Part shown: positions 1 to 64,000 of the stretch, piece by piece
Layout of the letters: each line of letters begins with the position of its first letter
How positions within the stretch are numbered: the first letter of the stretch is position 1
Assembly (NCBI GenBank): GCA_041652815.1
Contig: JBAZGN010000002.1
Location: 302,261-366,260, forward strand
Reading direction: 5' to 3'
Origin: Candidatus Omnitrophota bacterium
Lineage (GTDB): Bacteria; Omnitrophota; Gorgyraeia; Duberdicusellales; 4484-171
DNA: 64,000 nt
The notes under the pieces: generated by a model
Databases searched by the model: none
Seen by the model: only the letters and a program-made list of their open reading frames with translations
Told to the model about the DNA's origin: nothing
Position numbers and translations under genes: made by a program

Positions 1-695
1 TCGAAATTGCTATCGCAAATAGAGACGTAATCGTTTCACAAAGGCAGCTGGCTAAAGAAATGGGAGAAATCGGGTCTACGTCACTTGCCGTTAATGGTGA
101 CTTTGAAGTGAAAGAATCTGTCGCCCAAAAGCCTGATTTTGAGATTTTAGCGAAGAATAATCCATCCTTTCAACAGTTGGCTGCGCAGGTCAATTCTGCC
201 GACTTTGGAGTAAAAGCTGCCTACGCAAATTTTGCTCCGACACTTTCAGGCTCTGCGAGCGCAAACAAAAATGATTCGCGTTGGGCACCACATGATGACC
301 AGTGGAACTTAGGGTTAAGCGTGTCTATGCCGGTATTTGAAGGCGGCCTTCGTATCGCCCAGGTTGAGCAGGCAAAAGCGGCATTAAACCAACTTAAAGC
401 TAATGAGAAAAGCACAAGAGATGGGCTTATTTTTACCTTGGAGCAAACCTGGGCATTATTGCAGGATGCGATAGAGAATGTTAAGGTGCAAAAGGAGATT
501 TTGTTTGCTACTGAAGAACGTTCAAAGATAGCCCAAGCACAATATTCTATCGGTTTTATGACGTTCGATAACTGGACCATTATCGAGGATAATTTAGTAA
601 GTGCGAAAAACACTTATTTAAGCGCCCAGGCAGCTGCCTTGCTCGCGGAGGCTAACTGGATTCAGGCGAAAGGAGAAACGTTGGAATATGATTAA
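1..695 (+). CDS. TolC-family outer membrane efflux protein, C-terminal part (gene starts upstream of window)
   Basis: ORF 60..695 open to the window edge; coiled-coil/beta-barrel OMP-like sequence; immediately precedes HlyD-type adaptor and MacB-type pump. Confidence 0.6.
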   Translation, partial: EIAIANRDVIVSQRQLAKEMGEIGSTSLAVNGDFEVKESVAQKPDFEILAKNNPSFQQLAAQVNSADFGVKAAYANFAPTLSGSASANKNDSRWAPHDDQWNLGLSVSMPVFEGGLRIAQVEQAKAALNQLKANEKSTRDGLIFTLEQTWALLQDAIENVKVQKEILFATEERSKIAQAQYSIGFMTFDNWTIIEDNLVSAKNTYLSAQAAALLAEANWIQAKGETLEYD

Positions 696-1665
696 AAAAA
701 AGTTTATTCTGATTATTTTGCTGGTTCTCGTTGGCGTGGCTATCGGTTTTTTTAAGTTTAGGGCCAAGTCCGTAGTTGAAGATACCAGCCAGGAGATAAC
801 ACCGTCGACAGGCACTATCCAAAATATAATTTCAACAACCGGAACGGTTTTACCTAAAAACAGATTAGAGATAAAGCCTCCTGTTGCCGGGCGCATCGAG
901 AGTATTTCGGTCAAAGAAGGTGAAGAGGTGAAAATCGGACAAATTTTAGCATCGATGAGTTCGACCGAAAGAGCCGCGTTGTTAGATGCGGCGCGCGGGC
1001 AAGGACAAGATGCTTTGAGGTATTGGGAAGAGGCTTACAAACCGATAACGCTGCTTGCTCCTATCGATGGAGAGGTGATTGTCGCTACAACCCAACCAGG
1101 CCAGACAGTTACTACGAGTGATGATGTGATTGTTCTTTCCGACCATTTAATAGTCCGCGCGCAGGTCGATGAAACAGATATAGGAAAAATTAAAGTCAGC
1201 CAGGATGCAAACATCATACTTGATGCCTACCCTGACATTAAAATAAAAGCAAAGGTTGAACATATTTATTATGAATCCGAGACAGTAAATAATGTGACCA
1301 TATATAAAGTCGACCTGATTCCGGAAAGTGCGCCGGAATTTTTCCGTTCCGGTATGAACGCAACCGTAGATTTTACGATTTTAAATATTGAAAACGCCTT
1401 GCTTATACCGGTTGCCGCAGTCCATAAAGATAAGAACGAGAATTATGTTTTGTTGAAACAGGCAGGTAGCGTGAATCCTGTTAAGCGCGTAGTTGAGTTG
1501 GGTGTTACAGATGATAAAAATTATGAAGTCATTTCCGGTGTAACTGCTAATGACACGATAATCATTACGACAAAAAAATATGTTTTTCCGAGTAACAATA
1601 ATACCGGAAGCAACCCTTTTTTACCTAAGATGCCAAGCCACAAAAAAGAGAAAAACAACCAGTAA
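688..1665 (+). CDS. macA: HlyD/MacA-type periplasmic adaptor (membrane fusion protein) of tripartite efflux pump
   Basis: N-terminal TM anchor, biotinyl-lipoyl-like and beta-barrel MFP regions; start overlaps the stop of the upstream OMP gene, directly upstream of macB. Confidence 0.7.
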   Translation: MIKKKFILIILLVLVGVAIGFFKFRAKSVVEDTSQEITPSTGTIQNIISTTGTVLPKNRLEIKPPVAGRIESISVKEGEEVKIGQILASMSSTERAALLDAARGQGQDALRYWEEAYKPITLLAPIDGEVIVATTQPGQTVTTSDDVIVLSDHLIVRAQVDETDIGKIKVSQDANIILDAYPDIKIKAKVEHIYYESETVNNVTIYKVDLIPESAPEFFRSGMNATVDFTILNIENALLIPVAAVHKDKNENYVLLKQAGSVNPVKRVVELGVTDDKNYEVISGVTANDTIIITTKKYVFPSNNNTGSNPFLPKMPSHKKEKNNQ

Positions 1666-1670
1666 TAAAA

Positions 1671-3650
1671 ATGATTGAAACGAGAAATTTGTATAAAACT
1701 TACCAGATGGGCGAGATAAAAGTGGAAGCTTTGTGTGGAGTTTCTTTGAGAATCTTGCAGGGAGAATTTGTCGCAATTATGGGCGCTTCCGGCTCGGGCA
1801 AGTCCACTTTGATGCATGTATTAGGGCTCCTAGACCGTCCTGATTCAGGCGAATATTATATTGGCGGCGAAGATGTAACAAAGCTTACCGACAGAGAGCT
1901 GGCGTTAGTCAGGAACCGGTTAGTTGGTTTTGTTTTTCAGCAGTTCCATTTGTTGCCGAGAATGTCAGCGTTAGAAAACGCCGAATTGCCATTAATTTAT
2001 GCCGGTAAAAGGCATTTAAAAGACAGGGCCATGAAAGAAATAGAAGAAGTCGGTTTAAAAGATAGAATGTTGCACAAGCCCAACGAGATGTCCGGCGGAC
2101 AGCAACAGAGAGTGGCTATAGCCAGAAGTCTGGTCAATGATCCGCCGATAATTTTTGCCGATGAACCTACCGGAAATCTTGATTCAAAAAGCAAAGAAGA
2201 AATAATCGCCATTTTAAAAAAGCTTAATGAAAAAGGTAAAACTATAATTGTTGTAACCCACGAAAATGAAATCGCTGCTTACGCTAAAAGAATCATTACG
2301 ATGCGCGATGGACGGGTTATTTCCGATAGGCCCGTTTCCGGTGAAACAATAAATTCGGGAGCGGTGCCTCTTAAATCAGAAAATTTGATTAAAGGTATTC
2401 TGGAGAAGTCAAATAGTGCGGTAAAAGAAGGTATAGAATTTTTTGATTATCTCAGGCAAGCGGTTTCCGCTATGCTAGGACATAAAATGCGCGCATTTTT
2501 ATCAATACTCGGCATACTTATCGGTGTCGCTGCGGTGATCGCGATGCTTGCAATCGGCCAGGGCGCGCAAGAATCAATCGAGCGGCAACTGGCTTCGTTA
2601 GGTTCAAATCTTCTTATTATTAGAGCAGGCGCACATAGGTCGGGAGGAGTGAGTTTGGAATCCGGGACAACCACGCGTTTTACTTTTCAGGACCTTGAGG
2701 CAATTGAAAAGCTCAAAGATTGCATAAAAGGCGTTAGCCCTTCGGTAAGAAACAGGGCGCAGCTGGTTTATGCAAATAATAACTGGAACACGCAGGTAGA
2801 AGGTGTAGGGGTGAGTTACTCGCAACTGCGTTCAGCTGAACCTACCGTCGGAAGATTTTTTACCGAAGAAGAAGTGAAAATGAGAAATAAAGTAGCTCTT
2901 CTTGGTACTACCGTGGTAAAAGAGCTTTTTGGGACGTCTGATCCTATCGGCGAAACCATAAAAATAAATTTGATTAATTTTAAAGTTATAGGCATTTTAC
3001 CTGAAAAAGGTTCTGCCGGCCCCCAAGATCAGGACGATACCGTTATTATTCCTATAACTACAGCAATGTATAGGATATTTGGCAAGCAATATATTGATTC
3101 TTTTTATGTGGAAGCATCCAGCCCGGATACAATTGATATTGCCGAAGAAAAGATTCGTAAGCTTATTATAAAACAGCACCGTTTGATTACCGAAGACCAG
3201 CAGGATTCTTTTCAGATTCGTAATATGTCCGACATTAAGAAAACTCTTGAATCTACCACGCAGACAATGTCTCTTTTGCTTGGTGCAATTGCCGCCATTT
3301 CTCTTTTGGTTGGCGGAATAGGTATTATGAATATTATGCTTGTATCGGTAACTGAACGAACGCGTGAGATAGGGCTGCGTAAGGCAATAGGGGCTAATAA
3401 TAAAGATATTATGACGCAATTCCTTATTGAAGCTATATTGATGTCATTTATCGGAGGCTTGGCTGGTGTTATGCTTGGCGGCGGCGTATCTGCATTGATA
3501 GGTTTGGTTTCAGGTTGGTCGGTAAAAGTTTCCGTATCTTCAGTAATTCTCGCCACAGTTTTTTCTTTGATAGTAGGGGTGGTGTTCGGTCTTTGGCCTG
3601 CCCGGCAAGCTTCCCGCCTTGACCCGATTGAGGCTTTGCGCTACGAATAA
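1671..3650 (+). CDS. macB: MacB-type ABC transporter, fused ATPase + FtsX-like permease
   Basis: Walker A GASGSGKST, ABC signature LSGGQQQRVAIAR, Walker B IIFADEPT, C-terminal 4-TM FtsX-like permease with large periplasmic domain; 659 aa. Confidence 0.85.
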   Translation: MIETRNLYKTYQMGEIKVEALCGVSLRILQGEFVAIMGASGSGKSTLMHVLGLLDRPDSGEYYIGGEDVTKLTDRELALVRNRLVGFVFQQFHLLPRMSALENAELPLIYAGKRHLKDRAMKEIEEVGLKDRMLHKPNEMSGGQQQRVAIARSLVNDPPIIFADEPTGNLDSKSKEEIIAILKKLNEKGKTIIVVTHENEIAAYAKRIITMRDGRVISDRPVSGETINSGAVPLKSENLIKGILEKSNSAVKEGIEFFDYLRQAVSAMLGHKMRAFLSILGILIGVAAVIAMLAIGQGAQESIERQLASLGSNLLIIRAGAHRSGGVSLESGTTTRFTFQDLEAIEKLKDCIKGVSPSVRNRAQLVYANNNWNTQVEGVGVSYSQLRSAEPTVGRFFTEEEVKMRNKVALLGTTVVKELFGTSDPIGETIKINLINFKVIGILPEKGSAGPQDQDDTVIIPITTAMYRIFGKQYIDSFYVEASSPDTIDIAEEKIRKLIIKQHRLITEDQQDSFQIRNMSDIKKTLESTTQTMSLLLGAIAAISLLVGGIGIMNIMLVSVTERTREIGLRKAIGANNKDIMTQFLIEAILMSFIGGLAGVMLGGGVSALIGLVSGWSVKVSVSSVILATVFSLIVGVVFGLWPARQASRLDPIEALRYE

Positions 3651-3734
3651 AAAACACAGAAAAATAGTGCGTATACCTTATAGCCATGGTAAAATTATCT
3701 TTAAGCAACCTTATTTAGGCGTTAGGATATAATA

Positions 3735-4775
3735 ATGATATCAAAAGAAAAAATTGATTTAGCTACTGTTTCTGAGGAAAGCCTTCTCGATCTTCGCATA
3801 AAAGATTTGCCCTTAAGCATAGAAGGTACCTGGCTTTCTGACTGCGTGAAAGAGCTTTATCAGGAACTTGAATCAAAAGGCATAAAATTTAAACCGGTTT
3901 GCTACTTGGCCGATGAATGGTTTTCCCCTGACCAGGACCCTCAAATCGGCATACCATTCTTTTTGGCCCACCCTGCCCTTATAAAACTTGAAAAAAAGAT
4001 GATGCGTGAAGCTGAAGGGGAGACAAAATCCTGGTGTATGCAGTTGTTACGCCATGAAGCCGGGCATGCCATAAACTATGCTTATAAGTTATACCAATCG
4101 CCTGACTGGAAAAAAATATTCGGACAGTTTTCCAAAACCTACGCAGATGCCTATAGGTTTAAGCCTTATAGTAAAAGTTTCGTAAGGCACCTGGAAAAAT
4201 ATTATGCTCAATGCCATCCTGATGAAGATTTTGCCGAGACTTTTGCTGTGTGGCTTACCCCGGGATTTGACTGGCGCGCTCAATATAAAGGCTGGAAGGC
4301 AGTTGCCAAGCTTCAGTTTATAGAGGAGGTCATATTAGTAATTAAAGATAAGCCGCCCCTGGTTAAAAATGGGAAGAAATACCGTAAAGCTTCTTCGTTG
4401 CCCCTTACTCTTAAGAATTATTACAAAAAGAAAAAAATCAATTTAGCCGAAGAATTTCCCGAATTCCATGATACAAATTTGGCAAAAATATTTGCCGATA
4501 AACATAAAGATGATACCAAATTACCATATGCCTACAGTATAATAAAAAGATATAAAGATACTATTTGCAATAATGTTTCAATCTGGACAGGAGAGAAAAA
4601 ATTCATTATAAATGATTTGCTTGAAACTTTAATTGAAAGGTGCAAACAGCTTAATTTATTAAACCCGATGTCAGAGCAGCAGGCGGTGCTCAAGATATCA
4701 ATCTACGTTACCGCACTTATAATGAATTATGTTAATACTGGAAGTTTTTCGAGGAAAAAATGGATAAAAAACTGA
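3735..4775 (+). CDS. putative zinc metallopeptidase-like protein (HExxH motif HEAGH plus downstream DEDFAE)
   Basis: HEAGHAINY and HPDEDFAETFAVWL motifs; overlaps the start of the ATP-grasp gene (translational coupling). Confidence 0.45.
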   Translation: MISKEKIDLATVSEESLLDLRIKDLPLSIEGTWLSDCVKELYQELESKGIKFKPVCYLADEWFSPDQDPQIGIPFFLAHPALIKLEKKMMREAEGETKSWCMQLLRHEAGHAINYAYKLYQSPDWKKIFGQFSKTYADAYRFKPYSKSFVRHLEKYYAQCHPDEDFAETFAVWLTPGFDWRAQYKGWKAVAKLQFIEEVILVIKDKPPLVKNGKKYRKASSLPLTLKNYYKKKKINLAEEFPEFHDTNLAKIFADKHKDDTKLPYAYSIIKRYKDTICNNVSIWTGEKKFIINDLLETLIERCKQLNLLNPMSEQQAVLKISIYVTALIMNYVNTGSFSRKKWIKN

Positions 4776-5785
4776 AAGTTTTATTAGTTTTTGATTGTCC
4801 CTATGCAACTGCGCGGGGTTATGATTTTGTCAAAGAATTCAAAGAACCGGATTGGGACACCCAGCTTAACGTTTATGAAGCGCTTCGCGAAAATGGCCAT
4901 GAGGTAAGCTTGCTTGGAGTGTATGACAATATAAATCTTCTTATCGAGGAGATAAATCAAAACAAACCGGATGTTGCGTTTAATATCATGGAGGGTTTTA
5001 GAAAAAAGACTAACCTCGAAAGGAATGCCGCGTGGCTGCTGGAAATGTTAAATGTACCTTTTACCGGAGCAAGCCCGGCAGCGCTTCTTGTTTGTAACGA
5101 CAAAGCTTTAAGTAAAAAGATTTTAAGTTTCCATAAAATACGCGTGCCCAATTTTCACACTTTTCACAGAAACAGAAAACTTAAGTCTATCAAACGGCCT
5201 AAGCTTCCTGCTATAGTAAAGCCTTTGTGCGAGGAGGCTTCTGTCGGTATATCTCAGGCGTCAGTAGTGGACAATGAAGCTGCCTGCCTTGAAAGAATAA
5301 AATTCATACATGAGAAAATGAATATGGATGCTATTGTCGAAGAATATATTCCCGGGAGAGAGTTCTATGTAAGTATTATCGGCCATAAAATACTTGAAGT
5401 TTTACCCATAAGAGAGATGAAGTTTGGGGAAATTTCCGATCCGGAAAGTAAAATCGCAACTTACAAAGCAAAATGGGACGATGAATACCGGAAGAAATGG
5501 GGGATACAGAATGTTTTTGCTAATAACATGCCTGAGGGGTTAGAGAAAAAACTTACACATATATGTAAAACAGCTTATCGCGCATTAAATTTAAATTCTT
5601 ATGCCCGCTTTGACCTAAGGGTTGAGGCTTCCGGCAGGATTTATGTTTTGGAAGTAAATGCCAATCCTTGTTTGGCAAAAGACGACGAAATGGCCCAGTC
5701 AGCGGAAAAAGCAGAAATCCCATATAGCAAGCTTATCCAAAGAATTCTTTCCCTTGCGTTAAATAATACCGATAACGGCAAATAG
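4760..5785 (+). CDS. ATP-grasp family ligase (D-alanine--D-alanine ligase / RimK-like fold)
   Basis: N-terminal pre-ATP-grasp, central EEYIPGREF and C-terminal LEVNANP motifs typical of Ddl-type ATP-grasp enzymes. Confidence 0.6.
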   Translation: MDKKLKVLLVFDCPYATARGYDFVKEFKEPDWDTQLNVYEALRENGHEVSLLGVYDNINLLIEEINQNKPDVAFNIMEGFRKKTNLERNAAWLLEMLNVPFTGASPAALLVCNDKALSKKILSFHKIRVPNFHTFHRNRKLKSIKRPKLPAIVKPLCEEASVGISQASVVDNEAACLERIKFIHEKMNMDAIVEEYIPGREFYVSIIGHKILEVLPIREMKFGEISDPESKIATYKAKWDDEYRKKWGIQNVFANNMPEGLEKKLTHICKTAYRALNLNSYARFDLRVEASGRIYVLEVNANPCLAKDDEMAQSAEKAEIPYSKLIQRILSLALNNTDNGK

Positions 5786-5840
5786 CCCTTTGTAGAAAGT
5801 CTTAACCGTTACGTAATAGTTTCATTAAGGCCGGTATAAA

Positions 5841-6413
5841 ATGATTAATGATTTTAAAAAGAAAGCAGAACAAAGAGTTCAGGATTTAAATGAAATCGGC
5901 GTTGTTATTGATGCCTGGGATGATATTTTTTCCGACTTTGATCCCAGGGCATTGAGTGAGCGCACGGTTTCAGGAGATTTTATAGATGAGCTAAAGAAAC
6001 GATATAAAGAAACACCGGCTGGAAATTTTATTATTACAATCCATGTTCCTTTTTCACTAAAGAATGAAGAGTCGGAACGAATGGTTGTTAACCGGCTCAG
6101 AAAACATTTTCGCTATAAATTTTTACAGAAGAAGAAAGTTATTGCAATTATACGTATCCGGGGGATTGTGTTTGTTATTGTGGGCATTTGTTCGCTAAGT
6201 TTTTTAACCCTCGCAACATATTTTAAATTCCTAAGCGAACTTACGCTTCAGATTTCAAGTATTATTCTAATGCCGCTTGGTTGGTTCGGAATTTGGGAAG
6301 GGCTTTCCAAACTTGTTGATACTTCGCCGGTAGTTATACGGGATGAAAAATTATTTGAAAAACTCTCAAAGGCAACCTACCATTTTAATTATATAGACAG
6401 CGTGAATAAATGA
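5841..6413 (+). CDS. hypothetical protein with C-terminal transmembrane segments
   Basis: ORF with hydrophobic helices (IVFVIVGICSLSFLTLATYF, ILMPLGWFGIW); no recognisable family. Confidence 0.35.
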   Translation: MINDFKKKAEQRVQDLNEIGVVIDAWDDIFSDFDPRALSERTVSGDFIDELKKRYKETPAGNFIITIHVPFSLKNEESERMVVNRLRKHFRYKFLQKKKVIAIIRIRGIVFVIVGICSLSFLTLATYFKFLSELTLQISSIILMPLGWFGIWEGLSKLVDTSPVVIRDEKLFEKLSKATYHFNYIDSVNK

Positions 6414-6658
6414 ACCAACCAAAAATTGACTATCCTTGCGAATGGGAATACAGAATTATCGGTCTAGATGAAGAAGAGTTACGTAAGATAGCCTCTGAAA
6501 TTTTTAGAACTAAACAATATACTTTATCTTTTTCGAATATAAGCAAGAAGGGAAAATATATTTCTCTTTCTTTAAAAACCATTGTTGCCACGGAAAAAGA
6601 GCGTAATGATATATATACCTTTCTACGTAAAGCCCCGGCAATTAAAAGCATAGTCTAA
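6410..6658 (+). CDS. DUF493 / YbeD-like (UPF0250) small protein
   Basis: 82 aa; YPCEWEYRIIG and SKKGKYISLSL resemble YbeD FPTPFTYKVMG / SSKGNYHSVS motifs. Confidence 0.5.
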   Translation: MNQPKIDYPCEWEYRIIGLDEEELRKIASEIFRTKQYTLSFSNISKKGKYISLSLKTIVATEKERNDIYTFLRKAPAIKSIV

Positions 6659-7231
6659 ATGGCCAAAAAAATATTAATACTTTCAGCTAGCCCTAAAAAA
6701 GATGGCAATACCGCTATGCTTGTGAATTGGTTTTGCAAAGGTGCACGTGCCAAAGATGTTGAGATTGAAATTGTTCTTGCTGCTTTTCTAAAATATAAAT
6801 CTAACGGCTGTACATCTTGCCGCGTGTGCCAAAAAATTAAAGAATATGAATGCGTAATCGATGATGAGGCAAAGCCGGTGTTGAAAAAAATGGCTGAAGC
6901 AGACGTTATCGTTATGGCAACACCGCTTTATTTCTTCGGGCCAAGTGCACAGCTTAAGCTTATTTTTGATAGGATGTTTTCTCTTTTTAAATGGGACAAT
7001 GAAGCTAAAACAATGCAAACCGTCCTAAAAGGAAAAACCTTAGTCCTTATTGCCAGCGCTTTTGAAGACGTCGGATTGGAAGTTCTCGAGAAACCGTTTG
7101 CCTTAACCGCAGAATATAGCGGAATGAAATTTAAATCACTCCTTATTCCTAATGCAGGGGTTTCGGGTACTATAAAAAATGACGCTGCTATCCGTGAAAA
7201 AACTATCTCTCTGGGCAGAGAGATAGGATAA
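6659..7231 (+). CDS. flavodoxin-like NAD(P)H-dependent FMN reductase / iron-sulfur flavoprotein family
   Basis: ILILSASPKKDGNT N-terminus, cysteine cluster CTSCRVC..C, flavodoxin-like fold length; paralog of 28760..29416. Confidence 0.6.
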   Translation: MAKKILILSASPKKDGNTAMLVNWFCKGARAKDVEIEIVLAAFLKYKSNGCTSCRVCQKIKEYECVIDDEAKPVLKKMAEADVIVMATPLYFFGPSAQLKLIFDRMFSLFKWDNEAKTMQTVLKGKTLVLIASAFEDVGLEVLEKPFALTAEYSGMKFKSLLIPNAGVSGTIKNDAAIREKTISLGREIG

Positions 7232-7388
7232 CAATAATTCTTTTTAATTGCAGCATGCTTAGGCGTATATCGTGGGCAGGAAATTCTTGGTAATGATAGA
7301 AATCTATCTCAAATTTTCCTGTCTTGTTTTATTTGATAAATAAAAGCCGGGCAGTAGACTTGGCTAAAATTTATAGTATAATTGCATA

Positions 7389-8159
7389 ATGAATCTGATA
7401 ACCGCAGTTATTTTCGGCGTAGTAGAAGGAATAACGGAATTTTTACCCATATCTTCAACCGGTCACCTAATTCTTACAGCCGATCTTTTAAAAACTCCTC
7501 AGACTGAATTTCTAAAAAGTTTTGAAATAGCAATACAGCTCGGGGCGATACTTTCGGTTGTGGTTCTGTACTGGAAATCTTTTTTAATAAAAATTCCTGT
7601 ATTAAAAAAAATTACAGTAGCTTTTATCCCCACTGCCTTAATCGGATTATCGCTTTATAAGGTTCTTAAATCATTTCTGCTGCAAAATAGTTCAATTGTG
7701 CTTTGGTCGCTGCTTGCGGGTGGAATATTTATCATTATTTTTGAAATTTTCTATCGGCAGGAAAAAGCCACGATAGAGGATATCAGTTTAATTTCATACC
7801 CAAAAGCTTTTTTAATCGGCATATTTCAATCAATTGCCATAATTCCAGGGGTTTCGCGGTCGGCGGCAACAATTATCGGCGGCTTGATTTTAGGTTTGAA
7901 ACGAAAGACAATTGTAGAATTTTCATTTTTATTGGCTGTTCCTACAATGCTTGCGGCAACTGTTTTTGATTTAACAAAAAGCGCAGGCACTTTTAATTCC
8001 GGGCAGTTTATTTATCTCGTTGTAGGTTTTATTGTTTCTTTTGTTACTGCGTGTTTTGCCATAAAATTTCTTCTTTATTTCATCAAGAACCATAATTTTA
8101 TTCTCTTTGCTATATACCGTATTGTATTGGCAATAGCAATGTTTATATTTTTGTCTTAA
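7389..8159 (+). CDS. uppP: undecaprenyl-diphosphate phosphatase
   Basis: EGITEFLPISSTGHLIL signature and PGVSRSAATI motif of UppP/BacA; 8 TM helices. Confidence 0.9.
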   Translation: MNLITAVIFGVVEGITEFLPISSTGHLILTADLLKTPQTEFLKSFEIAIQLGAILSVVVLYWKSFLIKIPVLKKITVAFIPTALIGLSLYKVLKSFLLQNSSIVLWSLLAGGIFIIIFEIFYRQEKATIEDISLISYPKAFLIGIFQSIAIIPGVSRSAATIIGGLILGLKRKTIVEFSFLLAVPTMLAATVFDLTKSAGTFNSGQFIYLVVGFIVSFVTACFAIKFLLYFIKNHNFILFAIYRIVLAIAMFIFLS

Positions 8160-8220
8160 TTTTTGTTTTAATTAATAAATTGATCATTTATTGCGAAAAA
8201 CAATTTAAAGGGAGGTATCA

Positions 8221-8517
8221 ATGGAAATAATCTGTCCGCAATGTAAAAGTGGGAGCGTGGTAGAGGGGAAAATCTTCAATCAGGCAGATTATATTGAGCC
8301 ACGCGCCTGTTTCAGGCCTAACGGATTACCTTTTTTTGCTTCGCTTGTAACGAACATCTGGATAAAAAATAAATTTTTTGCCTGTTCTGTCTGCGGTTTT
8401 ATTTGGGCTAAAGATAACGAAAAAGATGTTAGAGAAAGTTTGTCCAGGATAGCTACGCGTTACGTACAAAAGAAATCAGAATCAAAACCCGACGAAGTTT
8501 ACGAGCTTGGTAAATAG
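8221..8517 (+). CDS. small hypothetical protein with CxxC...CxxC zinc-ribbon-like cysteines
   Basis: CPQC ... CSVC pairs; strong RBS GGGAGG upstream. Confidence 0.35.
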   Translation: MEIICPQCKSGSVVEGKIFNQADYIEPRACFRPNGLPFFASLVTNIWIKNKFFACSVCGFIWAKDNEKDVRESLSRIATRYVQKKSESKPDEVYELGK

Positions 8518-8539
8518 AGGGCTCCGAAAAACTATGTTG

Positions 8540-8666
8540 ACACCGCAAAAACGCAAAATTCCGCAAAGACGCAAAAAGAAACACAGAATAAGATTCCGTG
8601 ATTTTTCGGTATAATTTTCGTATTTTTCTTTTGCGCTTTTGCGGCACTTTTGCGACTTTGCGGTGT
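8540..8666. repeat. palindromic hairpin element, copy 1 (arms of ~4 degenerate CGCAAAA octamers)
   Basis: Left arm acaccgcaaaaacgcaaaattccgcaaagacgcaaaaag is the reverse complement of right arm cttttgcgcttttgcggcacttttgcgactttgcggtgt; near-identical element at 11672..11777. Confidence 0.8.
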
Positions 8667-8700
8667 AAAAGGACTTTTTCAGAGACCATAAATAAAAGAA

Positions 8701-8728
8701 TTGACAAAAAGTGGTACTAAGCTATAAT
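8701..8728 (+). promoter_or_regulatory. sigma70-type promoter TTGACA-N16-TATAAT driving the riboswitch/btuFCD transcript
   Basis: Exact consensus hexamers with 16-nt spacer, ~20 nt upstream of the riboswitch aptamer. Confidence 0.6.
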
Positions 8729-8744
8729 TCATTCGTTCTTTAAA

Positions 8745-9027
8745 ATTTATAAATGAATTTTGTGGTGCTCGAAAGAGCATAAAAGGGAATTCCGTGTAAT
8801 TCGGAAGCACTCCCGGTGCTGTAACCTGACTCTTTTTACAACAAAAGAGAACCTTTAATATTAAAAGCCACTACCATAAAGTGGGAAGGCGTTAAGGGTA
8901 AGGGAAGCCAGAAGACCTGCCGCAAATATTTGAATCTTTAGGTTTTGCGTGGAACATAACCTAGATTTTTCATTTTCCGGGCTAAGAAAACGAGGATGCA
9001 CCCCGACTGACACAGTCGGGGTTTTTT
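8745..9027 (+). promoter_or_regulatory. cobalamin (B12) riboswitch with intrinsic terminator expression platform
   Basis: AAAAGGGAAttccGTGtAAtTCggaaGCaCTCCCGgtGCTGTAA core and GCCACTaccataaaGTGGGAAGGC element match the cobalamin riboswitch consensus; followed by hairpin ccccgactgacacagtcgggg + T-run at 9001..9027; precedes btuF. Confidence 0.8.
9001..9027 (+). terminator. rho-independent terminator (riboswitch expression platform)
   Basis: GC stem ccccgactg/cagtcgggg followed by tttttt. Confidence 0.7.
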
Positions 9028-9052
9028 ATTTTATAGCGATTGAGAAATAGTT

Positions 9053-9904
9053 ATGCAGATTAAATATAAGATAGCGGCAATTATTTTTGTATTTTGTTTT
9101 AGTTACACAAGCTATCTTTTTGCACAAAATAAACAATTGCGGATAATTTCCCTTGCTCCTGCTACAACGGAAATCTTATTTGCCTTAGGCTTAGATAAAG
9201 AAATCGTAGGGGTGAGTGAATTTTGTAACTATCCTAAAGAGGCAGAGGCCAAAGAAAAAATCGGCACTTTCAGCCGGCCGAATATCGAAAAGATATTATC
9301 AATTAAACCGGATTTAATCTTTTGTACAGGCCTTGAGCAGTCACCAGTTATTGCCAAGCTAAAACAGTTAAATTTAAATATTTTTGTAAGTGACCCGAAA
9401 AATATAAATGAGCTTTTTCAGTCAATTAGAGAGATAGGAAAATTGACCAACAAAGAAAAAGAGTCTACGGCGCTTATTGATAGCATGAGAATCCGGATAG
9501 AAAAAATCAATTCTCAGGTCTCACGAATTAGCAAAGAAAGAAAGCAAAAAGTTTTTATTGAAATTTGGTATAGCCCTTTAACTACAGTAGGCCGCGGTTC
9601 ATTTATAAATGAACTAATAGAGTTTTCCGGAGGCGTAAATATAACTTCTGATATCAAGAGTGCCTATAGTTCTGTAACCTCTGAGGTAGTTCTGAAACGT
9701 AACCCTGATTGTATCATTCTTGCCTATATGGGAAATTTAAGCCCAATAGAGCAGGTAATGGCTCGGCCCGGATGGAACAATATTGCTGCAGTTAAAAATA
9801 AACGCGTGTATAACGATATTGATCCCGATACATTACTTCGGCCCGGGCCGCGTATAGTAGAAGCGCTTTATGGGCTGCACAAAAAATTATATCCCGATGA
9901 ATAA
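9053..9904 (+). CDS. btuF: periplasmic cobalamin/siderophore-type ABC substrate-binding protein (BtuF-like)
   Basis: Signal peptide, class III periplasmic binding protein pattern (RIISLAPATTEILFALG); under B12 riboswitch; upstream of FecCD permease and ATPase. Confidence 0.75.
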   Translation: MQIKYKIAAIIFVFCFSYTSYLFAQNKQLRIISLAPATTEILFALGLDKEIVGVSEFCNYPKEAEAKEKIGTFSRPNIEKILSIKPDLIFCTGLEQSPVIAKLKQLNLNIFVSDPKNINELFQSIREIGKLTNKEKESTALIDSMRIRIEKINSQVSRISKERKQKVFIEIWYSPLTTVGRGSFINELIEFSGGVNITSDIKSAYSSVTSEVVLKRNPDCIILAYMGNLSPIEQVMARPGWNNIAAVKNKRVYNDIDPDTLLRPGPRIVEALYGLHKKLYPDE

Positions 9905-10853
9905 AACGGTAAAAAGAAAAATAATATTGCTGGCGGCTATTTTGATTTTGGCAGTTATTTTTGGCATCTTAAAGGGGTCGGTTGATTTAAATTTTTCCGA
10001 GCTTTTCAGCAAAGAAAACCGCCAGATACTTAATCTTCGGCTGGTACGTGTAATTCTTGCAATTATTGCTGGTTCCGGATTGTCGGTTTGTGGAATAGTG
10101 CTTCAGGCAATATTACGAAACCCTCTTGCCGAACCATATCTTTTAGGCACATCAAGCGGCGCAGGGCTCGGGGCAGTGATTGCGTTGACTGTGGGAATTG
10201 CAGTTACCTATATTCCTTTTGCTGCATTTATCGGAGCAATATTGAGCACTTTACTGGTTTATTATATCAGCAGGCACCGCGGAAAAATCGGAGTGCAATC
10301 TCTTATCCTTTCAGGAATAATTGTTTCAATAGCTTTTTCCGCAATTATTTTATTTCTGCTTTCAACTTCTGAAAGAGAAACATTGCATGGAATATCCTGG
10401 TGGTTATGGGGTAATCTTGAAGTTTTTGATTTTAAATTGCTTTTGATAGTAGGTGCCGTTGTTGCACTCGGTATATTTACCGTATACATGTTTTCACAGG
10501 ACTTAAACGCAATAAGCATAGGTGAAGAAGAAGCAATTCATTTAGGCATAAATGTAGAATTAATGAAAAAAATACTACTTTTTTTAGTTTCGTTGATTAC
10601 TGCGGCAATAATCTCGGTTTGCGGAGTTATTGGTTTTGTAGGTTTGATAATTCCTCATATGGCCAGGCTGATCATCGGCCCAAATCATAGATTATTAATT
10701 CCTGTTTCGTGCATACTTTCATCAGCCTTTATGATTTTGTGCGATTCGTTCGCGCGAACTCTTTTTTCGCCTTCGGAAATACCGATAGGAGTAATTACCG
10801 CGATAGTCGGCGCACCGATATTTATCATTCTTTTAAAAAAGAGCGAGGCTTAA
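9897..10853 (+). CDS. btuC: FecCD-family ABC permease (BtuC-like)
   Basis: Multi-TM FecCD permease; start ATG 9897 overlaps the btuF stop (track ORF 9870 has N-extension). Confidence 0.75.
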
Positions 10854-10857
10854 TAGT

Positions 10858-11689
10858 AATGGATATATTATTAAAAGCAGATAAAATTTGCGGCGGCTAT
10901 ACGAATAAGCCTGTGATAAATAATGTTTCTCTTGAAATAAAACAAGGGGATTTTTTAGGCATTATCGGGCCAAACGGAGGAGGAAAATCTACGCTACTTC
11001 GGCTAATGAGCCGGGCATTAACACCAACCGAAGGAAGAATTGTTCTTTCGGGCAAAGATTTAAGAAAGATAAGCCCTAAGGAGGTTGCTCAAAAAATAGC
11101 TTTCATACCGCAGCTGACATTGATTAATTTTTCTTTTACTGTATGGGAAATTGTGCTTATGGGTAGAATTCCTCATCTTTCACGGATGCAGCCGGAAGGA
11201 AAAAAGGATTTTTCAATTGCTGAACGGGCTTTAAGCTTAACTGACACGCTGCACTTAAGAAACAGGAAGATTGATGAGCTTAGCGCAGGGGAGCGCCAGC
11301 GTGTAATTATTGCCAAAGCGCTCGCCCAGGAACCCCTTCTTTTATTTCTGGATGAACCTACTTCACACCTTGATATTGCCCATCAGGTTCAAACCTTGGA
11401 TCTATTGACTGATTTAAACCAGAAGAATAACCTTTCGATAGTTATCGTGCTGCATGATTTAAATCTAGCCAGCGAATACTGCAAAAAAATAATTCTGCTG
11501 GATAATGGTAAGATATTTAAAGAAGGCACACCAGATTACGTTTTGACCTATCAGAACATCGAAAGTTTATATAGGACAGTTGTTGTGGTAAAAGATAATC
11601 CCGTAACATCAAAGCCGCATATCCTTTTAATTCCGGGGAATAAAAAGTTGGAGCATGGGGAAAACAGCGTTACACCGCAAAACCGCTAA
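10858..11689 (+). CDS. btuD: ABC transporter ATP-binding protein (BtuD/FecE-like)
   Basis: Walker A GPNGGGKST, signature LSAGERQRVIIAKAL, Walker B LLFLDEPTSHLD; real start ATG at 10858 after RBS (track ORF 10709 is an upstream extension); last codons lie inside palindromic element 2. Confidence 0.8.
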
Positions 11690-11777
11690 AATCCGCAAAG
11701 ACGCAAAAAGGAAAATATATAAATTTTTCCTTTCTTCCTTTTTGCGTTTTTGCGGTACTTTTGCGTTTTAGCGGTGT
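11672..11777. repeat. palindromic hairpin element, copy 2
   Basis: acaccgcaaaaccgctaaaatccgcaaagacgcaaaaag ... ctttttgcgtttttgcggtacttttgcgttttagcggtgt; same family as 8540..8666; overlaps btuD stop codon and the annotated N-extension of the next ORF. Confidence 0.8.
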
Positions 11778-11802
11778 AAAAAAGTTTTTCAATGATCTTA
11801 GG

Positions 11803-12399
11803 ATGCAAACAAGAATAATACTTATAAGGCACGGCGAAACCCGGGCTAACAGGCAAAGGAGATATGTTGGTGTAACCGAAAGCGAGCTTACTTCTTACGG
11901 TAAGTATCAGGCGAGATGCCTTAAAAAAAGAATAGCCAAAGACACAATTGACAGGATTTTTGTAAGCCCTTCAAGGAGAGCGCTTGATTTTTCTAAGATT
12001 GTTTTTGGCAACAGAAAAAAAGAAATATTTGAGAGCTTACAGGAAATGAATTTTGGAATTTTCGAAGGGTTAACCTATTCGCAAGCCTTAAAAAAATATC
12101 CGCAAGCTTACGGCAGGTGGCTTAAAAATCCGCAGCGTTTTAATATCCCAAAGGCGGAGGCTTTAATTGATTTTAAAGCGCGCGTTTTTAGTGCATTAAA
12201 AGAAGTTATTTCCAATAATAACGGCAAAACCATTGCCATGGTTACGCATGGCGGGCCGATAATGCTGATAGTGGGTAAGATTATGAAATCAAAGAATCTA
12301 TGGAAGGTAATACCCGGCCTTGCAAGTATAAGCATTATCGAATTTAATAAAAGTAAACCAAAGATTTTAACGTTAAACGACGTAAGCCATTACAAATAA
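11803..12399 (+). CDS. cobC: histidine phosphatase family, alpha-ribazole phosphatase-like
   Basis: IILIRHGET phosphoglycerate-mutase-family motif; cobalamin gene neighbourhood (cobU, cobT, cobS). Confidence 0.6.
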   Translation: MQTRIILIRHGETRANRQRRYVGVTESELTSYGKYQARCLKKRIAKDTIDRIFVSPSRRALDFSKIVFGNRKKEIFESLQEMNFGIFEGLTYSQALKKYPQAYGRWLKNPQRFNIPKAEALIDFKARVFSALKEVISNNNGKTIAMVTHGGPIMLIVGKIMKSKNLWKVIPGLASISIIEFNKSKPKILTLNDVSHYK

Positions 12400-12401
12400 A
12401 T

Positions 12402-12923
12402 ATGGGCAAAATTATTTTTATTTTGGGCGGAGCGAGGAGTGGAAAAAGCAGTTTTGCATTGAAGTTAGCCAAGAAATCAAAAAAAACAAAAGTTGCTTTT
12501 ATCGCAACCGGTGAGGCGCGCGACAACGAAATGAAGCAACGTATTTTGTTTCATAGACGTTCTCGGCCAAGCAATTTCAAAACCTTTGAGCAAGCCCATA
12601 ATCTTTCAGGGTTACTTAAAAAAATCGCATCCGGTTTTGATGTAATAATTATAGATTGTCTTACGCTTTTTGTATCAAATCTTTTGCTAAAAAAATATGA
12701 TGAAAAAAAGATAGCCAATGAGATAAGTAAAATGTTAACAGTACTCAAAAAAACACACACAAAAGCAATTATTGTCTCTAATGAGGTTGGTTTAGGTATT
12801 GTGCCGCAGACTAAACTTGGCAGAGACTTTCGCGATATTGCCGGCAAGGTTAATCAGGTAGTTGCACAAGGCGCAGACAATGTATTTTTTATGGTTTCAG
12901 GGCTCCCCTGGAGGGTTAAGTAG
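12402..12923 (+). CDS. cobU: adenosylcobinamide kinase / adenosylcobinamide-phosphate guanylyltransferase
   Basis: P-loop ILGGARSGKS, 173 aa, CobU/CobP family layout. Confidence 0.75.
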   Translation: MGKIIFILGGARSGKSSFALKLAKKSKKTKVAFIATGEARDNEMKQRILFHRRSRPSNFKTFEQAHNLSGLLKKIASGFDVIIIDCLTLFVSNLLLKKYDEKKIANEISKMLTVLKKTHTKAIIVSNEVGLGIVPQTKLGRDFRDIAGKVNQVVAQGADNVFFMVSGLPWRVK

Positions 12924-12984
12924 GATAACAGGCGTCTCTAGCTTAAGGACAGTTAGATGGCAGATAAGGTAATTAGGAGAAAGG

Positions 12985-14091
12985 ATGAAAAGAATAAACG
13001 AAACTATTAAAAAAATAAAAGATTTAGATTTCGGTCTTATGGCTAAGGCCAAAGAAAGGCTTGATAATCTTACTAAGCCTAAAGAGAGTTTAGGAAAATT
13101 AGAAGACCTTGCAAGGCTTATAGTAGGCATCACGGCTTCGGAAAATCCTTCAATGAAAAATAAGGTTATTTTTACTTTTGCAGCTGATCATGGTGTCACC
13201 GAAGAAAGCATAAGTGCTTTTCCTAAGGAAGTTACCGCTCAAATGGTATATAATTTTTTGTCCGGTGGAGCAGGCATAAATGTTTTAGCAAATCATATTG
13301 GGGCGCGGGTTGTTGTTGCTGACTTAGGGGTAAGTTGTGATTTAAAACCACATAAGAATTTACTGATTAAAAAAGTAAATTATGGAACCAAAAATTTTAC
13401 AAAAGGCCCGGCGATGAGTAGGAATGAGGCGATAAGATCTATTTGTGCTGGTATAGATATTTTTGAACAGGAATATTCCGCTACCTTAATGCAAAGTACA
13501 GGCGGATCCGCCTCGGGTGGAAAAAAAGGCATCGATATTATAGGAACAGGTGAAATGGGTATAGGCAATACTACGGCTTCAAGCGCGATTGCTGCTGTGT
13601 TTACGAAAAAACCCCTAAAGCTTCTTACCGGCCGAGGCACAGGTATAGATGAAAAAGGGCTTAAAAATAAAATAAAGGTTATAGAAAAAGGTTTAAGAAC
13701 TAATAAACCTGATTCTGGCGATGCAATTGATGTTTTGTCGAAAGTAGGAGGCTTTGAGATAGGAGGGCTTTCCGGAATAATACTTGGTGCAGCTGCAAGA
13801 AAGGTACCTGTTGTAATAGATGGATTTATCAGCGCAGCAGCAGCATTGATTGCATTCGGCTTACAGCCAAAAGTCAAAGATTATATTATTGCAAGCCATT
13901 TATCAGTAGAGAAGGGGCACAAGATTGTTTTAGGGTATATCGGGCTTAAACCATTATTTGATTTGGATTTAAGATTGGGCGAAGGAACCGGGGCTGCTTT
14001 AGGTATCAATTTAGCAGAAGCTTCTGTAAAAATATTAACTGAAATGGCAACATTTAAAAATGCAAAGGTATCTGAGAAAAATAATATTTAA
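12985..14091 (+). CDS. cobT: nicotinate-nucleotide--dimethylbenzimidazole phosphoribosyltransferase
   Basis: GEMGIGNTT signature and overall CobT length/pattern. Confidence 0.8.
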   Translation: MKRINETIKKIKDLDFGLMAKAKERLDNLTKPKESLGKLEDLARLIVGITASENPSMKNKVIFTFAADHGVTEESISAFPKEVTAQMVYNFLSGGAGINVLANHIGARVVVADLGVSCDLKPHKNLLIKKVNYGTKNFTKGPAMSRNEAIRSICAGIDIFEQEYSATLMQSTGGSASGGKKGIDIIGTGEMGIGNTTASSAIAAVFTKKPLKLLTGRGTGIDEKGLKNKIKVIEKGLRTNKPDSGDAIDVLSKVGGFEIGGLSGIILGAAARKVPVVIDGFISAAAALIAFGLQPKVKDYIIASHLSVEKGHKIVLGYIGLKPLFDLDLRLGEGTGAALGINLAEASVKILTEMATFKNAKVSEKNNI

Positions 14092-14099
14092 AATAACCA

Positions 14100-14290
14100 T
14101 GCTCCAAGATACAATAACCAAACAATGACCAATAATCAAATTCCAATAACCAAACAAAACTCAATCTTCCCGTTTGGTCATTGGTTATTGAATATTGAAA
14201 TTTGTTTGGAGCTTGCCCGTCAATTTGCTGTAGGCAAATTGACAAGGTCTCGTCAAATTCAAGGAATTTGACGGATATCTTGGTTATTGG
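14100..14290. repeat. cluster of nested inverted repeats / paired hairpins between cobT and cobS
   Basis: ccaataaccaaacaa vs ttggttattg arms; perfect palindrome gtcaatttgc-tgtag-gcaaattgac followed by cgtcaaattc-aagg-aatttgacg. Confidence 0.6.
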
Positions 14291-14306
14291 TTATTTAAGG
14301 TTGAAA

Positions 14307-15047
14307 ATGATTAGTTTATTATTAGCTTTACAGTTCTTAACGATTATTCCTGTCAAAGTTAAAAATTTTACGGAAAAAAAACTTATTATTTCAATGATAT
14401 TTTTTCCTGTAATCGGCCTTTTTATCGCGCTGCTATTGGCCGCGTTGAACAATTTTTTCTTATCTATTGGTTTTAGTGATTTTACCACCAATATCATTCT
14501 GGTCGTCGCTCTTGTTGTAATTACCGGCGGTATGCATCTCGACGGGCTTTCCGATACATTCGATGCGATATCAAGTACAAAACCAAAAGAAACTATGCTT
14601 GCAATCATGCGCGATTCGCGCTGTGGAGTTATGGGGGTTTTAAGTATCATCTGCGTATTATTGCTGAAAATTTCTTTTCTTTCTTCTGTAAATTCTATCG
14701 ACAAAATAAGCGCGCTTATTTTAATGTGTATTCTTGGCAGATGGTCACTCGTATTTTTGCTTTTTATGTTTCCGTATGCGCGCAAAGAAGGCAAGGGCAA
14801 AATTTTCAGCGAAGGAATCAATCTAAAAATATTTATTACCGCAACGATTTTTTCTTTAACCTGCGCATTCATATTTTTTGGAATAAATGGCCTGTCAATT
14901 ATGGTTTTAGCCGTATTGCTTGCTTTTATATTCGGTAAATTCATGGTCAAAAAAATCGAAGGTATTACGGGTGATAGCTTAGGCGCTGTTTGTGAGTTGA
15001 TTGAGGTTATAGTGTTATTTGCAGCAGCGATTTTAACAAATAGTTAA
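14307..15047 (+). CDS. cobS: adenosylcobinamide-GDP ribazoletransferase (cobalamin synthase)
   Basis: MISLLLALQFLTIIP N-terminus and polytopic membrane protein typical of CobS; RBS aagg upstream of ATG 14307 (track ORF 14202 is N-extended). Confidence 0.75.
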   Translation: MISLLLALQFLTIIPVKVKNFTEKKLIISMIFFPVIGLFIALLLAALNNFFLSIGFSDFTTNIILVVALVVITGGMHLDGLSDTFDAISSTKPKETMLAIMRDSRCGVMGVLSIICVLLLKISFLSSVNSIDKISALILMCILGRWSLVFLLFMFPYARKEGKGKIFSEGINLKIFITATIFSLTCAFIFFGINGLSIMVLAVLLAFIFGKFMVKKIEGITGDSLGAVCELIEVIVLFAAAILTNS

Positions 15048-15049
15048 CA

Positions 15050-15180
15050 ACAAATCACAAATTACAATGTACAAATTACAAACAAATCACAATTCCAAAA
15101 TCACAATAAACAAACATCTTTTTGTGATTTCGGAATTGTTTATTGTCTATTGTTTGTGATTTGTGGTTTGTGCATTGTGG
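15050..15180. repeat. long imperfect palindrome (~65-bp arms) downstream of cobS
   Basis: acaatgtacaaattacaaacaaatcacaattccaaaatcacaa mirrored by ttgtgatttcggaattgtttattgtctattgtttgtgatttgtggtttgtgcattgt. Confidence 0.6.
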
Positions 15181-15205
15181 TTTGGAAAACAGGGAGGATG
15201 AAATT

Positions 15206-15928
15206 ATGGAAAATGCAGCTATAGCTTCCTGGAGCGGAGGAAAAGACAGCTGTCTCGCAGTGTTTCGCGCAATAAGAAGCGGGATTAAAATCAAATATTT
15301 GCTTAATTTTATGTCCCGTGAGCATAAACGTTGCTGTTTCCATGGAATAGAATCAAGGCTTATAGATTTACAGGCGAAGTGCTTAGGCATCCCGCTCGTC
15401 CAAAAAGGGGTTACTCCTGATATGAAAAAATACGAAGAAGAGTTTAAAGAAGCAGTAACCGAACTTAAAGCTGAAGGTATAAACAAGATGGTTTTTGGTG
15501 ATATTTATCTGTTGGATCAGTTTAACTGGGTTGAGCGTGTATGTAAAGATTTGGCGATTGCCTCTATTGAGCCACTCTGGAACAACCCCGCTTCGGAAGT
15601 TGTCAGAGAATTCATCAAATCGGGATTTAAATCAATTATTGTAAGCGCTAAAGATGATGTGGGCGGCAGAGATTTTATAGGACGTACTATCGATGAGGAA
15701 CTGGTGTGCGAATTTGAAAGAAGGAAAATCTGCCCTTGTGGAGAAAATGGCGAATTCCACAGCTTTGTGGTAGACGGGCCGATATTTAAGAACAGAATAG
15801 AAATACTTGAAAGCGAACCGGTGTTTAAAGAAGGTTTCTGGAAACATTGGTTCCTTGATATTAAAAAATATCAAATGAGGCCAAAATTTTTCCAAACTGC
15901 CCAACAGGCTGAAAGCCTGCTGGACTGA
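15206..15928 (+). CDS. PP-loop ATP pyrophosphatase, MJ0570/DUF71 (diphthine-ammonia ligase-like) family
   Basis: SWSGGKDSCLA PP-loop; ~240 aa; ATG 15206 after RBS agggagg. Confidence 0.55.
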   Translation: MENAAIASWSGGKDSCLAVFRAIRSGIKIKYLLNFMSREHKRCCFHGIESRLIDLQAKCLGIPLVQKGVTPDMKKYEEEFKEAVTELKAEGINKMVFGDIYLLDQFNWVERVCKDLAIASIEPLWNNPASEVVREFIKSGFKSIIVSAKDDVGGRDFIGRTIDEELVCEFERRKICPCGENGEFHSFVVDGPIFKNRIEILESEPVFKEGFWKHWFLDIKKYQMRPKFFQTAQQAESLLD

Positions 15929-15974
15929 CTGCCGCAAGGCAGGCGTGCAGGAAAAATGTTAGGCCGAATTTGAC

Positions 15975-16097
15975 CCCCCACCACTTTTAGAAAGCATCTT
16001 TTTGCAAAATGCGGTGGGCTTGAGAGAAAAGGAATGTCTTATAGAAAACCATTCATCACTAAAAGTGGTGGGGGGTTCAATTCGCACTATCATTTTT
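15975..16097. repeat. 20-bp inverted repeat with ~88-bp spacer
   Basis: tgaccccccaccacttttag ... ctaaaagtggtggggggttca. Confidence 0.7.
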
Positions 16098-16099
16098 CT

Positions 16100-16345
16100 G
16101 CGCCAGGGAGGCTTGAAAAATGATGTGCTCATTGAAGTTGAGAAGTACCAGGCAGGTGGAGGAAGTTTTGGTGAGATTCCAAGCACTGTCTCGCAACGGT
16201 AATGATTAAGTCTATAGTCTACAGTCCATGGTCCACAGAAAATATTTTAATACTATGGACTATCGACTATTGTCCCCTTCGGGGAGGCTCCGCTCACTAT
16301 GGACTAATCGAGTCCGGTCGATCGCCTGTTTCGGAAAGTACTCTC
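16100..16345 (+). promoter_or_regulatory. putative second cobalamin riboswitch-like leader upstream of TonB-dependent receptor
   Basis: GAGGAAGttttGGTGAGATTCCaaGCACTGTCTCGCAACGGTAA resembles the B12 core (GGTGnnAnTCC ... CTGT..CGCAAC.GTAA); downstream GTCCACAG...CTATGGAC pairing; btuB-type receptors are classic B12-riboswitch targets. Confidence 0.45.
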
Positions 16346-16360
16346 GAAAGAGGAGGAAAA

Positions 16361-18199
16361 ATGAAAAAAGTACTGAGCCTTTCGTGGATTGTGTTTTTGT
16401 TGTCTTTAAATTTCTGCTATGCGAAAGAGTCGGTTGATTTGGGCCAGCTTGTCATAACGCCTTCACGAATCGAAGAAAGTCTTGGAGAAACCTACAGAAA
16501 AGTTGAAGTTATAACCCAAAAAGACATTGAAGAATCCGGAGCAAAAGATGTATCAGAAGTTCTGTCTGCGTTTCCCTCTGTAAATATGACTAATTATGGT
16601 GGATTGGGTGCATTAAAAAATATAAGAATGCGCGGAGCAACCCCTTCTCAAGTGTTGATACTTATGGATGGAAGGCCATTAAATAGCCCGCGTGACGGAG
16701 AAGTAGATTTAAGTACCATACCTTTAGACAATATAGAACGAATTGAGGTAATGCCCGGGGCAGCTTCAAGCCTTTATGGTTCACAGGCAATGGGCGGCAC
16801 TATTAATATAATTACAAAAAACCCGCCAAAGTCAGGGCAAAAAGCAGAATTTACCACACGATTTGGCAGCTTCCTGACCTATCTCGAAAGCCTTTCGCAA
16901 GGCGCAAGAATAGGCAAGTTTGGTTATATCATAAGCGGAGGTTATGAATCGAGCGAAGGATTTCGCGCAAATTCAGCCTTTAATTCAAAAGATTTCAACA
17001 GTAAATTCGATTATAAGCTTAATGATTATAATACCATAATTGCCAGCTGCGGTTTTTATAAAAACAGAGCCGGTACTCCTGGGCCAATAACCGCTCCCGA
17101 TAATGACGACATACAAGTCCAGCTAAAAAATTATATAGATTTAAGCTGGGATTCAAGGCTTGATGAAAAAACAGGCCTTTATGCGAGGGTTTATAATGAT
17201 TATGACAGGCTTGAGTTTTCTGAAAATTCAGCAGGTTCTATGTTTGATACACCTTTAAACAAGGCGATACACACGACAAAAGTAAAGGGCCTTGATTTAC
17301 GTTTTAATAGAGAGTTGTTCGAATTTTATCAATTGATAGGCGGTTATAATTATGTGCAAAACTTGAATGATTCAACCAGCAGCGCAAAACATAACTATAA
17401 TGTAAATGCTGCTTATCTTGAAAACCAATTTAACATAAGCGATAAAGCGAAATTATCTTTATCGGGCAGGATAGATGATTATTCTAATTTCGGTACGGAA
17501 TTTAATCCAAGCGTAAGTTTTCTCTATAACCTCTGGCAAGATGCAAAAATTCATACTTCAGTTGCCAAATCATTTCGCGCGCCGACTTTTAACGATCTAT
17601 ATTGGCCTGACGAAGGCTGGGCTAAAGGAAATCCCGATGTAAAGCCCGAAAAGGGAATTAATTATGAATTAGGCTTTGATACTAAAATAAACAAATATTT
17701 TTTAACGGGATTGACTTACTACAGGAATGATTTTTCAGACCTTATAAACTGGGCGCCGGATATAAACGATGTCTGGCAGCCGCAGAATGTAAGCCGTGCA
17801 ATCATAAATGGAGTAGAGCTTGTAAATAAAATCTATCCTTTTGATAATTTTGAGGTGGGGCTTAATTATACTTTCCTTTCTGCACGCGACAAAAAAACCA
17901 ATAAATATTTAATTTATCAGCCGGAAAACAAAATGGATTTTAACCTAAAGTATAAAGAATTTCATGGTTTTGATTTTGAACTCATCGGTAATTGGACAGG
18001 CCAGAGATTCCACGATAGCGCAAATACTATTAAAGTAAAACCATATTTTCTTTTGAATCTCAACGTTACCAAGAAAATTAACGAAAACTGTACTACATTC
18101 TTTTCGATAGATAACCTTCTGAATAAAGAATACCAGGTAGTTAAAGATTATCCTACACCAGGCTTTTCTGTTAACGGAGGGGTTAAAGTCGAGTTTTAA
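16361..18199 (+). CDS. btuB: TonB-dependent outer membrane receptor (BtuB-like)
   Basis: Signal peptide, TonB box-like DLGQLVITPSR, plug and beta-barrel motifs, C-terminal aromatic residue; real start ATG 16361 after RBS aggagg (track ORF 16202 extended through the leader). Confidence 0.75.
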   Translation: MKKVLSLSWIVFLLSLNFCYAKESVDLGQLVITPSRIEESLGETYRKVEVITQKDIEESGAKDVSEVLSAFPSVNMTNYGGLGALKNIRMRGATPSQVLILMDGRPLNSPRDGEVDLSTIPLDNIERIEVMPGAASSLYGSQAMGGTINIITKNPPKSGQKAEFTTRFGSFLTYLESLSQGARIGKFGYIISGGYESSEGFRANSAFNSKDFNSKFDYKLNDYNTIIASCGFYKNRAGTPGPITAPDNDDIQVQLKNYIDLSWDSRLDEKTGLYARVYNDYDRLEFSENSAGSMFDTPLNKAIHTTKVKGLDLRFNRELFEFYQLIGGYNYVQNLNDSTSSAKHNYNVNAAYLENQFNISDKAKLSLSGRIDDYSNFGTEFNPSVSFLYNLWQDAKIHTSVAKSFRAPTFNDLYWPDEGWAKGNPDVKPEKGINYELGFDTKINKYFLTGLTYYRNDFSDLINWAPDINDVWQPQNVSRAIINGVELVNKIYPFDNFEVGLNYTFLSARDKKTNKYLIYQPENKMDFNLKYKEFHGFDFELIGNWTGQRFHDSANTIKVKPYFLLNLNVTKKINENCTTFFSIDNLLNKEYQVVKDYPTPGFSVNGGVKVEF

Positions 18200-18302
18200 T
18201 CCTTGAATTTAATTTTTCCAAGAGTAAAATAAACTAGATTTACGGGAAAAAGATAATAAAAAACAATACGCAACTGCGAGCTAAATGGGCTTTACATAAA
18301 TT

Positions 18303-18338
18303 AACCTTTACCAAATCCGGTAAAGGTTTTTGTGTTTT
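18303..18338 (+). terminator. rho-independent terminator after btuB
   Basis: aacctttacc aaatccg gtaaaggtt followed by tttgtgttttt. Confidence 0.55.
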
Positions 18339-18366
18339 TATAACTATATTTAAAAAGGGGGAACAA

Positions 18367-19116
18367 ATGAAAGGCATAGGGGAATTAAAAAACATCCAGA
18401 TTATCATTCTTGGTTTATGTATTGCCGCAGCTACGATAATTTCCACGGTAATTTTATCAAAAGGGCTCCTTCAGATACGTAAATTTTCAAATGAAGTTAT
18501 AAGCGTTACTGGTTCGGCAGAGAAAAAAATAGTTTCCGATTATATTGTATGGAAATCAAGTTTCGCAAGGAGAGACCCCAAGATGACAGAGGCCTTTAAC
18601 GCATTAAAAAATGACCTGCAAGAGGTGAAAGATTATCTAACTTCTAAAGGCGTAAATGAAAATGAAATTATAGTTTCGCAAATAGGCACAACTGTCCTTT
18701 ATAAAAAGAATGAAAAAGGAACTGATACAAATCAGATTGAAGAATATGTTTTAAACCAGGAAATCGAAGTGCGCTCCAATGATGTTAAAAAAATTGATGA
18801 TATTGCCAGGCAGTCAACCGAACTTATTAATAAGGATATAGCATTTATTTCTGGTGCACCGGAATATTTTTACACGAAACTAACCGAGCTAAAACATAAG
18901 ATGCTCGCGCAGGCAACGGAAGATGCAAAAGAACGTGCCAAGCGTATGGCACAGGCAACCGGAAATAAAATAGGCCTAATGCGTTCAGCAAAAATGGGAA
19001 TTTTCCAGATAACTCCGGTAAATTCTTATGACGTTTCCTGGTATGGCAATAATGATACTAGTTCTTTTGAAAAGAAGGTTACTGCTGTGGTGAATGTTGA
19101 TTTTGCAATTGAATAG
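18367..19116 (+). CDS. SIMPL-domain (DUF541) protein
   Basis: N-terminal TM anchor, VTGSAEKK start of SIMPL core and overall pattern similar to YggE-type proteins. Confidence 0.5.
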   Translation: MKGIGELKNIQIIILGLCIAAATIISTVILSKGLLQIRKFSNEVISVTGSAEKKIVSDYIVWKSSFARRDPKMTEAFNALKNDLQEVKDYLTSKGVNENEIIVSQIGTTVLYKKNEKGTDTNQIEEYVLNQEIEVRSNDVKKIDDIARQSTELINKDIAFISGAPEYFYTKLTELKHKMLAQATEDAKERAKRMAQATGNKIGLMRSAKMGIFQITPVNSYDVSWYGNNDTSSFEKKVTAVVNVDFAIE

Positions 19117-19157
19117 CAGAGTTACACAAGTATAGCTGCAAGAAGGAGCGTCGTAAT

Positions 19158-19649
19158 TTGGAAGTAAAGATTATACGTAGCCATAGAAGAAGGCGCACGG
19201 TAAGCGCGCGAATGATAAATAATTGTTTGGTGGTTAGTGTTCCCTCCGTCATATCTGAAGATAATCTTACGAAAATAGTTTCTGATTTTAAATTAAAGTT
19301 CGAGAAGAAAAAGCTTAAGGAAGAATTAGACAGAAACCAGCCGCTTTCAGAGATTGCCTCCGGATTAAATAAAAAATACTTTAATAACCAGCTAAAAATC
19401 AATTCCATAGAATATGTGACTACACAAAATAGTAAATATGGCTGCTGTAACTACAGGGATGGACATATCCGCGTATCGCATAAGGTGGGTTTAATGCCGA
19501 AGTGGGTAAGAGACTATGTTCTGGTTCATGAGATGGCGCATTTGTTAGTTCCTAATCATAGCAAAGCTTTCTGGGATATAGTTTATCGCTATGAGCTTAC
19601 TGAACGGGCGCGCGGTTATCTTTGCGCAGCAGGGCTTTCGTTGGAATAA
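19158..19649 (+). CDS. YgjP/DUF45 family metal-dependent hydrolase (M48-like HEMAH)
   Basis: VLVHEMAHLLVPNHSKAFWDIV motif characteristic of DUF45. Confidence 0.6.
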   Translation: MEVKIIRSHRRRRTVSARMINNCLVVSVPSVISEDNLTKIVSDFKLKFEKKKLKEELDRNQPLSEIASGLNKKYFNNQLKINSIEYVTTQNSKYGCCNYRDGHIRVSHKVGLMPKWVRDYVLVHEMAHLLVPNHSKAFWDIVYRYELTERARGYLCAAGLSLE

Positions 19650-19767
19650 GCCTTGATTTAAAAATTAACCGGCGTTACAATAATCAAAATACACAAAAAC
19701 GTTGATATTGATTAGTTATCCTGCCGTTTGTAAAAAATAGATTAATTCAAAACTCGAGGTGTTGTAA

Positions 19768-20895
19768 ATGCCATCAGAAAAAATTAATTTTGATTATTCC
19801 ATTCCAAAAACACTTCAAATCAAATTAACCGGGGCGTGGTTAATGAGCTCCGGCATTCCGGTTGTATCAGAAATTACTTCGCAGTTTTTAAACCGCGCTG
19901 ATGTTGTACAGATTGCTTTCGATACTTCGAAGATTTCCAAATGGGACAGTGGATTAGTTTCATTTTTACTTGGTTTAATTAACGAATGCCAGCGAAGAAA
20001 TATTAAGGTAGATAGAAAAGGCTTACCTGGAGGGGTGCTTAAGCTGCTTGATCTTACCGAAAAGTTTACTGAGAAAATTAAGCCACAGGAAAGTAAACAA
20101 GAGCCGTTTCTTCAAATAGTTGGAGGCAAAGCTTTGCAGCTTAAGGAAAGTATGTTATCGTTACTTAGTTTTTTGGGTGAGATTGCTGTTTCTCTTAACC
20201 GCACAATCGCTGGCAAAGCTTATTTTCGTTTCAATGATTTTATGCTTATTGTACAAAGATGCGGAGCAGATGCTCTTGGCCTTGTTTCTTTGATAAGCGT
20301 ATTGGTGGGTGTAATTCTTGCTTTTATAGGAGCAATACAGCTTCGAATATTCGGAGCCCAGATTTATATCGCAGACATTGTCGGCATAGCCATGGTACGG
20401 GTTATGGGTGCGGTAATGACAGGTATAATTATGTCAGGCAGGACTGGTGCTTCTTTTGCCGCGGAGCTTGGCATAATGCAGACAAATGAAGAAATTGATG
20501 CGCTTAAAACTTTAGGCGTTAATCCGGTTGAGTTTTTAGTTGTGCCGCGTATCTTAGCATTGGTTGTGATGTTGCCATTATTAACTCTCTATGCTGATTT
20601 TATGGGTATATTAGGCGGCTATGCCATAAGTACCGGCGTACTCGGTATAAATCCGGTGGAATATTTAAATCATACCCGGTCAGCAGTAAAACTTAGCAAC
20701 CTCTGGATAGGGTTAATACACAGCTTTGTTTTTGGTATAATTATTGCAATTTCGGGTTGCCTTCGCGGTATGAATTGCGAAAGAAGTGCAAATGGCGTAG
20801 GAGAAGCTACTACTTCAGCAGTTGTCACCTCAATTACAAGTATCGTAATTGCAACTGCAATTATTACTTTTATTTGCCAGGTGCTTGGGGTATAG
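19768..20895 (+). CDS. mlaE: MlaE-family ABC permease with N-terminal STAS-like extension
   Basis: C-terminal ~260 aa matches MlaE/Ttg2B permease; followed by mlaF and MCE protein. Confidence 0.7.
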   Translation: MPSEKINFDYSIPKTLQIKLTGAWLMSSGIPVVSEITSQFLNRADVVQIAFDTSKISKWDSGLVSFLLGLINECQRRNIKVDRKGLPGGVLKLLDLTEKFTEKIKPQESKQEPFLQIVGGKALQLKESMLSLLSFLGEIAVSLNRTIAGKAYFRFNDFMLIVQRCGADALGLVSLISVLVGVILAFIGAIQLRIFGAQIYIADIVGIAMVRVMGAVMTGIIMSGRTGASFAAELGIMQTNEEIDALKTLGVNPVEFLVVPRILALVVMLPLLTLYADFMGILGGYAISTGVLGINPVEYLNHTRSAVKLSNLWIGLIHSFVFGIIIAISGCLRGMNCERSANGVGEATTSAVVTSITSIVIATAIITFICQVLGV

Positions 20896-21654
20896 ATGAA
20901 ACAGACATCAGAAGTTGTCCTTGAAGTGCGCAATCTTGATTTAAGTTACGATGACTATGCTGTAATGCGTAATTTAAATTTTAAAATCCTTAAAGGTGAA
21001 GTTTTTATTATTATGGGCGGGAGCGGCTGCGGGAAATCAACCTTATTAAAAAGCCTCATCGGCTTGAGGGCGCCTGCCAGAGGAGATGTTTTATATGGAG
21101 AAAAAAACTTTTGGCGTGAAGATGAATCAGTGCAGAAAGATTTAATACGGAGTTTCGGGGTTCTTTATCAAGGCGGTGCCCTTTGGAGTTCTCTGACTTT
21201 GGGAGAAAATGTTGCACTTGCCTTAGAGCTTTATTCGAATTTATCCGCTTCTCAGATACAGGAAGTAGTAGAGTTAAAACTTGCGTTAGTAGGGTTGTCA
21301 GGGTATTCGCAATTTTACCCTTCTGAAATAAGCGGAGGAATGCGTAAGCGTGCAGGCCTTGCCCGGGCAATCGCGCTGGATCCTAGTATCATTTTTTTTG
21401 ATGAACCTAGCGCCGGGCTTGACCCGATAAATTCCCGTATGCTCGATGATTTAATATTGCAGCTAAGAGATGCTTTAGGGGCTACTTTTGTGGTGGTTAC
21501 ACACGAGCTTGCCAGTATTTTTGCCATAGGAAATAATTCTGTATTTCTTGACGCAAACAGTAAAACTATTATTGCTGAGGGTAACCCTAAGGATTTATTA
21601 GCTAATTCCAGGGATCCCAAGGTTATTGGGTTTTTGACTAGGGGGAAGAAATAG
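20896..21654 (+). CDS. mlaF: MlaF-type ABC ATPase
   Basis: Walker A GGSGCGKST, signature ISGGMRKRAGLARA, Walker B IIFFDEPSAGLD. Confidence 0.8.
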   Translation: MKQTSEVVLEVRNLDLSYDDYAVMRNLNFKILKGEVFIIMGGSGCGKSTLLKSLIGLRAPARGDVLYGEKNFWREDESVQKDLIRSFGVLYQGGALWSSLTLGENVALALELYSNLSASQIQEVVELKLALVGLSGYSQFYPSEISGGMRKRAGLARAIALDPSIIFFDEPSAGLDPINSRMLDDLILQLRDALGATFVVVTHELASIFAIGNNSVFLDANSKTIIAEGNPKDLLANSRDPKVIGFLTRGKK

Positions 21655-21849
21655 ATGTTTAGTTCTTTGAGGTAAAAGCTGGGTTTTCTAAATATTTATA
21701 TGGTTCTCATTTATGCGGCAGTATATAAGGGGATCAAAACCTATATTATACCCCTTGTGTCTATTATCGTTTAAATTTCTATGAAATTTAAACGAAGCAC
21801 TTCGGGGTTAAATTTTCCGACGATGTCGGAAAATTTAAGGAGTGAGACA

Positions 21850-22572
21850 ATGATTAAAAAAGCGGACAAAACGATAATCGGCGCATTTGTAGTAGGAGCG
21901 GTAGCTCTATTGATTACAGCCATACTTATTTTTGGCTCAGGAGCGATTTTTAAACAAGCGGATAAATATGTTTTATTCTTTGACGGGTCAGTAAAAGGCC
22001 TTTCGTCAGGTGCTCCGGTTATTTTTCGCGGAGTAAAAATTGGAAACGTAGCGGAGATAAGCCCGATTTATGACCCTAAAACCAAAAAAGTGTTAATCGA
22101 GGTGGTTATTGAAGTTGAGCTGTCCCGGGTTGAAGGTTTTCCTGAAAAAATAGGTTATCCTAACTATAAAAAGCTTATCAACCGCGGTTTACGAGCGGGG
22201 TTAGAGGTGCAAAACTTTATAACCGGACAACTTATGATTGGTTTTGACTTTTATCCAGATGAGCCGATAAGGATGTATGATGTTGGTGAAAAATACCCTG
22301 AACTACCGACTTTGCCGGTGTCCCCGGTTATTTTTGACGTTATGAACCAACTTCCCATTAAAGATATAGCGGATAACTTAAAACAAACTGTTGCTGGGAT
22401 AAATAACCTGATAAATTCGGGAGGTTCTTACGGATTGAATAATATGCTTCAGGAAGTATCTGAGGCGGCGCGTTCTTTACGTTTCCTTGTTGAATATATT
22501 GAAAAGCATCCCGAAGCGCTTTTAAAGGGAAAACAGGTTCCTAAGAAAGGAGAGAAAAATGAAAAAAAATAA
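21850..22572 (+). CDS. mlaD: MCE-domain protein (MlaD-like)
   Basis: N-terminal TM helix then MCE domain; ATG 21850 after RBS ggag (track ORF 21781 is N-extended). Confidence 0.65.
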   Translation: MIKKADKTIIGAFVVGAVALLITAILIFGSGAIFKQADKYVLFFDGSVKGLSSGAPVIFRGVKIGNVAEISPIYDPKTKKVLIEVVIEVELSRVEGFPEKIGYPNYKKLINRGLRAGLEVQNFITGQLMIGFDFYPDEPIRMYDVGEKYPELPTLPVSPVIFDVMNQLPIKDIADNLKQTVAGINNLINSGGSYGLNNMLQEVSEAARSLRFLVEYIEKHPEALLKGKQVPKKGEKNEKK

Positions 22573-23194
22573 CTTTAACTGGTTTCGCTTTATTATTTGC
22601 GTGGTTTTTGTTTTATTCCTAAACGGATGCGTGTCTGTGTCAAACAGCCCTAACCCACGGTTTTATACGCTTTATACTCCGGACAAGGAAAAACCTAACC
22701 AAGAATTTAATATTCCAGATAATACAATTATTGGTATAGGCCCTTTAAGAATTCCTGAATATCTTAACCGGCCCCAGATTGTGACTAACAACAAAGATAA
22801 GACGGTTATTTTTGATGAATTTAATCGCTGGGCAGAATCTCTTGATTTTGCCCTGGCGCGCTTGATCAATAATAATCTTACGCTCATGCTTAAGGACGCA
22901 TCATTTCAAATGTTCCCGTGGGATTTTGCTATTGCGGTAAAGTATCAGGTAATTGCCGATGTTATCCAATTGGAAAATAATCTTAACCAGGATTTGCTTT
23001 TTGCAATACAATGGTCAATTATAGATTTAGAAAAAAAGCGAGCGGTATTTACAAAAAGATCAGAATTCCGTCAAGATATCTACCCGCATAATTATTATGG
23101 TTTCACACAAGCTCTAAGCGAGGCAACACTATCTTTAAGCAAAGAAATCGCTCAAGAATTGGTTTCTGTAACGAAGCCGCCACAAACGAATTGA
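22559..23194 (+). CDS. ABC-type transport auxiliary lipoprotein (YmbA/PqiC-like, DUF330)
   Basis: Lipoprotein signal LFLNGC; position after MCE gene. Confidence 0.5.
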   Translation: MKKNNFNWFRFIICVVFVLFLNGCVSVSNSPNPRFYTLYTPDKEKPNQEFNIPDNTIIGIGPLRIPEYLNRPQIVTNNKDKTVIFDEFNRWAESLDFALARLINNNLTLMLKDASFQMFPWDFAIAVKYQVIADVIQLENNLNQDLLFAIQWSIIDLEKKRAVFTKRSEFRQDIYPHNYYGFTQALSEATLSLSKEIAQELVSVTKPPQTN

Positions 23195-23207
23195 AAGCAG
23201 GATTATC

Positions 23208-23636
23208 ATGCCTATTAAAAACTACAAAATTATTTCGATTTTAGGTTTATTTTTTCTATTCTCAAGCTTAATCTTTGTTCTGCCGGCTTCATACGCCGGC
23301 CGCAACGCTTTGTTTGATAATATTGAAGCCCCTACATTGTTGTATCCGACAACAGAAGGCGTAGATTTAACCGGCAAAAACGAGCTTGAATTTAGATGGA
23401 TAAAGACCCCGGGTATGTTTGTATATTGTACAGAATTTAAGCTATACAAGAGCGCTAACAATTTTGCGTCGGATTTGATTTATAAAGAAAAAATACAACC
23501 TGATAATTATCCTGCTAAAGTTCCGGCAACTTATTTTGAAAAAGGCCAGGTATATTCCTGGACATTAAGAATGGTGCTTACAAATGGCAACAGGACCGAT
23601 AAAGCCTACAGCACCTTTAAGGTTATTAAAAAATAA
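23208..23636 (+). CDS. secreted hypothetical protein
   Basis: Signal peptide; no family recognised. Confidence 0.35.
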   Translation: MPIKNYKIISILGLFFLFSSLIFVLPASYAGRNALFDNIEAPTLLYPTTEGVDLTGKNELEFRWIKTPGMFVYCTEFKLYKSANNFASDLIYKEKIQPDNYPAKVPATYFEKGQVYSWTLRMVLTNGNRTDKAYSTFKVIKK

Positions 23637-23853
23637 GCATACTTTGCCCGCCATTTCTTAGCCCGGATTTTTTGTTTTGCAGTCAAAAATTTTCTTACCA
23701 AATATATTCTTTTTGTTATAATATTTTTATGAGTATTTTTATAAACTATCGCTATGGACGAAATCTAACTCGCAGTAGTATTTCTCCTGCGCCATTATGC
23801 CTGCCGGCAGACAAAACCCGGGGAAAGGATGCGCTCATTAAAAGGATGAAAAA

Positions 23854-25008
23854 GTGAAAAAACTAACTGCAATTGTTGCGCTATCGAGTGTATTTACTCT
23901 GGCGATTTGCTTCGTTATTATAGGAGCTGTTTCCATTGAGTTAAAAACTGCGCTTGGAATCGGAAATAGCGAAATCGGCACATTGGTTTTAACTCTTTTT
24001 TTAACTGCTTGCGTAACACAGCTTATAATCGGCCCTTTAGTAGATAAGTTTGGGCATAAACCTATTGCAATAACAGGCTTTATTATATGTAGTTTAAGTA
24101 TATTTCTTTTAGGCTTAGCAACTAATTTTAAACTCGCTTTGGTTGCTGCATTTTTGTTAGGTGCAGGTGCCATGTGTGTCAATACAGTAGGAAATACATT
24201 AATACCCGTAGTTTTATTTGGCGGGAATGATCCTGCAAGAGCCAGCAATTTTGGAAATGGTTTTTTTGGCTTGGGGCTTATTCTTACCCCGCTTATTATT
24301 TCGGCTTTTGTAAAATACAACAATGCTCTTTTTTGTATTGGAGCAAGTTTATTGATATTTCTTTTATTTTCTTTCCTAGCTTCTTATCCCAAAGTTTCAA
24401 CCGGATTTAAGTTTTCTATGGCAATAAAATTATTGGGCAAAACGCCGGTCGTAATAGCTGCTCTTGCGCTTACGTGTTATATTTCTTTAGAAAGTACAAT
24501 GAATACCTGGATAAAATCTTTAATGGCGGAATTATTTAAAAGTAGCGGCAACAGTAATTTTCTGACGCATGCGGGGTTTGTGCTTAGTTTATTCGGAGTT
24601 TGTATGATGCTGGGCCGTTTTTTAAGTTCCGCAGTTAAAAATTTGACCAAAATAGGCGTGAATGTTATTGCAATAGCTTCATTGGCTTCTATGCTTGCTA
24701 TTATCTTGATGATTGTTACTAAAAGCTATGTGCTTGCTATCATGGCAGTTATTCTTATAGGATTTTCTTTCGCTCCAATTTTTCCTATTATTGTCGGCGT
24801 AACATTTGCACGGTTTGAAGCAAGTTTATACGGAAGCATCTTTGGTATTATTTTTTCAATCGGCCTTCTCGGCGGAACATTTGTTCCGCAATATGTCGGT
24901 TATTTAGCGAAAGAAAAAACCATTCAGCAGAGTTTATGGATTGCTGTTGTTATGGCAGGGTTATTATTTGTTGTATCTTTGGCTATGGGCAAGCTGAAAC
25001 CTAAATAA
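23854..25008 (+). CDS. MFS transporter
   Basis: 12 predicted TM helices, MFS-like motif LIIGPLVDKFGHKP. Confidence 0.65.
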   Translation: MKKLTAIVALSSVFTLAICFVIIGAVSIELKTALGIGNSEIGTLVLTLFLTACVTQLIIGPLVDKFGHKPIAITGFIICSLSIFLLGLATNFKLALVAAFLLGAGAMCVNTVGNTLIPVVLFGGNDPARASNFGNGFFGLGLILTPLIISAFVKYNNALFCIGASLLIFLLFSFLASYPKVSTGFKFSMAIKLLGKTPVVIAALALTCYISLESTMNTWIKSLMAELFKSSGNSNFLTHAGFVLSLFGVCMMLGRFLSSAVKNLTKIGVNVIAIASLASMLAIILMIVTKSYVLAIMAVILIGFSFAPIFPIIVGVTFARFEASLYGSIFGIIFSIGLLGGTFVPQYVGYLAKEKTIQQSLWIAVVMAGLLFVVSLAMGKLKPK

Positions 25009-25013
25009 TGTAA

Positions 25014-25877
25014 ATGGACAAAACTGTTGAAAGGAATATTATTGCCTCATACCAAACTTCCGGAGGATTTATTGTTCATGACTGCGAAATGCTAAGAAGA
25101 ATCTATAAGGCGCTTAATATCAATCCGCAAGAGTCATTGGACAACAGGATTTACGAATTAGAAGGTATTACTCATTTTTTTCAGCGCGGCGTAATAGCCT
25201 TGGCAAATAAACTCGGTGTTACCGCGAATGATTATATATTAAATCCCGGTGAAGGCAGCGGTGCTCCTTCTAGGTTATTGGCGAAGCTATTTAAGTGCAG
25301 AGTTGTGGGTATTGATGTCAACCCTGATCAGGTCAATAAGGCAAGGGAATTGGCGTTTTTGCATGGCGTCCAGAATAAAGTTGAGTATTACAAAGAGAAC
25401 ATAAATGAAATTTCTTTAAATAAAACAGATTTTAGTAAAGCCTTTGTCAGCGAAACATGCGTGCATTGGCACAAAAAAGAGATTGCCTTCAAAAAGATAT
25501 TCCAGCATCTTAGAAGAGGGGCGAAGATCGGTTTTAATTTATGGTTAAAGGGGTGCGAAGGTACATTAAATGACGCATATAATTTTATCCCGGAATTTAG
25601 AAGCCTTTATAAAACGGGCATCTGGTTTCAGGATGATTTGGATACCTACAGACATTTGCTTGAGTCAAGCGGTTTTGCTTTGTTGGAAGCGTTCGATTGT
25701 ACTGATAAAATTGACATAAAGATAAGAGCGCGGTTAGCAGCGGCAAAACAATGGGAAATCTACGAAAAACTAATGAGTTTTGATGCTAAAGAAAACGGAA
25801 TGAATTATTATAAAGGGATGCTTAAAACGCACTATCGTTTCTTAAAATATGGCGTAATTGTGGCAGAAAAAATTTAA
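25014..25877 (+). CDS. class I SAM-dependent methyltransferase
   Basis: Motif I LNPGEGSGAPS and motif II VVGIDVN. Confidence 0.55.
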   Translation: MDKTVERNIIASYQTSGGFIVHDCEMLRRIYKALNINPQESLDNRIYELEGITHFFQRGVIALANKLGVTANDYILNPGEGSGAPSRLLAKLFKCRVVGIDVNPDQVNKARELAFLHGVQNKVEYYKENINEISLNKTDFSKAFVSETCVHWHKKEIAFKKIFQHLRRGAKIGFNLWLKGCEGTLNDAYNFIPEFRSLYKTGIWFQDDLDTYRHLLESSGFALLEAFDCTDKIDIKIRARLAAAKQWEIYEKLMSFDAKENGMNYYKGMLKTHYRFLKYGVIVAEKI

Positions 25878-25945
25878 AATAAATTTCATACTGTCTTCTT
25901 AGGCAGTTTATTGCGTAGAGTACAAACTTTTGCTTCGGTGATTTT

Positions 25946-27190
25946 ATGCTACTTATGAAATGTTATGATGCAATTGTAGTCGGTGCGGGCCCAGCCGGTA
26001 TGATGGCCGCAATTCGTGCTGCCGAAAACAAGAAAAAAATCCTTCTTATTGAACGAAACAATAATCTTGGAATAAAACTCCTTATAACCGGAGGAGGCAG
26101 GTGTAATATCACCAATATCTGCGACGTCCAAGATTTCCTCAAGAATTTTTCTAAGTCACGGGATTTTTTAAGAAATTCTTTTGCGCAATTTTTTAATGCC
26201 GACCTTTTGTCGTTTTTTGAAAAAAGCGGTATTGTTTTTAAAATAGAAGAGAATGGATGCGTGTTCCCTGTGAGCGATAAGGCAGTGGATATCTTAAATA
26301 TTTTAAGACAGAAGTTACAAAAAAATAATGTTGAAATTCTATTTAATGAGCGCGTGAAAGACATTATTGTTAAAGATGGTAAGGTTAGCGGTGTTACGAC
26401 AATTTCTGATAAGCATCTTTCAGTAAACAGCGTAGTTATCGCAACCGGCGGCCTTTCTTATCCGGAAACCGGCTCAACCGGAGATGGATATAATTTGGCT
26501 AAGAAACTTGGCCACACAATAGTAACCTTAAAGCCAGCGCTCGTTCCAATAATCATCAAAGAGAAATTTATAAAAGACTGGCAGGGTATATCGCTTAAAA
26601 AAGTGCGTGTAAGTGTTTTTAGTAATGATAAGAAAATAGCAGAACGTTTAGGCGATATGATTTTTACTCATTTTGGCGTATCCGGACCGATAATTCTTGA
26701 TATGAGTGCTGCTATTTATGAAGCATTAGAGCTTAAAGCTAAAGTTGAGCTGGCTATTAATTTTATACCCGGGTTAAATCAACAAGAATCAGATGCCTTT
26801 ATTTTACATGAACTTAAAATGCATCCCACTAAAACCATAAAAAATATGTTTAGAGATATTTTACCGAGAAAAATGATGGAGCAATTTCTTAAATATTGCA
26901 GCCTAAGCCCAAACGTAAGTGCGCATCAAATGGCTATTGAGGAAAGAAAAAGGCTTCTCAGGGGTTTATCTAACTTATGTTTAACAATAGAAGGGGTATT
27001 ACCTATCAAAGACGGTATCATAACCAGGGGCGGAGTAAGCACAAAAGAAATAAATCCAAAGACTCTTGAGTCAAAGCTTGTTAGAGGATTGTTTTTTGTC
27101 GGTGAGGTGATAGATGTTGATGCAGCCACAGGCGGATACAATTTGCAGGCGGCATTTTCAACCGGGTGGGTTTGCGGTGGCAGTATTTAA
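25946..27190 (+). CDS. NAD(P)/FAD-dependent oxidoreductase, HI0933/BaiN-like flavoprotein family
   Basis: YDAIVVGAGPAGMMAAIRAAE dinucleotide-binding motif, ITGGGRCN, C-terminal GGYNLQAAFSTGWVCG typical of the family. Confidence 0.7.
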   Translation: MLLMKCYDAIVVGAGPAGMMAAIRAAENKKKILLIERNNNLGIKLLITGGGRCNITNICDVQDFLKNFSKSRDFLRNSFAQFFNADLLSFFEKSGIVFKIEENGCVFPVSDKAVDILNILRQKLQKNNVEILFNERVKDIIVKDGKVSGVTTISDKHLSVNSVVIATGGLSYPETGSTGDGYNLAKKLGHTIVTLKPALVPIIIKEKFIKDWQGISLKKVRVSVFSNDKKIAERLGDMIFTHFGVSGPIILDMSAAIYEALELKAKVELAINFIPGLNQQESDAFILHELKMHPTKTIKNMFRDILPRKMMEQFLKYCSLSPNVSAHQMAIEERKRLLRGLSNLCLTIEGVLPIKDGIITRGGVSTKEINPKTLESKLVRGLFFVGEVIDVDAATGGYNLQAAFSTGWVCGGSI

Positions 27191-27209
27191 CGGGCAATCA
27201 GGAAAATAA

Positions 27210-28211
27210 ATGATGTATCAAGCGCGAAACAATAATCAATATGGACAATCAATTCTCAGGGGCCTTGTAACTCCGGAGAAAGCCAAGGTTCATGCGCAAA
27301 CTCTTGCTAACAGCCTGCGTAAAAAATTCCGGCATTTATCCCGCAGGTTTAAACGTGAAGGCATAGATTGCTTCAGGCTCTATGATTGGGATAGCCCGGA
27401 TATCCGCATAGTTGTTGATTGGTATGCAGGACGCCTTGTTGTTGCCGAATACGAGCGTAAACAGACAGGCCCTTGGTATTTGCCTCAAATGGCAGCGGCA
27501 GTAGCGCAAGTATTAGGCGTTACAAAAGACAAAGTTTATATCCGGCGCAGGCATACAAATATTAAAGATAAGCCACGCTATAAAAAGCTAAATATCCGTG
27601 GTGAGCGTTTTAAAGTTCGTGAACGAAACTTGTGGTTTTGGGTAAATTTAAGCGATTTTCTTGATACCGGATTATTTTCCGACCATCGCGAGACGCGTAT
27701 CATTATCGGCAAGCTTGCGAAAGATAAGGATTTTTTAAATCTATTTGCCTATACTGGTACATTTACCTGTGCGGCAGCTGCAGGCGCACGAACGACAACA
27801 ACGGTTGACCGATCACAAAGCTATATCAAATGGGCTAAAGATAATCTTTTGTTAAACGGGCTTTTAAGCGCGAAACATACATTCATTCAGTCAGATGTGA
27901 AAAAGTATTTATCGCGCGCTGCATCCCAAGGAAAGCGTTTCTCGTTGGCATTTGTTGACCCGCCGTCTTTTTATAAAAACGAGAGGGAAGGGGTATCGTT
28001 TGATGTAAACCAAGACCACCCTGGATTAATCCGCGATGTTTTAAAAGTTATGCGCCCGGGTTCTGATATATTTTTTTCTACAAACCATCAACGGTTCAAA
28101 CCGCATTTTGAAGGCCTTGCAATAAAAGAAATCATTAAATTAACCCCTAAAACAATCCCTGAAGACTATCGTAACCGCAACGTTCATAATTGCTGGCAGA
28201 TTAAAACATAG
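27210..28211 (+). CDS. class I SAM-dependent rRNA methyltransferase (RlmI/RlmK-like)
   Basis: FVDPPSF motif (DPPxF) and upstream SAM-binding region. Confidence 0.55.
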   Translation: MMYQARNNNQYGQSILRGLVTPEKAKVHAQTLANSLRKKFRHLSRRFKREGIDCFRLYDWDSPDIRIVVDWYAGRLVVAEYERKQTGPWYLPQMAAAVAQVLGVTKDKVYIRRRHTNIKDKPRYKKLNIRGERFKVRERNLWFWVNLSDFLDTGLFSDHRETRIIIGKLAKDKDFLNLFAYTGTFTCAAAAGARTTTTVDRSQSYIKWAKDNLLLNGLLSAKHTFIQSDVKKYLSRAASQGKRFSLAFVDPPSFYKNEREGVSFDVNQDHPGLIRDVLKVMRPGSDIFFSTNHQRFKPHFEGLAIKEIIKLTPKTIPEDYRNRNVHNCWQIKT

Positions 28212-28314
28212 TGAATGGTAGTATGTACTAAGCAACAAGCAACAGGTTTTGATTGGAGTATTGCGGGCATAAAACCTATTACTAAATTAATCCTTTCTGC
28301 TATAATATCTTTCA

Positions 28315-28650
28315 GTGAAAAAAAGAAAGAAAAAGAAATTTATAAGAACGGGTGCGTTTTGTGTTTATATTTTACTATGTCAGGACGGGACCTACTACAC
28401 CGGGCACACCAACGATTTAAAAAGGCGGCTTAAACAGCATAGTAGCGGTAAAGGCGCCTGGTATACAAGGGTAAAAGGGGCTGGTAGTGTGGTATGGCGT
28501 AAAGAATATCGGCGCTTTAAGCCTGCGTTTTTGATGGAAAACAGGATAAAGAAATTAACAAGATTACAAAAGGAATCGTTGGTTGGAGGTAAAAGATTAG
28601 ATAAAGTGTTGGCAAAGGCTGGGAATAAAAGATGCGAAACGAGGAGATGA
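28315..28650 (+). CDS. GIY-YIG domain protein (UPF0213/YhbQ-like)
   Basis: VYILLCQDGTYYTGHTNDLKRRLKQH matches GIY-YIG signature; GTG start, exact start uncertain. Confidence 0.55.
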   Translation: MKKRKKKKFIRTGAFCVYILLCQDGTYYTGHTNDLKRRLKQHSSGKGAWYTRVKGAGSVVWRKEYRRFKPAFLMENRIKKLTRLQKESLVGGKRLDKVLAKAGNKRCETRR

Positions 28651-28759
28651 AAGGTTTACAGCCGTATGCTATTAATTTCAATCCCTTTGCCAGAATTCCA
28701 CGGGCACGCCTGCCTTTGGCAGTCATGCCCGTGCGAGCTCCAGTTAGGAGGAGGAAAAA

Positions 28760-29416
28760 ATGAAAATATTGCTTTTGTCTTCGAGCCCACGTAAGGAAAA
28801 CAGCCAAACTCTTCTCTTGGCAAAGGAAGTTTTAAAAGGCTGCGATACGGCAAGCGTAAAATCTGAAATAATAAATTTGCACGACTTAAAAATTGAATTC
28901 TGCCGGCATTGTGAAGCCTGTCATAAGAAAATCCTTTGTTGCCCCATAGAGGATGATGTCGGTGCTGTTCTAAAAAATATGCTTGAGGCAGATGCGATAA
29001 TCTTAGCTTCACCTAATTATATAAATCAAATAACTGCCTCAATGAAGGCATTTTTTGACCGCTCCAGCCATTTCATCCATTGCAAGCGGCTTACGGGAAA
29101 ATATATTATCGGTGTAGTTTGTTCCGGAAGCGGCGAGGATGACGAAATTTTACGTTATATGAAACATTATGCCAACGCCTGTGGAGCGCAATATGCAGGG
29201 GGTGTATCTTCCGGCGTACCGGTGAGTGATGAGAAAAAGAAAGAAGGATTAAATTTAGGTAAGATGCTAACTGCAGCTATAAAAGAGAAAAAATTATTTC
29301 CGGAACAGCTCAGCATTATCGAAACAAATAAAGAGCGTTTCAAGAAAGTAATGGAAAAGCGAAAGGATGACTGGGCGGAGGAATACCAATATTGGAAAGA
29401 TAATGGCTGGTTGTAA
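28760..29416 (+). CDS. flavodoxin-like NAD(P)H-dependent FMN reductase / iron-sulfur flavoprotein family (paralog 2)
   Basis: MKILLLSSSPRKENSQT N-terminus, CRHCEACHKKILCC cysteine cluster. Confidence 0.6.
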   Translation: MKILLLSSSPRKENSQTLLLAKEVLKGCDTASVKSEIINLHDLKIEFCRHCEACHKKILCCPIEDDVGAVLKNMLEADAIILASPNYINQITASMKAFFDRSSHFIHCKRLTGKYIIGVVCSGSGEDDEILRYMKHYANACGAQYAGGVSSGVPVSDEKKKEGLNLGKMLTAAIKEKKLFPEQLSIIETNKERFKKVMEKRKDDWAEEYQYWKDNGWL

Positions 29417-29487
29417 TATGCATAAAAGGGATGAAAAATTATTTATCCGGACTTTCGGATGGTTGATGGCTACGCTGTAGGGATGGC

Positions 29488-30939
29488 ATGGGAAAGATAG
29501 TCCGTATACTTGTAGAAAAAAGCAAAATAGATAAGCCTATGCCAACAGGTTTAAATACTAAAATACCACCGATTTATACATTTGCTTTAGGGGTTATTTT
29601 TGTTATGGCGTTAATCGTCAGGTTGTATCCTGTAATAGGAACCACGGAAACAGCATATAGATACGGTTTTGGTATTTTTGGAGATACTGAACTTTATCAT
29701 GTAATTGCATATAATCTATACAAAGGAAATGGTTTCTCAGGCACCGATGACGGAAGAGCTTTTGGTCTAAAAGGCGGGGGAACGAATATCGAATACGAAC
29801 CGGCAATTACCCGTGGCCCTGTCTATCCATTTTTTATTTCGATGGTGTATAAAATTTTCGGCAGCGAAAAAAATATGGAATCAATACATACTTGGCGTAT
29901 CAACCTGGATAAGGTGCGGATAGTACAATGTTTTATGGATGCTTTCGTCTGTATACTTGTGTTTTTAATCACGTTTCTTATCTGCCAAAAGTCATTTTTC
30001 CCAGCGATAATATCCGCATTGTTATACTGCTTTAGTTTTTACAATATATTTTATTCAAGAGCGTTGCTTTCGGAATGTGTAACGACATTTTTACTTACCT
30101 TAATGCTGTTATTTTGTATTTTATCTTTAAAGTATAATAAAATATACTATTGGATTCTGGCTGGAATATGTCTTGGGCTAACAACTTTGTCGAGGCCGGA
30201 ATATTTATTTTTTACTTTGGTTTTTGCGTTTTATACACTTATCGTCGGCCATCGCCATATTCTAAACGTTCTCAAAAAATCCTTAATATTTGTTGTTGCG
30301 ACGGCAATAATTATTGCGCCGTGGACAGTTAGAAATTATCTAACCTTTAAAAAACCGATATTAGTTTCTGTGGGTGCGCTCGGAACTAGTTTATATATCG
30401 GCACATTAGAAACCAATGATAACTGGAAAAGTTGGAATGAGATGCCAGTAGACAAGGCATCTTTTAGGCAAGAGCAAGTAACCGCTAAATATTTGTATGA
30501 TTCTGCTATCCATTTTACATTACTTGGAAGCATAAAAGTGAAAGAGTTTGAAGACATTTTGATAAAATTATCATTAAAGCGCATCCGGAATAAGCCTTTG
30601 GAATCCTTTAAGATTTGGATAATGAGGATCCCAAGATTATGGTATCAATTTTATATCCCTATGTACGGATGCAGAGAAGCATCTGGAAATTTCTTTATTT
30701 TCTATTTTGTTTTCGCCGTATACTCTTTCTGGAAAAGCAGGAGAGAAGAAATTATATTAGCATTTCCGATAGTTCTTCTATTTATTTATCTTACTCTGAT
30801 TTTTTTACCTTTACATATAGAACCCCGCTATGGCGTAGCTTTAATGCCTTGCATTATAAGTTTAGCGGGTATTGGCATTTGGAAATTTGTTTCTTTAGCA
30901 AAGATTTTAACAAGAAAAAAACAGACAGATAGTAAGTAG
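29488..30939 (+). CDS. glycosyltransferase family 39-like (ArnT/PMT-type) membrane protein
   Basis: Multi-TM N-terminus with periplasmic-loop pattern typical of GT-C 39 enzymes. Confidence 0.5.
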   Translation: MGKIVRILVEKSKIDKPMPTGLNTKIPPIYTFALGVIFVMALIVRLYPVIGTTETAYRYGFGIFGDTELYHVIAYNLYKGNGFSGTDDGRAFGLKGGGTNIEYEPAITRGPVYPFFISMVYKIFGSEKNMESIHTWRINLDKVRIVQCFMDAFVCILVFLITFLICQKSFFPAIISALLYCFSFYNIFYSRALLSECVTTFLLTLMLLFCILSLKYNKIYYWILAGICLGLTTLSRPEYLFFTLVFAFYTLIVGHRHILNVLKKSLIFVVATAIIIAPWTVRNYLTFKKPILVSVGALGTSLYIGTLETNDNWKSWNEMPVDKASFRQEQVTAKYLYDSAIHFTLLGSIKVKEFEDILIKLSLKRIRNKPLESFKIWIMRIPRLWYQFYIPMYGCREASGNFFIFYFVFAVYSFWKSRREEIILAFPIVLLFIYLTLIFLPLHIEPRYGVALMPCIISLAGIGIWKFVSLAKILTRKKQTDSK

Positions 30940-31002
30940 AAAATGTTTAAACGTTATCTTTATTGCAGCAAATTTTATGAATAGAACCATCTTAACAAAA
31001 AC

Positions 31003-31157
31003 CTTCGATTGTCAGATGGGCAAATTGTTACACTCGGATTTTACGCTCCTTGGGGGAGTGGTATGATAAAGGTTAATTGTTTGAAGAATAAGAAGTTATG
31101 TAAATAAATTAAGAGTTAACCGAACGTAAGTGGAAAAGGAGTGACGGAAAGTTTAAT
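31003..31157 (+). promoter_or_regulatory. conserved leader/promoter element, copy 1
   Basis: Blocks gatgggcaaattgttacactcggattttacgct, ggagtggtatgataaaggttaatt and aaccgaacgtaagtggaaaag shared with 32300..32460. Confidence 0.6.
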
Positions 31158-32255
31158 ATGAAAAAGATACTCTTTGGGTCATTTGCAGTACTTTTTATTA
31201 ACTTTTTTTGTTTTGTTCAACTACCATTAGCAAGAGCCGACGAAGCCGCGACATTCGTTGGCATAATCGAATCTTTCCCGTGCGGGTTCGGTCAGTTCAA
31301 ATCTGGACCTCCTTTGTGGCCGGTTGGTATGATTGTGGTTACCGGTAATAATGGGGAAAAGAATAATTTTCTCATAGTCCGAGATGGGCCGAATGCCACT
31401 GTCTTTTATGATGCCGATGGTAAGGCCACGTCAGTCCTGAATGATATTAAGGGTATGAATGATATTAGGGCTATAATAGGTAAAAGAGTAGAGGTCAAGT
31501 ATGCGGTTACGGCAGAATCAATGCGTTACGCGAATAAGCAGCTTGCGATCTCGGTCCGCTTTGTGTCTCAAGATTATGTCTCACAGCCGGGGGTATTCGC
31601 AGAAGCAGGAAAACCGAACAACCCGGCGCCACAGTCATCAGGTCAGGGCGGAGTAAATTTATTTGTAGGCAAAATCGAATCTTCACCGCCGACTTTTCGT
31701 ATACCGCCGATGCGTAAGATCATACTTATTTCTAATAACGGTGAAAGGCTTACCGTTTTTGTATCCAGAGAGATTGCCATCAGGGATATGAAAGCTTACC
31801 CGACTCGTATAGGTGAAAGAGCGGAAGTTAAATATTTGCCTGCAGCAAACGGCGATAACGAGGCTGTTTCGTTCCGATATGTTCCTTCGGATTATGTCCA
31901 ACAACCAGCTGCACCAACAGTATCAACACAGACCCTTGCGGCAACAGCGGCAGGACAAGGGAACGTTTTTATAGGCAGGATCGAAAAGATTACGCCGACC
32001 GTTAGCCACGGCAACCTAACAGCGCCCCGCTGCAGGATTCTGGTTACCGCTGATAACGGAGAACAATCGGAATTCTTTGTATCCTGGGTTTGCCCTCTTA
32101 TGGACATGGCCGGAAAAGATTTGCATCAAGGGGTGAATGCCCCCTTTATCCTTAAAAAAGGCCAGCGTATCGAAATCAAATATTCGACTATAACAAACGG
32201 CAATAGTATAACTAATGGCCAGAAAGGGGCGGATTCGATCCGTTGCCTCGATTAA
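31158..32255 (+). CDS. secreted protein with three internal ~100-aa tandem repeats
   Basis: Signal peptide; repeats starting FVGIIESFPCG / FVGKIESSPPT / FIGRIEKITPT and ending V(R/S)F(V/R)Y..DYV.QP. Confidence 0.55.
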   Translation: MKKILFGSFAVLFINFFCFVQLPLARADEAATFVGIIESFPCGFGQFKSGPPLWPVGMIVVTGNNGEKNNFLIVRDGPNATVFYDADGKATSVLNDIKGMNDIRAIIGKRVEVKYAVTAESMRYANKQLAISVRFVSQDYVSQPGVFAEAGKPNNPAPQSSGQGGVNLFVGKIESSPPTFRIPPMRKIILISNNGERLTVFVSREIAIRDMKAYPTRIGERAEVKYLPAANGDNEAVSFRYVPSDYVQQPAAPTVSTQTLAATAAGQGNVFIGRIEKITPTVSHGNLTAPRCRILVTADNGEQSEFFVSWVCPLMDMAGKDLHQGVNAPFILKKGQRIEIKYSTITNGNSITNGQKGADSIRCLD

Positions 32256-32299
32256 GTCACATAAGAAATCATGAATACATCGAAACAAGTTTACATAAA

Positions 32300-32460
32300 A
32301 AATTTTGGTTGGCCGATGGACAAATCGTTACGCTCGGATTTTACACTCGCTGAAGGAGTGGTACGATAAGGGTTAATTATTTGCAGTATAATAAGTTAGG
32401 TAAAAATCAAAAAAGGGAACCGAACGTAAGTGAAAAAGTACAGTAAGGGGGTAAAGGGGA
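32300..32460 (+). promoter_or_regulatory. conserved leader/promoter element, copy 2
   Basis: cgatggacaaatcgttacgctcggattttacact ... ggagtggtacgataagggttaatt ... aaccgaacgtaagtgaaaaag. Confidence 0.6.
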
Positions 32461-33222
32461 ATGAAACAATGGTATGAATCGCTATTTGAGAATTACGCAG
32501 ATAAATACGATAAAGAAGTTTATGTTCACGGTACCTTGGGTGAGTGCGATTTTATTGAGCAAGAGATAAATCGGGATAAATCGTTAAAAATCATTGATGT
32601 CGGCTGCGGCACCGGCCGTCATTCTATTGAATTGGCAAAAAGAGGTTATCGGGTTACCGGTATCGATTTGTCAGAGTCACAGCTTAAAAGGGCGAGGGAA
32701 AAAGCAAAAGAGCAAGGAGTGAAGATCGACTTCGAGAGGCATGACGCCAGAAACCTTCCTTTTGAAGGCGAGTTCGATCTGGCGATCATGCTCTGTGAGG
32801 GTGGTTTTTCTTTAATGGAAACGGATGAGATGAATTTTGAAATATTAAAGAACGCGACAAAGGCGTTAAAAGATAAGGGCAAGTTTATATTCACGACATT
32901 GAACGGGTTATTTCCGCTTTTTCATTCCGTCAAAGAATTTTATGAGTCGGCGGCCAAAGAGGGTAATTCCGCCTGTAAAAATTGCTCCTTCGATCTGATG
33001 ACGTTCCGTGACCACAACACCGTCGCCTTCGAGGATGATGCAGGGAATAAAAAAGAATTAACATGTAATGAGCGTTACTATGTGCCGAGTGAAATAACCT
33101 GGCTTTTAAAATCGCTCGGATATAAAAAAATTGATATTTGCGGAGCAAAACTTGGAGCTTTTTCGAGGGAAGATAAACTTACGACAGAGAATTTTGAGAT
33201 GTTAGTTATCGCTGAAAAATAG
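32461..33222 (+). CDS. class I SAM-dependent methyltransferase
   Basis: IDVGCGTGRHS motif I, ITGIDLSE motif II. Confidence 0.65.
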   Translation: MKQWYESLFENYADKYDKEVYVHGTLGECDFIEQEINRDKSLKIIDVGCGTGRHSIELAKRGYRVTGIDLSESQLKRAREKAKEQGVKIDFERHDARNLPFEGEFDLAIMLCEGGFSLMETDEMNFEILKNATKALKDKGKFIFTTLNGLFPLFHSVKEFYESAAKEGNSACKNCSFDLMTFRDHNTVAFEDDAGNKKELTCNERYYVPSEITWLLKSLGYKKIDICGAKLGAFSREDKLTTENFEMLVIAEK

Positions 33223-33337
33223 AAATGATGTATAACGCACGAATGAGCACGAAATGAGGGACGTTCCCCAAGGGGACACCCTGGTGTTGTATAGCATATT
33301 GGGATACGATGAGTAAGTATAGCATATATATAAAGAC

Positions 33338-33702
33338 GTTCGGCTGACCCTTGGTTCGTTTTATACAAGTCTCTCAAAAACATCCTTCCGTTGCTTTTGG
33401 TATGAAATATGCACCGCCCGCTTGGGCGGGCTTGGTGGTTGGCGCATTCACCGCTCGCCCCGCCTTGGGCGGGGACTTCGCTGCCTCGCTCGCTGGGCCG
33501 CTCGCTCTCTCAAGCAGTCTTGCCTCGCGCTCCCTGCGCCGCTAGGGCGGCTCCGGGGCTTGGCAAGCCTGCGGAACCACGTTTGTCCCGCGGTCGTAGC
33601 GTTTTGATACCCTTCCTCAGGCACCCGCTTTCGTCGGGCTTTCGCGCTTCGCGCAAATTTTTTCCTTTTCAATAAATCCTTTTCGGCTGGCGGCGGGGGA
33701 AA
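33338..33702 (+). repeat. GC-rich long repeat A, copy A1 (inverted copy at 50698..51053)
   Basis: ~360 bp with near-identity to the reverse complement of 50698..51053 apart from a divergent ~50-bp middle; contains hairpins gcccgcttgggcgggc and ccccgccttgggcgggg; starts at core cgttcggctg. Confidence 0.85.
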
Positions 33703-34180
33703 GGGGGGTAAAGCCCTCCTCAAGCAGGCGCCATCGTCGGGGTATTGTTTTGCCTTAGTAAAGGCAAAACACCCCGCCAAACCATCCCCCGACCACCCAG
33801 CTGTCGCAGCCGGGCGGCTTCAATCGCCTTTGGCGATTTTCGCTCCACCCTTTATGCGCCAGCTTTCCCCTCAGCGGAAAAAGAAACCTGTATATTTGGT
33901 TTTTTTCAAATCCCCACCCACCCAACAGTCACAGTCGGGCGGCTCCAATCTGTCGATTTCCGCATCGCCCTTTATGTGCCTGTTTTCCCCCTAAGAAATA
34001 ATACGCTATAACCTGGATTCTCCTTTCATTTCTTTTCATTCTACATCCCACCCAGCGCTTCGCGCTTCCTCATTTGTCAAGGATACTACGGCTTCCTTCC
34101 CCGAAGGGGCAGGACTTCCGTTCCTCCTTGACAAACGAGCCTCTCTGGATGTTTTAAATAAAAAAATGAAAGGAGGTGTT
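33703..34180 (+). repeat. GC-rich structured non-coding block with two tandem ~85-bp units (U1 33786..33878, U2 33911..33993) and long hairpin ttgtcaagga...tccttgacaa
   Basis: Units cccacccaRcaGtcRcagYcgggcggctYcaatc...ccctttatgYgcc; hairpin gttttgccttagtaaaggcaaaac; no credible ORF; GC far above window average. Confidence 0.7.
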
Positions 34181-34182
34181 CA

Positions 34183-34434
34183 ATGGAAAAGAAAATTTAT
34201 AAGTTAGAAAAGAGGCCTAGTAAATACAAAGTTCCTACTGCCCATTCCTCAAAGTCCTTATATGACCTTCAGATGTATCTCAATAAAAGCCGTGTGCGAA
34301 AGGGTTTGAATGCCCGCAAGAAACTGGTTAAAAAGTACAAAAGGCCAAATGGTTTTCTTCCAATGCTCAAATTGCTCGCCTTCTATTATGCCCTTGTCGG
34401 GCTAGTTATCCTATTGGCAAAACTAGGTATTTAG
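34183..34434 (+). CDS. small basic protein with C-terminal TM helix
   Basis: RBS aaaggagg; 83 aa; C-terminal LKLLAFYYALVGLVILLAKL. Confidence 0.45.
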   Translation: MEKKIYKLEKRPSKYKVPTAHSSKSLYDLQMYLNKSRVRKGLNARKKLVKKYKRPNGFLPMLKLLAFYYALVGLVILLAKLGI

Positions 34435-34472
34435 ATATTGCACCCTGTATTCAAAATGTGGTATAATACAAT

Positions 34473-35519
34473 ATGGCTGAGTTTGTTGTATCGGATAACT
34501 CCTATTCCAACCTGCTAAAGCAGATAAAACACGAAATAACCGACGGCCTAGTCCGCGCCCAAAAGGCTTATGAACGGGAAAAAGTTATTTCTTACTGGAA
34601 AATTGGTCAAGCCATAGATAAACACCTGTTGGAGAATAAGGACAGAGCCGATTACGGCAAGCAGTTGTATAGCCGGCTTTCGCGCGATTTAAATATCGGC
34701 GAACGCTTGCTTTACCAGATGTCGCAATTCTATTATGCCTACCCGGATTTAAAGCCTTCGCAAAACCTTAAATGGTCTCATTACCGGTTGCTGACTTCGG
34801 TTAAAGACGAAGAGCAGAGGGCTATACTCGAAACCAAAGCCGCCGACGACAACTGGTCGAAGCGCGCCTTGGAAACTTTCATTAAGGACGACAAGGAAAA
34901 AAGCGTTAAAGCCGCCAAGCCAAAATCTACAAAACTATCTTTTTTTAAGGGCCAGCTTTATACTTACGGTATATTTAAAGACGCTTGTGCTGAAAATGTT
35001 CTTATAGACTGCGGGTTTAATGTTTACTATGAATCAGATATGACAAAGTTCCCCGCTACCTCATTAAAGTCATCGGGCGGATCCGCCTTTGGCAGAAGCG
35101 GCAATCTGGTAGAAACTGTTAAAACCGGCGACACTTACAAGCTGGTCAAGTCCAACGCCACCCTTAAGCATTTATACACCTATAAAGCCTACGTTAAAAA
35201 AATCGTGGACGGCGATACCCTTTGGGTAACCATAGATTGCGGGTTTAAAATCTGGGTCAGTCAGAAGCTCCGCTTGCGCGGCATAGACACGCCTGGCATT
35301 ACAACCAAAGAGGGCATGAAATCTTACAAGTTCGTTTGCAATGAACTTAAAGGCTTACCGTTTGTTATAATAAAAAGCCACGGCCGGGATAAATACGACC
35401 GTTACCTTACGGATATATTCTACTTAAAGGACGGAAAAGACCCCCTAGCGGTCTTAGAGAAAGGTGAATTCTTAAACCAAAGGCTTTTAGACGCAAGCTT
35501 AGCAGATAGAGAGTTTTAG
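34473..35519 (+). CDS. DUF1016_N (YhcG-like N-terminal domain) fused to staphylococcal-nuclease-like (SNase/thermonuclease) domain
   Basis: N-terminal YWKIGQAI...RADYGKQLYSRLSRDL...WSHYRLL matches YhcG DUF1016_N; C-terminal IVDGDTLWV...LRLRGIDTPG...DKYDRYL matches SNase (DGDT, RLxGIDTPE, DKYGR) with the catalytic Glu position replaced by Gly. Confidence 0.65.
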   Translation: MAEFVVSDNSYSNLLKQIKHEITDGLVRAQKAYEREKVISYWKIGQAIDKHLLENKDRADYGKQLYSRLSRDLNIGERLLYQMSQFYYAYPDLKPSQNLKWSHYRLLTSVKDEEQRAILETKAADDNWSKRALETFIKDDKEKSVKAAKPKSTKLSFFKGQLYTYGIFKDACAENVLIDCGFNVYYESDMTKFPATSLKSSGGSAFGRSGNLVETVKTGDTYKLVKSNATLKHLYTYKAYVKKIVDGDTLWVTIDCGFKIWVSQKLRLRGIDTPGITTKEGMKSYKFVCNELKGLPFVIIKSHGRDKYDRYLTDIFYLKDGKDPLAVLEKGEFLNQRLLDASLADREF

Positions 35520-35585
35520 ATTATGTTAAGCTGGAATCCTTCGAAGCTTTAGAGCAGTAGGACGAAAGCCTTGCCGAGAGTTAAA

Positions 35586-35605
35586 CTACGTAGTATACTA
35601 CGTAG
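35586..35605. promoter_or_regulatory. perfect 20-bp palindrome CTACGTAGTATACTACGTAG (candidate operator overlapping -10-like TATACT)
   Basis: Exact self-complementary 20-mer 18 bp upstream of the AbrB-like small ORF. Confidence 0.6.
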
Positions 35606-35622
35606 TAATGGGGGTGTAGATA

Positions 35623-35799
35623 ATGGCACAACATAAGAAAAAAGGCGGCGTTACCCGAAAAATCACCAAGACTGGCGATTATACTTATTACGTAACCATT
35701 CCCGCGGAATATATCGAGGAGTTGGGCTGGCGCTGTAAACAAAAGGTATTGGTTAAACTTTTAGGGAAAAAAGTGGTTATTGAGGATTGGAGGGGATAG
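35623..35799 (+). CDS. small AbrB/MazE-like (swapped-hairpin) DNA-binding protein, 58 aa (below track threshold)
   Basis: MAQHKKKGGVTRKITKTGDYTYYVTIPAEYIEELGWRCKQKVLVKLLGKKVVIEDWRG; TIP..I..LG...G..V pattern of SpoVT/AbrB domain. Confidence 0.5.
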   Translation: MAQHKKKGGVTRKITKTGDYTYYVTIPAEYIEELGWRCKQKVLVKLLGKKVVIEDWRG

Positions 35800-35886
35800 A
35801 ATTGCCCTTCTCACTCAGGGTTGTTTGGATCATTTAAATGGTGTATAATCAACTAATATTTCCTAATTTTAAGGAGAAGATAGCTA

Positions 35887-37341
35887 ATGTTTGAGCAAAC
35901 CTTTAAGAATATTGACGATATCCTGCATAAAGATGCCGGGTGCAGTAGCGAGCTGGATTATGTGGAGCAGACCTCATGGATTCTCTTCTTGAAATATCTT
36001 GATGATCTCGAGAAAGATAAAAAAACAGCGGCAAAGCTATCAGGCAAGGCTCACGCGGGTATTATTAGCCCGGAATATCGCTGGGAAGTCTGGGCAGTCC
36101 CTAAAGATAATGACGGCAAGATTGATCATCACAAGGCGCTTACCGGAGATGATTTAAAAGATTTTGTCGACCACAAGTTATTTCCCTACCTAAAAAAGTT
36201 TAAAACCAATGCCGAGAGCGCCGATACTATCGAGTATAAAATTGGCGAGATTTTTAGCGAGCTTAAAAATAGAATCCAGAGTGGTTATAATCTGCGAGAG
36301 GTTATTAATTTAATAGATGAACTGCGTTTCCGTTCCCATGCCGAAAAACATGAGATGTCTCATCTATATGAGGACAAGATCAAGAATATGGGGAATGCGG
36401 GTAGAAACGGCGGGGAATATTACACGCCCCGTCCGCTTATCAAAACCATCGTGAAAGTTGTCGCTCCGGAAATCGGAAGCAAGATTTATGATGGCGCAGT
36501 AGGTTCGGCAGGGTTTTTGTGCGAAGCATTTGAATATCTTAAGACCAAAAAAAATCTAACCACAAAAGACGCCCAGACCCTACAGAAAAACACCTTTTAC
36601 GGCAAAGAAAAGAAATCGCTCGCCTACATCATCGGTACGATGAACATGATTTTGCATGGCATCGAGGCGCCGAATATCGTGCATACCAATACGCTTGCGG
36701 AAAACCTCGCCGATATTCAAGAAAAAGATCGTTATGATATTGTTCTCGCCAATCCGCCATTTGGTGGCAAGGAACGTGCCGAGGTGCAACAGAATTTCCC
36801 TATCAAGACCGGTGAAACGGCGTTTTTATTCTTACAGCATTTCATCAAGATTCTGAAAGCTGGCGGTCAGGCTGGCGTAGTGATTAAAAACACTTTCCTC
36901 TCCAACGCGGACAATGCTTCAGTCAGTCTTCGCAAACTTCTGCTGGAAAGCTGTAATCTGCATGCAGTCCTTGATCTGCCCGGCGGTACATTTACTGGCG
37001 CAGGTGTTAAGACTGTCGTACTTTTCTTTGAGAAAGGCGTTCCGACGCGTAAGGTTTGGTTTTATCAGCTAAATCTTGACCGCAACCTTGGCAAGACTAA
37101 CCCGCTGAATGAAAATGATCTCGCTGATTTCTTAATGCTTCAAAAGACCAAAGCGGACTCAGAGAATTCTTGGTCTGTTGATATTGTCGATGTAGATAAG
37201 GAAACAAGCGATCTATCGGTCAAGAATCCGCATAGAAGAAATGAAATAACTATTCGCGCCCCTCAAATAATTCTAGATGAAATGCAGACGCTGGACATGG
37301 AAAGCGCGAAGATATTGAAGGGCATAAAAGAGCTGTTATGA
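35887..37341 (+). CDS. hsdM: type I restriction-modification system methyltransferase subunit
   Basis: N6-adenine MTase motifs: NPPFG (ANPPFGGKERAEV), motif I GSAGFL; HsdM_N-like N-terminus. Confidence 0.85.
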   Translation: MFEQTFKNIDDILHKDAGCSSELDYVEQTSWILFLKYLDDLEKDKKTAAKLSGKAHAGIISPEYRWEVWAVPKDNDGKIDHHKALTGDDLKDFVDHKLFPYLKKFKTNAESADTIEYKIGEIFSELKNRIQSGYNLREVINLIDELRFRSHAEKHEMSHLYEDKIKNMGNAGRNGGEYYTPRPLIKTIVKVVAPEIGSKIYDGAVGSAGFLCEAFEYLKTKKNLTTKDAQTLQKNTFYGKEKKSLAYIIGTMNMILHGIEAPNIVHTNTLAENLADIQEKDRYDIVLANPPFGGKERAEVQQNFPIKTGETAFLFLQHFIKILKAGGQAGVVIKNTFLSNADNASVSLRKLLLESCNLHAVLDLPGGTFTGAGVKTVVLFFEKGVPTRKVWFYQLNLDRNLGKTNPLNENDLADFLMLQKTKADSENSWSVDIVDVDKETSDLSVKNPHRRNEITIRAPQIILDEMQTLDMESAKILKGIKELL

Positions 37342-38489
37342 GTAATCGATGGGAAAATAAAACTCTTGGCGAAGTCTGTGAGATTTTGGATAACAGACGC
37401 AAGCCAATCACAAAACGAGATCGGACTGCCGGTGAGTATCCTTACTACGGAGCTACTGGTATTTTGGATTATGTGCATGATTATATTTTTGATGAAAAGT
37501 TGATTTTGATTGGTGAGGATGGGGCAAAATGGGGAGCTGGTGAGAATACGGCATTTATTGCAGAAGGAAAATATTGGGTGAATAATCACGCCCATGTTAT
37601 CAGGCCTGATAGAAAAATTGTTTTAGATAATTGGTTAGTTTATTTCTTAAACTTTAGCGATTTATCCAAGTACGTTACAGGTTTAACAGTCCCCAAGCTC
37701 AATCAAGCGAAGATGCGAGAAATTTCACTGCCTCTTCCACCGATTTCCGAGCAAAAGAAAATGCTTCATGTAATTGATGAGATTTTCGAAAAGACAACTA
37801 AGGCAAAAGAAAACGCTGAAAAGAATCTGCAAAATGCTCGAGAGCTTTTTGAGTCGTACTTGCAAAGCATTTTTGCCAATCCGGGCGATGATTGGGAAGA
37901 AAAAAGTGTTGGTGAGATTGCTGATATTGAATATGGATTCACTGATAAAGCAAAATACGCGGGTGATTATCGATACATCAGGATCACGGATATTGATAAG
38001 AACGGAAATTTAGTAAAAGATGGCAAGGTTTTTGTTGATGCTTCCGAAGAGGCTAAAAAATATTTATTAAAGGATGGTGATCTGTTAATGGTAAGGACCG
38101 GCGCAACCTATGCGAAAGTATTGCTATACAAAGACATTGAAAAATCAATTTTTGCTTCTTATTTGATCCGGATCAAGTTTAGACAGGATATTGTAAACAA
38201 GCTTTACTGGTATTTCTCCAAATCCAGAATTTATTGGGAACAAGCAAACAAGCTTTCTTCTGGCTCTGCTCAGCCACAGTTTAACGGCGGAGTATTAAAA
38301 GAGCTTGTGTTTTATTTTCCGAGATCCTTTGAGAAACAAGGACAGATTGTCACCAAGCTTGATGCTCTTTCCACGGAGATTAAAAAACTCGAGATTGTAT
38401 ATCAGCAGAAGCTAATTGATCTTGAAGAACTTAAGAAACCGATATTACATAAGGCCTTTAACGGTGAACTCGCAGGAGTATGCTCATGA
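37338..38489 (+). CDS. hsdS: type I restriction-modification system specificity subunit
   Basis: Two target-recognition domains separated by conserved coiled-coil repeats; overlaps hsdM stop and hsdR start. Confidence 0.8.
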   Translation: MSNRWENKTLGEVCEILDNRRKPITKRDRTAGEYPYYGATGILDYVHDYIFDEKLILIGEDGAKWGAGENTAFIAEGKYWVNNHAHVIRPDRKIVLDNWLVYFLNFSDLSKYVTGLTVPKLNQAKMREISLPLPPISEQKKMLHVIDEIFEKTTKAKENAEKNLQNARELFESYLQSIFANPGDDWEEKSVGEIADIEYGFTDKAKYAGDYRYIRITDIDKNGNLVKDGKVFVDASEEAKKYLLKDGDLLMVRTGATYAKVLLYKDIEKSIFASYLIRIKFRQDIVNKLYWYFSKSRIYWEQANKLSSGSAQPQFNGGVLKELVFYFPRSFEKQGQIVTKLDALSTEIKKLEIVYQQKLIDLEELKKPILHKAFNGELAGVCS

Positions 38490-40792
38490 ATGAAGCCGAA
38501 ACCAGAGCAGAATATATTGATCCTAAGCTAAAAGCCAGCGGCTGGGGTATCGTGGAAGGCACCAAGGTTCTGCGTGAATACAAAATCACTGCCGGTAAAA
38601 TCCAGACTGGTGGAGGTCGCGCCAAGCCGTTGATTGCTGACTATGTTCTGGTGTATCGCGGTCGTAAGCTTGCCATCATTGAAGCCAAGAGTGATGAGCT
38701 TGAAGTTGGCGAAGGCGTTGCTCAAGCCAAGAACTATGCCGAAATGATGCATCTTGATACGACTTATGCCAGTAACGGCAAAGAGATTTACCAAATCTGT
38801 ATGAAAACCGGGAAGGAAGGCTTGGTTGCTTCTTTCCCGTCACCGGAAGAATTATGGAATAGAACTTTTGAGACGCAAAACCAATGGCGGGATAAGTTTA
38901 ATCAAGTCCCGTTTGAAGATGTCGGCGGTACAAAAGAAGTGCGCTATTATCAGGAAATCGCGGTTAATAACGCTATGGCCGCCATTGCCGAAGATAAACC
39001 GCGCATATTGCTTACCTTGGCCACAGGCACCGGTAAAACCTTCATCGCTTTTCAGATAGCGTGGAAACTTTATCATACCCGCTGGAACTTGAAGCGCGAT
39101 GGAAGCCGTAGACCTCGTATTTTATTTCTTGCCGATAGAAATATTCTTGCTGATCAGGCATTCAACGCCTTTTCAACATTCCCCGAGGACGCGCTCGTTC
39201 GAATTAACCCCAAAGAAATCAGCAAAAAAGGCAGTGTTCCGACTAACGGCAGTATTTTCTTTACCATCTTTCAGACCTTTATGAGCGGTAAGGATAAAGA
39301 CGGTAAGCCTGCTCCATACTTTGGCGAATATCCTGTAGATTATTTTGATTTTATCATTATTGATGAATGTCATCGCGGCGGGGCGAATGACGAAAGCAAT
39401 TGGCGAGGTATTCTGGAATATTTCTCTCCTGCTGTACAGCTCGGCCTTACCGCAACGCCTAAACGTAAAGATAACGTTGATACTTATCGCTATTTTGGTG
39501 ATCCGGTTTATGTATATTCGCTTAAAGAAGGTATCAACGATGGATTTTTAACACCGTTTAAAATTAAGCGAATCAAGACGACTATTGATGATTATGTTTA
39601 TACTTCGGACGATAAGATTATAGAAGGTGAAATTGAAGAGGGGAGAATATACACAGAGCCGGATTTCAATAGAATTATAGAGATTAAAGAGCGTGAATCT
39701 AAGCGAGCGCAGATATTCCTTTCTGAAATTAATCAAAAAGAGAAAACTATCGTTTTTTGTGCTACCCAAGATCATGCGCTCGCAGTACGCGATCTGGTTA
39801 ATCAATATAAAGATAGCAAGGAACCCAATTATTGTGTGCGCGTTACCGCTAACGATGGTTTTCTTGGTGAACAGTATTTGAGAGAATTTCAGGATAACGA
39901 GAAAACCATCCCAACGATACTAACTACCTCACAAAAATTATCTACGGGCGTAGATGCGCGTAATATTAGAAATATTATACTTATGCGGCCGATTAATTCT
40001 ATAATTGAGTTTAAACAAATTATTGGACGTGGGACACGGTTATTTGAAGGGAAAGATTATTTTACTATTTATGATTTCGTTGATGCGTATCACCATTTTT
40101 TAGATCCTACTTGGGATGGTGAACCAATAGACGAAACAAAGGAGAAGGAGCCAAAGAAGCCGAAAGAGCCACCTGTTCCTCCAGAACCACCTGAGCCGCC
40201 CAAGAAGAAGATTAAGATTAAGCTGCGCGATGGTAAGGAGAGAGAAATACAGCATATGATTGCGACAACTTTCTTAAGTGCTGATGGTAGGCCAATGTCT
40301 GCAGAAGAATTCTTAAAGAGCATCTTTGGGGCATTGCCTGAATTCTTCAAAAATGAAGACGAGTTGCGTAAAATTTGGTCTAACCCGATTACCCGGAGGG
40401 CGTTGCTTGAAAAACTATTTAATGCTGGCTACGGTAAAGATGAACTAGCTGCTTTGCAGAAATTAATTAATGCTGAGAAGAGCGATCTATTTGATGTCCT
40501 CGAATACATTTCTTTCGCTATAAAACCAATCACGCGAGAAGAACGTGTTGCACAGGCACAGACAAAGATTTTTCAAGGGTTGGATAATAAACAAAAGGAG
40601 TTTCTGGAGTTTGTGCTTTCTAAATATATTGAAACTGGTGTGGAGGAGCTTGATCAGGAAAAACTGCCAGACCTTCTGACTCTGAAATATCAGGCAATTC
40701 GTGACGCAGAGGAAATATTGGGCGGGGTTGATAGTATCCGTGCCACTTTTATTGATTTCCAGAAGTATTTGTATGAGAAAGTGGTAGTTTGA
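38486..40792 (+). CDS. hsdR: type I restriction endonuclease subunit R (short, ~769 aa)
   Basis: N-terminal MNEAETRAEYIDPKL nuclease domain, helicase motifs ATGTGKT and DECH (IIIDECHRG), SAT/QxxGR motifs; proline-rich insert EPPVPPEPPEPP. Confidence 0.8.
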   Translation: MNEAETRAEYIDPKLKASGWGIVEGTKVLREYKITAGKIQTGGGRAKPLIADYVLVYRGRKLAIIEAKSDELEVGEGVAQAKNYAEMMHLDTTYASNGKEIYQICMKTGKEGLVASFPSPEELWNRTFETQNQWRDKFNQVPFEDVGGTKEVRYYQEIAVNNAMAAIAEDKPRILLTLATGTGKTFIAFQIAWKLYHTRWNLKRDGSRRPRILFLADRNILADQAFNAFSTFPEDALVRINPKEISKKGSVPTNGSIFFTIFQTFMSGKDKDGKPAPYFGEYPVDYFDFIIIDECHRGGANDESNWRGILEYFSPAVQLGLTATPKRKDNVDTYRYFGDPVYVYSLKEGINDGFLTPFKIKRIKTTIDDYVYTSDDKIIEGEIEEGRIYTEPDFNRIIEIKERESKRAQIFLSEINQKEKTIVFCATQDHALAVRDLVNQYKDSKEPNYCVRVTANDGFLGEQYLREFQDNEKTIPTILTTSQKLSTGVDARNIRNIILMRPINSIIEFKQIIGRGTRLFEGKDYFTIYDFVDAYHHFLDPTWDGEPIDETKEKEPKKPKEPPVPPEPPEPPKKKIKIKLRDGKEREIQHMIATTFLSADGRPMSAEEFLKSIFGALPEFFKNEDELRKIWSNPITRRALLEKLFNAGYGKDELAALQKLINAEKSDLFDVLEYISFAIKPITREERVAQAQTKIFQGLDNKQKEFLEFVLSKYIETGVEELDQEKLPDLLTLKYQAIRDAEEILGGVDSIRATFIDFQKYLYEKVVV

Positions 40793-40953
40793 TAATTCTA
40801 ATTCGGTGGGCACGCACGTAATTATTTACAATTAGGTCTCCAGAATTTCAGAATTTTTCAGATGTTTTGGCGATAGAGATTATCGAAAACATCGAGGTTG
40901 GGTTGGAGAGCTTTAAGAGGATTATTGAGAAATTAAATAAGTAGGCACCTTAA

Positions 40954-42450
40954 ATGAATGTTTATTTTTCTGATATTTTTGATGTTAAACCAAAGACGAT
41001 AGAAAAATATGGTGCATTTAATGTTTCATTAATAAATGACCTGCCTTTGTTTATCGATCCCTTCCTATTGTTCAATAGCGACAAAAAAGAGTATCAAAAA
41101 TTACACGAAGATATTTTAAAATATGTAGCCTTTCTTCGTGACCGTTCTATTTCTATTGAGGTTAGCGATGGTTTATTGCGTAGTTGGTATTGTTTTCCCG
41201 AGGTTAAGCAAACATGGCTTGGTTATAGCGAGATTGGGAATGCGGGGCGAGGTCCTGGTATTGAGTTCGCAAAATCCCTGGACAATAATTTAAGTAATAT
41301 ATTCGCTGATTTTGATAAAAATAAGATATCCCGTAGCGCTCATCTTGAAAAATTATGTTTAATAAGGGAAAACACAGGGCGTGATAATATCAGCGATTTT
41401 GTGACTAATTTAATTAAGGGCTATCTTTTATCATATACCCAAGATTTCGCGCGAAAATATATTGATGTTTCCAGGTTGAAAGAGTTTAATGTGTCCCGGG
41501 TTGTTTTTAACTATAAAACATCGTCTTGGGTATCTTCTAAGCATATGTTGCCTTGCTTTGATAATGATTTTGTGTTGCTCACACCGCGCGATCTTCTAAC
41601 TAAAGACGATACTTGGATTAATAAGCCAGATTTAATCAATCAATTTGATAATATCGTTTTATCTGTATCGAATGACCAATTGCGTTCACAATTGAATTTT
41701 TATTTTTCACAGAATTTGCCTAAGCCAGAATACACAAAAAAAGGTAAAGAAAAAAAGCCAGCCAAGAAGGATATAGCCAAGGCGATTAATGCCGTTATGC
41801 AAAAATATCCTGTTTTGCTTGATTACTACATAAAATACAAAGAAGATCAAGGGGATAATGCAGTATCTATTAGCGCTGAACGAGTAGAAGAGGTTTATAG
41901 CCTTTTTGTTGAGAAATTATCATTATTTATTAGTTACTTATTTAGCAAAACTGATTTTTATAAAAGTTCTGGCAATACGTTACGAGAAAGTTATCAGAGG
42001 GTTATGTTCTTAAAACATGTCATAGAGGATCAGGATGGTTATAAAATATTTTACCCGACGCCTGACGGTAAGCCAATCAATCGTGAATCATACTTGCATA
42101 TTATGTTTAAGTTGACTTGGTGTGCAAGCGAGTCAGCTATTACACCGGAAACGAATGCCGGTCGGGGGCCGGTAGATTTCGCGATATCGAAAGGCGCGCG
42201 CGATAAGACATTGGTTGAATTTAAATTAGCTTCGAGTTCTAAGCTTCGGCAGAATCTTTTAAACCAAGTTGAAATTTATAAAAAGGCGCATGATACGAAT
42301 AAAGCGATAAAGGTTATTTTGTTTTTTTCCGCAGAAGAGGAATCACGGGCAAAAGGAATAATTGGTGATTTAGGTCTTTTAAATGAGAAGTATATTGTTC
42401 TTATTGATGCTAGGAGAGATAATAAGGTGTCAGCCTCAAAGGCTAAGTAA
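40954..42450 (+). CDS. hypothetical protein with duplicated NAGRGP motif and C-terminal PD-(D/E)xK-like signature
   Basis: SEIGNAGRGPGIEF and TPETNAGRGPVDFAISKGARDKTLVEFKLA; immediately downstream of hsdR. Confidence 0.4.
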   Translation: MNVYFSDIFDVKPKTIEKYGAFNVSLINDLPLFIDPFLLFNSDKKEYQKLHEDILKYVAFLRDRSISIEVSDGLLRSWYCFPEVKQTWLGYSEIGNAGRGPGIEFAKSLDNNLSNIFADFDKNKISRSAHLEKLCLIRENTGRDNISDFVTNLIKGYLLSYTQDFARKYIDVSRLKEFNVSRVVFNYKTSSWVSSKHMLPCFDNDFVLLTPRDLLTKDDTWINKPDLINQFDNIVLSVSNDQLRSQLNFYFSQNLPKPEYTKKGKEKKPAKKDIAKAINAVMQKYPVLLDYYIKYKEDQGDNAVSISAERVEEVYSLFVEKLSLFISYLFSKTDFYKSSGNTLRESYQRVMFLKHVIEDQDGYKIFYPTPDGKPINRESYLHIMFKLTWCASESAITPETNAGRGPVDFAISKGARDKTLVEFKLASSSKLRQNLLNQVEIYKKAHDTNKAIKVILFFSAEEESRAKGIIGDLGLLNEKYIVLIDARRDNKVSASKAK

Positions 42451-42656
42451 AGTGCCGTAAATTATGGAGGTTTTTATGCCCGACGGAGGATTTTTAGTTA
42501 AGTTTGACGGTAAAGAAGCGTTCAGGTGCTATGAGATAAGTTTTTCTTATGATTCGTTTACATACCGCATTAACAACGAAGAGCCTAAAGAATTTCCCAA
42601 GGAAGGTATTGGGAAAATAGAAATAATCCTCGAATAACCTGCAACAGTAAAAAAGC

Positions 42657-43577
42657 ATGCCAAAAAAGAAAATATGGTCAGGAGATTTTGAAGTAAAAAA
42701 TAATCTGCTTTATTACCTGCCTGCCGAAGACGATAAGCTTAACGTTGGTCATGCCTTAAAAGTAGTAGGCAAATGGGATATTACTAAAAATGGTCGCCTG
42801 CGATTTATTGTTGATAACTCGCAAAACCAGATTTTCGGTAAAACCATCTCTGTAGGCTCCGAACTTAGCCGCGTCAATACAGGAAGCTTAGAGTTTAGGG
42901 CGGCTCACCGCATAACCCCTACCGGTAAAAATGTAAAAACAATTGCGCTATCTGGTGAATTGACCGCGCTCGCCGGTAAAAAGCTTGCTTTTGAAATAGA
43001 GCGCGAAGGCGCGATTGATACTTTAAAATTAAACGGCACCTGGGATGTATTTGATGGCAACCAGATTGGATGTCTTATTAAGCGCACCTGCAGTGGCAAG
43101 CAAATAACCAATTCGGTTGCGTTAAAGGGTACTTGGGAAATTGCGGGTAATATCCTGTCGTATCAGGTGGAGAAATCCAACAAGCCGTTTTTGGCCCAGG
43201 AATTTGAAATCAAACGGGCAATCTACACCGACAAAGAAAGCGGCATTGATTTTACTTTAGGCGCGGACCTGCGGTGCGAAACCGCTCGCCGGGGCGCGAG
43301 CGATACAGTTTCTCTTAAGGGCACGTGGAAACAAGATGGGGCAAAAGCCGAATTTATTTTTACTTCCGCAAGGCGTCAGTCGTTTACCTTTATTTTAAGC
43401 CGTAAACTTTCCAACGATAAAGAGCTTGTTTTCGAACTAGATACAGGCGAGGATAGAAAACCTTCTTTTACATTGACTTTTGCCAAAAAGATTAAGGGTG
43501 ACAGCAGTTTCTTTATTCGTGGTAAGATTTCTGAAAAAGAAAAACGTGCCGAGGCAGGATTCTATTTCCCATTTTGA
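42657..43577 (+). CDS. hypothetical protein with repeated L(K/N)GTW beta-strand modules
   Basis: Repeats VVGKWDITKNG / LNGTWDVFDGN / LKGTWEIAGN / LKGTWKQDGA. Confidence 0.4.
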   Translation: MPKKKIWSGDFEVKNNLLYYLPAEDDKLNVGHALKVVGKWDITKNGRLRFIVDNSQNQIFGKTISVGSELSRVNTGSLEFRAAHRITPTGKNVKTIALSGELTALAGKKLAFEIEREGAIDTLKLNGTWDVFDGNQIGCLIKRTCSGKQITNSVALKGTWEIAGNILSYQVEKSNKPFLAQEFEIKRAIYTDKESGIDFTLGADLRCETARRGASDTVSLKGTWKQDGAKAEFIFTSARRQSFTFILSRKLSNDKELVFELDTGEDRKPSFTLTFAKKIKGDSSFFIRGKISEKEKRAEAGFYFPF

Positions 43578-43652
43578 TAAATTGTGAGTTTTCTTGCCAC
43601 CCTAAGCGTGAGAAGGTATAATAATACTGGTTGTAGGGGGGGGGTGAAATTT

Positions 43653-43910
43653 ATGAGTGACAATATCAATTTTGAAGAAATCAAAAAAGAAATCAGAAAA
43701 CTTATCTCTGAAATTGCTGAAATTCCAGAAGAAGAAATCAAAGATGATGCCAGATTTGCCGAAGACTTAGGTATTGACAGTATGATGGCCTTGGAAGTTG
43801 TTGCAGGTATTGAGAAAAAATACAAAGTAGTCATCCCTGAGGCAGAAATTCCCATCATAAGGTCGCTCCAAAACGTTTACGATTTACTAGGAAAACTGTT
43901 AAATAAATAA
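43653..43910 (+). CDS. acyl carrier protein
   Basis: DLGIDSMMALE phosphopantetheine-attachment motif; ATG 43653 (track ORF 43584 N-extended). Confidence 0.7.
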   Translation: MSDNINFEEIKKEIRKLISEIAEIPEEEIKDDARFAEDLGIDSMMALEVVAGIEKKYKVVIPEAEIPIIRSLQNVYDLLGKLLNK

Positions 43911-43911
43911 T

Positions 43912-45012
43912 ATGTCAGAGAAAAAAACCATATTTATCACTGGCACAACAGGTTTGCTCGGCTCTTATTTATTAAAAATCCTTCTGGAAAATGGACATAA
44001 AGTTTATGCGTTGGCGAGAAATAAGAATGAGAAAGCTGCTAAAGACAGAGTCAAAGAAGCTTTAAGCTTTTGGGATGATAAAGTCATTGCTAAATATTCA
44101 GATAATTTGATAGTCTTAGATGGTGACATAACTGAACAGAATTTAGGTTTAAAAAAAGAAAATATTGAATTGTTACGAAAAGAAATAGAAGAAATCTTCC
44201 ATTGTGCCGCGCTTACTAAATTAAATTCACCCCTGGAGAGCTCGCGAAAAGTGAATGTAGAAGGTACAAAAAATATTTTAGAATTATGCTGTGATTGGAA
44301 TAACCGCGGCAAATTAAAAAAAGTAAATCATATAAGCACTATTTTTATCTACGGAGATTATCAGAATATTTTTCAAGAAAATAACTTAGATGTAGGGCAG
44401 AAGTTTAATACTTTCTACGAGCAAACAAAATTTGAAGCAGAAAAGCTAATAGGGGAATATAGAAATAAAGGGTTATGGATAGATATTTTTCGCCCCTGCG
44501 CAATCATAGGAGAATCTTTTACTGGGAAAATCCCTTCCCTCAGCTACGCATTACATCAGTTAATTCATATTTGGAGCAAAGGCCTTTTGGATTATTTCCC
44601 TCAAGGTTATTTCCTCAAAGCTGTTTGTGTTGACGAGCTTTCTCGCAGTATTTTTTACATTTCTTCTAAAAGTTTGGAAAAGAATAAAACCTATCATCCT
44701 TTTGGTTATGATTCACTTTCACTTGTGGAGCTTTTGAATTTATCGGTAGAGCATTTTAAATTTAAGAAATTATATATTGTTAGTAAAGAAGAATTTGTAA
44801 GCAAATCCACGCCTTTGCAGGTTATGCTTTTAAAGCATAACATCTTTTTTATTAATACCAACGTTAAAGCTGCTTCCGAGGCCACTAATAAATTTTTAAA
44901 ATATTATAATTTTGAATTTTCGCAATTTACAAAACCTTTACTCTTTAATATTCTTGCTTATGCAATTAAGACAGGTTTTATTATGAAATCGAAAGAGCGT
45001 CATAAAGACTAA
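43912..45012 (+). CDS. thioester reductase / fatty acyl reductase-type SDR (NAD_binding_4 family)
   Basis: IFITGTTGLLGSYLLKILL Rossmann motif, YxxxK region (FYEQTK), length and pattern of terminal reductase domains; adjacent to ACP. Confidence 0.65.
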   Translation: MSEKKTIFITGTTGLLGSYLLKILLENGHKVYALARNKNEKAAKDRVKEALSFWDDKVIAKYSDNLIVLDGDITEQNLGLKKENIELLRKEIEEIFHCAALTKLNSPLESSRKVNVEGTKNILELCCDWNNRGKLKKVNHISTIFIYGDYQNIFQENNLDVGQKFNTFYEQTKFEAEKLIGEYRNKGLWIDIFRPCAIIGESFTGKIPSLSYALHQLIHIWSKGLLDYFPQGYFLKAVCVDELSRSIFYISSKSLEKNKTYHPFGYDSLSLVELLNLSVEHFKFKKLYIVSKEEFVSKSTPLQVMLLKHNIFFINTNVKAASEATNKFLKYYNFEFSQFTKPLLFNILAYAIKTGFIMKSKERHKD

Positions 45013-45024
45013 AGGAGGATATAA

Positions 45025-47157
45025 ATGAATACATATTCATTACCACCATTAATCATTTCCTTATTGCTTTTTTCTTTAGGAATTTTTGTTTTTTTAAAAA
45101 ATAAAAGTAGTTCTTTAAATCGAGTATTCTTCTATTTGTGTTCTGTAAGCTCAATATGGTTATTTTTCTATTCGCTGGCATATAATACATCCGTTGAAGG
45201 AAAAGCGTTAACATTACTGAAAATAGGTTATTGCGGCGTAGTATTCATATCGATAACTTATTTTCATTATGCTGTATCCTTTTTAAGGATGAAAAAAATG
45301 CGTCCTGTTGTTTTCGCGTCATATTTTATTGGTATAGGTTGGATTTTGACTATATTCTTTACGCCATATTTTATGAGCGGAGTTTATAAATATTTTTGGG
45401 GATATTATCCTAAGGCTGGAATACTTCATCCTATTTTCTTAACTTTTTTTATAGGTTTGTTATCTTTCTCAATGGTTTTATATTCCTATTTCCTCTTTTT
45501 TAAAAAAGCTCTTTCTGCTATAGAAAAAATTCAGGTTAAATATATATTTTTGGCGTTTGCAATTTACAATTTAGCATGCATAGATTTTGTTCCTAATTAC
45601 GGGATAAGTATTTATCCATTTGGCTGTATTCCGACATTCTTTTTTCTCCTAATTTTTAGCTTCACAATAATTAAATATCGTCTAATGGATATCCGAATCT
45701 TTATCACTCGCGCGACTATCTTTATTTTTGTCTATACCTTTGTTTTGGGGTTGCCTTTATGGTTGGGATTTGCAACGAACCAATGGTTATGGGCAGTATT
45801 ATTAGTAGGTATTTTGTCGGCTATTGGCCCTTTTGGTTATAGCCACTTACGCCAACAGATTGAGAATGTTATCTTCAAGGAACGGCAGCGTTTGCAGGAA
45901 TATTTAAGGCATGCGGCTAAACGTATAGCCCAAATAAGCGATTTGCCTACTTTATGGCAAGCGCTCATTCAAGAGGCACGCAAAGCAGTTGATCCGGAAT
46001 TTGTTGAGCTCTATATTTTATCAAAAGAGGATAAGGCTTTTGTCTTAAATCAAAATAGTATCTTAGGCGATGCCCCTCATAACATTAAACAAATCTCTTT
46101 AGACTCTTTATTAATTAAAAACCTTATCCGGCATAAAAGAACAATACTTGTAGAAAGCTCTTTTGGATTGAATTTACCTCTGGAAACCATTGCCGTTGCC
46201 TTTTTCGCGGAAGGCGAGCTTTTTGGATTTCTGTTGTTAGGGCCAAAGCCCAAAAAAGCGCTTTATAACGAAGTTGACTTTGTTACCTTTGATATTTTCT
46301 CTTCCCAAGCTTCGCTCGCTATTGAAAATGCTAAACATTTTCAGGAGCTAAAACACTCTCAATTAGAACTGCTTCGCCAGGAAAACTTAAAATTCGTCCA
46401 GGTATTAGTTAAAGGCTTGGCGCACGAAATCCTTAATCCTTTGACTCCCCTGATGCATAGGATTGAGGATTTGGAGGGCGAGTCTTTGTTGAAATTATAT
46501 GAAGTGTATGAAAATAATATCCAACAGCTTGGAGAAAAAGAAAGTCTGAAATTTAAAGAATCCCTCTTAGGGTTACGCGACTCAACCAAATCATTAAAAA
46601 ATAACGCTCAGCATATCCACTTAATTGTTGATATGCTCAATAAAATGCAAAAAGGCGATGAGACAACCATAGGTCCGTTAGACTTGAAATCATTTCTTAA
46701 AGATGTTGTGCCGATGTTAGCCTTAGAAGTTGAGCCGCATATACAAGAAGGAATAACTGTTAATTGTGATATTGCGAATAATATCCATCCCATAAGAGGA
46801 AACCCCACGTTGTTTAAACAAATTTTTATCAACTTATATAAGAATTCTTGCGAAGCAATGAGAAATTTTCCTACTAAAATAATCAATATTTCCTGTAAAC
46901 TAGATGCGCAAAACTCAAAAGAAGCCTTGATTGAGTTTTCAGATACCGGTCCGGGCATATCTCCCGCGATTCTTTCAAAAATATTTACCCATGGTTTTAC
47001 TACTAAAGGCACAAAAGGTTCGGGTATTGGTTTAAGCCAGTGTAAAGCAATAATTGAAAAATTCGGCGGCACGATAAATATAGAATCTAAACAAAACCAG
47101 GGAACAAAATTCATTATCAAATTACCTATTTTGGGGGTGGGAAAAAATGTTAGTTAA
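45025..47157 (+). CDS. sensor histidine kinase with N-terminal polytopic membrane domain and GAF-like region
   Basis: ~7 TM helices, HisKA H-box LAHEILNPLTP, HATPase_c motifs (N-box INLYKNSCEAM, G-boxes DTGPGI, GSGIGLS). Confidence 0.8.
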   Translation: MNTYSLPPLIISLLLFSLGIFVFLKNKSSSLNRVFFYLCSVSSIWLFFYSLAYNTSVEGKALTLLKIGYCGVVFISITYFHYAVSFLRMKKMRPVVFASYFIGIGWILTIFFTPYFMSGVYKYFWGYYPKAGILHPIFLTFFIGLLSFSMVLYSYFLFFKKALSAIEKIQVKYIFLAFAIYNLACIDFVPNYGISIYPFGCIPTFFFLLIFSFTIIKYRLMDIRIFITRATIFIFVYTFVLGLPLWLGFATNQWLWAVLLVGILSAIGPFGYSHLRQQIENVIFKERQRLQEYLRHAAKRIAQISDLPTLWQALIQEARKAVDPEFVELYILSKEDKAFVLNQNSILGDAPHNIKQISLDSLLIKNLIRHKRTILVESSFGLNLPLETIAVAFFAEGELFGFLLLGPKPKKALYNEVDFVTFDIFSSQASLAIENAKHFQELKHSQLELLRQENLKFVQVLVKGLAHEILNPLTPLMHRIEDLEGESLLKLYEVYENNIQQLGEKESLKFKESLLGLRDSTKSLKNNAQHIHLIVDMLNKMQKGDETTIGPLDLKSFLKDVVPMLALEVEPHIQEGITVNCDIANNIHPIRGNPTLFKQIFINLYKNSCEAMRNFPTKIINISCKLDAQNSKEALIEFSDTGPGISPAILSKIFTHGFTTKGTKGSGIGLSQCKAIIEKFGGTINIESKQNQGTKFIIKLPILGVGKNVS

Positions 47158-47644
47158 AATCCTAATTGTTGACGATGATTTAGAAGTATTAAATTCATTA
47201 GGCAAAATATTTACCACTTTAATGAAGGGGTATCTGGTGCTTAACGCAACTTCTGCTAACGCTGGTTTAAGTATGTTAAAAGAACAAAGGCCTGATATCG
47301 TGATTGTAGATGTCCGGCTTGGGCCTGCTTCAGGAATGGATTTGATTGCAGATTATTGCCAGTGGATAAGCAGCCAAGGGGGCTATAAGCCAATTTTTAT
47401 CGTGATTACTGCTTATGATGACGCAGTAGCAAAGAAAAGAGCCGAAGAATTTAAGGTTGACGCTTTTTTAATGAAACCATTTAGCAAGGAAACTATACTA
47501 CATGCAGTTATTGACGGGGTATGCAAGATTTTACATCGAGAGCTAAATATTCTTGATGAAATGCGCAATCACTATAAAATGATATTAGATAAGATTAGCA
47601 CATTGGATAAGAAATTAAATGGCGAAGAGGGTAACCATGAGTAA
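47147..47644 (+). CDS. single-domain response regulator receiver protein
   Basis: ILIVDDD, IVDVRL (phospho-Asp), conserved K region. Confidence 0.65.
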   Translation: MLVKILIVDDDLEVLNSLGKIFTTLMKGYLVLNATSANAGLSMLKEQRPDIVIVDVRLGPASGMDLIADYCQWISSQGGYKPIFIVITAYDDAVAKKRAEEFKVDAFLMKPFSKETILHAVIDGVCKILHRELNILDEMRNHYKMILDKISTLDKKLNGEEGNHE

Positions 47645-48014
47645 AATATTGATAGCAGACGATGAAAAAGAAATTTCTGAAATGATTGGAACGTCACTGC
47701 GCCGCTCGGGATATGAAGTTTTTTCTGCTTTAGATGGGAAAACAGCGATAGAAACTGCGAAATGCGAAAACCCCGACGTAATTTTACTTGATCTGCGTTT
47801 TCCTAAACCCGGCCTGGATGGTATAGAAATATTAACAGCAATCAGGGAATTTAATAAAGAGGTAAAAGTTATTCTTACTTCTGGATTAGGCGCCGAGGCT
47901 AAAGAAATAGAGCAGGCGCAAGGATTAGGTATCAGTAAATTTCTGCCTAAGCCGTTAGATATCGCACAATTAAAAGAAACCCTCAGGGAAATGGTCGGTA
48001 ATAACACAGCTTAA
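47619..48014 (+). CDS. single-domain CheY-like response regulator receiver protein
   Basis: ILIADDE, ILLDLRFP, LTSGLG, K in FLPKP. Confidence 0.7.
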   Translation: MAKRVTMSKILIADDEKEISEMIGTSLRRSGYEVFSALDGKTAIETAKCENPDVILLDLRFPKPGLDGIEILTAIREFNKEVKVILTSGLGAEAKEIEQAQGLGISKFLPKPLDIAQLKETLREMVGNNTA

Positions 48015-48027
48015 TAGCGGTTTTAAA

Positions 48028-48312
48028 ATGTTATTTTTCCGCAAGAAAAAAGATGAAAAGTTAGAACAAGTAAAGCAAGAAATTTTCTCAAAAATTAAGC
48101 CCATATTATCTAAGATGCTTGAGGTAGATGAGGAAAAAATTACCCCAAAAGCCAGAATAGCCGAAGATTTAGGTGCAGACTCATTAGATTCAGTAGATAT
48201 TACAATAAAATTAGAAGAAGTATTTAATATTGAAATACTTGATGAAGACGTAGAAAAAATGAAAACCGTTGACGATATTCTTACTTATTTAGCACACAAT
48301 AAAGAAGGTTAA
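48028..48312 (+). CDS. acyl carrier protein-like (second copy)
   Basis: EDLGADSLDSVDI motif. Confidence 0.6.
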   Translation: MLFFRKKKDEKLEQVKQEIFSKIKPILSKMLEVDEEKITPKARIAEDLGADSLDSVDITIKLEEVFNIEILDEDVEKMKTVDDILTYLAHNKEG

Positions 48313-48314
48313 CT

Positions 48315-48739
48315 ATGTCCACCTGGCGAGATTTATTCCACACTTTAGCAAATAAGCAGAATTTGATAAGTATAGGCACAAAGGCAACCAAAGAAGCCCT
48401 TGAGGATTGCTTAAAAAAAGATGTGTCAAAAGAATTAAAAGAGAAAATACTTGATAATGCTGCAAATGGAAAATATTTTAGCCTATCTTTATCAGCGCAA
48501 TATTTCCGAAAACGAAAAACGTGCTTCTGTGGTTTTCAAGCAATTCGCCTCAAACAAGGGATAACTTTAACAAGAGCTGGCAATTTCTAATTCCTTCAGT
48601 TATGGAAAGAGGCGTGATCCTGGGCGTTTTATTGCAATACGGCATGATCGAAAGTGATGATATAAATTTAAAAATAACGGCGCAGGGGTATAACTTCTTG
48701 CAATACATAGGGTTAATTCCTTACCCTTCCCAGGTATAG
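48315..48739 (+). pseudogene. possible frameshifted gene (two overlapping ORFs 48315..48590 and 48521..48739)
   Basis: Consecutive same-strand ORFs overlapping by 70 nt in different frames; could be an authentic frameshift, a programmed shift or an assembly error. Confidence 0.3.
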
Positions 48740-48754
48740 ACGTATTAGTTTTAG

Positions 48755-49615
48755 ATGATGGAAGATAATTTTATGGAGATAATTCTTAATATAATATCGG
48801 GCGGTCTTTCTGGTGCGTTGTTAGTATGGCTTTTGCGTAATTGGATTTCTGAGCGCATAAAGGAAAGTATAAAGCACGAGTATGCTCAAAGGCTTGAAGC
48901 ATATAAGGCCGAGCTTAACTCCAATATGCAGTCAGCATTACACGAACATCAGTTGTATCAACTTCGAACATCCCTCTTTTTTGAACATCAACGCTTGGCG
49001 TTTGCTTCTATTCTTAGCCAGATTGCTGAAACTAAACAAAAGTGGTTTGATGTTGGGTATGATTCAGAGTTAGGATGGCAAGAACAAGCACCGGTACCTA
49101 CTGGCGAATACGACAAACTTAAAAAGTCCTATTATGATCATCAACTTTTTTTAGATCAGGATTGCATTTTCGCTCTTGACCTAGTGCTTGAGGCCATGCG
49201 CGATTCATTCCCAGTTCAAGATGGCGATGGCACTTTGCATCATAGAGATTGTGAAGAGCCTTACGAGCGGTTGGTATTTTTGCAAGAACGAGTTGCTCTA
49301 CTTTTTCAAGAAAAAATAGGGTTCAGGGTGTCGCAAGAAATGAAGATTGAACTCGCGCTTTTAGGGGCAATTAGATTGCTAAATCGTTATCATTTTAAAG
49401 ATATTGATTTGCCGGTTAAAGGATCTCTGAAATTAACTGCTGATGACAAAGCTTTTGATGCTGTAATCAAGGCGGGCAACAATAAGGTGGAATTGATTTC
49501 AAAGCTAACTGAATTTAGGAATCATCTGGAGAAGGAGGGTTTCTTTCATGATGCATGGGAAAAGGCAACCCGATGTCTTAACCTCCTTTCTGCCGAAAAG
49601 AAAACGCCCGCGTGA
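48755..49615 (+). CDS. hypothetical protein with N-terminal TM helix
   Basis: IILNIISGGLSGALLVWLL anchor; no family recognised. Confidence 0.4.
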   Translation: MMEDNFMEIILNIISGGLSGALLVWLLRNWISERIKESIKHEYAQRLEAYKAELNSNMQSALHEHQLYQLRTSLFFEHQRLAFASILSQIAETKQKWFDVGYDSELGWQEQAPVPTGEYDKLKKSYYDHQLFLDQDCIFALDLVLEAMRDSFPVQDGDGTLHHRDCEEPYERLVFLQERVALLFQEKIGFRVSQEMKIELALLGAIRLLNRYHFKDIDLPVKGSLKLTADDKAFDAVIKAGNNKVELISKLTEFRNHLEKEGFFHDAWEKATRCLNLLSAEKKTPA

Positions 49616-49710
49616 AATTTGAAGCGGTTGGCAAAGAGGTACGAGACTCGTTTGCCCCATTTTATTTAATATAAAACATAGATGATGGTGGTTGGGTAGA
49701 AGGAGATTAG

Positions 49711-50559
49711 ATGTCAGAAAAATCCGATTTAACTGTCCAAGAAGTCTTGGGTAATACAGCTTTGACCGATAAAATCCAAGTTTTATATCACTATACTAGC
49801 ATGGATTCATTAGAGAAAATAATGAAAAATGAGTGCATGCATTTTTCTCATATCTCATGGATGAATGACTATAGCGAATATGATTGGGGTTTAAATATGT
49901 TTCAAGAAAAATTGTTAAAAATGGTCAGCGACAAAACAAAGGAAATGGAAGAGAGTTTTAAGAAATTTATTAATATTATAAAAAAGGATAAGGATAAAGA
50001 TAATCCTTGTGTGGGATCGTTCACGGCTTTAAAAGAATCATTATCTCAATGGCGAGGCTATGGAGATAAGGGTGGTGGTATATGCATAGGTTTTGACGCA
50101 GGCCTTATGAAACGAATTTGCAAAGAAAATAATTTTATTATTGGAGATGTATTGTATGGTGATTCCTTTGATGGGTCTTGTTCTAATTTTCTTGCGAAAA
50201 TTTCTGGTTTTATTTCAGCATATACCAATGATCCAGCAGATGCTTTAGCCAGAGTCGGTATGCTTATTTCTCTTTTAGCTTGTTTTGTTAAACATGAAGG
50301 TTTTCAAGAAGAAAAAGAAATTAGAATAGCGATACCCTTCCCAGAAAAGTTACCCAACAAGCTTAAAGGTAAATTATATGTGCCTTATTTTTTGTTTGAT
50401 TTCAAAGAAAATTTTTCATCAATTTTTAAAGAAATTTGGGTTGGTCCTGCAGCTAACCAAGAACTCTTAGCTAAGTCTGTTTCGCTGCTTATAAATGAGT
50501 GTGGTTTGGATGATTCTTGTAAAATCTATAAATCCAATATACCATACAGAATAATATAA
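49711..50559 (+). CDS. DUF2971-family protein
   Basis: N-terminal LYHYTSMDSLEKIMKNE...SHISWMNDYSE pattern typical of DUF2971. Confidence 0.55.
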   Translation: MSEKSDLTVQEVLGNTALTDKIQVLYHYTSMDSLEKIMKNECMHFSHISWMNDYSEYDWGLNMFQEKLLKMVSDKTKEMEESFKKFINIIKKDKDKDNPCVGSFTALKESLSQWRGYGDKGGGICIGFDAGLMKRICKENNFIIGDVLYGDSFDGSCSNFLAKISGFISAYTNDPADALARVGMLISLLACFVKHEGFQEEKEIRIAIPFPEKLPNKLKGKLYVPYFLFDFKENFSSIFKEIWVGPAANQELLAKSVSLLINECGLDDSCKIYKSNIPYRII

Positions 50560-50697
50560 TTACAAAATAATATTTAGGAATCAATAGTTCACTTTTCTCG
50601 GCAATCGCAGTCGTCCTGTTTCAATCCTTCGGATTTCCACAACGGACTTTGTGCGCTTGCCTTCACCCACATAAAGAAAGAGGAATAACACCTTAAT

Positions 50698-51053
50698 ATT
50701 TCCCCCGCCGCCAGCCGAAAAGGATTTATTGAAAAGGGAAAAAATTGCGCGAAGCGCAAAAGCCTGACGAAAGCGGGTGCCTTGAGGAAGGGTATCAAAA
50801 CGCTACGACCGCGGGATAAACGTGGTTCCGCAGGCTTGCCGAGCCCCGGAGCCGCCCTAGCGGCGCAGGGAGCGCGAGGCAAGACTGCTTGAGAGAGCGA
50901 GCGGCCCAGCGAGCGAGGCAGTGAGCCGAGCGGCAGCGAAGGCGAACGGAGACTCCACCACCCACCAAGCCCGCCCCAGCGGGCGGTGCATATTTCATAC
51001 CAAAAGCAACGGAAGGATGTTTTTGAGAGACTTGTATAAAACGAACCAAGGGT
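50698..51053 (-). repeat. GC-rich long repeat A, copy A2 (inverted relative to A1)
   Basis: Reverse complement matches 33338..33702; spurious ORFs in both copies translate to the same peptides (MVRFIQVSQKHPSVAFGMKYAPP...). Confidence 0.85.
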
Positions 51054-51230
51054 CAACCGAATGTGCGTATGCAGACTTTTTTTCCGGAATTTGAATTTTG
51101 CATAGATTTTTCCTGTCTAAAATATTTGCGCGCGCTTCAGAAAATATAAAATTAAATGGTTCAAAAAAGGCAAAAGAAATTCTTTTTTCCAGATGGGCCG
51201 AACCCACCGGCGGGGCGATTTTGATGTTTT
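51054..51230 (-). repeat. 177-bp repeat B, copy B1 (inverted copy of 55587..55764; contains miaB promoter + first 16 codons in reverse orientation)
   Basis: Reverse complement identical or nearly so to 55587..55764; abuts A2 at shared core cattcggttg. Confidence 0.85.
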
Positions 51231-51299
51231 CCGTCTTGCTCGCCTGCGCGGCTCGCAATCCGCACGCCAATTCCCGAATTGTCGTTAAAAATCAGAGGA

Positions 51300-51385
51300 G
51301 GAGAATTACCCCCACCCACCCAAAATTGTCTCACTGCTCGGGCTCCTGCGCCAGAGGCGCATCCGCTCCCTGCGCGACGAGCCAA
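51300..51385 (+). repeat. third copy (U3) of the ~85-bp GC-rich unit seen at 33786..33993
   Basis: cccccacccacccaaaattgtctcactgctcgggctcc ... ttccctcccctta parallels ccccacccacccaacagtcacagtcgggcggctcc ... ttttccccctaag. Confidence 0.55.
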
Positions 51386-51444
51386 TTCCCTCCCCTTAAT
51401 AATTTACCTTGACACATAGTGTAAAGTGCTGTAAAGTAACGACA

Positions 51445-51627
51445 ATGGAGAAAAGATATAATCTTAGCGAAGCGGCTAAAGAATTGGGTTTAACTCGTCA
51501 GGGCCTTTATTATTGGATAAAGAAGGGTTGGGCTACGCCTAAGCGAGATTATAAGGGGTATCCGGTTTTCACTGAAATTGATTTAAAAAAGATTAAAGAG
51601 TGGCGTGATAAGTTAGAGAATTTCTAA
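51445..51627 (+). CDS. small HTH DNA-binding protein, excisionase/AlpA/MerR-like (candidate recombination directionality factor)
   Basis: MEKRYNLSEAAKELGLTRQGLYYWIKKG helix-turn-helix; promoter-like cttgac...taaagt upstream; lies in the recombinase cassette. Confidence 0.5.
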   Translation: MEKRYNLSEAAKELGLTRQGLYYWIKKGWATPKRDYKGYPVFTEIDLKKIKEWRDKLENF

Positions 51628-53456
51628 TGGAAAATAAAGAAGCAGTTAGATATATTAACGATTTAATTCAAAATATCCTTCCTGGGGTGGCAATCGATAT
51701 CCATCAGCAAAACCATTTTAACTATTCTTTTAACGTCAAAAATAACGGAGAATCATGTAATATCATTTTCGGGCGCGATGATATGGATGATTTTGATAAA
51801 GCTCTGCAAAGTGATCATAACTCTGATTATTATCGTGGATTAGAGGGGAGTATTAAATTTAAAATTTATATCTCATTAGGAAAAGCTGGTCTTATCCCTA
51901 AATTTCCGATTGCTAAACAAATTTTGGATGAAAAGCGAGATTGGCATAATGATGTTATGGTCCATTTTGTTCGAGAAGATTGGTTTTATAAGGTTTTAGA
52001 GGTCGGACTTAAAGACCTAAAAATGTTTCTGGAAGATATTATAGAAAAACATGGTCCTCAATCAGAGATTGAAAATGAACTGGAACATATCGAAGGATTA
52101 TTGTCCTATTACAATAAACATAAAAGTTTTGAGGAAAGAGGAGCCTCTGACGTTAGTCTGGGTTATCTGAAAGCGGCAGCTATTGCCGTGGTTCTTAAAA
52201 AAGAAAAAGAGTGTCAAGAAATAAAAATTCCACGCGTTTTGCAAACTAAAAATAAAGAAATCTATGATATTGTTGATGAACTAAGAAAAGATTTTTTTCT
52301 ACAGACAAAAATGCCAGATTGCGTGTATGATTATGCTGAAAATATTAATTTAGGTCATGGGAGGAAAGAAGATGAATTTCAGATGGTCAATATCCCTTGC
52401 GGGCCTTTAGCAAAACAGACATGCGATTTGAAAACAAAAATTGATCAGGATTTTTCTAAGAAAAATATTTTTATTGATATCCCATATACTAACTATGAAG
52501 ATTGTGAATTAGCTTTAAGAGAATTATTGAAAGAATTTGGGTTTAACCCGGTCGTCGCTAAAGACAGGTTAACTTGCAATGCAGTCCTTTGTAAGGTTTG
52601 CAAATTAGTAAAAATATGTAGATTTGGAATTGTAGACATATCTTCTGCAAGTAATAGTGTTGCTTATGAATATGGATTAATGCATGGATTAGGCATGAAA
52701 GTTTGTCTTTTGTTACGTACAGAGAGTGAAAAGTTTACTGATATAGAAGGATTGGAACATATCTCTTACTCGGGGTTAACTAGCCTTAAGATTGCAGTTT
52801 CAAGGTGGATTCTAGATAATATTGATGACATTAATCGTTCTTTAGTGGAAGAATTTATTTCAAAAAATGAGAGCTTACTCAAAGAAAATGGGGATACACC
52901 TTTGCAACTCCTATTACCTAAATCCATTATTGAATCGTCAAGAGAAGTAGGGTTGCAACCTGTTGACTCAAAAATTCTTGAAATATTGGGGGACATTATT
53001 ATTGCAAAGGAAGATGTGGGAATGATTGTAGAAACCATAGCAGAAGTTATAAAAAATGCAGAAAAATATAAAATTTCTCAAGAGGATGTTTTTGAATCAT
53101 TAGATGTGTTGGAATCAAGATATTTTTTGAAAATTTTAAAACATCTTGGTGATCCAAAAACCTATCATCTTAGTATTTCGATATCCGGATTTCTTAAGTA
53201 TTGTGAATTATATTTAAGAAACTTTGGAGAAATAGTAAAAAGTATAGCCTATGAGATATTAAAAAATAATATTATGTCCAGCAAGGAGATATCTCAAAAA
53301 GTTAATTGTAAGCCAATAGTAGCATATGCTTTATTCAAGTTTTTAGAGGAAAATGACTATATAATGGCTTCAGAACATGCGATAACGCAAGATATTGTAA
53401 TTTACGACCTTAAAGGCGATGGTAAAAGATGGTTCAATGATGTTCTCAATTCTTAA
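51627..53456 (+). CDS. hypothetical 609-aa protein with central nucleoside 2-deoxyribosyltransferase-like (NDT/TIR-like Rossmann) domain
   Basis: FIDIPY...FGIVDISSASNSVAYEYGLMHGLGMKVCLL resembles the NDT motif D..S.G...E.GyA.A.GKPV with conserved Glu; N- and C-terminal domains unrecognised. Confidence 0.45.
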   Translation: MENKEAVRYINDLIQNILPGVAIDIHQQNHFNYSFNVKNNGESCNIIFGRDDMDDFDKALQSDHNSDYYRGLEGSIKFKIYISLGKAGLIPKFPIAKQILDEKRDWHNDVMVHFVREDWFYKVLEVGLKDLKMFLEDIIEKHGPQSEIENELEHIEGLLSYYNKHKSFEERGASDVSLGYLKAAAIAVVLKKEKECQEIKIPRVLQTKNKEIYDIVDELRKDFFLQTKMPDCVYDYAENINLGHGRKEDEFQMVNIPCGPLAKQTCDLKTKIDQDFSKKNIFIDIPYTNYEDCELALRELLKEFGFNPVVAKDRLTCNAVLCKVCKLVKICRFGIVDISSASNSVAYEYGLMHGLGMKVCLLLRTESEKFTDIEGLEHISYSGLTSLKIAVSRWILDNIDDINRSLVEEFISKNESLLKENGDTPLQLLLPKSIIESSREVGLQPVDSKILEILGDIIIAKEDVGMIVETIAEVIKNAEKYKISQEDVFESLDVLESRYFLKILKHLGDPKTYHLSISISGFLKYCELYLRNFGEIVKSIAYEILKNNIMSSKEISQKVNCKPIVAYALFKFLEENDYIMASEHAITQDIVIYDLKGDGKRWFNDVLNS

Positions 53457-53471
53457 TATCAGGCAATGAAT

Positions 53472-53546
53472 ATGTTTATAGGGATTTATATTAGAGTCTC
53501 AACCGAAGACCAAGCGTAGGAGAATTATTCTCTTGAAGTGCAATGA
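53472..53546 (+). pseudogene. fossil fragment of a serine recombinase N-terminus
   Basis: MFIGIYIRVSTEDQA*..ENYSLEVQ* parallels the intact recombinase MKVVFYTRVSTEDQAKEGYSLEVQ at nucleotide level. Confidence 0.6.
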
Positions 53547-53610
53547 CAATATTTAATCTATTATGAAAAATTAAAGCAGAGTCGTAGGAATTGATTGAGG
53601 AGTGAAATAG

Positions 53611-54126
53611 ATGAAAAAGAAACTGTGGGATGAAAAAAAATATACTGATATTTTAAAAGAAGTTGGTGAGGGGCGTTATAAAATCTTCAATCCAGATGAC
53701 CCTTTTATATCGTATTTGTCGCCTGGATTATTTGATAAGTATGAATATAAATTTAACTGTGTTTGTCTTGCTACATCCACAACTATTGCTACTGCGACAG
53801 TGGATTACAAGTGCGAAGGGTTTCTTATACCGAAACATTCTCAGGTAGTGTTATGGCGCAATTTTCGCTATTGTACTCATGACGGATCACCTCACCTTAA
53901 TGCAGATGATAATATTATATTTCCTGACCAATCTGGCGATGTATGGAAAGTTTCTAAAACAGATGCCTACGATCATTATGTCGCAATTGCTTCATGGGCA
54001 GGACTTCAGACTATCACATCGGTCTATCATTTACCCGATCAACCTTGTGGTTTGTATCCGCAGTATATTGAGAAGGGCGCAAACGTGCCAGTGAAATTTG
54101 TTAAAGTTGAAAGCGATAAACCATGA
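53611..54126 (+). CDS. hypothetical 171-aa protein
   Basis: RBS gaggagtg; no family recognised; immediately upstream of and overlapping the recombinase start. Confidence 0.4.
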   Translation: MKKKLWDEKKYTDILKEVGEGRYKIFNPDDPFISYLSPGLFDKYEYKFNCVCLATSTTIATATVDYKCEGFLIPKHSQVVLWRNFRYCTHDGSPHLNADDNIIFPDQSGDVWKVSKTDAYDHYVAIASWAGLQTITSVYHLPDQPCGLYPQYIEKGANVPVKFVKVESDKP

Positions 54127-55772
54127 AAGTAGTTTTTTACACTCGCGTATCAACCGAAGATCAAGCTAAAGAAGGCTATTCGCTTGAGGTCCAAAGGGAA
54201 TATCTTGAATCTTTTGCTGAACGTGAAGGTTTTGAAATCTTCAAAGTTTACTGTGATGATGGTATAAGCGCTTATTCAACACGCAGACCTGCGTTACAGG
54301 GGTTACTTGCTGACGCGAAGGCAAAGCGGTTTGAGTTAGTGCTGGTTTATAAAATAGACAGGTTTAGCCGGAATCTTAAAGACTTACTGATTTTGGTTGA
54401 TGAGCTTTTGGGCTATGGCGTGGGGTTTAAGTCTGCCACAGAGCCGTTTGATTCTACAACGTCAGCCGGAAAGTTGATGTTTCAGCAATTGGGTAGCTTT
54501 GCGGAGTTCGAGCGCAATAGGTTAGCGGAGCGTGTATTCCCCGGCATGATTAAAGGTGTTCAGGCTGGGAATTGGCAGGGCGCTCGGTATGCGCCATTTG
54601 GGTATCACTATAACAAGCCGGAAAAGCTTCTTGAGGTGGTTGATGATGAGGCAAAGGTTGTCCGGTTGATTTATCAGATGTATCTTGAAGGCAGAAGCAC
54701 GCGGGATATTGTTAATTATTTGAATCGCAATGGTTTTAAATCCCGCGCCGGTTTAAAGTTTTACGATAAGTTTATCGGTGATGTTTTGAAGAACCGCATT
54801 TATACCGGCCAACTTATTTGGAATAAAAAGCATTACGACAAGAACCAGAAAACCAAAAAGCATTTCAAATATGTCAAAAATGACCCTGCCAAAATTATTA
54901 TTTCCCAAGGCCGTCACCAGCCGATTATTTCCTTGGAAGATTTTGAGAAAGCTCAAAATCTTCTTGCCAATAAAAAACGCACTTGGCGGCCAAGAGTAAG
55001 AAATCAGGAATATCTTTTATCTGGCTTGTTAAGTTGTGCCAAGTGTAATTCAAATTATTGCGGCAACCTTTCCATATCTAATCATCATACCGGTATCAAG
55101 AAGCGCTGGTATCGTTGTTCCGGTCCGCTGTCCCACGGCATTAGGTGCAAGAACCGCGCCGTCAAAGCCGCCGAAGTTGAAGCCTTGACTGACAGTGTTG
55201 TTGCTCGTTTAGTGGAAAGTGAGGGGTTTAAAGACAGCCGATGGACGACCGTGACTGGCACAAATGGGAGTTTTTCCGCGTTTTTTGACCAAAACCCTGC
55301 CAGTCTTCGCCAAGAGCTTGTTGAAAACAAGCAAAAACAAGGAAAGCTTACTGACGCTTACCTGGATAATTTGCTTGGCGAAGACGTTTTTCATGCTAAG
55401 ATGGATGAGCTTCGTTTGCGCGAAGATGAGCTGAAGAAAAACCTTGCCGGCATTGAACTTTTGGCGCTTGAGCGTGAGCGCTCCGAGGGGTATCTGAACA
55501 GGGTTAAGGACTTTCTTGACGGTTACGACGAAGGGCTTACCAAGGTAGGTTTTGAACACAAAAGGCAGATGGCCGGACTGCTTTTTAAAAACATCAAAAT
55601 CGCCCCGCCGGTGGGTTCGGCCCATCTGGAAAAAAGAATTTCTTTTGCCTTTTTTGAACCATTTAATTTTATATTTTCTGAAGCGCGCGCAAATATTTTA
55701 GACAGGAAAAATCTATGCAAAATTCAAATTCCGGAAAAAAAGTCTGCATACGCACATTCGGTTGTCAAATGA
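54123..55772 (+). CDS. large serine recombinase (resolvase/invertase catalytic domain + recombinase domain + zinc ribbon)
   Basis: YTRVSTEDQ with catalytic Ser, LVVYKIDRFSRN motif, C-rich zinc-ribbon region (CAKCNSNYCG...CSGP...C); final ~60 codons lie inside repeat B2. Confidence 0.85.
   Translation: MKVVFYTRVSTEDQAKEGYSLEVQREYLESFAEREGFEIFKVYCDDGISAYSTRRPALQGLLADAKAKRFELVLVYKIDRFSRNLKDLLILVDELLGYGVGFKSATEPFDSTTSAGKLMFQQLGSFAEFERNRLAERVFPGMIKGVQAGNWQGARYAPFGYHYNKPEKLLEVVDDEAKVVRLIYQMYLEGRSTRDIVNYLNRNGFKSRAGLKFYDKFIGDVLKNRIYTGQLIWNKKHYDKNQKTKKHFKYVKNDPAKIIISQGRHQPIISLEDFEKAQNLLANKKRTWRPRVRNQEYLLSGLLSCAKCNSNYCGNLSISNHHTGIKKRWYRCSGPLSHGIRCKNRAVKAAEVEALTDSVVARLVESEGFKDSRWTTVTGTNGSFSAFFDQNPASLRQELVENKQKQGKLTDAYLDNLLGEDVFHAKMDELRLREDELKKNLAGIELLALERERSEGYLNRVKDFLDGYDEGLTKVGFEHKRQMAGLLFKNIKIAPPVGSAHLEKRISFAFFEPFNFIFSEARANILDRKNLCKIQIPEKKSAYAHSVVK
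55587..55764 (+). repeat. 177-bp repeat B, copy B2 (recombinase 3' end + miaB promoter and first 16 codons)
   Basis: Inverted copy of 51054..51230; ends at core cattcggttg inside the miaB start. Confidence 0.85.
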
Positions 55773-56896
55773 ACGTCAGGGACAGCGAAGCTCTGCTTGG
55801 ATTATTTTTGGAGAAGGGATACAAGAGCGCAGATAATCCAAAAGACGCGGATGTGATTTTGCTTAATACCTGCGCCGTTCGTGCGCATGCCGAGCATCGT
55901 GTTAGGTCAATATTAGGCTCATATAAAAAGCTGTCAGCTTTCAGTCGTCAGTCATCAGCCAGCAAGAAAAATAAAGCTGAAAGCCGGAAGCTGAGGGCTG
56001 ACAGCTGTAAGATAATCGGTCTAATCGGCTGTATGGCAGCTAACAGCGGCAAAGAGATATTTGAACGAATGCCGCACGTGAATTTGATTGTATCGCCGGC
56101 AAAATTACATAAAATTCCCGCGTATATAGAAAAAATAAAGAAAGAAAATATAAGAATAATCGATTTGGAGGATAAAGAAAGGGAAGAGGATTTTTATAAT
56201 GCTTCTTACCGCGTAAAACCAGGCTATGCGCAAGTCGTAATTTCTACAGGATGTTCCAACTATTGCTCTTATTGCGTTGTGCCGAGCGTTCGTGGGGAGT
56301 TACGTTTGCGAAAGCCAAAGGATATTATTGCGGAAGTTAAAAGAAATGTTTCCCTGGGGATTAAAAAGATTACTTTGCTTGGGCAAAATGTTAATGATTA
56401 TCGCGATAAGCAGGGTGTAAATTTCGTTGATTTGTTGAAAATGGTTGAAGAGCTTGACGGGGTTGAGGAAATTGATTTTCTTACACCACACCCTAAAAAC
56501 ACCACAAAAGAATTATTTAAACTAATGGCTAAATCAAAAAAGATTAGAAAGTATTTACATTTGCCATATCAGTCCGGTTCTGATAAAATCTTACGCCTTA
56601 TGCATAGAGGTTATACCAAGAAGGAATATCTCGCGCTAGTAGACGACTATAAAACAATAGTCGGTGGCACCATTGGAACAGATATTATAGTTGGTTTCCC
56701 AACGGAAACAGAAGAAGATTTCCTGCATACTAAAGACATTCTGGAAAAAGTAAGGTTTATGGGCGCTTATATATTCAAATATTCTCCACGTCCCGGAACG
56801 CATGCGCAGAAATTAAAAGATGATGTGCCGCAGAGAGTTAAAGAGAAAAGGCACGCGGAGCTTTTGGAATTACAAAAGAAAATATCCAATGCATAA
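55715..56896 (+). CDS. miaB: tRNA methylthiotransferase (radical SAM MTTase, MiaB-like)
   Basis: N-terminal TFGCQMN, radical SAM CxxxCxxC (CSNYCSYC), TRAM C-terminus; low-complexity insert SRQSSASKKNKAESRKLRADS. Confidence 0.85.
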   Translation: MQNSNSGKKVCIRTFGCQMNVRDSEALLGLFLEKGYKSADNPKDADVILLNTCAVRAHAEHRVRSILGSYKKLSAFSRQSSASKKNKAESRKLRADSCKIIGLIGCMAANSGKEIFERMPHVNLIVSPAKLHKIPAYIEKIKKENIRIIDLEDKEREEDFYNASYRVKPGYAQVVISTGCSNYCSYCVVPSVRGELRLRKPKDIIAEVKRNVSLGIKKITLLGQNVNDYRDKQGVNFVDLLKMVEELDGVEEIDFLTPHPKNTTKELFKLMAKSKKIRKYLHLPYQSGSDKILRLMHRGYTKKEYLALVDDYKTIVGGTIGTDIIVGFPTETEEDFLHTKDILEKVRFMGAYIFKYSPRPGTHAQKLKDDVPQRVKEKRHAELLELQKKISNA

Positions 56897-57632
56897 AAAT
56901 ATTTTTAAAATGTCTTTCGTCTTTGGTCTTTGGTCTATTGTCCTTTGTCTATCTCTTTATGCTGCCTCTCTGGATGAAGCCTATAAGGATTATCTTAATA
57001 ATGATTACGAAGAGGCACTGCAGAAAGCAAAGTCTTTAACGCAGAATGACGAAGTTTTGTATTTTTTGGGCCTGGTTTATACAAAAATTGGAAACTACCC
57101 TCAGGCGCGCGAATACCTGATTCTGCTTACCAGCAATTACCCTAGGTCAAAATTCTATGAGCAAGGCGTGTTAAAAATGGCGGATACATATTTTCTTGAA
57201 GGAGATTCATCGAAGGCGCGTCCGTTTTATGAGAGTATAGAAAAAAAATTAACTGCTTCGAATTATCTGCCGTTAGCTTATTTAAGGCTTAGCCAGATAG
57301 CCGCAAAAGAGGGAAGATGGGAAGACAAAAAAAGATATATTAATCTTCTAAAAGAGAAATACCCGCTAAGTAACGAACTGCTTCTTGCAGATACTCTCAA
57401 AAAACAGGAAGATTTTTTTACCATACAGGTTGGAGCCTTCAGCAACAGCAAAAATGCCATTAACCTCAAGAATGATTTGGATGAAAAATATGACGTCTAT
57501 ATTCTTGAGGATAAGAATGAAAACTATGTATTATACAAGGTAAGAGTGGGTAAATTCAAAGACAGAAAAGAAGCAGAAAGAACGTGGGGAAGGCTGGTTA
57601 AGCAAGGGTATCCGGCACGGATATTTCCGTAA
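56889..57632 (+). CDS. TPR-repeat protein with C-terminal SPOR (peptidoglycan-binding) domain
   Basis: Signal peptide, TPR-like helices, C-terminal FTIQVGAFSNSKNAINLKNDL...YKVRVGKF SPOR pattern. Confidence 0.6.
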   Translation: MHKNIFKMSFVFGLWSIVLCLSLYAASLDEAYKDYLNNDYEEALQKAKSLTQNDEVLYFLGLVYTKIGNYPQAREYLILLTSNYPRSKFYEQGVLKMADTYFLEGDSSKARPFYESIEKKLTASNYLPLAYLRLSQIAAKEGRWEDKKRYINLLKEKYPLSNELLLADTLKKQEDFFTIQVGAFSNSKNAINLKNDLDEKYDVYILEDKNENYVLYKVRVGKFKDRKEAERTWGRLVKQGYPARIFP

Positions 57633-57711
57633 ATTTTTGTAACAGGTAACACGTATCAAGTATCACGTTTAAAACGTGTTACGTGGTATCTGTTACTTGA
57701 TACAAAATCAT

Positions 57712-58611
57712 ATGAATGAAATCATTTTTATAATCGGTCCAACCGCAACAGGAAAAACCGAAATAGCACACCAGTTTGCCAAAAGAATTAATGCGGAAAT
57801 AGTCTCCGCTGATTCAATGCTTTTTTACAAGGAAGTATCAATTATTACTTCAAAGCCCCCGGAATATATGCTCAAAGAAGTCCCGCATCATTTTGTAAAC
57901 ATTATTTCTGCCACGCAAAGTTACAGCGTATTTGATTATTTTAATGCTGCCGTAAAAATTATACAAGACATATTCGCACGAACATGTCCTATAGTTGTTT
58001 GCGGAGGTAGCGGCCTGTATATTAAGGCTTTACTGGATGGAATTTTTGGCGGCGTAGGCGAAGATAAAGAGCTACGCAAAAAACTTGAAACCCAAGCGCA
58101 TAAATTCGGCAAAGAATATTTACATGAAGAATTAAGAAAGGTTGACCCGCAAACTGCGGAAAGAGTTAATGATTTAAGAAGGATTATCAGAGCGCTTGAG
58201 GTTTACCGTTTAACCGGTGTGCCTTTATCGCAAAAAAAGCAGGAAGCAAAAGGTCTTTGGGGTAATTTACCGATAAAAATGTTTGGTTTGAATTTCCAAA
58301 GAGAAAAGCTTTATGAAAGGATAAACAAGCGCGTTGATGTGATGTTTGAAGGCGGTGCTGTTCGTGAAGTGGAAAGTTTGCTTAAGCTTAAGTTAAGCTC
58401 AACTTCCGAAAAAATAATCGGCATAAAAGAGATTTCTGGATACCTGAAAGGGGAATATAATATAGAACAGGCTAAAGAGCTGATGAAAAAAAATACCCGT
58501 AATTTCGCCAAGCGCCAGCTTACTTGGTTTAGGGCGGATAAGAGGATTGATTGGATAGATAGGGATGATTTGACGCCGAAACAGGTGGTTGATAGGTTAT
58601 TAGGTTGTTAA
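57712..58611 (+). CDS. miaA: tRNA dimethylallyltransferase
   Basis: IIGPTATGKT P-loop, ADSMLFY, overall MiaA pattern; ATG 57712 (track ORF N-extended). Confidence 0.85.
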   Translation: MNEIIFIIGPTATGKTEIAHQFAKRINAEIVSADSMLFYKEVSIITSKPPEYMLKEVPHHFVNIISATQSYSVFDYFNAAVKIIQDIFARTCPIVVCGGSGLYIKALLDGIFGGVGEDKELRKKLETQAHKFGKEYLHEELRKVDPQTAERVNDLRRIIRALEVYRLTGVPLSQKKQEAKGLWGNLPIKMFGLNFQREKLYERINKRVDVMFEGGAVREVESLLKLKLSSTSEKIIGIKEISGYLKGEYNIEQAKELMKKNTRNFAKRQLTWFRADKRIDWIDRDDLTPKQVVDRLLGC

Positions 58612-58863
58612 GTTGATAAGTTAGTGGGTTTAACCATTTTTCACCGCGTAGGTGGAATGAGGTTTGCAACCAAGTCTCATCTCGTAGGCGGACGTTGGTT
58701 TTTATTTTACTAGCCTATAAATATAGCAACTTATTAACTTTATAGCTAAAAACTTCTTACCAAACTAACCCTTTCTGTTATAATATCAATGTGTTAAATT
58801 ATTGTAACCTTCGTAACATCCGTAACCCGCGTAACTTTCGTAACTTAAACAAGAATAACTAAA

Positions 58864-60132
58864 ATGTACGAAACCACAAAAATCGAAAAAGCGTTATTGA
58901 TAATGACAGCGGCTCACCAGGAAAGATGGCCGCAGGATGTCTTGGCTGAGGAATTTAGAAACCTTGTTACCTCTACCGGAATTGAGGTTTCCCGGCTTAT
59001 AGCTGTCAAGCTAAGGCAAATAACTCCTGCTTTATATATAGGTAAAGGAAAAGCAGAGGAACTGGCGGCAGCTGCCGAGGAAGAAAAAGTTGATGTGGTA
59101 ATTTTTAATAATAATTTAAGTTTCACTCAACAAAGAAATTTAGAGGAAGCTTTGGGTGTAAAAACTATTGACCGCACACAACTTATATTGGATATTTTTG
59201 CAAAACATGCGCATACGCAGGAAGGATTCTTACAGGTTGAACTCGCTCAGCTCGAATATCTGCTTCCGCGGCTTAAAGGTAAAGGTATTATGCTATCCCG
59301 GCTTGGGGGCGGCATTGGCACCCGTGGGCCAGGTGAAAAGAAACTTGAAATCGACCGGCGCAGAATTACCGACCGGATTACCCGCCTTAAACACGATCTT
59401 AAAGAGGTAAGCTCTCATCGCGATGTAACCCGCAAAAAAAGAGAAAAAGAAAAAGCAGTGGTTTGTTCTCTGGTCGGCTATACCTCTGCCGGCAAAACCA
59501 CTCTTTTTAATGCGCTTAGCCAAAGCAACGAGAAAATTTCCCAAACTCTTTTTACTACATTGGATACTGTGAGCCGTTCAATTTACGTTCATGAAAACTC
59601 AAAGGTAATTCTTACTGATACCGTAGGGTTTATCTATAAGCTGCCCCTTAAGCTTATTGAAGCATTTAAAGCAACGCTTGAAGAGCTTAAGTTTGCGAAT
59701 GTGCTTTTGCACGTTATCGATGCATCAAGCCCTGACTTAATGAGGCTTATAGAATCGGTAAATTCTGTTTTAAAAGAATTAAACATTGACACAAAAACTA
59801 TACTTCTGGTGTTTAATAAGATTGATAAGCTATCGCCGGAAGACTTAGAAATGCTACAGAGTAAATATGCTGATGCGATATTTATCTCTGCCCTTCGCAG
59901 CTTAAACCTTGATAACCTGAAAAAGGCTATTTATGACCTGGTTTTTTCTGATTTGGTTGAGGCAGTTGTAAAATTGCCGTTTAGCATGATGGAATTTAAA
60001 GATTATATACACACTAATTGTGAGGTATTAAAAGTCAACTATGAGGAAGATAAAGCAGTATACCTGCTGCGCATGAATAAAAATAACCTTGTTTACCTTG
60101 AGGGTAGAGGAATTGAGGTAAAAATAGTTTGA
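58864..60132 (+). CDS. hflX: GTPase HflX
   Basis: HflX N-domain then G domain [21 protein letters not shown]. Confidence 0.85.
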
Positions 60133-60270
60133 AAATCGTTAAGAAATAGTTTGAAAATTATTAATAAAAAGTTTGACATTTTTCAAATAATATGTTATAT
60201 ATTAATTGGTTATTGGGCTTTTTGTATTTATAGGGTTAAGCAAAAAGCAATTCAATTAACTAAGTAAACC

Positions 60271-60552
60271 ATGAATTGGGAAGAATTAAACAAACAATTT
60301 GATATCGATATATCGCCGGAGGAGCCGGTATTTCCTTTTAATATAGCGTGCGAGCTATTGCACCTACATTATTGGACGCTGCATGAAATACTAAAGGAAG
60401 GCATAGTAAAACCTCGCGGCAAAGCCAAGAAGAAAAAACTGCTTTCTTACGAGGATATGAAACGGCTGAAAATCGTAAAACACCTTATCGATGACGAGGG
60501 CGTAAATATAAAAGGCGTTAAGATTATTTTAGAGATGAGAAGGGAAGTCTGA
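60271..60552 (+). CDS. hspR: MerR-family heat-shock regulator (HspR-like)
   Basis: HTH FNIACELLHLHYWTLHEILKEG and coiled C-terminus; directly upstream of clpB. Confidence 0.55.
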   Translation: MNWEELNKQFDIDISPEEPVFPFNIACELLHLHYWTLHEILKEGIVKPRGKAKKKKLLSYEDMKRLKIVKHLIDDEGVNIKGVKIILEMRREV

Positions 60553-60689
60553 TTTTTTTTGATTTTTATTTAGCAGAGTTGTGTGTTGAGTGCTAAAAAA
60601 TTTCTTAAAATAAATCAATACTTTACGAAATCTGCCTCTTGCATATCTGTAATCTAAGGTATTAAACTATATGTTGGTGGTGTAAAAAT

Positions 60690-63278
60690 ATGAATTTGGA
60701 TAAATTTACCTTGAAAGCGCAGGAAGCAATTACAAATGCCATAAACCTGGCAAAGGGTTATGGCCACCAGTCTATACTGCCCGAGCACGTTCTTTATTCA
60801 TTACTCGGCGAACCGGAAGGAATCTGTGCGCAGATATTTTTAAGATTAGCCATAGATGTAAATGATTTAAATTCAAAAGTAAAAGAGTTCCTCATCTCTC
60901 AACCGAAAGTATACACAAAAACCGCAAAAGATGTTTATGCTTCGCAAAGAATTGCCGGAATCCTGAATTATGCTGAAAGCTATTCAAGAGATTTTGGCGA
61001 TGAATATGTCAGTTCCGAAACCTTGCTTTTAGGAATATCCAGGGAAAAAAACACGCTTTTATCCAATTACCTTAATAAACAAGGTATTTCTCTGGATGAT
61101 ATCCTGCATATCATAAAAGAATTACGTGCCGGTATGACTGCGCAATCGCCTTCTGCCGAAGAAACTTACAGGGCATTAGAAAAATTTGGAAGAGATTTAA
61201 CCGAGTTGGTTAAAAAAGGCAAACTTGACCCGGTAATCGGGCGCGACGAAGAAATAAGAAGGGTTATGCAGGTTCTTTCCCGCCGTACGAAAAATAATCC
61301 TGTTTTAATCGGCGATCCCGGGGTCGGTAAAACCGCAATAGTCGAAGGCCTTGCGCAGAGGATAAGTTCCGGTGATGTTCCGGAAGGGCTTAAGGATAAA
61401 AGAATAATTGCTCTTGATTTAGGAAGCCTGGTTGCGGGCACTAAGTTTCGCGGTGAATTTGAAGAGCGCCTTAAAGCTGTTTTAAAGGAAATAGAACAGA
61501 AAGACGGAGAAATAATACTTTTTATCGATGAGCTGCATACGCTGACAGGCGCGGGCCAGGCTGAAGGAGCATTGAGTGCCGCGAATATGTTAAAACCTGC
61601 CCTTGCGAAAGGGGCGTTACGTTGTATCGGCGCAACCACTCTTGATGAGTATAGAAAGTATATAGAAAAAGACGCAGCGCTTGAGAGAAGGTTTCAACAG
61701 GTCTACGTTGGGGAACCCACTGTTGAACAGACTATTTCGATTTTGCGCGGCCTAAAAGAAAAATATGAAGTTCATCACGGAATACGCCTGAAAGATTCTG
61801 CTCTTGTTGCAGCCAGTGTTTTGTCAAGCCGCTACATAACCGAAAGATTTTTACCGGATAAAGCAATAGATTTAATCGACGAAGCTGCTTCTAAGTTACG
61901 TATTGAAATAGATAGCAAGCCTGAAGAAATAGATAAGCTTGAAAGGCGAATAATGGAGTTGGAAATTGAAAAACAGGCGCTAATGAAAGAAAAGGAAGAA
62001 GCAGTCATAGATAAGCTTAAGAAAGTTGAAAAGGAAATAGAAAGCCTGAATAAAGAACTTAATGCTCTTCGTGAGCATTGGCGCAAAGAAAAAGAATTGA
62101 TTACGAAAATAAGAAACATCAAGGAAGAAATAGAAGATTTAAAGCTTAAATCGTCAGAATTCCAGAAACAGGCCTTGCTGGATAAGGTTGCGGAAATAAG
62201 GTATGGTAAAATTCCAAAGCTAACACAGGAATTGGAAGGCTTAAACGCGCAGCTTGCGGCATTTCAGAAAAAAGAAAAAATGCTTAAAGAAGAAGTTGAT
62301 GAGGAAGATATCGCGGAAGTTGTCAGCCGGTGGACAGGCATACCTGTAACCAGCCTTATGGAAGAGGAAGTTACAAAACTCATCAAGATGGAGGAAGAGC
62401 TTAAAAAGAAAGTTGTCGGACAGGATAACGCAATTGAGCTTATTTCTAATTGTATAAGAAGGGCGCGTTCCGGGCTTTCCGACCCAAACCGGCCGCTTGG
62501 TTCATTTTTATTCTTAGGCCCTACGGGTGTAGGCAAGACCGAGCTTGCCAAAACCCTTGCCTGGTTTTTATTTAACAGTGAGCATAATCTTATACGCATA
62601 GATATGAGTGAATATATGGAGAAGTTTTCAGTCTCACGCCTAATCGGTGCGCCTCCGGGTTATGTCGGATACGAAGAGGGCGGGCAACTTAGTGAGCAGG
62701 TAAGACGCAGGCCTTATTCTGTAATTCTTTTTGATGAAATTGAAAAAGCGCATCCGGATGTTTTTAATATTTTACTGCAAATTCTTGATGAAGGCCGGCT
62801 TACTGACTCGCAGGGGCGTGTTGTAAATTTCAAAAATACCGTGATTATTCTTACTTCCAACATCGGAAGCGAATATTTTAATGATTTATCCGTAAGCGTA
62901 AAAGGATTGGAAGAAAAACTGAAACTTGAAGTTAAAAAATATTTCCGGCCGGAATTTATAAACCGGCTGGATGAAATAATAATTTTTAACAGGCTCAATT
63001 TAGACGGAATAAAGAAAATAGTTGATATACAAATGAATGTTTTAAAAGAAAGGTTGAAAGATAAAAAAATAGAGATAGAATTAACGCAATCAGCCCGCGA
63101 ATTCTTGGCAGATCGCGGGTTTAGCCCTGAATATGGAGCTCGTCCGTTAAAAAGGGTTATGCAAAAACTTATGATTGACCAGTTGAGCTCAAAAATTATA
63201 CAGGGTAGCTTTAAGGAGAACGATAAGATTATGATAGACGTGAAAAATAGGCAAATTGTTTTTAATAAAGAGAAATAA
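60690..63278 (+). CDS. clpB: chaperone ClpB (AAA+ disaggregase)
   Basis: Two AAA+ modules ([16 protein letters not shown]), middle coiled-coil, 862 aa. Confidence 0.95.
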
Positions 63279-63418
63279 ACGTATCGCGCCGCACGTAACC
63301 TCGCCACCATACAAAAATATTTAGGCGAGTCCACTTGAAGTGGAAGTAATACGTTTATTGTACATACGTGTTACGTGATACCTGATACGTGTTACGAATT
63401 CAGCAAAGGAGGATAATC

Positions 63419-63754
63419 ATGCGTGTTGACGTTTCTTTCAAGAATTTGGAAAAGAGTGAGTTTCTTGATAATGTATTAGATAAAGATCTTGAAAAGATAG
63501 AAAGACGAGTGCAGATGTTTCGTAAGGATGACCCAATACACGTGGCGGTGCATATTGAAAAAAGCCAGCACAGAGAAGAATATACCTGCAGCGCCCATAT
63601 ATATTTGCCTCAGCATGTTTTACGTGCCGGCGAAAAAGATAAAAGAGCTTCCAGCGCGATAAACAGTACATTTTCTGCACTAAGCAAACAGCTTGATAAG
63701 CTAAAATACAAGGTAGAAAAGCACTTACGGAGGAAAAATCCGCCTGAATTATAA
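63419..63754 (+). CDS. hpf: ribosome hibernation promoting factor (RaiA/HPF family)
   Basis: MRVDVSFKNLEKSEFL ... HIYLPQHVLRA pattern; RBS aaaggagg. Confidence 0.8.
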   Translation: MRVDVSFKNLEKSEFLDNVLDKDLEKIERRVQMFRKDDPIHVAVHIEKSQHREEYTCSAHIYLPQHVLRAGEKDKRASSAINSTFSALSKQLDKLKYKVEKHLRRKNPPEL

Positions 63755-63768
63755 CTTATCCATTATTC

Positions 63769-63797
63769 TTGACGCTTATATGTTTGTATGTTAATAT
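63769..63797 (+). promoter_or_regulatory. sigma70-type promoter TTGACG-N17-TAATAT for hrcA
   Basis: Hexamers positioned immediately upstream of the CIRCE element. Confidence 0.5.
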
Positions 63798-63798
63798 C

Positions 63799-63826
63799 TT
63801 TGGCACTCTTAACTCAAGAGTGCCAA
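63799..63826 (+). promoter_or_regulatory. CIRCE operator (HrcA binding site)
   Basis: TTGGCACTC-N9-GAGTGCCAA, perfect 9-bp inverted repeat matching CIRCE consensus TTAGCACTC-N9-GAGTGCTAA. Confidence 0.8.
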
Positions 63827-63875
63827 AGTCAAAGTTACCTGATAGTTTAACGTAAACAGCATAAAAAAAGACATT

Positions 63876-64000
63876 ATGGCTAAAGTTGTAGATACGCGGG
63901 GAAGAGAATCCGAAATTCTAAATTTAGTGGTTGAGGCCTATATAAAGGAAACTAAGCCGATAAGCTCTACCCATCTTTGCGAAAAATATAAGCTTCCTTA
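63876..64000 (+). CDS. hrcA: heat-inducible transcription repressor HrcA, N-terminal part (continues beyond window)
   Basis: MAKVVDTRGRESEILNLVVEAYIKETKPISSTHL winged-helix N-terminus; preceded by CIRCE. Confidence 0.65.
   Translation, partial: MAKVVDTRGRESEILNLVVEAYIKETKPISSTHLCEKYKLP

What the first reader, a model, noticed from the sequence alone, without database searches (positions are those of the whole stretch)
33338..34180. ~850-bp GC-rich, hairpin-dense non-coding block in an AT-rich genome: candidate large structured RNA or recombination-site array
The region has no credible ORF, and its GC content is far above the window background. It contains repeat A, which has paired hairpins gcccgcTTGGgcgggc and ccccgccTTGggcgggg. 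It contains a 10-bp perfect hairpin gttttgcctt-agta-aaggcaaaac. It contains two tandem ~85-bp units, U1 and U2, each with an internal hairpin (aatcgcc...ggcgatt). It ends with a long hairpin ttgtcaagga...tccttgacaa. A third, diverged U copy lies at 51300–51385 in the same orientation, next to the other A copy. The two A copies differ in a ~50-bp central segment and are near-identical elsewhere.
Basis: seen in the sequence. Interest (0 to 1): 0.75.

Follow-up and report, generated by a model that had tools for sequence, protein, structure and literature searches.

The report
Non-coding end of a miaB-inserted island
The GC-rich block is the non-coding left end of a ~22-kb mobile defence island that a large serine recombinase inserted into the start of the tRNA-modification gene miaB, and it carries a previously undescribed ~90-base hairpin element whose function is still unknown.

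Summary
The block is real. Its GC is 0.549 against 0.388 for the window, it has no credible ORF, and it is hairpin-dense. It is not one large structured RNA.

Immediately to its left lies a truncated native miaB start (MSKYSIYIKTFG, cut inside the FGC|QMN motif). About 22 kb downstream, a large serine recombinase (LSR) gene reads into a replacement miaB start fused to an intact miaB. So 33347–55764 is an integrated island and the block begins at attL.

- **Repeat A (33347–33702)** is the island-side arm next to the crossover. Its second copy is inverted, not direct, and is joined to a perfect 177-nt inverted copy of the replacement miaB start. That joint is an attP-like site inside the island.
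- **T has strong covariation** and about 70 further copies in related metagenomic islands. It has no Rfam match.
- **T is polar.** Its C-rich strand follows gene ends and precedes strong promoters.

More than 120 homologous junctions show this is a large island family in Omnitrophota. My best guess for the hairpins is transcriptional insulation. That is inferred, not shown.

The parts
33309..33346 (+). Displaced native 5' end of miaB (ATG 33309; MSKYSIYIKTFG). It is cut after the TG of the Cys codon in the FGC|QMN motif. The junction creates an in-frame TGA at 33345–33347. This is the host-side arm of attL.
   Evidence: Read directly from the sequence. The same cut point, ACNTTCGGNTG|, is seen in the intact miaB at 55754–55764 and in 123 homologous junctions. 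Host synteny (methyltransferase gene, then the miaB start) recurs in L089 and L177.
33347..33702 (+). Repeat A. It is the island-side arm next to the crossover: a conserved stretch of about 45 nt (ACCCTTGGTT.GTTCTCTACAA...), then a GC-rich (0.60) mosaic of short hairpins (GCCCGC-TKGG-GCGGGC type) and CGCT-rich sequence, and a weak hairpin followed by a T-run near its 3' end.
   Evidence: Inverted copy at 50699–51053. Homologous A sequences lie next to the junction in many loci. GC content. The terminator-like hairpin plus T-run was scored in the A' copy.
33736..33793 (+). Strong stand-alone hairpin (GTCGGGGTATTGTTTTGCCTT-AGTA-AAGGCAAAACACCCCG...) between A and the first T copy.
   Evidence: z −5.0. 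A shortened version sits at the same place in L024.
33787..33878 (-). The model orientation is on the − strand, so the C-rich strand is on the + (gene-sense) strand.
   Evidence: Covariance-model match: 77.5 bits, E 6e-22. It folds to the consensus structure on both strands.
33912..33998 (-).
   Evidence: Covariance-model match: 79.2 bits, E 2e-22. Fold.
34069..34139 (+). 71-nt imperfect palindrome just upstream of the first cargo gene. Its 3' arm contains a TTGACA hexamer (34128–34133). No canonical −10 lies at 16–18 nt, so a promoter is not established.
   Evidence: z −5.1. The promoter scan found nothing here.
34183..50559 (+). Cargo arc 1 of the island. It holds an 83-aa protein, DUF1016 (PADLOC PDC-S02), type I restriction-modification hsdM/S/R, a PDC-M36A-like protein, carrier-protein and reductase genes, a histidine kinase with response regulators, and DUF2971 (PDC-S31).
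   Evidence: Pfam and PADLOC scans. Apart from a DUF1016-gene match in L127, this cargo has no nucleotide-level (blastn) match in the related loci.
50588..50675 (-). T element copy 3 (subtype T-a). It starts 29 nt after the stop codon of the last cargo gene and lies between that gene and A'.
   Evidence: Covariance-model match: 94.1 bits, E 4e-27. Position relative to the ORF end.
50699..51053 (-). Repeat A', the inverted second copy of A. It is 92–93% identical to A, with a variable patch of about 45 nt.
51054..51230 (-). Inverted, 100% identical copy of B (the last 61 codons of the recombinase gene plus the replacement miaB upstream region and first 16 codons). Joined to A', it forms an attP-like B|A junction inside the island.
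   Evidence: The same inverted B|A junction upstream of the HTH gene occurs in L012–L019, L081, L132, L136 and L170.
51312..51401 (-). Its C-rich strand ends 7 nt before the TTGACA of the HTH-gene promoter.
   Evidence: Covariance-model match: 56.3 bits, E 2e-15. Promoter TTGACA-17-TAAAGT at 51409–51437.
51445..55772 (+). Recombinase arc. It holds a 60-aa MerR/excisionase-like HTH protein (candidate directionality factor), orphan proteins of 609 and 171 aa, and a 549-aa large serine recombinase.
   Evidence: Pfam Resolvase + Recombinase + Zn_ribbon_recom. NCBIfam results. More than 1000 homologues found. HTH–(cargo)–LSR–miaB synteny in dozens of MAGs.
55588..55764 (+). B. This is island DNA that encodes the recombinase C-terminus and supplies a replacement miaB start (MQNSNSGKKVCIRTFGC). 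It is fused at 55764/55765 to the rest of miaB, forming attR.
   Evidence: The recombinase C-terminus encoded here is conserved across the family.
55715..56896 (+). Intact miaB (island-supplied first 16 codons plus the native remainder).
   Evidence: Pfam UPF0004 + Radical_SAM. NCBIfam MiaB equivalog TIGR01574 scores 360.5 bits, above the cut-off of 355.3.

Best explanation
**What it is (high confidence).** The block is the non-coding left-end backbone of a ~22.4-kb genomic island (33347–55764). A large serine recombinase (LSR) integrated the island into the 5' end of miaB, at the DNA that encodes the conserved FGC|QMN motif.
- The island carries its own miaB upstream region and first 16 codons (B), so miaB stays intact after insertion.
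- The native miaB start is left stranded at 33309–33346 and now points into the block.
- From left to right the block contains the attL crossover (TG at 33345–33346), the island-side arm A, one strong hairpin, two copies of the ~90-nt T hairpin element, and a palindrome in front of the first cargo gene.
- A second, inverted copy of B+A sits inside the island. The excised circle would therefore carry two inverted repeats of about 535 bp, each holding a recombinase site. These would split the circle into a cargo arc and a recombinase arc.

**How it works (inferred, moderate to low confidence).**
- The first ~45 nt of A are the recombinase's binding arm.
- The rest of A plus the T elements act as a transcriptional buffer. 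Each B|A or native-start|A junction has a miaB promoter firing across it. The short leader ORF stops at the TGA that the junction creates.
- The hairpin-rich RNA that follows is untranslated, and in this window the 33768–34128 stretch is C-rich and G-poor. Together with the T hairpins it would stop or insulate that read-through before it reaches cargo promoters or collides with convergent cargo transcription.
- T elements are modular 'bookends'. Their C-rich strand lies just after the last gene of a unit and just before the next promoter.
For: **Island identity**
- The truncated miaB start abuts A. The identical cut point occurs in the intact miaB and in the inverted B|A copy.
- LSR domains are present, and miaB passes its equivalog cut-off.
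- HTH–LSR–miaB synteny holds across Omnitrophota, Elusimicrobia, Margulisiibacteriota and Saganbacteria MAGs.
- There are 123 junctions of two classes. One class has a conserved island-encoded leader (MSKESKGYKNMPKKIYIRTFG). The other has diverse native MiaB N-termini.
- The simple form, native-start|A–T–T–HTH–cargo–LSR–B|miaB, is seen in L138.
- Independent assemblies reproduce both junctions of this locus at 99.99% identity.
- Cargo differs between islands while A, T, B, HTH and LSR are shared.

**T element**
- The window has 4 copies and none elsewhere in its 64 kb. Related islands have 67 more. All 11 hits in the 852-kb LSR-locus set lie in nine loci close to a recombinase gene, and the distant LSR loci have none.
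- 14 of 19 predicted pairs show compensatory changes.
- 88% of cells are paired against 65% in shuffles; 206 double-change cells against 71; slid controls give 23–46%.

**Insulator reading**
- Polarity control: the C-rich strand is followed within 40 nt by TTGACA-N16-18-TAnnnT in 16 of 63 copies, against 0 of 63 for the other orientation. It is preceded within 35 nt by the end of a long ORF in 15 of 63, against 3 of 63.
- T-a lies between convergent units, the last cargo gene and the promoter in B.
- G·T and A·C mismatches are equally rare in helices 1, 3 and 4 (14 against 13), as expected if the hairpin must form on both strands.
- A hairpin plus T-run lies near the 3' end of A'.
- C exceeds G over 33768–34128 on the sense strand.
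Against: - No transcription data exist for this organism, so termination or insulation is untested.
- T lacks the long U-tract of a canonical intrinsic terminator, and the terminator scan did not call it. Terminator-like sites are not enriched in this window at all: 17 found against 17 expected.
- The unpaired internal loops of T (GGAA…TGAAGC, CAAAG) are more conserved than its stems. That suggests recognition by a specific factor rather than a generic stop signal.
- A single hairpin would be enough for termination. That leaves 350–450 nt of conserved GC-rich A unexplained.
- Across the family, A shows no consistent C-over-G bias; mean GC skew is −0.01.
- How the inverted B|A copy arose is not explained.
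Confidence: 0.6

Rival explanations
1. T elements (and perhaps the A hairpins) act at the DNA level. They could be sites for cargo exchange or capture, either for homologous recombination or for an unknown recombinase, analogous to integron attC sites. Alternatively they could be binding sites for the island's HTH protein or recombinase.
For: - Copies within a locus are almost always co-oriented and sit at the borders between conserved backbone and variable cargo.
- Homology between the two A copies of one population stops abruptly at a fixed point, after which different T/cargo arrangements follow.
- Mismatch types show no strand bias, which fits a DNA palindrome.
- Internal loops are conserved, as expected for a protein-binding site.
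Against: - No tyrosine or HUH-type enzyme that acts on folded single strands is conserved in the islands. Only the LSR and the HTH protein are shared.
- LSRs act on short duplex sites and are not known to need hairpins (established knowledge of phiC31/Bxb1-type integrases).
- There is one T per operon border, not one per gene. The 17-kb cargo arc has none inside it.
- No case was found of the same cargo bounded by T in two different contexts.
Confidence: 0.15
2. T is a functional RNA motif. It could be a cis-acting 3'-end or 5'-leader element, such as a stability, processing or protein-binding signal on the C-rich sense transcript, or a small RNA made from the G-rich strand.
For: - Covariation is strong and stems and loops vary in length, as in many RNA motifs.
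- Orientation relative to genes is fixed.
- The T-a copies lie in the 3' untranslated tail of the last cargo gene.
- Unpaired nucleotides are conserved.
Against: - G·U pairs are very rare, about 2% of cells, and no commoner than A·C. That is unusual for a strand-specific RNA.
- T-b copies lie upstream of their neighbouring promoter, so only read-through would transcribe them.
- There is no Rfam family for it.
- No promoter was identified for a G-rich-strand RNA (my reading of the sequences).
Confidence: 0.15
3. The whole 850-nt block is one large structured non-coding RNA.
For: - It is GC-rich in an AT-rich genome.
- The stranded miaB promoter would transcribe it (inference).
- It is conserved in other species.
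Against: - There is no Rfam match.
- A's sense-strand fold has z 0.18.
- A is mosaic, ranging from 180 to 750 nt between species, with whole hairpin modules present or absent.
- The modules after A differ between the two copies in the same genome.
- T occurs in both orientations relative to A.
Confidence: 0.05
4. The repeats are an assembly artefact, meaning a chimeric or fold-back contig, or a fragment of a known gene.
For: - The 177-nt perfect inverted repeat is longer than the assembler's k-mer, so short-read graphs cannot fix the orientation of 51231–55587.
Against: - An independent MEGAHIT contig spans 32815–51194 at 99.99% identity, crossing both A copies and the A'|B junction.
- The same architecture recurs in many species at 65–85% identity.
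- There are no Pfam or BLAST hits to any gene.
Confidence: 0.03

Closest known systems
Large-serine-recombinase integrative elements (phiC31/Bxb1-type prophages; SCC elements with Ccr recombinases; Bacillus skin/SpoIVCA and Anabaena fdxN/XisF elements)
   Same: - The recombinase has the Resolvase + Recombinase + zinc-ribbon architecture, and its best NCBIfam matches are CcrB, CcrC and XisF.
- The recombinase gene lies next to one att site.
- The crossover is short, with no long direct repeats.
- A small HTH gene is present as a candidate directionality factor.
- The cargo is made of defence genes, as in SCC-type tandem islands (PMC11470126).
   Different: - The target is the 5' coding end of miaB, not rlmH, sigK, fdxN or an intergenic site.
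- The recombinase scores far below the Ccr and XisF equivalog cut-offs.
- The island carries an internal inverted attP-like copy and a GC-rich arm of more than 350 nt with T hairpins. I am not aware of these features in those systems (own knowledge).
dusA-specific genomic islands (Farrugia et al. 2015, PMC4482086)
   Same: - Both insert into the 5' end of a tRNA-modification gene.
- In both, the island replaces the displaced 5' end with its own sequence, and a remnant native 5' end is left at the far border (here).
   Different: - The dusA islands use a tyrosine integrase family. This island uses a serine recombinase.
- No GC-rich hairpin backbone is described for them in the passages I read.
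Yeast 2-micron plasmid and other flip-flop inverted-repeat replicons; Gin/Hin-type invertible segments
   Same: - Two long inverted repeats, each holding a recombinase target, would divide the excised circle into two unique arcs, one of which encodes the recombinase.
- Both orientations of the recombinase arc relative to A are seen among related contigs.
   Different: - This is an analogy of layout only.
- The enzyme is an LSR, not FLP (a tyrosine recombinase) or a small serine invertase.
- Inversion has not been shown.
- No replication function is known.
Integron attC arrays / REP-BIME palindromic repeats / intrinsic terminators
   Same: - T is a co-oriented, imperfect palindrome at gene-unit borders, and its structure is conserved by compensatory change.
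- It lies in 3' tails and in front of promoters.
   Different: - There is no integron integrase and no one-site-per-cassette pattern.
- T is not dispersed through the genome; it occurs only inside these islands.
- It has no canonical U-tract.
- Its loop sequences are conserved, unlike generic terminators.

Membership tests
Large serine recombinase integrative element | Recombinase with an N-terminal resolvase catalytic domain, a recombinase domain and a zinc-ribbon domain | tested here: met
   Pfam PF00239, PF07508 and PF13408 on 54123–55772.
Large serine recombinase integrative element | Hybrid attL and attR junctions that share only a very short crossover with the target, with the recombinase gene next to one junction | tested here: met
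   - Native-start|A lies at 33346/33347 and B|miaB at 55764/55765.
- The cut point is the same in 123 junctions.
- Sequence differences between the native and island arms place the crossover at the TG.
Large serine recombinase integrative element | Demonstrated excision or integration (a circular attP form and an empty attB site) | tested here: inconclusive
   - Contigs with a full-length LSR followed by B|A exist (L101, L147, L159).
- They could be circles, tandem copies or a flipped recombinase arc.
- No empty site was recovered.
5'-end-replacing gene-targeting islands (dusA type) | The island supplies a new in-frame 5' end, and the remnant native 5' end stays at the other border | tested here: met
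   - miaB is intact and passes the equivalog cut-off with island-encoded codons 1–16.
- The remnant MSKYSIYIKTFG lies at 33309–33346.
5'-end-replacing gene-targeting islands (dusA type) | dusA-associated tyrosine integrase | tested here: not met
   The only recombinase is a serine recombinase, and the target is miaB.
SCC elements (Ccr recombinases) | CcrA, CcrB or CcrC equivalog, and insertion at the 3' end of rlmH | tested here: not met
   The best match is CcrB at 223.8 bits against a cut-off of 900. The target is the 5' end of miaB.
Any described RNA family (Rfam 15) | Covariance-model match at or near the gathering score | tested here: not met
   - Whole window at gathering threshold: only a cobalamin riboswitch elsewhere.
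- Permissive scans of 33100–34300 and 50540–51450: nothing credible.
Integron cassette array (attC) | An IntI tyrosine integrase and one attC per cassette | tested here: not met
   - No Phage_integrase-type hit appeared among the scanned genes of 29.5–57 kb.
- There is no T copy inside the 17-kb cargo arc.
Intrinsic (Rho-independent) terminator | A GC-rich hairpin followed directly by a U-tract | tested here: inconclusive
   - T copies are not called by the scan.
- T-b copies have only 3–6 T after the stem.
- A short hairpin plus T-run near the 3' end of A' is called.
REP/BIME-type dispersed palindromes | Many copies dispersed through intergenic regions of the genome | tested here: not met
   - The window has no T copy outside the island.
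- In the 852 kb of LSR-fetched loci, all 11 hits lie in nine loci close to a recombinase gene; the distant LSR loci have none.
Flip-flop inverted-repeat replicon (2-micron-like) | Recombinase-driven inversion between sites inside two long inverted repeats | not testable with these tools
   - The layout fits.
- Both orientations occur among related contigs.
- Short-read assemblies cannot resolve orientation across a 177-nt perfect repeat.

The most novel reading that the evidence does not exclude
The island family may be a serine-recombinase 'flip-flop' platform. The internal inverted B|A site is attP-like, and the B|miaB site is attB-like because B mimics the native miaB arm. The two share identical left arms, so recombination between them would invert the recombinase arc and regenerate the same two sites. 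That would turn a normally one-way integrase into a reversible switch. In the same reading, the T hairpins are a new class of structured nucleic-acid signal that a conserved factor recognises and that marks exchangeable cargo units.
Probability: 0.12. Interest if true: 0.8.

Novelty: new variant of a known kind. Interest (0 to 1): 0.55.

Why it matters
- **It explains the anomaly.** A striking GC-rich non-coding block in an uncultured phylum (Omnitrophota) turns out to be the backbone of a mobile element.
- **It defines a large island family.** I found no description of it in the literature searches I ran. The islands are defence-gene carriers that insert at one conserved codon position of miaB and repair the gene they interrupt.
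- **It gives usable predictions.** The att sites are predicted to the nucleotide for more than 100 natural variants of one serine recombinase lineage. This is the kind of data used to mine integrases for genome engineering.
- **It adds a new structured element.** T has better covariation support than many accepted motifs (about 70 copies, 17 of 19 pairs with compensatory changes) and a fixed polarity relative to genes. It is a concrete target for Term-seq or binding studies.
- **It raises a testable possibility.** The long inverted repeats around the recombinase site may allow a reversible inversion built from an integrase.

Tried and rejected
- **Rfam** at gathering threshold and at permissive thresholds on both repeat regions: nothing.
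- **Coding potential:** Pfam on six ORFs (five in the block, one across A') gave nothing. The frame is not conserved between A and A', which differ by indels of 2 and 1 nt. An apparent 27–30-codon ORF across T-a ('GKRTK..EIRRIETGRLRLPRK') was rejected because its stems change completely between species while pairing is kept.
- **BLASTN of the block** against plasmid and phage collections: no match. IMG/VR has no junction match. It has two matches to the T core: one is a chance hit in GC-rich coding DNA, and the other lies next to a distant LSR. The islands are therefore not typical phages.
- **Global RNA structure for A:** rejected on z-scores and on the mosaic alignment.
- **Rho-loading (C over G) bias as a general property of A:** not supported across the family. 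It holds only for the T-containing part of this window.
- **Strand assignment for T from wobble pairs:** uninformative, because G·T equals A·C.
- **A divergent promoter that could drive a G-rich-strand T RNA:** I could not find one by eye in the sequences.
- **Canonical promoter for the 83-aa gene:** not found.
- **Shared cargo bounded by T in different islands:** none seen apart from a DUF1016 gene in L127.
- **Literature searches** for miaB-targeting serine-recombinase islands or Omnitrophota recombinase elements: no description of this system.
- **Origin of the inverted B|A copy:** I tried to derive it from tandem integration or a single inversion and found no simple path.
Full report
**1. 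The observation**

The block 33338–34180 has a GC content of 0.549. The window mean is 0.388 and the sd of 843-nt windows is 0.039. This is the GC maximum of the window, and the second-highest region is the locus of the other A copy.

No frame is credibly coding. Stop-free stretches reach at most 128 codons of low-complexity sequence. Six ORFs were tested against Pfam, five inside the block and one across the A' copy, and none matched.

The named hairpins and the U1/U2 repeat are present. The hairpins at 33730–33795 and 34060–34145 fold about five sd better than shuffles.

Four points needed correction:
- The second A copy (50699–51053) is inverted.
- U1 and U2 are ~90-nt units with a 120–125-nt period, not head-to-tail 85-mers.
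- A fourth U-type copy lies at 50588–50675.
- A as a whole folds no better than dinucleotide shuffles on the + strand (z 0.18; −2.4 on the other strand).

**2. What flanks the block**

Immediately to the left, 33309–33346 reads ATG AGT AAG TAT AGC ATA TAT ATA AAG ACG TTC GGC TG. This encodes MSKYSIYIKTFGC, a typical MiaB N-terminus cut inside the conserved FGC|QMN motif. The first base of A completes an in-frame TGA.

At 55715 an intact miaB begins (Pfam UPF0004 + Radical_SAM). It scores 360.5 bits on the NCBIfam MiaB equivalog, above the cut-off of 355.3.

The first 50 nt of miaB and the 127 nt upstream of it form a 177-nt segment, B (55588–55764). B has a perfect inverted copy at 51054–51230. 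On the minus strand that copy is joined to A' at exactly the same nucleotide...ACATTCGGTTG|ACCCTTGG....

The gene that reads into B is a 549-aa large serine recombinase (LSR) with Resolvase, Recombinase and zinc-ribbon domains. Its last 61 codons lie in B and are conserved across its family. B is therefore island DNA, not host DNA.

Putting this together:
- The island is 33347–55764.
- attL is native-start|A at 33346/33347.
- attR is B|miaB at 55764/55765.
- Base differences between the native arm (ACGTTCGGCTG) and the island arm (ACATTCGGTTG) place the crossover at the terminal TG.
- The island repairs the gene it interrupts. This is the logic described for dusA-specific islands (PMC4482086), but here the enzyme is a serine recombinase.

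The cargo includes a type I restriction-modification system and several PADLOC candidate defence families: PDC-S02/DUF1016, PDC-M36A and PDC-S31/DUF2971.

**3. It is real and widespread**

- Independent assemblies from other samples reproduce the locus at 99.96–99.99% identity. One contig spans 32815–51194, crossing both A copies and the A'|B junction. Other contigs break exactly k−1 bases into the repeats.
- The source organism is a Candidatus Omnitrophota MAG.
- The recombinase has more than 1000 homologues.
- In a scan of species-representative genomes, HTH–(variable cargo)–LSR–miaB synteny recurs in Omnitrophota, Elusimicrobia, Margulisiibacteriota, Saganbacteria and WOR-1 MAGs.
- In the closer relatives, the same inverted B copy joined to an A-like sequence lies upstream of the HTH gene.
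- A metagenome scan with the junction pattern returned 100 loci. Together with the earlier loci this gives 123 junctions of two classes:
  - B|A, with a conserved island-encoded leader such as MSKESKGYKNMPKKIYIRTFG.
  - native-start|A, with diverse host MiaB N-termini such as MKIYIKTFG and MINKKIYIRTFG.
- L138 shows the simple element: native-start|A–T–T–HTH–cargo–LSR–B|miaB.
- L078 shows the same composite layout as the window.
- Apart from a DUF1016-gene match in L127, the window's cargo has no nucleotide-level match in the other loci, while A, T, B, HTH and LSR are shared.

**4. Anatomy of A**

A GC peak 100–300 nt past the junction is present in nearly all homologues, in genomes of 0.34–0.39 GC. 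Alignments show these parts in order:
- A conserved stretch of about 45 nt next to the crossover (ACCCTTGGTTTGTTCTCTACAAGTTGGCTAAACCGTTC...). I take this to be the recombinase-binding arm.
- A run of short GC hairpins of one style (GCCCGC-TKGG-GCGGGC; CCCCGCC-TTG-GGCGGGG; GCCCGCC-TGGGCC-GGCGGGC), linked by CGCT-rich sequence.
- Hairpin modules that are present or absent between species, so that A ranges from 180 to 750 nt.
- A conserved AT-flanked end (TTGGCGGCGGCGAAAAATTTATAAAAGGTG).

The first hairpin keeps its stem while its loop accepts insertions of 20–50 nt, or while the stem is replaced by a different complementary pair. So there is local selection for pairing, but no support for a single global fold.

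Within a genome the two A copies are 75–100% identical. Their homology ends abruptly at a fixed point, after which different modules follow.

B+A therefore forms inverted repeats of about 535 bp. In the excised circle these would flank both arcs, a layout reminiscent of the 2-micron plasmid. This is my inference.

**5. The T element**

The tail of A' and the reverse complements of U1, U2 and U3 align as one family.
- RNAalifold predicts a long irregular hairpin of 19 pairs. Fourteen pairs have at least one sequence with a compensatory double change.
- A covariance model finds exactly four copies in the window (E from 1e-15 to 1e-27) and nothing else in 64 kb with filters off.
- It finds 56 + 11 copies in related loci. 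All 11 hits in the 852 kb of LSR-fetched loci lie in nine loci close to a recombinase gene, and the distant LSR loci have none.
- On the 50 distinct new sequences, 88% of cells pair against 65% in shuffles. There are 206 double-change cells against 71, and slid-register controls give 23–46%.
- Helix 2 is not kept in one subtype.
- G·T (14) and A·C (13) mismatches are equally rare in helices 1, 3 and 4. Pairing is thus selected on both strands, or at the DNA level.
- Unpaired segments (GGAA…TGAAGC, CAAAG) are more conserved than the stems.
- There are two subtypes:
  - T-a lies 0–30 nt after the stop of the last cargo gene, next to A'.
  - T-b has a C-rich strand that ends 2–30 nt before a strong TTGACA-17-TAnnnT promoter of the HTH gene or of another first gene.
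- An orientation control confirms the polarity. A promoter lies within 40 nt downstream in 16 of 63 copies for the C-rich strand, against 0 of 63 for the other strand. A long ORF ends within 35 nt upstream in 15 of 63, against 3 of 63.
- Copies within a locus are nearly always co-oriented.
- Relative to A, T occurs in either orientation.
- There is no Rfam match.

**6. Mechanism**

*Shown:* the block starts at a serine-recombinase junction, A is the island-side arm and one half of a long inverted repeat, and U1/U2 are copies of a conserved, covarying, gene-polar hairpin module.

*Inferred:* every junction has a miaB promoter firing across it. At attL this is the stranded native promoter. At the internal copy and in attP it is the promoter presumed to lie in B. 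The leader ORF ends at the TGA that the junction creates. What follows is untranslated, hairpin-rich RNA. In this window it is C-rich and G-poor from 33768 to 34128, and a hairpin plus T-run lies near the end of A'.

T-a lies exactly between convergent units, and T-b lies directly upstream of promoters. I therefore favour a transcriptional buffer or insulator role, acting in both directions. This would protect cargo and regulatory promoters from read-through.

Four things weigh against it:
- T lacks a canonical U-tract.
- Canonical terminators are not enriched in this window at all.
- The conserved loops hint at a specific binding partner.
- The length of A is more than termination needs.

The rival readings remain open: a DNA-level cargo-exchange or protein-binding site, a cis-acting RNA, or a single large RNA. 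They are scored in the rival-explanations section.

**7. The inverted repeat around the recombinase arc**

The internal B|A' and B|miaB sites share identical left arms. A crossover at the TG would therefore invert 51231–55587 and regenerate the same two sites. Contigs from other islands show both arrangements: LSR→B|miaB in most, and LSR→B|A in L101, L147 and L159. However, assemblers with k=141 cannot orient a segment between 177-nt perfect inverted repeats. Inversion is therefore neither shown nor excluded. This is the most novel reading left open.

**8. Comparison and novelty**

The system works like LSR integrative islands. Its nearest protein matches are CcrB, CcrC and XisF, all far below their equivalog cut-offs. 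It also works like the 5'-end-replacing dusA islands (PMC4482086). It is not a member of the SCC, dusA-integrase or integron families, because defining features were tested and not met.

I found no paper describing miaB-targeting serine-recombinase islands or this hairpin element. The library is incomplete, so this is absence of evidence only.

I rate it a new variant of a known kind. It is an ordinary class of element (a site-specific integrative defence island) with an unusual long-inverted-repeat layout and a new conserved structured module.

**9. Verdict**

The finding is genuine, and it is largely explained. It is the backbone of a mobile element rather than a free-standing large RNA. The residual interest lies in the T element and the possible flip-flop architecture. 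Interest 0.55.

Noticed in passing
window 51054–51230 and 55588–55764: A perfect 177-nt inverted repeat brackets the 4.36-kb recombinase arc (HTH gene, 609-aa and 171-aa orphan proteins, LSR). Independent contigs end exactly 141 nt into each arm, so short-read assemblies cannot decide the arc's orientation. The arc may be invertible.
   Followed up: partly
window 8746–8938 (+): Cobalamin riboswitch (RF00174; 92.5 bits, E 1e-21) upstream of the genes starting at 9053. It is unrelated to the finding.
   Followed up: no
window 30997–31138 and 32297–32438: A 142-nt direct repeat (79% identity, 1300 nt apart) lies in the intergenic regions upstream of the ORFs at 31158 and 32461. It has no Rfam hit at gathering threshold.
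   Followed up: no
window 8540–8581 and 11672–11721: A-rich 'CGCAAAA'-type 42-nt repeats (90% identical, about 3.1 kb apart), flanking the cobalamin-riboswitch-regulated gene cluster.
   Followed up: no
window 15951–15990 and 16059–16098: A 40-nt inverted repeat (88% complementary, 68 nt apart) just upstream of the ORF at 16202.
   Followed up: no
window 34020–34048 and 34147–34175: A pyrimidine-rich stretch (CTCCTTTCATT...) is 76% complementary over 29 nt to the region that holds the ribosome-binding site and start of the 83-aa gene (…ATGAAAGGAG). It could sequester the RBS in read-through transcripts.
   Followed up: no
window 51627–53456 and 53611–54126: The two proteins between the HTH gene and the recombinase (609 and 171 aa) have no Pfam, NCBIfam or PADLOC match and no tblastn match in the LSR-fetched loci L012–L079. 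This slot holds different genes in different islands.
   Followed up: partly
window 55715–56896: The miaB product is only 393 aa and matches positions 2–370 of the 437-position MiaB profile, so the C-terminal TRAM region appears to be missing. Homologues in related loci align over the same extent.
   Followed up: no
window 55765–55772 versus 51053–50995 (−): The recombinase ORF has two possible C-termini. It stops 8 nt after the crossover when joined to miaB, but would run about 17–28 codons further into A in the B|A (attP-like) configuration.
   Followed up: no
L181 (IMGVR_UViG_3300031358_000112) 4400–4598: A contig classed as viral carries a much more distant serine recombinase (21% identity). 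Next to it are an A-like GC-rich stretch and the start of a T-like element. The hairpin backbone may therefore extend beyond this recombinase clade.
   Followed up: partly
L128, L147, L167, L173 downstream of T-b: Several islands have a perfect palindrome (CTGTAAATATTTACAG) between the −35 and −10 of the promoter that follows T. It sits in front of a gene whose product begins MK..ILT.RQQQ. It looks like an operator for that gene's own product.
   Followed up: no

What the first reader, a model, noticed from the sequence alone, without database searches (positions are those of the whole stretch)
34473..35519. Domain-swapped YhcG-like protein: DUF1016_N fused to a staphylococcal-nuclease domain with Glu43-to-Gly
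The N-terminal ~150 aa match the YhcG DUF1016_N pattern (YWKIGQ, RADYGKQL, LSRDL, WSHYRLL). The usual C-terminal PD-(D/E)xK nuclease is replaced by an SNase/thermonuclease domain (IVDGDTLWV, LRLRGIDTPG, DKYDRYL). Ca-binding Asp residues and both Arg are retained, but the general-base Glu of DTPE is Gly. The gene sits directly upstream of a type I R-M system. DUF1016 proteins are frequent companions of such systems. It has a near-leaderless extended -10 promoter (tgtggtataat 5 nt before the ATG).
Basis: partly seen in the sequence, partly recalled or inferred. Interest (0 to 1): 0.65.

Follow-up and report, generated by a model that had tools for sequence, protein, structure and literature searches.

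The report
DNA-reader fused to eroded staphylococcal-type nuclease
The gene is real and belongs to a large, undescribed bacterial family that joins a ParB-like DNA-binding domain to a staphylococcal-type nuclease; in this lineage the catalytic site has decayed, and the gene heads a small self-regulated module beside which restriction and other defence genes repeatedly sit.

Summary
The ORF 34473..35519 (+, 348 aa) is as described. It has a DUF1016_N domain (Pfam E 2.8e-20). The C-terminal domain has the staphylococcal-nuclease (SNase) fold (Foldseek E 3e-6; family profile vs PDB E 4.9e-6). Gly275 sits at the Glu43 position.

- The fusion is a stable family, not a one-off: 711 clusters at 50% identity, 413 loci in species-representative genomes, and Leptospira plasmids.
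- Most members keep Asp40/Glu43. Only the window's subclade varies at both sites, while the rest of the domain stays conserved. Attenuated or lost catalysis is therefore likely.
- The SNase domain lacks its last ~40 residues and is preceded by a partial duplicate of its first hairpin.
- DUF1016_N models as a ParB/Noc-type DNA-binding domain.
- The leaderless extended -10 promoter is conserved in relatives and overlaps a dyad operator.
- A 58-aa AbrB/MazE-fold gene with its own operator (TACGTA-N6-TACGTA) follows, then a 53-aa gene.
- The type IB R-M block (35798..42465) is an indel between those two small genes and is absent from the closest relatives. In 9 of 13 close-clade loci, R-M or defence genes occupy that side.

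Function is inferred, not shown.

The parts
34183..34434 (+). 83-aa ORF with a basic N-terminus and a hydrophobic C-terminal tail. It is an optional upstream companion of the module.
   Evidence: ORF. Homologues lie directly upstream of the fusion gene in L017 and L019 and in L095 and L096. No Pfam, PHROG or PADLOC family.
34438..34454 (+). O1, a degenerate copy (TTGCAC-CCTGT-ATTCAA) of the dyad TTGCAC-N5-GTGCAA. In relatives this dyad overlaps the -35 element and the spacer of the fusion-gene promoter.
   Evidence: The palindrome is perfect in L004, L005, L006, L016, L019 and L096. Both arms change together (TTGAAC...GTTCAA) in L009 and L018. The window and L095 share two mismatches in the right arm.
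34459..34467 (+). Extended -10 element TGGTATAAT, 5 nt before the ATG. This implies a leaderless mRNA.
   Evidence: Sequence. TATAAT/TATACT lies 5-6 nt before the start codon in 11 close-clade loci, and at -12/-13 in six distant loci. There is no SD sequence, whereas the AbrB-like gene and hsdM have one.
34473..34922 (+). Residues 1-150: the DUF1016_N domain, modelled as a long helix followed by a ParB/Noc-type HTH DNA-binding domain.
   Evidence: Pfam E 2.8e-20. PADLOC PDC-S02 models match the N-terminal part only. AF2 model pLDDT 91. The top 33 Foldseek PDB hits are all ParB/Noc/Spo0J/SopB/VirB DNA-binding domains, for example 6y93_A with TM 0.72 normalised to the target, at weak E-values of 0.03-2. 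The profile hits Spo0J 151-197 at E 0.0047.
34926..35168 (+). Residues 152-232: a beta-rich middle segment containing a partial duplicate (LYTY...IDCGF) of the first hairpin of the SNase domain, without DGDT. It also has a low-confidence loop at residues 200-208.
   Evidence: hhalign of 156-185 against 228-261 gives probability 95.5%, E 1.4e-8. A 17-nt DNA repeat, 35004-35020 and 35232-35248, is 94% identical. Secondary structure.
35169..35519 (+). Residues 233-348: an SNase-fold domain that ends at the equivalent of SNase residue ~110, so Tyr113, Tyr115 and helix 3 are absent. Gly275 (35295..35297) stands at the Glu43 position.
   Evidence: Residue statistics.
35571..35604 (+). Promoter-like site TTGCCG-17-TATACT, together with O2 = TACGTAGTATACTACGTA (35587..35604). 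O2 is a dyad centred on the -10 element of the AbrB-like gene.
   Evidence: Promoter scan. O2 is unique in the window, with 0.02 matches expected by chance. Among the 92 loci held at that point, it occurs only in loci that carry the small gene, always just upstream of it. Intergenic regions are shown. L004 keeps an O2-like site beside a decayed gene remnant.
35623..35799 (+). 58-aa AbrB/MazE/SpoVT-fold protein with no C-terminal tail. It is the dedicated partner of the fusion gene in this subclade.
   Evidence: Translation. Pfam MazE_antitoxin E 1e-4 (22.5 bits against a 24.7 cut-off), while two homologues reach 25.2 bits. It is the only recurrent neighbour in 86 loci. NCBI names it an AbrB/MazE/SpoVT family protein. 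In the reciprocal test, homologues of about 56% identity or more lie after a fusion gene.
35798..42465 (+). A 6.67-kb block that is missing from the closest relatives. It holds hsdM (35887..37341), hsdS (37338..38489), hsdR (38480..40792, EcoAI/FtnUII type IB family) and a 498-aa DUF8370/DUF8371 gene (40954..42450). This is cargo, not part of the core module.
   Evidence: Pfam and NCBIfam. L095 and L096 are collinear up to 35797 and resume at 42466/42475. Precomputed Pfam. PADLOC PDC-M36A for the 498-aa protein.
42476..42637 (+). Third conserved small gene (53 aa, MPDGGFLVKFDG...). In relatives without cargo it starts 13-16 nt after the AbrB-like gene.
   Evidence: It is also present after a different type IB R-M in L004. 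It lies on the far side of other cargo in L099, L100 and L104. No family hit.

Best explanation
The gene encodes a member of a large, uncharacterised family of two-module DNA-directed proteins. The N-terminal DUF1016_N domain is a ParB/Noc-type helix-turn-helix reader. The effector is a shortened staphylococcal-nuclease domain, preceded by a partial duplicate of its own first hairpin. It takes the place of the PD-(D/E)xK nuclease found in YhcG proteins.

Most of the family keeps the full Ca2+-nuclease constellation, so the ancestral activity is DNA cleavage tethered to a DNA-reading domain. The window protein belongs to a subclade in which the Asp40 and Glu43 positions drift freely (Gly275 here). 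The phosphate clamp and the first metal ligand (D246, D248, T249, R267, K307, R310) stay invariant. I infer that it still binds nucleic acid but cleaves weakly or not at all.

In this subclade the gene heads a self-regulated module:
- a leaderless extended -10 promoter overlapped by a dyad operator, O1, most likely bound by the protein's own HTH domain as a dimer (autorepression);
- a 58-aa AbrB-fold DNA-binding protein with its own operator, O2, over its -10 element;
- a 53-aa protein of unknown fold.

R-M and other defence genes repeatedly sit just downstream of the AbrB-like gene. In three lineages the third small gene then lies on their far side. The window's type IB R-M block is one such cargo.

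Shown: architecture, fold, residue states, conserved operators and promoters, gene linkage and the indel. Inferred: who binds O1 and O2, the loss of activity, and a defence-island role as a nuclease-derived effector or regulator.
For: Architecture and fold.

Family size and stability:
- 1554 word-search hits, of which the top 120 are mostly near full length.
- 413 loci in GTDB representatives from Omnitrophota, Planctomycetota, Latescibacterota, Leptospiraceae and others.
- 711 clusters at E<=1e-30 for the C-terminal profile; 125 of 140 new representatives carry all three parts.
- Leptospira plasmids carry full-length homologues.

Catalytic residues:
- D21, T22, R35 and R87 equivalents are invariant in 115/115 sequences.
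- Position 40: D73, N27, E10, other 5. Position 43: E60, G25, P10, S9, A5, D4, N1, T1.
- 68 of 87 genome loci have D..E.
- On an NJ tree there are at least 7 changes between Glu and non-Glu, and 22 state changes at position 43. All fall in the window's part of the tree apart from one small outlying group (P0082, P0085, P0117, P0118). In the subclade, the SNase domain remains the best-conserved domain (67% against 61% for the N-terminal domain).

Promoter and O1: including the two-arm change TTGAAC/GTTCAA in L009 and L018.

O2 and the AbrB-like gene.

Third gene and the indel.

Defence cargo next to the module:
- type IB R-M (window, L004);
- hsdM (L017);
- type II m5C R-M with Vsr (L013);
- PDC-M24 plus HKD-Snf2 plus type IIG enzyme (L005/L014);
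- DruA (L009);
- type II MTase plus DrmE-like protein (L019);
- TaqI_C protein (L096);
- a reverse-transcriptase-like ORF (L099, identified by eye).

Literature: DUF1016 genes are enriched beside R-M and inversion targets, odds ratio 17 (PMC9881135).
Against: - No biochemical data exist for any DUF1016 or YhcG protein in the searchable literature.
- A PDC-S02 (DUF1016) representative gave no protection against T4, T5 or T7 in E. coli (bioRxiv 10.1101/2024.09.26.614923).
- The ParB-like assignment rests on weak scores (Foldseek E 0.03-2, HMM E 0.005-0.009), although the hit list is homogeneous.
- O1 is degenerate in the window itself and is not distinguishable from chance there. Most distant family members show neither O1 nor a partner gene.
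- Strict invariance of D21, R35 and R87 could equally mean that catalysis persists by a modified mechanism.
- From my own knowledge of published SNase mutants: Glu43 variants retain measurable activity.
- The AbrB-like protein lacks the C-terminal tail that classical antitoxins use, so its relation to the nuclease protein is unclear.
Confidence: 0.5

Rival explanations
1. The pair is a toxin-antitoxin or abortive-infection pair. The fusion protein is a still-active, merely weakened nuclease toxin aimed at DNA by its HTH domain. The AbrB/MazE-fold protein is its antitoxin and co-repressor. The pair stabilises the defence island or kills infected cells.
For: - An AbrB/MazE-fold gene is tightly linked.
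- In four distant loci with canonical D..E residues it lies immediately upstream (gaps of 12-15 nt in L025 and L029), the classical antitoxin-toxin order.
- Palindromic operators are conserved at both promoters.
- Several diverged paralogues occur per genome, at 36-94% identity, as is typical of TA families.
- Neighbours include RelB/YafQ, PemK, MqsA-like and DUF433/DUF5615 modules and transposases.
- D21, R35, K84 and R87 equivalents are invariant.
Against: - The small protein ends with the AbrB domain and has no toxin-binding tail.
- In the window's subclade it lies downstream with its own promoter.
- Most family members (about 70 of 86 loci) have no such partner.
- L004 and L006 keep the fusion gene intact with the partner decayed or absent.
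- More distant AbrB-like homologues sit beside RecG, RuvA or hsdM with no fusion gene nearby.
- D40 and E43 are eroded in this subclade.
Confidence: 0.25
2. In this subclade the protein is a catalytically dead, nuclease-derived DNA-binding regulator. With the AbrB-like repressor it controls expression of whatever defence cargo lies downstream, in the manner of C-proteins or BrxR-type regulators.
For: - Both catalytic positions drift.
- Dyad operators are conserved.
- The module sits at the 5' edge of varied R-M and defence cargo in 9 of 13 close-clade loci.
- AbrB-like homologues directly precede hsdM in L130-L133.
- No terminator was found between the genes.
Against: - No O1 or O2 copy lies in front of hsdM or elsewhere in the window.
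- hsdM has its own promoter-like TGTATAAT and an SD sequence.
- Some loci (L006, L010, L011) have no cargo.
- The SNase domain is the most conserved part, which a plain repressor would not need.
Confidence: 0.2
3. The protein is a dedicated accessory or guard of the adjacent type I R-M system, comparable to PrrC embedded in EcoprrI. It would work only together with HsdMSR.
For: The gene is adjacent to type I R-M in the window, L004/L015, L017 and L072. The literature reports DUF1016 genes in or beside type I R-M loci (PMC9881135; PMC1189080).
Against: - The R-M block is absent from the two closest relatives, which keep the module intact.
- HsdM of the window and of L004 are only 39% identical.
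- Other loci carry type II or IIG R-M, a Druantia gene (DruA), a DISARM-like protein or an RT-like ORF, or nothing.
- Most of the roughly 80 distant loci have no hsd gene within 10 kb.
Confidence: 0.05
4. The gene serves a mobile element: a homing or site-specific nuclease, or a plasmid-stability function like the SNase-related ParB nuclease of plasmid RP4. That would account for its multi-copy spread.
For: - Up to five or more copies occur per genome.
- Homologues lie on Leptospira plasmids next to IS, Rpn and RHS genes.
- A transposase or recombinase lies nearby in L011 and L009.
- The architecture, a sequence-reading domain plus a non-specific nuclease, resembles that of homing or type IIS enzymes.
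Against: - Paralogues are diverged and DNA similarity stops at the gene borders, with no terminal repeats or shared flanks.
- No recurrent integrase or transposase neighbour was found.
- No full-length copy is present in 50,697 phage records.
Confidence: 0.05

Closest known systems
YhcG / DUF1016 family (COG4804; Pfam PF17761 plus PF06250; PADLOC candidate PDC-S02)
   Same: It shares the N-terminal DUF1016_N domain (E 2.8e-20) and about the same overall size. It shares the habit of sitting beside R-M systems and on mobile or accessory DNA.
   Different: The C-terminal PD-(D/E)xK nuclease (E-D-E(I/L/V)K motif) is absent. An SNase-fold domain plus a duplicated hairpin stands in its place. YhcG itself has no demonstrated function.
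Staphylococcal nuclease / thermonuclease (Pfam PF00565; phage 'endonuclease' phrog_452)
   Same: It has the same OB-type fold and motif register: DGDT, Arg35, D-T-P, D-K-Y-x-R. Most family members have all the catalytic residues.
   Different: It is not secreted and is fused to a DNA-binding domain. It lacks SNase residues ~110-149, including Tyr113 and Tyr115. It carries an inserted invariant D-x-G-F hairpin. In this protein Glu43 is Gly.
ParB/Noc/Spo0J DNA-binding domain
   Same: The modelled fold of residues ~55-145 matches, as does the short motif WSHYRLL against GHGRTLL. Like these proteins, it would bind a ~16-23 bp dyad site.
   Different: There is no N-terminal CTP-binding ParB/Srx domain and no C-terminal dimerisation domain. 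Similarity scores are weak.
AbrB/MazE-type type II toxin-antitoxin modules
   Same: A small AbrB-fold gene is linked to a nuclease gene, with a palindromic operator at its own promoter. The family is multi-copy and sits in accessory regions.
   Different: The small protein has no toxin-binding tail. The gene order is reversed, with separate promoters, in this subclade. Most family members have no partner.
Regulators at the head of defence islands (R-M C-proteins, BrxR/WYL-type)
   Same: It occupies the position at the 5' edge of variable R-M and defence cargo, with dyad operators.
   Different: There is no sequence or fold relation, and no operator copies lie in front of the cargo genes here. 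The comparison rests on my own knowledge, not on a test.

Membership tests
YhcG / DUF1016 (COG4804) | N-terminal DUF1016_N domain (PF17761) | tested here: met
   Pfam E 2.8e-20, 73.2 bits against a 32.8 cut-off, residues 17-139. PADLOC PDC-S02 models match residues 8-155 only.
YhcG / DUF1016 (COG4804) | C-terminal PD-(D/E)xK nuclease domain (PF06250, motif E-D-E(I/L/V)K) | tested here: not met
   No PF06250 hit at E<=1. The C-terminal half has the SNase fold.
Staphylococcal nuclease (SNase) superfamily | SNase OB-type fold | tested here: met
   Foldseek E 3e-6, TM 0.68 normalised to the target, rmsd 2.1 A over 118 columns. Family profile against PDB E 4.9e-6. phrog_452 E 8e-25.
Staphylococcal nuclease (SNase) superfamily | Pfam PF00565 gathering score | tested here: not met
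   14.7 bits against 21 for this protein. About half of the listed homologues carry a precomputed PF00565 hit.
Staphylococcal nuclease (SNase) superfamily | Ca2+ ligands Asp21, Asp40 and Thr41, and Arg35 and Arg87 | tested here: met
   D248, D272, T273, R267 and R310 in the register. D21, R35 and R87 equivalents are invariant in 115/115 sequences.
Staphylococcal nuclease (SNase) superfamily | General-base Glu43 | tested here: not met
   Gly275 (GGC, 35295..35297). The family has E60, G25, P10, S9, A5, D4, N1, T1 at this position.
Staphylococcal nuclease (SNase) superfamily | C-terminal segment with Tyr113, Tyr115 and helix 3 | tested here: not met
Staphylococcal nuclease (SNase) superfamily | Ca2+-dependent hydrolysis of DNA and RNA | not testable with these tools
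   Needs an enzyme assay.
ParB/Noc-type HTH DNA-binding domain | HTH-containing helical domain superposable on ParB or Noc DNA-binding domains | tested here: inconclusive
   The top 33 Foldseek hits are all ParB-family DNA-binding domains, but at E 0.03-2. Spo0J HMM hit E 0.0047. Pfam HTH_ParB E 0.009, below its cut-off.
ParB/Noc-type HTH DNA-binding domain | N-terminal ParB/Srx CTP-binding domain | tested here: not met
   No such domain in Pfam or in the model. Residues 8-54 form a single long helix.
Type II toxin-antitoxin (AbrB/MazE antitoxin) | Adjacent small AbrB/MazE-fold gene | tested here: met
   The gene at 35623..35799 hits Pfam MazE_antitoxin at E 1e-4 (22.5 bits against 24.7); two homologues reach 25.2 bits. 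The linkage is conserved.
Type II toxin-antitoxin (AbrB/MazE antitoxin) | Antitoxin with a toxin-binding extension, co-transcribed with the toxin | tested here: not met
   The small protein ends with the AbrB domain. In this subclade it has its own promoter and operator downstream of the fusion gene. An upstream position occurs in only 4 distant loci.
Type II toxin-antitoxin (AbrB/MazE antitoxin) | Toxicity neutralised by the partner | not testable with these tools
   Needs expression experiments.
Type I R-M accessory gene | Obligate co-occurrence with hsdMSR | tested here: not met
   L095 and L096 lack the R-M block. Most family loci have no hsd gene nearby.

The most novel reading that the evidence does not exclude
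The three-gene unit would be a portable 'gatekeeper' of a defence-gene slot. The unit consists of the ParB-HTH/pseudo-SNase protein, the AbrB-fold repressor and the 53-aa protein. Unrelated R-M and defence cassettes are repeatedly found directly after the AbrB-like gene, in three lineages with the third gene on their far side. The nuclease-derived protein would act as a DNA- or nucleotide-sensing regulator, or as a backup effector, for whatever cargo is present. This would be a new class of defence-island organiser built from a decayed nuclease.
Probability: 0.2. Interest if true: 0.75.

Novelty: new variant of a known kind. Interest (0 to 1): 0.5.

Why it matters
DUF1016/YhcG proteins are among the commonest unexplained companions of restriction systems, and no function has been shown for any of them. 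This family offers three leads.

- The DUF1016_N domain is a portable ParB-like DNA reader that can carry different nuclease effectors. That narrows what the whole superfamily may do.
- The family is a natural experiment. One branch keeps a textbook SNase active site. Another lets two catalytic positions drift while conserving the rest. This makes catalytic versus binding roles directly testable.
- The conserved operators, the leaderless promoter, the AbrB-like partner and the precisely bounded R-M indel define a compact module beside a defence-gene slot in poorly studied phyla (Omnitrophota, Latescibacterota). Relatives on plasmids of cultivable Leptospira could be used for experiments.

Tried and rejected
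- **Obligate link to type I R-M: rejected.** The 6.67-kb R-M block is missing from the closest relatives.
- **IS-like or identical multi-copy element: rejected.** Paralogues are 36-94% identical and DNA similarity is confined to the gene.
- **Recent local domain swap: rejected.** 125 of 140 further cluster representatives share the architecture.
- **RNA genes in the flanks:** no tRNA or tmRNA was found in the window. No Rfam family was found around the gene or in the GC-rich upstream spacer.
- **Extra operator copies:** none were found for O1 or O2 elsewhere in the window. My first O1 pattern used the wrong spacer (N7) and was corrected to N5.
- **The small genes:** PADLOC, Pfam and NCBIfam gave nothing for the 83-aa and 53-aa proteins. 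PADLOC and NCBIfam gave nothing for the AbrB-like protein.
- **PDB sequence search:** a phmmer search with the single protein found nothing; only the profile search did.
- **Homologue search with the 58-aa protein:** it returned only 11 close relatives.
- **General palindrome upstream of distant family members:** not above chance.
- **Repeat arrays and tyrosine recombinases** near Latescibacterota paralogues were seen but not resolved.
Full report
**1. The observation**

The ORF at 34473..35519 (+, 348 aa) is present exactly as described, and all quoted motifs are in its translation.

- Pfam places DUF1016_N at residues 17-139 (E 2.8e-20) and finds no PD-(D/E)xK/YhcG_C domain. Its SNase model scores only 14.7 bits, below the cut-off.
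- PADLOC's DUF1016 candidate models (PDC-S02) match only the N-terminal 150 residues.
- The SNase assignment holds on independent grounds:
  - An AlphaFold model built on 36 relatives (pLDDT 88.4) matches staphylococcal nuclease crystal structures. The scores are E 3e-6, TM 0.68 normalised to the target, and rmsd 2.1 A over 118 columns.
  - A profile of the family hits PDB thermonuclease chains at E 4.9e-6, with DGDT, Arg35, DTPE and DKYGR in register.
  - The phage family phrog_452 'endonuclease' scores E 8e-25.
- In that register D248=Asp21, R267=Arg35, D272=Asp40, T273=Thr41, G275=Glu43 and R310=Arg87.

**2. It is a family, not a one-off**

- A word-based search found 1554 relatives. Most of the best 120 are near full length (about 300-396 aa), a few being truncated. 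They come largely from Omnitrophota MAGs, and many carry precomputed PF17761 plus PF00565.
- A scan of one genome per species found 413 loci in Omnitrophota, Planctomycetota, Latescibacterota, Gemmatimonas, Leptospiraceae, Marinamargulisbacteria and others. Often there are 2-5 or more copies per genome.
- A profile of the C-terminal 197 residues, run against 1.84 billion representatives, found 711 clusters at E<=1e-30. Of 140 new representatives, 125 have the N-terminal, middle and SNase parts together. The rest look like N-terminally truncated calls.
- Full-length homologues (27-29% identity) are annotated 'DUF1016 N-terminal domain-containing protein' on Leptospira interrogans, L. weilii and L. 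kirschneri plasmids.
- So the 'swap' is old and fixed.
- I found no paper describing it. The 16 papers that mention DUF1016 and those that mention YhcG treat only the PD-(D/E)xK form.

**3.

- *Truncation.* The SNase domain stops at the equivalent of SNase residue ~110. It lacks Tyr113, Tyr115 and the last helix.
- *Duplication.* Residues 156-185 (LYTY...IDCGF) are a partial duplicate of the start of the SNase domain, 228-261, without the DGDT motif. hhalign gives probability 95.5% and E 1.4e-8. A 17-nt stretch is still 94% identical at the DNA level.
- *Family-specific residues.* A D-x-G-F hairpin (D255, G257, F258) and D314 are nearly invariant and have no SNase counterpart. Their role is unexplained.
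- *The N-terminal domain.* Modelled alone (pLDDT 91.4), its 33 best PDB matches are all ParB/Noc/Spo0J/SopB/VirB DNA-binding domains. An example is the Noc DNA-binding domain on DNA, 6y93_A, at TM 0.72 normalised to the target. E-values are weak, 0.03-2. The family profile hits Spo0J residues 151-197 at E 0.0047, and Pfam HTH_ParB scores E 0.009.
- I therefore read DUF1016_N as a ParB-type HTH DNA reader. This is likely but not proven.

**4. The catalytic site**

- Across 115 full-length relatives, the equivalents of Asp21, Thr22, Arg35 and Arg87 are invariant, and Asp19 and Lys84 nearly so.
- Position 40 reads D73, N27, E10, other 5. Position 43 reads E60, G25, P10, S9, A5, D4, N1, T1.
- In species-representative genomes, 68 of 87 loci have D..E.
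- On a neighbour-joining tree the distant part of the family is almost uniformly D..E. The variation lies in the part of the tree that holds the window protein, apart from one small outlying group (P0082, P0085, P0117, P0118).
  - At least 7 changes between Glu and non-Glu are needed, with 22 state changes at position 43 and 19 at position 40.
  - Many members are altered at both positions, for example N..G and N..S.
  - Yet in the same sequences the SNase domain is the best-conserved domain: 67% mean pairwise identity, against 61% for the N-terminal domain and 53% for the middle segment.
- The Leptospira plasmid proteins have Trp at the Asp40 position.
- My inference: the ancestral protein is a Ca2+-type nuclease. 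In this subclade canonical catalysis is relaxed while nucleic-acid binding is kept.
- From my own knowledge of the SNase literature, Glu43 mutants lose two to four orders of magnitude of kcat but are not dead. 'Attenuated' and 'inactive' cannot be separated here.

**5. Promoter and operator of the gene**

- TGGTATAAT (34459..34467) ends 5 nt before the ATG, and there is no Shine-Dalgarno sequence.
- In 11 related loci whose proteins are 51-84% identical, TATAAT or TATACT stands 5-6 nt before the start codon, usually preceded by TG. Six distant loci also have a -10 box at -12/-13.
- This conservation supports the leaderless reading.
- Directly upstream, overlapping the -35 element and the spacer, those loci share the dyad ATATTGCAC-N5-GTGCAATAT. 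In L009 and L018 both arms have changed together (TTGAAC...GTTCAA), as expected of a site read by a symmetric dimer.
- The window and its nearest relative L095 carry a copy with two mismatches in the right arm (34438..34454). On its own this copy is not above chance.
- The site is also present where the AbrB-like gene is absent or decayed (L004, L006). The fusion protein's own HTH domain is therefore the most likely binder. This is an inference.

**6. Partner genes**

- It has the AbrB/MazE/SpoVT fold. Pfam MazE_antitoxin gives E 1e-4 for the window copy, just under the cut-off, while two relatives pass it. NCBI names it an AbrB/MazE/SpoVT family protein.
- It is the only recurrent neighbour across 86 loci. 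It lies 60-115 nt downstream of the fusion gene in nine close-clade loci, and immediately upstream in four distant loci.
- In front of it lies TACGTAGTATACTACGTA (35587..35604).
  - The site is unique in the window, with 0.02 matches expected by chance.
  - A -10-like TATACT sits at its centre.
  - Among the 92 loci held at that point, the pattern TACGTA-N6-TACGTA occurs only where the small gene is, and always just upstream of it.
- In the reciprocal test, 80 metagenome loci were fetched with the small protein.
  - Copies of about 56% identity or more follow a fusion gene in 16 of 17 loci, 14 of them within about 300 nt.
  - More distant copies never do. They sit next to RecG, RuvA, GIY-YIG genes or hsdM, often with the same TACGTA boxes.
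- The protein has no tail beyond the AbrB domain. That argues against a classical antitoxin.

**7. The R-M system is cargo**

- The two nearest relatives, L095 (about 84% nucleotide identity) and L096 (about 75%), are collinear with the window from the 83-aa ORF through the AbrB-like gene. They then continue directly at window 42466/42475.
- Hence 35798..42465 is an indel. It contains hsdM, hsdS, hsdR and a 498-aa DUF8370/DUF8371 gene.
  - HsdR is of the EcoAI/FtnUII type IB family (819 bits against a 550 cut-off).
  - The 498-aa protein matches PADLOC PDC-M36A.
- The indel begins at the stop codon of the AbrB-like gene and ends just before a third conserved small gene (42476..42637, 53 aa).
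- In L095, L096, L009, L018 and L019 that third gene starts 13-16 nt after the AbrB-like gene.
- In L004 a different type IB system (HsdM 39% identical) occupies the same slot. There the AbrB-like gene is reduced to a remnant beside an O2-like site, and the third gene appears frameshifted.
- Other close-clade loci carry, on the same side:
  - a type II m5C R-M with Vsr (L013);
  - PDC-M24 plus an HKD-Snf2 helicase plus a type IIG enzyme (L005/L014);
  - DruA plus NurA-like and HerA-like (DUF87) genes (L009);
  - hsdM (L017);
  - a type II methyltransferase plus a DrmE-like protein (L019);
  - a TaqI_C protein (L096);
  - a reverse-transcriptase-like ORF and a DUF262-like ORF (L099, identified by eye only).
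- L006, L010 and L011 have no defence gene there. L095 ends too soon to tell.
- Thus 9 of 13 distinct close-clade loci have R-M or defence genes on that side. The link is to a defence slot, not to type I R-M specifically.
- Distant family members are mostly solitary genes in variable regions with TA modules and transposases.

**8. Mechanism: best reading and rivals**

- *Best reading (confidence about 0.5).*
  - The protein is a dimeric ParB-like DNA reader carrying a nuclease-derived domain that, in this lineage, binds but hardly cuts.
  - The gene is autorepressed at O1.
  - The AbrB-like protein autoregulates at O2.
  - The module sits at the head of a defence-gene slot.
- *Rivals.*
  - An attenuated nuclease toxin with the AbrB-like protein as antitoxin: 0.25.
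  - A purely regulatory pseudo-nuclease controlling the cargo: 0.2.
  - A dedicated guard of the type I R-M: 0.05, largely refuted by the indel.
  - A mobile-element nuclease: 0.05.
- A DUF1016 (PDC-S02) representative did not protect E. coli from T4, T5 or T7 in one preprint. So even the defence role of the wider superfamily is unproven.

**9. Verdict**

- The finding is a new variant of a known but uncharacterised kind: YhcG-like proteins with an exchanged effector.
- It is present in databases under generic names, but I found no description of it in the searchable literature.
- It is of moderate interest. The architecture itself is unsurprising for defence-island genes. The following give concrete, testable leads into an unexplained superfamily:
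  - the ParB-like reading of DUF1016_N;
  - the lineage-specific erosion of two catalytic positions;
  - the conserved operators;
  - the bounded R-M indel.

Noticed in passing
window 33222..34180: A non-coding, GC-rich (about 50%, against about 42% in the flanks) spacer lies upstream of the module. It has two ~80-nt direct repeats 120-125 nt apart (33787-33870 and 33912-33990). It also has inverted repeats (34069-34083/34125-34139 and 34020-34048/34147-34175). No tRNA or Rfam family matches it.
   Followed up: partly
window 40954..42450: A 498-aa protein travels with the R-M block. It has precomputed Pfam DUF8370/DUF8371, PADLOC candidate PDC-M36A (E 7e-19) and phrog_30194 (E 1e-28). My Pfam copy gave no significant hit.
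   Followed up: partly
window 34183..34434: An 83-aa ORF has a basic N-terminus and a hydrophobic C-terminal segment. It is conserved directly upstream of the fusion gene in L017, L019, L095 and L096, but not in other relatives. No family matches it.
   Followed up: partly
window 8746..8938: Cobalamin riboswitch (RF00174, 92.5 bits) on the + strand.
   Followed up: no
window 1..64000: Essentially all long ORFs that look like genes lie on the + strand across the whole 64 kb. This is an unusually strict co-orientation.
   Followed up: no
L004 9012..9176 and 14330..14510: In the locus with a different type IB R-M in the same slot, the AbrB-like gene is reduced to 'MA*' plus a C-terminal fragment beside an O2-like site (TACGTA-N8-TACGTA). 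The third small gene appears frameshifted. This may be real decay or an assembly error.
   Followed up: partly
L049 11160..11740; also L034, L039 and L042: Downstream of Latescibacterota paralogues lie arrays of dispersed 45-80-nt repeats containing CTGTATT heptamers. Tyrosine-recombinase-like ORFs occur 1-2 kb away in L039, L042 and L069. A cassette-like organisation is possible but was not resolved.
   Followed up: partly
L130-L133 (~4001..4171), L117, L128, L139: More distant homologues of the AbrB-like protein, often with TACGTA boxes upstream, sit directly before hsdM (22-nt gap) or RecG, or after RuvA and GIY-YIG genes. No fusion gene is nearby.
   Followed up: partly
L093 4881..5879, L094 4860..5852: The Leptospira plasmid homologues (WP_142499955.1, WP_025180825.1) have Trp at the Asp40 position but keep Glu43. 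They lie among RHS/polymorphic-toxin, IS982 and Rpn genes.
   Followed up: partly
L099 2495..5653; L104 998..4639: Here the third small gene lies on the opposite strand, beyond 1.8-2 kb of other cargo. In L099 the neighbours are an RT-like ORF with a YIDD motif, an Xre-like HTH and a DUF262-like ORF. In L104 they are a Zn-ribbon-repeat protein and a family-A polymerase-like ORF. I identified these by eye only.
   Followed up: no

What the first reader, a model, noticed from the sequence alone, without database searches (positions are those of the whole stretch)
35586..35799. Perfect 20-bp palindrome plus 58-aa AbrB/MazE-like ORF immediately upstream of hsdM: candidate controller of the type I R-M system
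CTACGTAGTATACTACGTAG is exactly self-complementary and overlaps a -10-like TATACT. Eighteen bp downstream is an unannotated ORF (35623–35799) with a swapped-hairpin AbrB/SpoVT-like sequence (YYVTIPAEYIEELGW...KVLVKLLGKKVVIE). Small autoregulated DNA-binding proteins ahead of R-M genes act as C-protein-like timers. This arrangement with a type I system is uncommon.
Basis: partly seen in the sequence, partly recalled or inferred. Interest (0 to 1): 0.55.

Follow-up and report, generated by a model that had tools for sequence, protein, structure and literature searches.

The report
Self-regulating AbrB-type repressor before hsdM
A 58-residue AbrB/MazE-fold DNA-binding protein with a conserved TACGTA-N6-TACGTA operator over its own promoter sits directly upstream of a type I restriction-modification operon, but comparison with relatives shows the R-M genes were inserted behind a pre-existing regulator unit that other genomes carry without them.

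Summary
A perfect 22-bp palindrome (35585-35606) overlaps a promoter-like TTGCCG-17-TATACT. The 58-aa ORF (35623-35799) belongs to the AbrB/MazE/SpoVT fold.

New here: the palindrome is the family's conserved operator, TACGTA-N6-TACGTA. In 150 related loci there are 113 sites with at most one mismatch, against about 4.6 expected. Of these, 74 lie within 160 nt upstream of the homologous gene.

The "dedicated type I R-M controller" reading is only partly supported.
- Among the closest relatives, the gene follows a DUF1016_N/SNase-like gene in about 25 loci.
- The genes downstream vary: orf53, Thoeris ThsB, a HaeIII endonuclease, a reverse transcriptase, Vsr, and three different hsdM lineages. 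Eleven of 28 are on the opposite strand.
- Against L014 (84% DNA identity), window 35798-42465 (hsdMSR plus a PDC-M36A-like gene) is a clean 6.7-kb insertion between the AbrB stop codon and orf53.
- hsdM has its own promoter-like site and no operator.

However, 13 of 84 same-strand downstream neighbours across the wider family are DNA methyltransferases, against at most 3 of 145 controls. Some are translationally coupled to the AbrB-like gene. In L045 the operator precedes hsdM.

Best reading: an autonomous autorepressor unit whose read-through may modulate hsdMSR.

The parts
35585..35606 (.). Perfect 22-bp palindrome and inferred operator. Half-sites TACGTA lie at 35587-35592 and 35599-35604, separated by GTATAC.
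   Evidence: The motif TACGTA-N6-TACGTA is conserved upstream of homologues in 58 of 150 loci.
35571..35599 (+). Promoter-like site TTGCCG-17 nt-TATACT. The -10 (35594-35599) lies inside the operator.
   Evidence: The same -35 (TTGCY), 17-nt spacer and TAT(A/G)CT geometry is seen in L004, L013, L014 and L015.
35610..35616 (+). Shine-Dalgarno-like GGGGGTG, 6 nt before the ATG.
   Evidence: Read. GGAGG sits at the equivalent position in relatives.
35623..35799 (+). 58-aa minimal AbrB/MazE/SpoVT-fold protein; inferred autorepressor.
34473..35519 (+). Conserved upstream partner: a 348-aa protein with a DUF1016_N domain (PADLOC PDC-S02-like N-terminal half) fused to a truncated SNase-like domain.
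   Evidence: It lies next to the AbrB-like gene in about 25 close relatives.
34183..34434 (+). 83-aa ORF with a hydrophobic C-terminus; the first gene of the conserved module.
35798..42465 (.). 6.67-kb block absent from L014, L004 and L112: hsdM, hsdS, hsdR and a 498-aa PDC-M36A-like gene. It sits between the AbrB stop codon and the orf53 ribosome-binding site.
   Evidence: homology to L014 runs 34257-35797 and resumes at 42466. Also (no flanking repeats).
35821..35849 (+). hsdM's own promoter-like element, TTGTTT-17 nt-TATAAT, read by eye. It contains no TACGTA site. The hsdM SD AAGGAG is at 35871-35876.
   Evidence: Read. It is below the threshold of the scan. Comparable TGGTAAAAT elements precede hsdM in L098 and L034.
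35887..40792 (+). Type I R-M operon: hsdM 35887-37341, hsdS 37338-38489, hsdR 38480-40792.
   Evidence: N6_Mtase plus HsdM_N; Methylase_S twice; ResIII plus EcoEI_R_C.
40954..42450 (+). 498-aa gene with a PADLOC PDC-M36A hit; part of the inserted block.
42476..43577 (+). orf53 (42476-42637) and orf306 (42657-43577). In relatives these are the genes that directly follow the AbrB-like gene.

Best explanation
The 58-aa ORF encodes a minimal AbrB/MazE/SpoVT-type (swapped-hairpin) DNA-binding protein.

Proposed mechanism:
- Acting as a dimer or higher oligomer (inferred), it binds the operator TACGTA-GTATAC-TACGTA. The operator covers the spacer and the -10 (TATACT) of its own promoter.
- Binding therefore represses its own transcription (negative autoregulation, inferred).
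- Gene plus operator form an autonomous unit at the head of a transcription unit whose downstream content varies between genomes.
- In the ancestral arrangement the unit sits behind a DUF1016_N/SNase-like gene and leads orf53 and orf306.
- In this window, a 6.7-kb cassette (type I hsdMSR plus a PDC-M36A-like gene) has been inserted directly behind the regulator gene.
- With no terminator in between, read-through from the autoregulated promoter probably adds a self-limiting input to hsdMSR transcription, on top of hsdM's own promoter (inferred).

The protein is therefore not a dedicated R-M controller. It is a generic leader repressor that can act in a C-protein-like way on whatever lies downstream.
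For: Fold:
- PF04014 hit at E=1.1e-4 for the window protein.
- 98 of 106 family members hit PF04014, best 6e-11.
- The family profile hits the AbrB N-domain structures 1z0r, 1yfb and 2k1n at 7e-5 over the full length.
- The AF2 model has pLDDT 88.7. Its top Foldseek hits are MazE, AbrB, VapB and SpoVT, with TM 0.66-0.74.

Operator:
- The identical geometry (site about 36 nt before the ATG) occurs in L004, L013, L014, L015, L022, L025, L096 and L098.
- Across the family there are 54 perfect and 59 one-mismatch sites in 1.3 Mb, against 0.05 and 4.6 in shuffles. Of these, 74 lie within 160 nt upstream of the gene.
- The site overlaps a promoter-like -10.

Autonomy of the unit:
- In L098 the unit is separated from the DUF1016 gene by 2.7 kb of opposite-strand genes, yet it keeps its operator.
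- In L001, L018, L028 and L055 the operator sits in front of the DUF1016 gene, which then leads a DUF1016-AbrB operon.

Insertion and variable cargo.

No terminator or stable hairpin between the ORF and hsdM.
Against: - There is no experimental evidence for expression, DNA binding or repression.
- The window protein alone scores below Pfam's gathering threshold (22.5 against 24.7 bits).
- The promoter is only a consensus match.
- Only a monomer could be modelled, so the oligomeric state and the way it docks on DNA are untested.
- The read-through contribution to hsdM could be negligible, because hsdM has its own promoter-like site with a perfect TATAAT.
- A regulator with only its own promoter as a visible target in 64 kb may have distant targets that I cannot see.
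Confidence: 0.62

Rival explanations
1. It is a dedicated C-protein-like controller of the type I R-M system. The AbrB-like protein would time or limit hsdMSR expression after the system enters a new host, and it would belong functionally to the R-M cassette.
For: - Same strand, an 87-nt gap and no terminator.
- The AbrB-like gene lies directly before hsdM in L098 (HsdM 81% identical), in L034 (42%) and in L025 (a third lineage).
- Wider family: 13 of 84 same-strand downstream neighbours are DNA methyltransferases, against at most 3 of 145 control genes 4-8 kb away. Fisher p is at most 2e-4.
- Tight or overlapping AbrB-R-M gene pairs occur in L073 (gap -4), L075 (3), L161 (4) and L154 (27).
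- In L045 the operator lies about 60 nt before an hsdM that is 72% identical to the window's, and before a GmrSD gene.
- Precedent: HsdC, a C protein upstream of hsdMSR in Mycoplasma gallisepticum (PMC5282649, PMC12707154).
Against: - The R-M block is an insertion relative to L014, L004 and L112, which keep the regulator and operator without any R-M genes.
- AbrB and DUF1016 identities track each other (L014: 81% and 84%; L098: 68% and 59%), whereas HsdM is 81% identical in L098. The R-M cassette therefore moved independently of the regulator.
- 11 of 28 close relatives have opposite-strand genes downstream.
- There is no operator at hsdM's own promoter-like site.
- Extra operator sites in distant relatives also precede housekeeping genes such as PGK, TrmD and S1.
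Confidence: 0.25
2. It is the antitoxin of a reversed-order toxin-antitoxin pair, and the upstream DUF1016_N/SNase-like protein is the nuclease toxin.
For: - The two genes are adjacent in about 25 loci from Omnitrophota, Planctomycetia and Auribacterota.
- The fold is MazE/VapB-like.
- The operator is autoregulatory, as in type II TA systems.
- In L171 an SNase-domain gene with two operators lies near a distant family member.
Against: - The protein is 58 aa and the DNA-binding fold spans residues ~10-57. This leaves no C-terminal toxin-binding tail, which MazE, VapB and PrlF antitoxins need (the requirement is from general knowledge).
- The SNase-like domain is truncated. It lacks the general-base Glu43 in the window (DTPG), and Asp40 is Asn in several relatives.
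- Most family members (CPR, Bdellovibrionales and others) have no DUF1016 or SNase neighbour.
- In L098 the two genes are separated by 2.7 kb.
- There is no PADLOC or NCBIfam toxin-antitoxin hit.
Confidence: 0.08
3. The palindrome is a chance feature, a recombination site or a transcription terminator, and the ORF is a spurious short reading frame.
For: - A palindrome of 22 nt or more arises in 4% of simulated 64-kb windows.
- The locus borders a variable insertion site.
Against: - The ORF is conserved at 42-84% identity in more than 150 loci and 318 cluster representatives.
- The motif is enriched more than 20-fold and is positioned upstream of the gene.
- The insertion junction is about 190 nt away, after the stop codon, and not at the palindrome.
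- No T-run follows the palindrome, so it is not terminator-like.
Confidence: 0.02

Closest known systems
AbrB N-terminal domain / Abh / SpoVT of Bacillus subtilis (swapped-hairpin transition-state regulators; PDB 1z0r, 1yfb, 2k1n, 2ro5, 2w1t)
   Same: The family profile aligns over the full length at 7e-5. The beta-beta-alpha-beta-beta topology and fold match. The Arg that aligns with AbrB Arg8 is conserved as R12 (alignments). AbrB also represses its own gene (general knowledge).
   Different: - The protein is only 58 aa and has no C-terminal multimerisation domain.
- It has a 4-residue insertion (YTYY) in the first hairpin and a family-specific LGW(R/K)xKQK motif.
- It has a sharply defined operator, TACGTA-N6-TACGTA, whereas AbrB is known for lacking a clear consensus (general knowledge).
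MazE / VapB / PrlF-type type II antitoxins (PF04014)
   Same: They are the best Pfam family and the best structural hits: 1ub4 at TM 0.73, then 2mrn and 1mvf. They bind a palindromic operator at their own promoter.
   Different: There is no C-terminal toxin-neutralising extension and no recognised toxin partner. The neighbours are a DUF1016_N/SNase-like gene and hsdM.
R-M controller (C) proteins, including HsdC of Mycoplasma gallisepticum, which sits upstream of hsdM-hsdS-hsdR (PMC5282649; review PMC12707154)
   Same: - It is a small autoregulated DNA-binding protein encoded directly upstream of R-M genes and co-oriented with them.
- A repeat operator overlaps its own promoter.
- Additional target promoters occur elsewhere, as reported for HsdC (clpB, a tRNA cluster) and as seen here in relatives.
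- Family members are enriched upstream of DNA methyltransferase genes.
   Different: - The fold differs: swapped hairpin rather than helix-turn-helix.
- The operator differs: TACGTA-N6-TACGTA rather than a C-box or (GTGTTAN5)2.
- In this lineage the gene is not inherited together with the R-M system.
- Most family members do not lie next to R-M genes.
Regulators that precede diverse defence systems, such as BrxR/CapW-type WYL regulators (recalled from memory, not checked here)
   Same: One regulator family sits at the head of variable defence cargo. Here the cargo includes type I and type II R-M, Thoeris ThsB, a reverse transcriptase, a Lit-like peptidase and GmrSD.
   Different: The fold is unrelated and there is no ligand-sensing domain. 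The cargo is often on the opposite strand, and no induction signal can be proposed.

Membership tests
AbrB/MazE/SpoVT superfamily (Pfam PF04014, swapped-hairpin beta-barrel) | Sequence match to the family profile | tested here: inconclusive
   The window protein scores 22.5 bits (E=1.1e-4), below the gathering score of 24.7. However, 98 of 106 aligned relatives match at E<0.01, best 6e-11. The family profile also hits AbrB N-domains at 7e-5.
AbrB/MazE/SpoVT superfamily (Pfam PF04014, swapped-hairpin beta-barrel) | The beta-beta-alpha-beta-beta protomer fold | tested here: met
   The AF2 model has pLDDT 88.7. About 40 of the top 41 Foldseek PDB hits are MazE, AbrB, VapB, SpoVT or Sso7c4-type chains, with TM up to 0.74 and probability 1.00.
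AbrB/MazE/SpoVT superfamily (Pfam PF04014, swapped-hairpin beta-barrel) | An obligate homodimer that forms the interleaved barrel and binds DNA | not testable with these tools
   Only monomer prediction was available. DNA binding is supported only indirectly, by operator co-conservation.
R-M controller (C) proteins | A helix-turn-helix (Xre-like) DNA-binding fold | tested here: not met
   The fold is AbrB/MazE-type and there is no HTH Pfam hit.
R-M controller (C) proteins | A gene upstream of, and co-transcribed with, R-M genes, with an operator at its own promoter | tested here: inconclusive
   The operator lies over the -10. The gap to hsdM is 87 nt with no terminator. Co-transcription is untested, and hsdM has its own promoter-like site.
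R-M controller (C) proteins | Conserved linkage with an R-M system across relatives | tested here: not met
   In the close subfamily, hsdM lies downstream in 4 of 28 loci, and the R-M block is an insertion. In the wider family, 13 of 84 downstream neighbours are DNA methyltransferases. That is an enrichment, but a minority.
Type II antitoxin (MazE/VapB/PrlF type) | A C-terminal toxin-binding extension beyond the DNA-binding domain | tested here: not met
   The protein is 58 aa and the fold occupies residues ~10-57.
Type II antitoxin (MazE/VapB/PrlF type) | An adjacent cognate toxin gene of a known toxin family | tested here: not met
   The neighbours are DUF1016_N/SNase-like and HsdM. There is no TA hit in PADLOC or NCBIfam. 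The catalytic Glu of the SNase domain is absent.
Type I restriction-modification system (the downstream genes) | HsdM (N6_Mtase plus HsdM_N), HsdS (two target-recognition domains) and HsdR (helicase/ResIII plus a C-terminal domain) | tested here: met
   N6_Mtase 1.5e-61 and HsdM_N; Methylase_S in 2 stretches, 1.6e-47; ResIII 6.9e-37 and EcoEI_R_C 5.9e-27.
DUF1016/YhcG (PADLOC PDC-S02) for the upstream gene | A DUF1016_N domain followed by a PD-(D/E)XK nuclease domain | tested here: not met
   The N-terminal domain matches (Pfam 2.8e-20; PDC-S02 2.6e-27, residues 8-139 only). The C-terminal half is SNase-like rather than PD-(D/E)XK.

The most novel reading that the evidence does not exclude
This family (318 or more cluster representatives, mostly from Patescibacteria/CPR, Omnitrophota and other uncultivated phyla) may be a previously undescribed, non-HTH class of controller for R-M and other defence operons.

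In this reading, AbrB-fold proteins recognise a near-universal TACGTA-N6-TACGTA operator, sometimes arranged in 12-bp periodic arrays. They head type I, type IIG and type II R-M operons and set how those operons are expressed. The unit in the window would then genuinely govern the inserted hsdMSR cassette, giving an expression burst on entry into a naive cell followed by self-repression.
Probability: 0.3. Interest if true: 0.65.

Novelty: new member of a known kind. Interest (0 to 1): 0.45.

Why it matters
Transcriptional control of type I R-M systems is poorly documented. A 2025 review says there is "surprisingly little information" (PMC12707154), and the one clear case, HsdC in Mycoplasma, uses a helix-turn-helix C protein (PMC5282649).

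This work defines a protein-operator pair (58-aa AbrB fold; TACGTA-N6-TACGTA) that recurs across many uncultivated phyla, where almost no transcription factors have known sites. The pair sits at the head of R-M and other defence genes more often than chance would give. If binding is confirmed, three things follow:
- It gives a ready-made regulon marker for CPR and Omnitrophota genomes.
- It gives a possible second, structurally unrelated solution to the problem that C proteins solve.
- The locus becomes a clean natural example of a defence cassette captured behind a pre-existing autoregulated promoter.

Tried and rejected
- AF2 with the shallow 11-sequence alignment gave pLDDT 61.6 and was not used for fold search. 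The 106-sequence alignment solved this.
- The search for related loci with the broad alignment A2 failed because it has no conserved 7-10-column stretch. A1 was used instead.
- Rfam at E<=1 over 33000-36000 gave only a spurious lncRNA hit. The window has no tRNA or tmRNA, so a tRNA-linked island is not evident.
- No terminator-like site or significant hairpin lies between the ORF and hsdM (z=-0.25).
- No direct or inverted repeats flank the 6.7-kb insertion, so the mechanism of insertion is unknown.
- The DUF1016/SNase-like protein has no sequence relative in the PDB.
- The small ORF gave nothing in PADLOC or NCBIfam.
- The window holds no second copy of the gene and no second good operator.
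- Literature searches for an AbrB-type R-M controller, for DUF1016/PDC-S02 function and for a TACGTA operator found nothing relevant. This shows absence from that library only.
- The antitoxin reading and the chance or recombination-site reading were considered and rejected (see rivals).

Caveats:
- Neighbour genes in the loci were called with a simple longest-ORF script.
- Loci were retrieved through the peptide patterns YTYYVTIP and LGW[RK]xKQKV, so the sample is biased towards this subfamily.
- The control methyltransferase count (at most 3 of 145) is an upper bound inferred from an aggregated Pfam table.
- The shuffles for operator statistics were mononucleotide shuffles.
Full report
**1. 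Observation**

CTACGTAGTATACTACGTAG occupies 35586-35605 and extends by one complementary pair on each side to a perfect 22-nt palindrome, 35585-35606. It can equally be read as two copies of the 8-bp palindrome CTACGTAG set 12 bp apart. It can also be read as TACGTA-GTATAC-TACGTA.

These are the only two CTACGTAG in the window, against 0.25 expected. Nothing else matches the 20-mer within three mismatches.

It is the longest gapless palindrome in the window. In isolation this is only modestly unusual: a palindrome of 22 nt or more occurs in 8 of 200 Markov-1 simulations.

The consensus scan places TTGCCG-17 nt-TATACT at 35571-35599, so the -10 lies inside the palindrome.

The 58-aa ORF (35623-35799) has a GGGGGTG Shine-Dalgarno sequence 6 nt upstream. 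hsdM, hsdS and hsdR follow at 35887-40792.

The ORF is not unannotated in public records. The identical protein from a Candidatus Omnitrophica MAG is named an AbrB/MazE/SpoVT-family protein.

**2. What the protein is**

- The single sequence hits Pfam MazE_antitoxin (PF04014) at E=1.1e-4, just under the gathering score.
- A search of 1.84 billion cluster representatives with a profile of the 11 close homologues found 318 relatives. Nearly all are 55-70 aa and share the motif RK(L/I)TKTGxYTYYVTIPxE...LGW(R/K)ExQKV...GKK(I/V)(I/V)IEDWK.
- Of 106 aligned members, 98 hit PF04014, best 6e-11.
- The family profile matches the AbrB N-terminal domain structures over the full length at 7e-5. MazE, SpoVT, Abh and the archaeal C56/C68 proteins follow.
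- With the deep alignment, AF2 gives pLDDT 88.7.
- The top roughly 40 Foldseek PDB hits are all swapped-hairpin proteins (MazE, AbrB, VapB, SpoVT, Sso7c4), with TM 0.66-0.74.

The fold assignment is therefore sound. The protein consists of the DNA-binding domain only, with no room for a C-terminal toxin-binding or tetramerisation segment.

**3. The palindrome is the family's operator**

In the close homologues the same element sits at the same distance from the start codon, with the first TACGTA 34-37 nt before the ATG. It is seen in L004, L013, L014, L015, L022, L025, L096 and L098, and it is duplicated in L010, L031, L110 and L112. The -35 (TTGCY), the 17-nt spacer and the TAT(A/G)CT -10 are kept as well.

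The motif persists in relatives of only 42-57% identity from Patescibacteria, Saccharibacteria, Bdellovibrionales and others. There it is often the perfect palindrome TACGTAATTAATTACGTA.

Across 150 non-redundant loci (1.3 Mb):
- There are 54 perfect and 59 one-mismatch TACGTA-N6-TACGTA sites, against 0.05 and 4.6 in shuffles.
- 74 of them lie within 160 nt upstream of the homologous gene, in 58 loci.
- Several loci carry three or four hexamers at 12-bp periodicity (L040, L092, L130, L166). This suggests that the hexamer is the unit of recognition.

Co-inheritance of a protein family with a fixed site in front of its own gene is the classical signature of an autoregulator. Binding itself remains an inference.

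**4. Context: what the gene is linked to**

In about 25 close relatives from Omnitrophota, Planctomycetia and Auribacterota, the gene directly follows a ~335-350-aa DUF1016_N protein. That gene in turn follows an ~85-aa ORF with a hydrophobic tail.

The window's version of the DUF1016_N protein (34473-35519) matches DUF1016_N and PADLOC PDC-S02 only in its N-terminal 140 residues. Its C-terminal half is a truncated staphylococcal-nuclease-like domain (DGDT...RLRGIDTPG...DKYDRY). The general-base Glu43 is Gly in the window, and Asp40 is Asn in several relatives.

In L001, L018, L028 and L055 the operator sits in front of the DUF1016 gene instead of the AbrB-like gene, giving an operator-controlled DUF1016-AbrB operon. 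Autoregulation is thus the invariant, and control of the DUF1016 gene is optional.

What lies downstream is highly variable:
- orf53 plus orf306, 14-16 nt away (L004, L010, L014, L101, L112);
- Thoeris ThsB TIR proteins (L001, opposite strand);
- a HaeIII endonuclease (L015, opposite strand);
- a reverse transcriptase (L018, opposite strand);
- a Lit-like U49 peptidase (L019);
- a DNA methylase (L028, opposite strand);
- Vsr (L010, L013), TaqI_C (L004), and DUF4379, DUF6602 and DUF6804 proteins;
- hsdM of three different lineages: the window and L098 (81% identical), L034 (42%) and L025 (25%).

Eleven of 28 close loci have an opposite-strand gene next.

**5. The R-M operon is an insertion**

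Against L014 (84% DNA identity), homology runs from 34257 to 35797 and resumes at 42466, with only a few bases between the two in L014. The window therefore carries a clean 6.67-kb block (35798-42465) between the AbrB stop codon and the ribosome-binding site of orf53. The block holds hsdM, hsdS, hsdR and a 498-aa gene with a PDC-M36A hit. No flanking repeats were found.

AbrB and DUF1016 identities fall together (L014: 81% and 84%; L098: 68% and 59%). HsdM, by contrast, is 81% identical between the window and L098. The R-M cassette has therefore moved independently of the regulator and landed at the same place.

hsdM carries its own promoter-like element, TTGTTT-17-TATAAT at 35821-35849, read by eye and below the scan's threshold. 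It has no TACGTA hexamer. Similar TGGTAAAAT elements precede hsdM in L098 and L034.

There is no terminator or significant hairpin in the 87-nt gap.

**6. Family-level link to R-M**

Of 84 same-strand genes immediately downstream of family members, 13 are DNA methyltransferases: 8 N6_Mtase (5 of them with HsdM_N), 4 N6_N4_Mtase and 1 EcoRI methylase. Among 145 control genes 4-8 kb away in the same loci, no DNA methyltransferase family reached two members, so there are at most 3. Fisher p is at most 2e-4.

Some pairs are translationally coupled or nearly so:
- L073: gap -4, N6_N4 methyltransferase;
- L075: gap 3, Eco57I/MmeI-like;
- L161: gap 4, an 897-aa type IIG/L enzyme;
- L154: gap 27, HsdM;
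- L138: gap 65, HsdM.

In L045 the type I system is of the window's own lineage (HsdM 72% and HsdR 70% identical). Its hsdM is preceded by the operator about 60 nt upstream. The AbrB-like gene lies after hsdR with its own operator. A third operator copy, inside a ~100-nt repeated segment, precedes a GmrSD type IV enzyme.

Other extra sites precede RhuM and an SNase gene, but also PGK, TrmD, an S1-domain gene and NIF3. The regulon is therefore not restricted to defence genes.

Upstream neighbours include Fic (5), RhuM (3) and AbiEii. From general knowledge, these genes often accompany type I operons.

**7. Mechanism proposed**

Shown computationally: the fold; operator conservation and position; overlap with a promoter-like site; the insertion; the absence of a terminator.

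Inferred:
- The protein dimerises, as all swapped-hairpin domains do.
- It binds the two TACGTA hexamers, which lie 12 bp apart centre to centre. Either one dimer spans both, or one dimer binds per hexamer with cooperative contacts.
- Binding occludes the -10 and shuts off its own promoter once enough protein has accumulated.
- Genes placed downstream in the same orientation receive this self-limiting transcription.

In the window those genes are hsdM, hsdS, hsdR and the PDC-M36A-like gene, and only then orf53 and orf306. In a naive cell this would give an initial burst followed by repression, on top of whatever hsdM's own promoter provides. That resembles a C-protein-like effect. I put the autorepressor part at about 0.85, and a material effect on hsdMSR at about 0.4-0.5.

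**8. Comparison with known systems**

It works like AbrB or MazE at their own promoters. In its position it resembles C proteins, especially HsdC of M. gallisepticum, which precedes hsdMSR, binds (GTGTTAN5)2 and has extra targets (PMC5282649; PMC12707154).

- It is a member of the AbrB/MazE/SpoVT superfamily: the fold is met and the profile is met at family level.
- It is not a member of the C-protein family, because it has no HTH.
- It does not fit the definition of a type II antitoxin, because it has no tail and no known toxin partner.

I found no description of an AbrB-type R-M controller or of this operator in the searchable literature.

**9. Verdict**

The element is a new, well-defined member of a known kind: an AbrB-fold autoregulator with a newly deduced operator. 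Its relation to this particular type I system is most likely secondary, the result of cassette insertion behind a pre-existing regulator unit. The family as a whole may include genuine non-HTH controllers of R-M operons. Interest 0.45.

Noticed in passing
window 35798-42465: A 6.67-kb block (hsdM, hsdS, hsdR and a 498-aa gene with a PADLOC PDC-M36A hit) is a clean insertion relative to L014, L004 and L112. It has no flanking direct or inverted repeats. The same intergenic site carries different defence genes in other genomes, so it behaves as a defence-gene hotspot.
   Followed up: yes
window 34473-35519: A 348-aa protein fuses a DUF1016_N (PDC-S02-like) N-terminal domain to a truncated SNase-like domain instead of the usual PD-(D/E)XK domain. 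The catalytic Glu43 equivalent is Gly here, but Glu in L018, L022, L027 and L028. By eye, the gene has a TTGCAC-18-TGgTATAAT promoter ending 5 nt before the ATG, which suggests a leaderless mRNA. Relatives have a TTGCACAC..GTGTGCAA palindrome at that -35 (L001 4582-4598; L004 456-472).
   Followed up: partly
window 34019-34175: A conserved, strongly structured non-coding leader lies upstream of the 83-aa ORF. It has an invariant stem CATTTGTCAAGG...CCTTGACAAACG enclosing variable GC-rich hairpins. An upstream CTCCTTTCAT can pair with the ORF's ATGAAAGGAG Shine-Dalgarno region. Fold z-score is -4.5. It is conserved in L001, L004, L013, L019, L023 and L025 and has no Rfam match. It may be a translational control element or a small RNA.
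   Followed up: partly
window 33380-34000: A GC-rich (57%) non-coding stretch contains internal repeats and many short GC hairpins. Pieces of it (33415-33530, 33795-33870) recur near the module in L019 (two copies, inverted), L001, L027, L096 and L110. It may be a repeat element or a MITE-like sequence.
   Followed up: no
window 42476-42637 and 42657-43577: orf53 (MPDGGFLVKFDGKE...) and a 306-aa ORF have no Pfam, PADLOC or NCBIfam hit. They are the conserved genes that directly follow the AbrB-like gene in relatives. In L018, L019 and L024, orf53 lies inverted 1-2 kb downstream, on the far side of the variable genes.
   Followed up: partly
L045 1-117 and 7170-7275: A ~100-nt segment containing the operator (TTACGTAATTAATTACTTAC) is repeated in front of hsdM and in front of a GmrSD gene. 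The same operator variant recurs on many contigs of the same metagenome series (L043, L047, L053, L056). It may be a portable promoter/operator cassette.
   Followed up: partly
L130 4453-4482, 7925-7954, 8478-8519, 12878-12907; L040 7946-7987; L166 7960-8001: These are arrays of three or four TACGTA hexamers at strict 12-bp periodicity, several per locus. They suggest cooperative multi-dimer binding and a local regulon.
   Followed up: no
window 14703-14722 and 2484-2499: Two other long perfect palindromes share a core: AAAATAAGCGCGCTTATTTT and AAAATGCGCGCATTTT. They may be another operator family or bidirectional terminators.
   Followed up: no
L098 7776-9896: In the Auribacterota relative, an extra 706-aa gene lies between hsdS and hsdR of the otherwise homologous type I operon. 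It is another example of genes embedded in type I operons. It was not annotated here.
   Followed up: no
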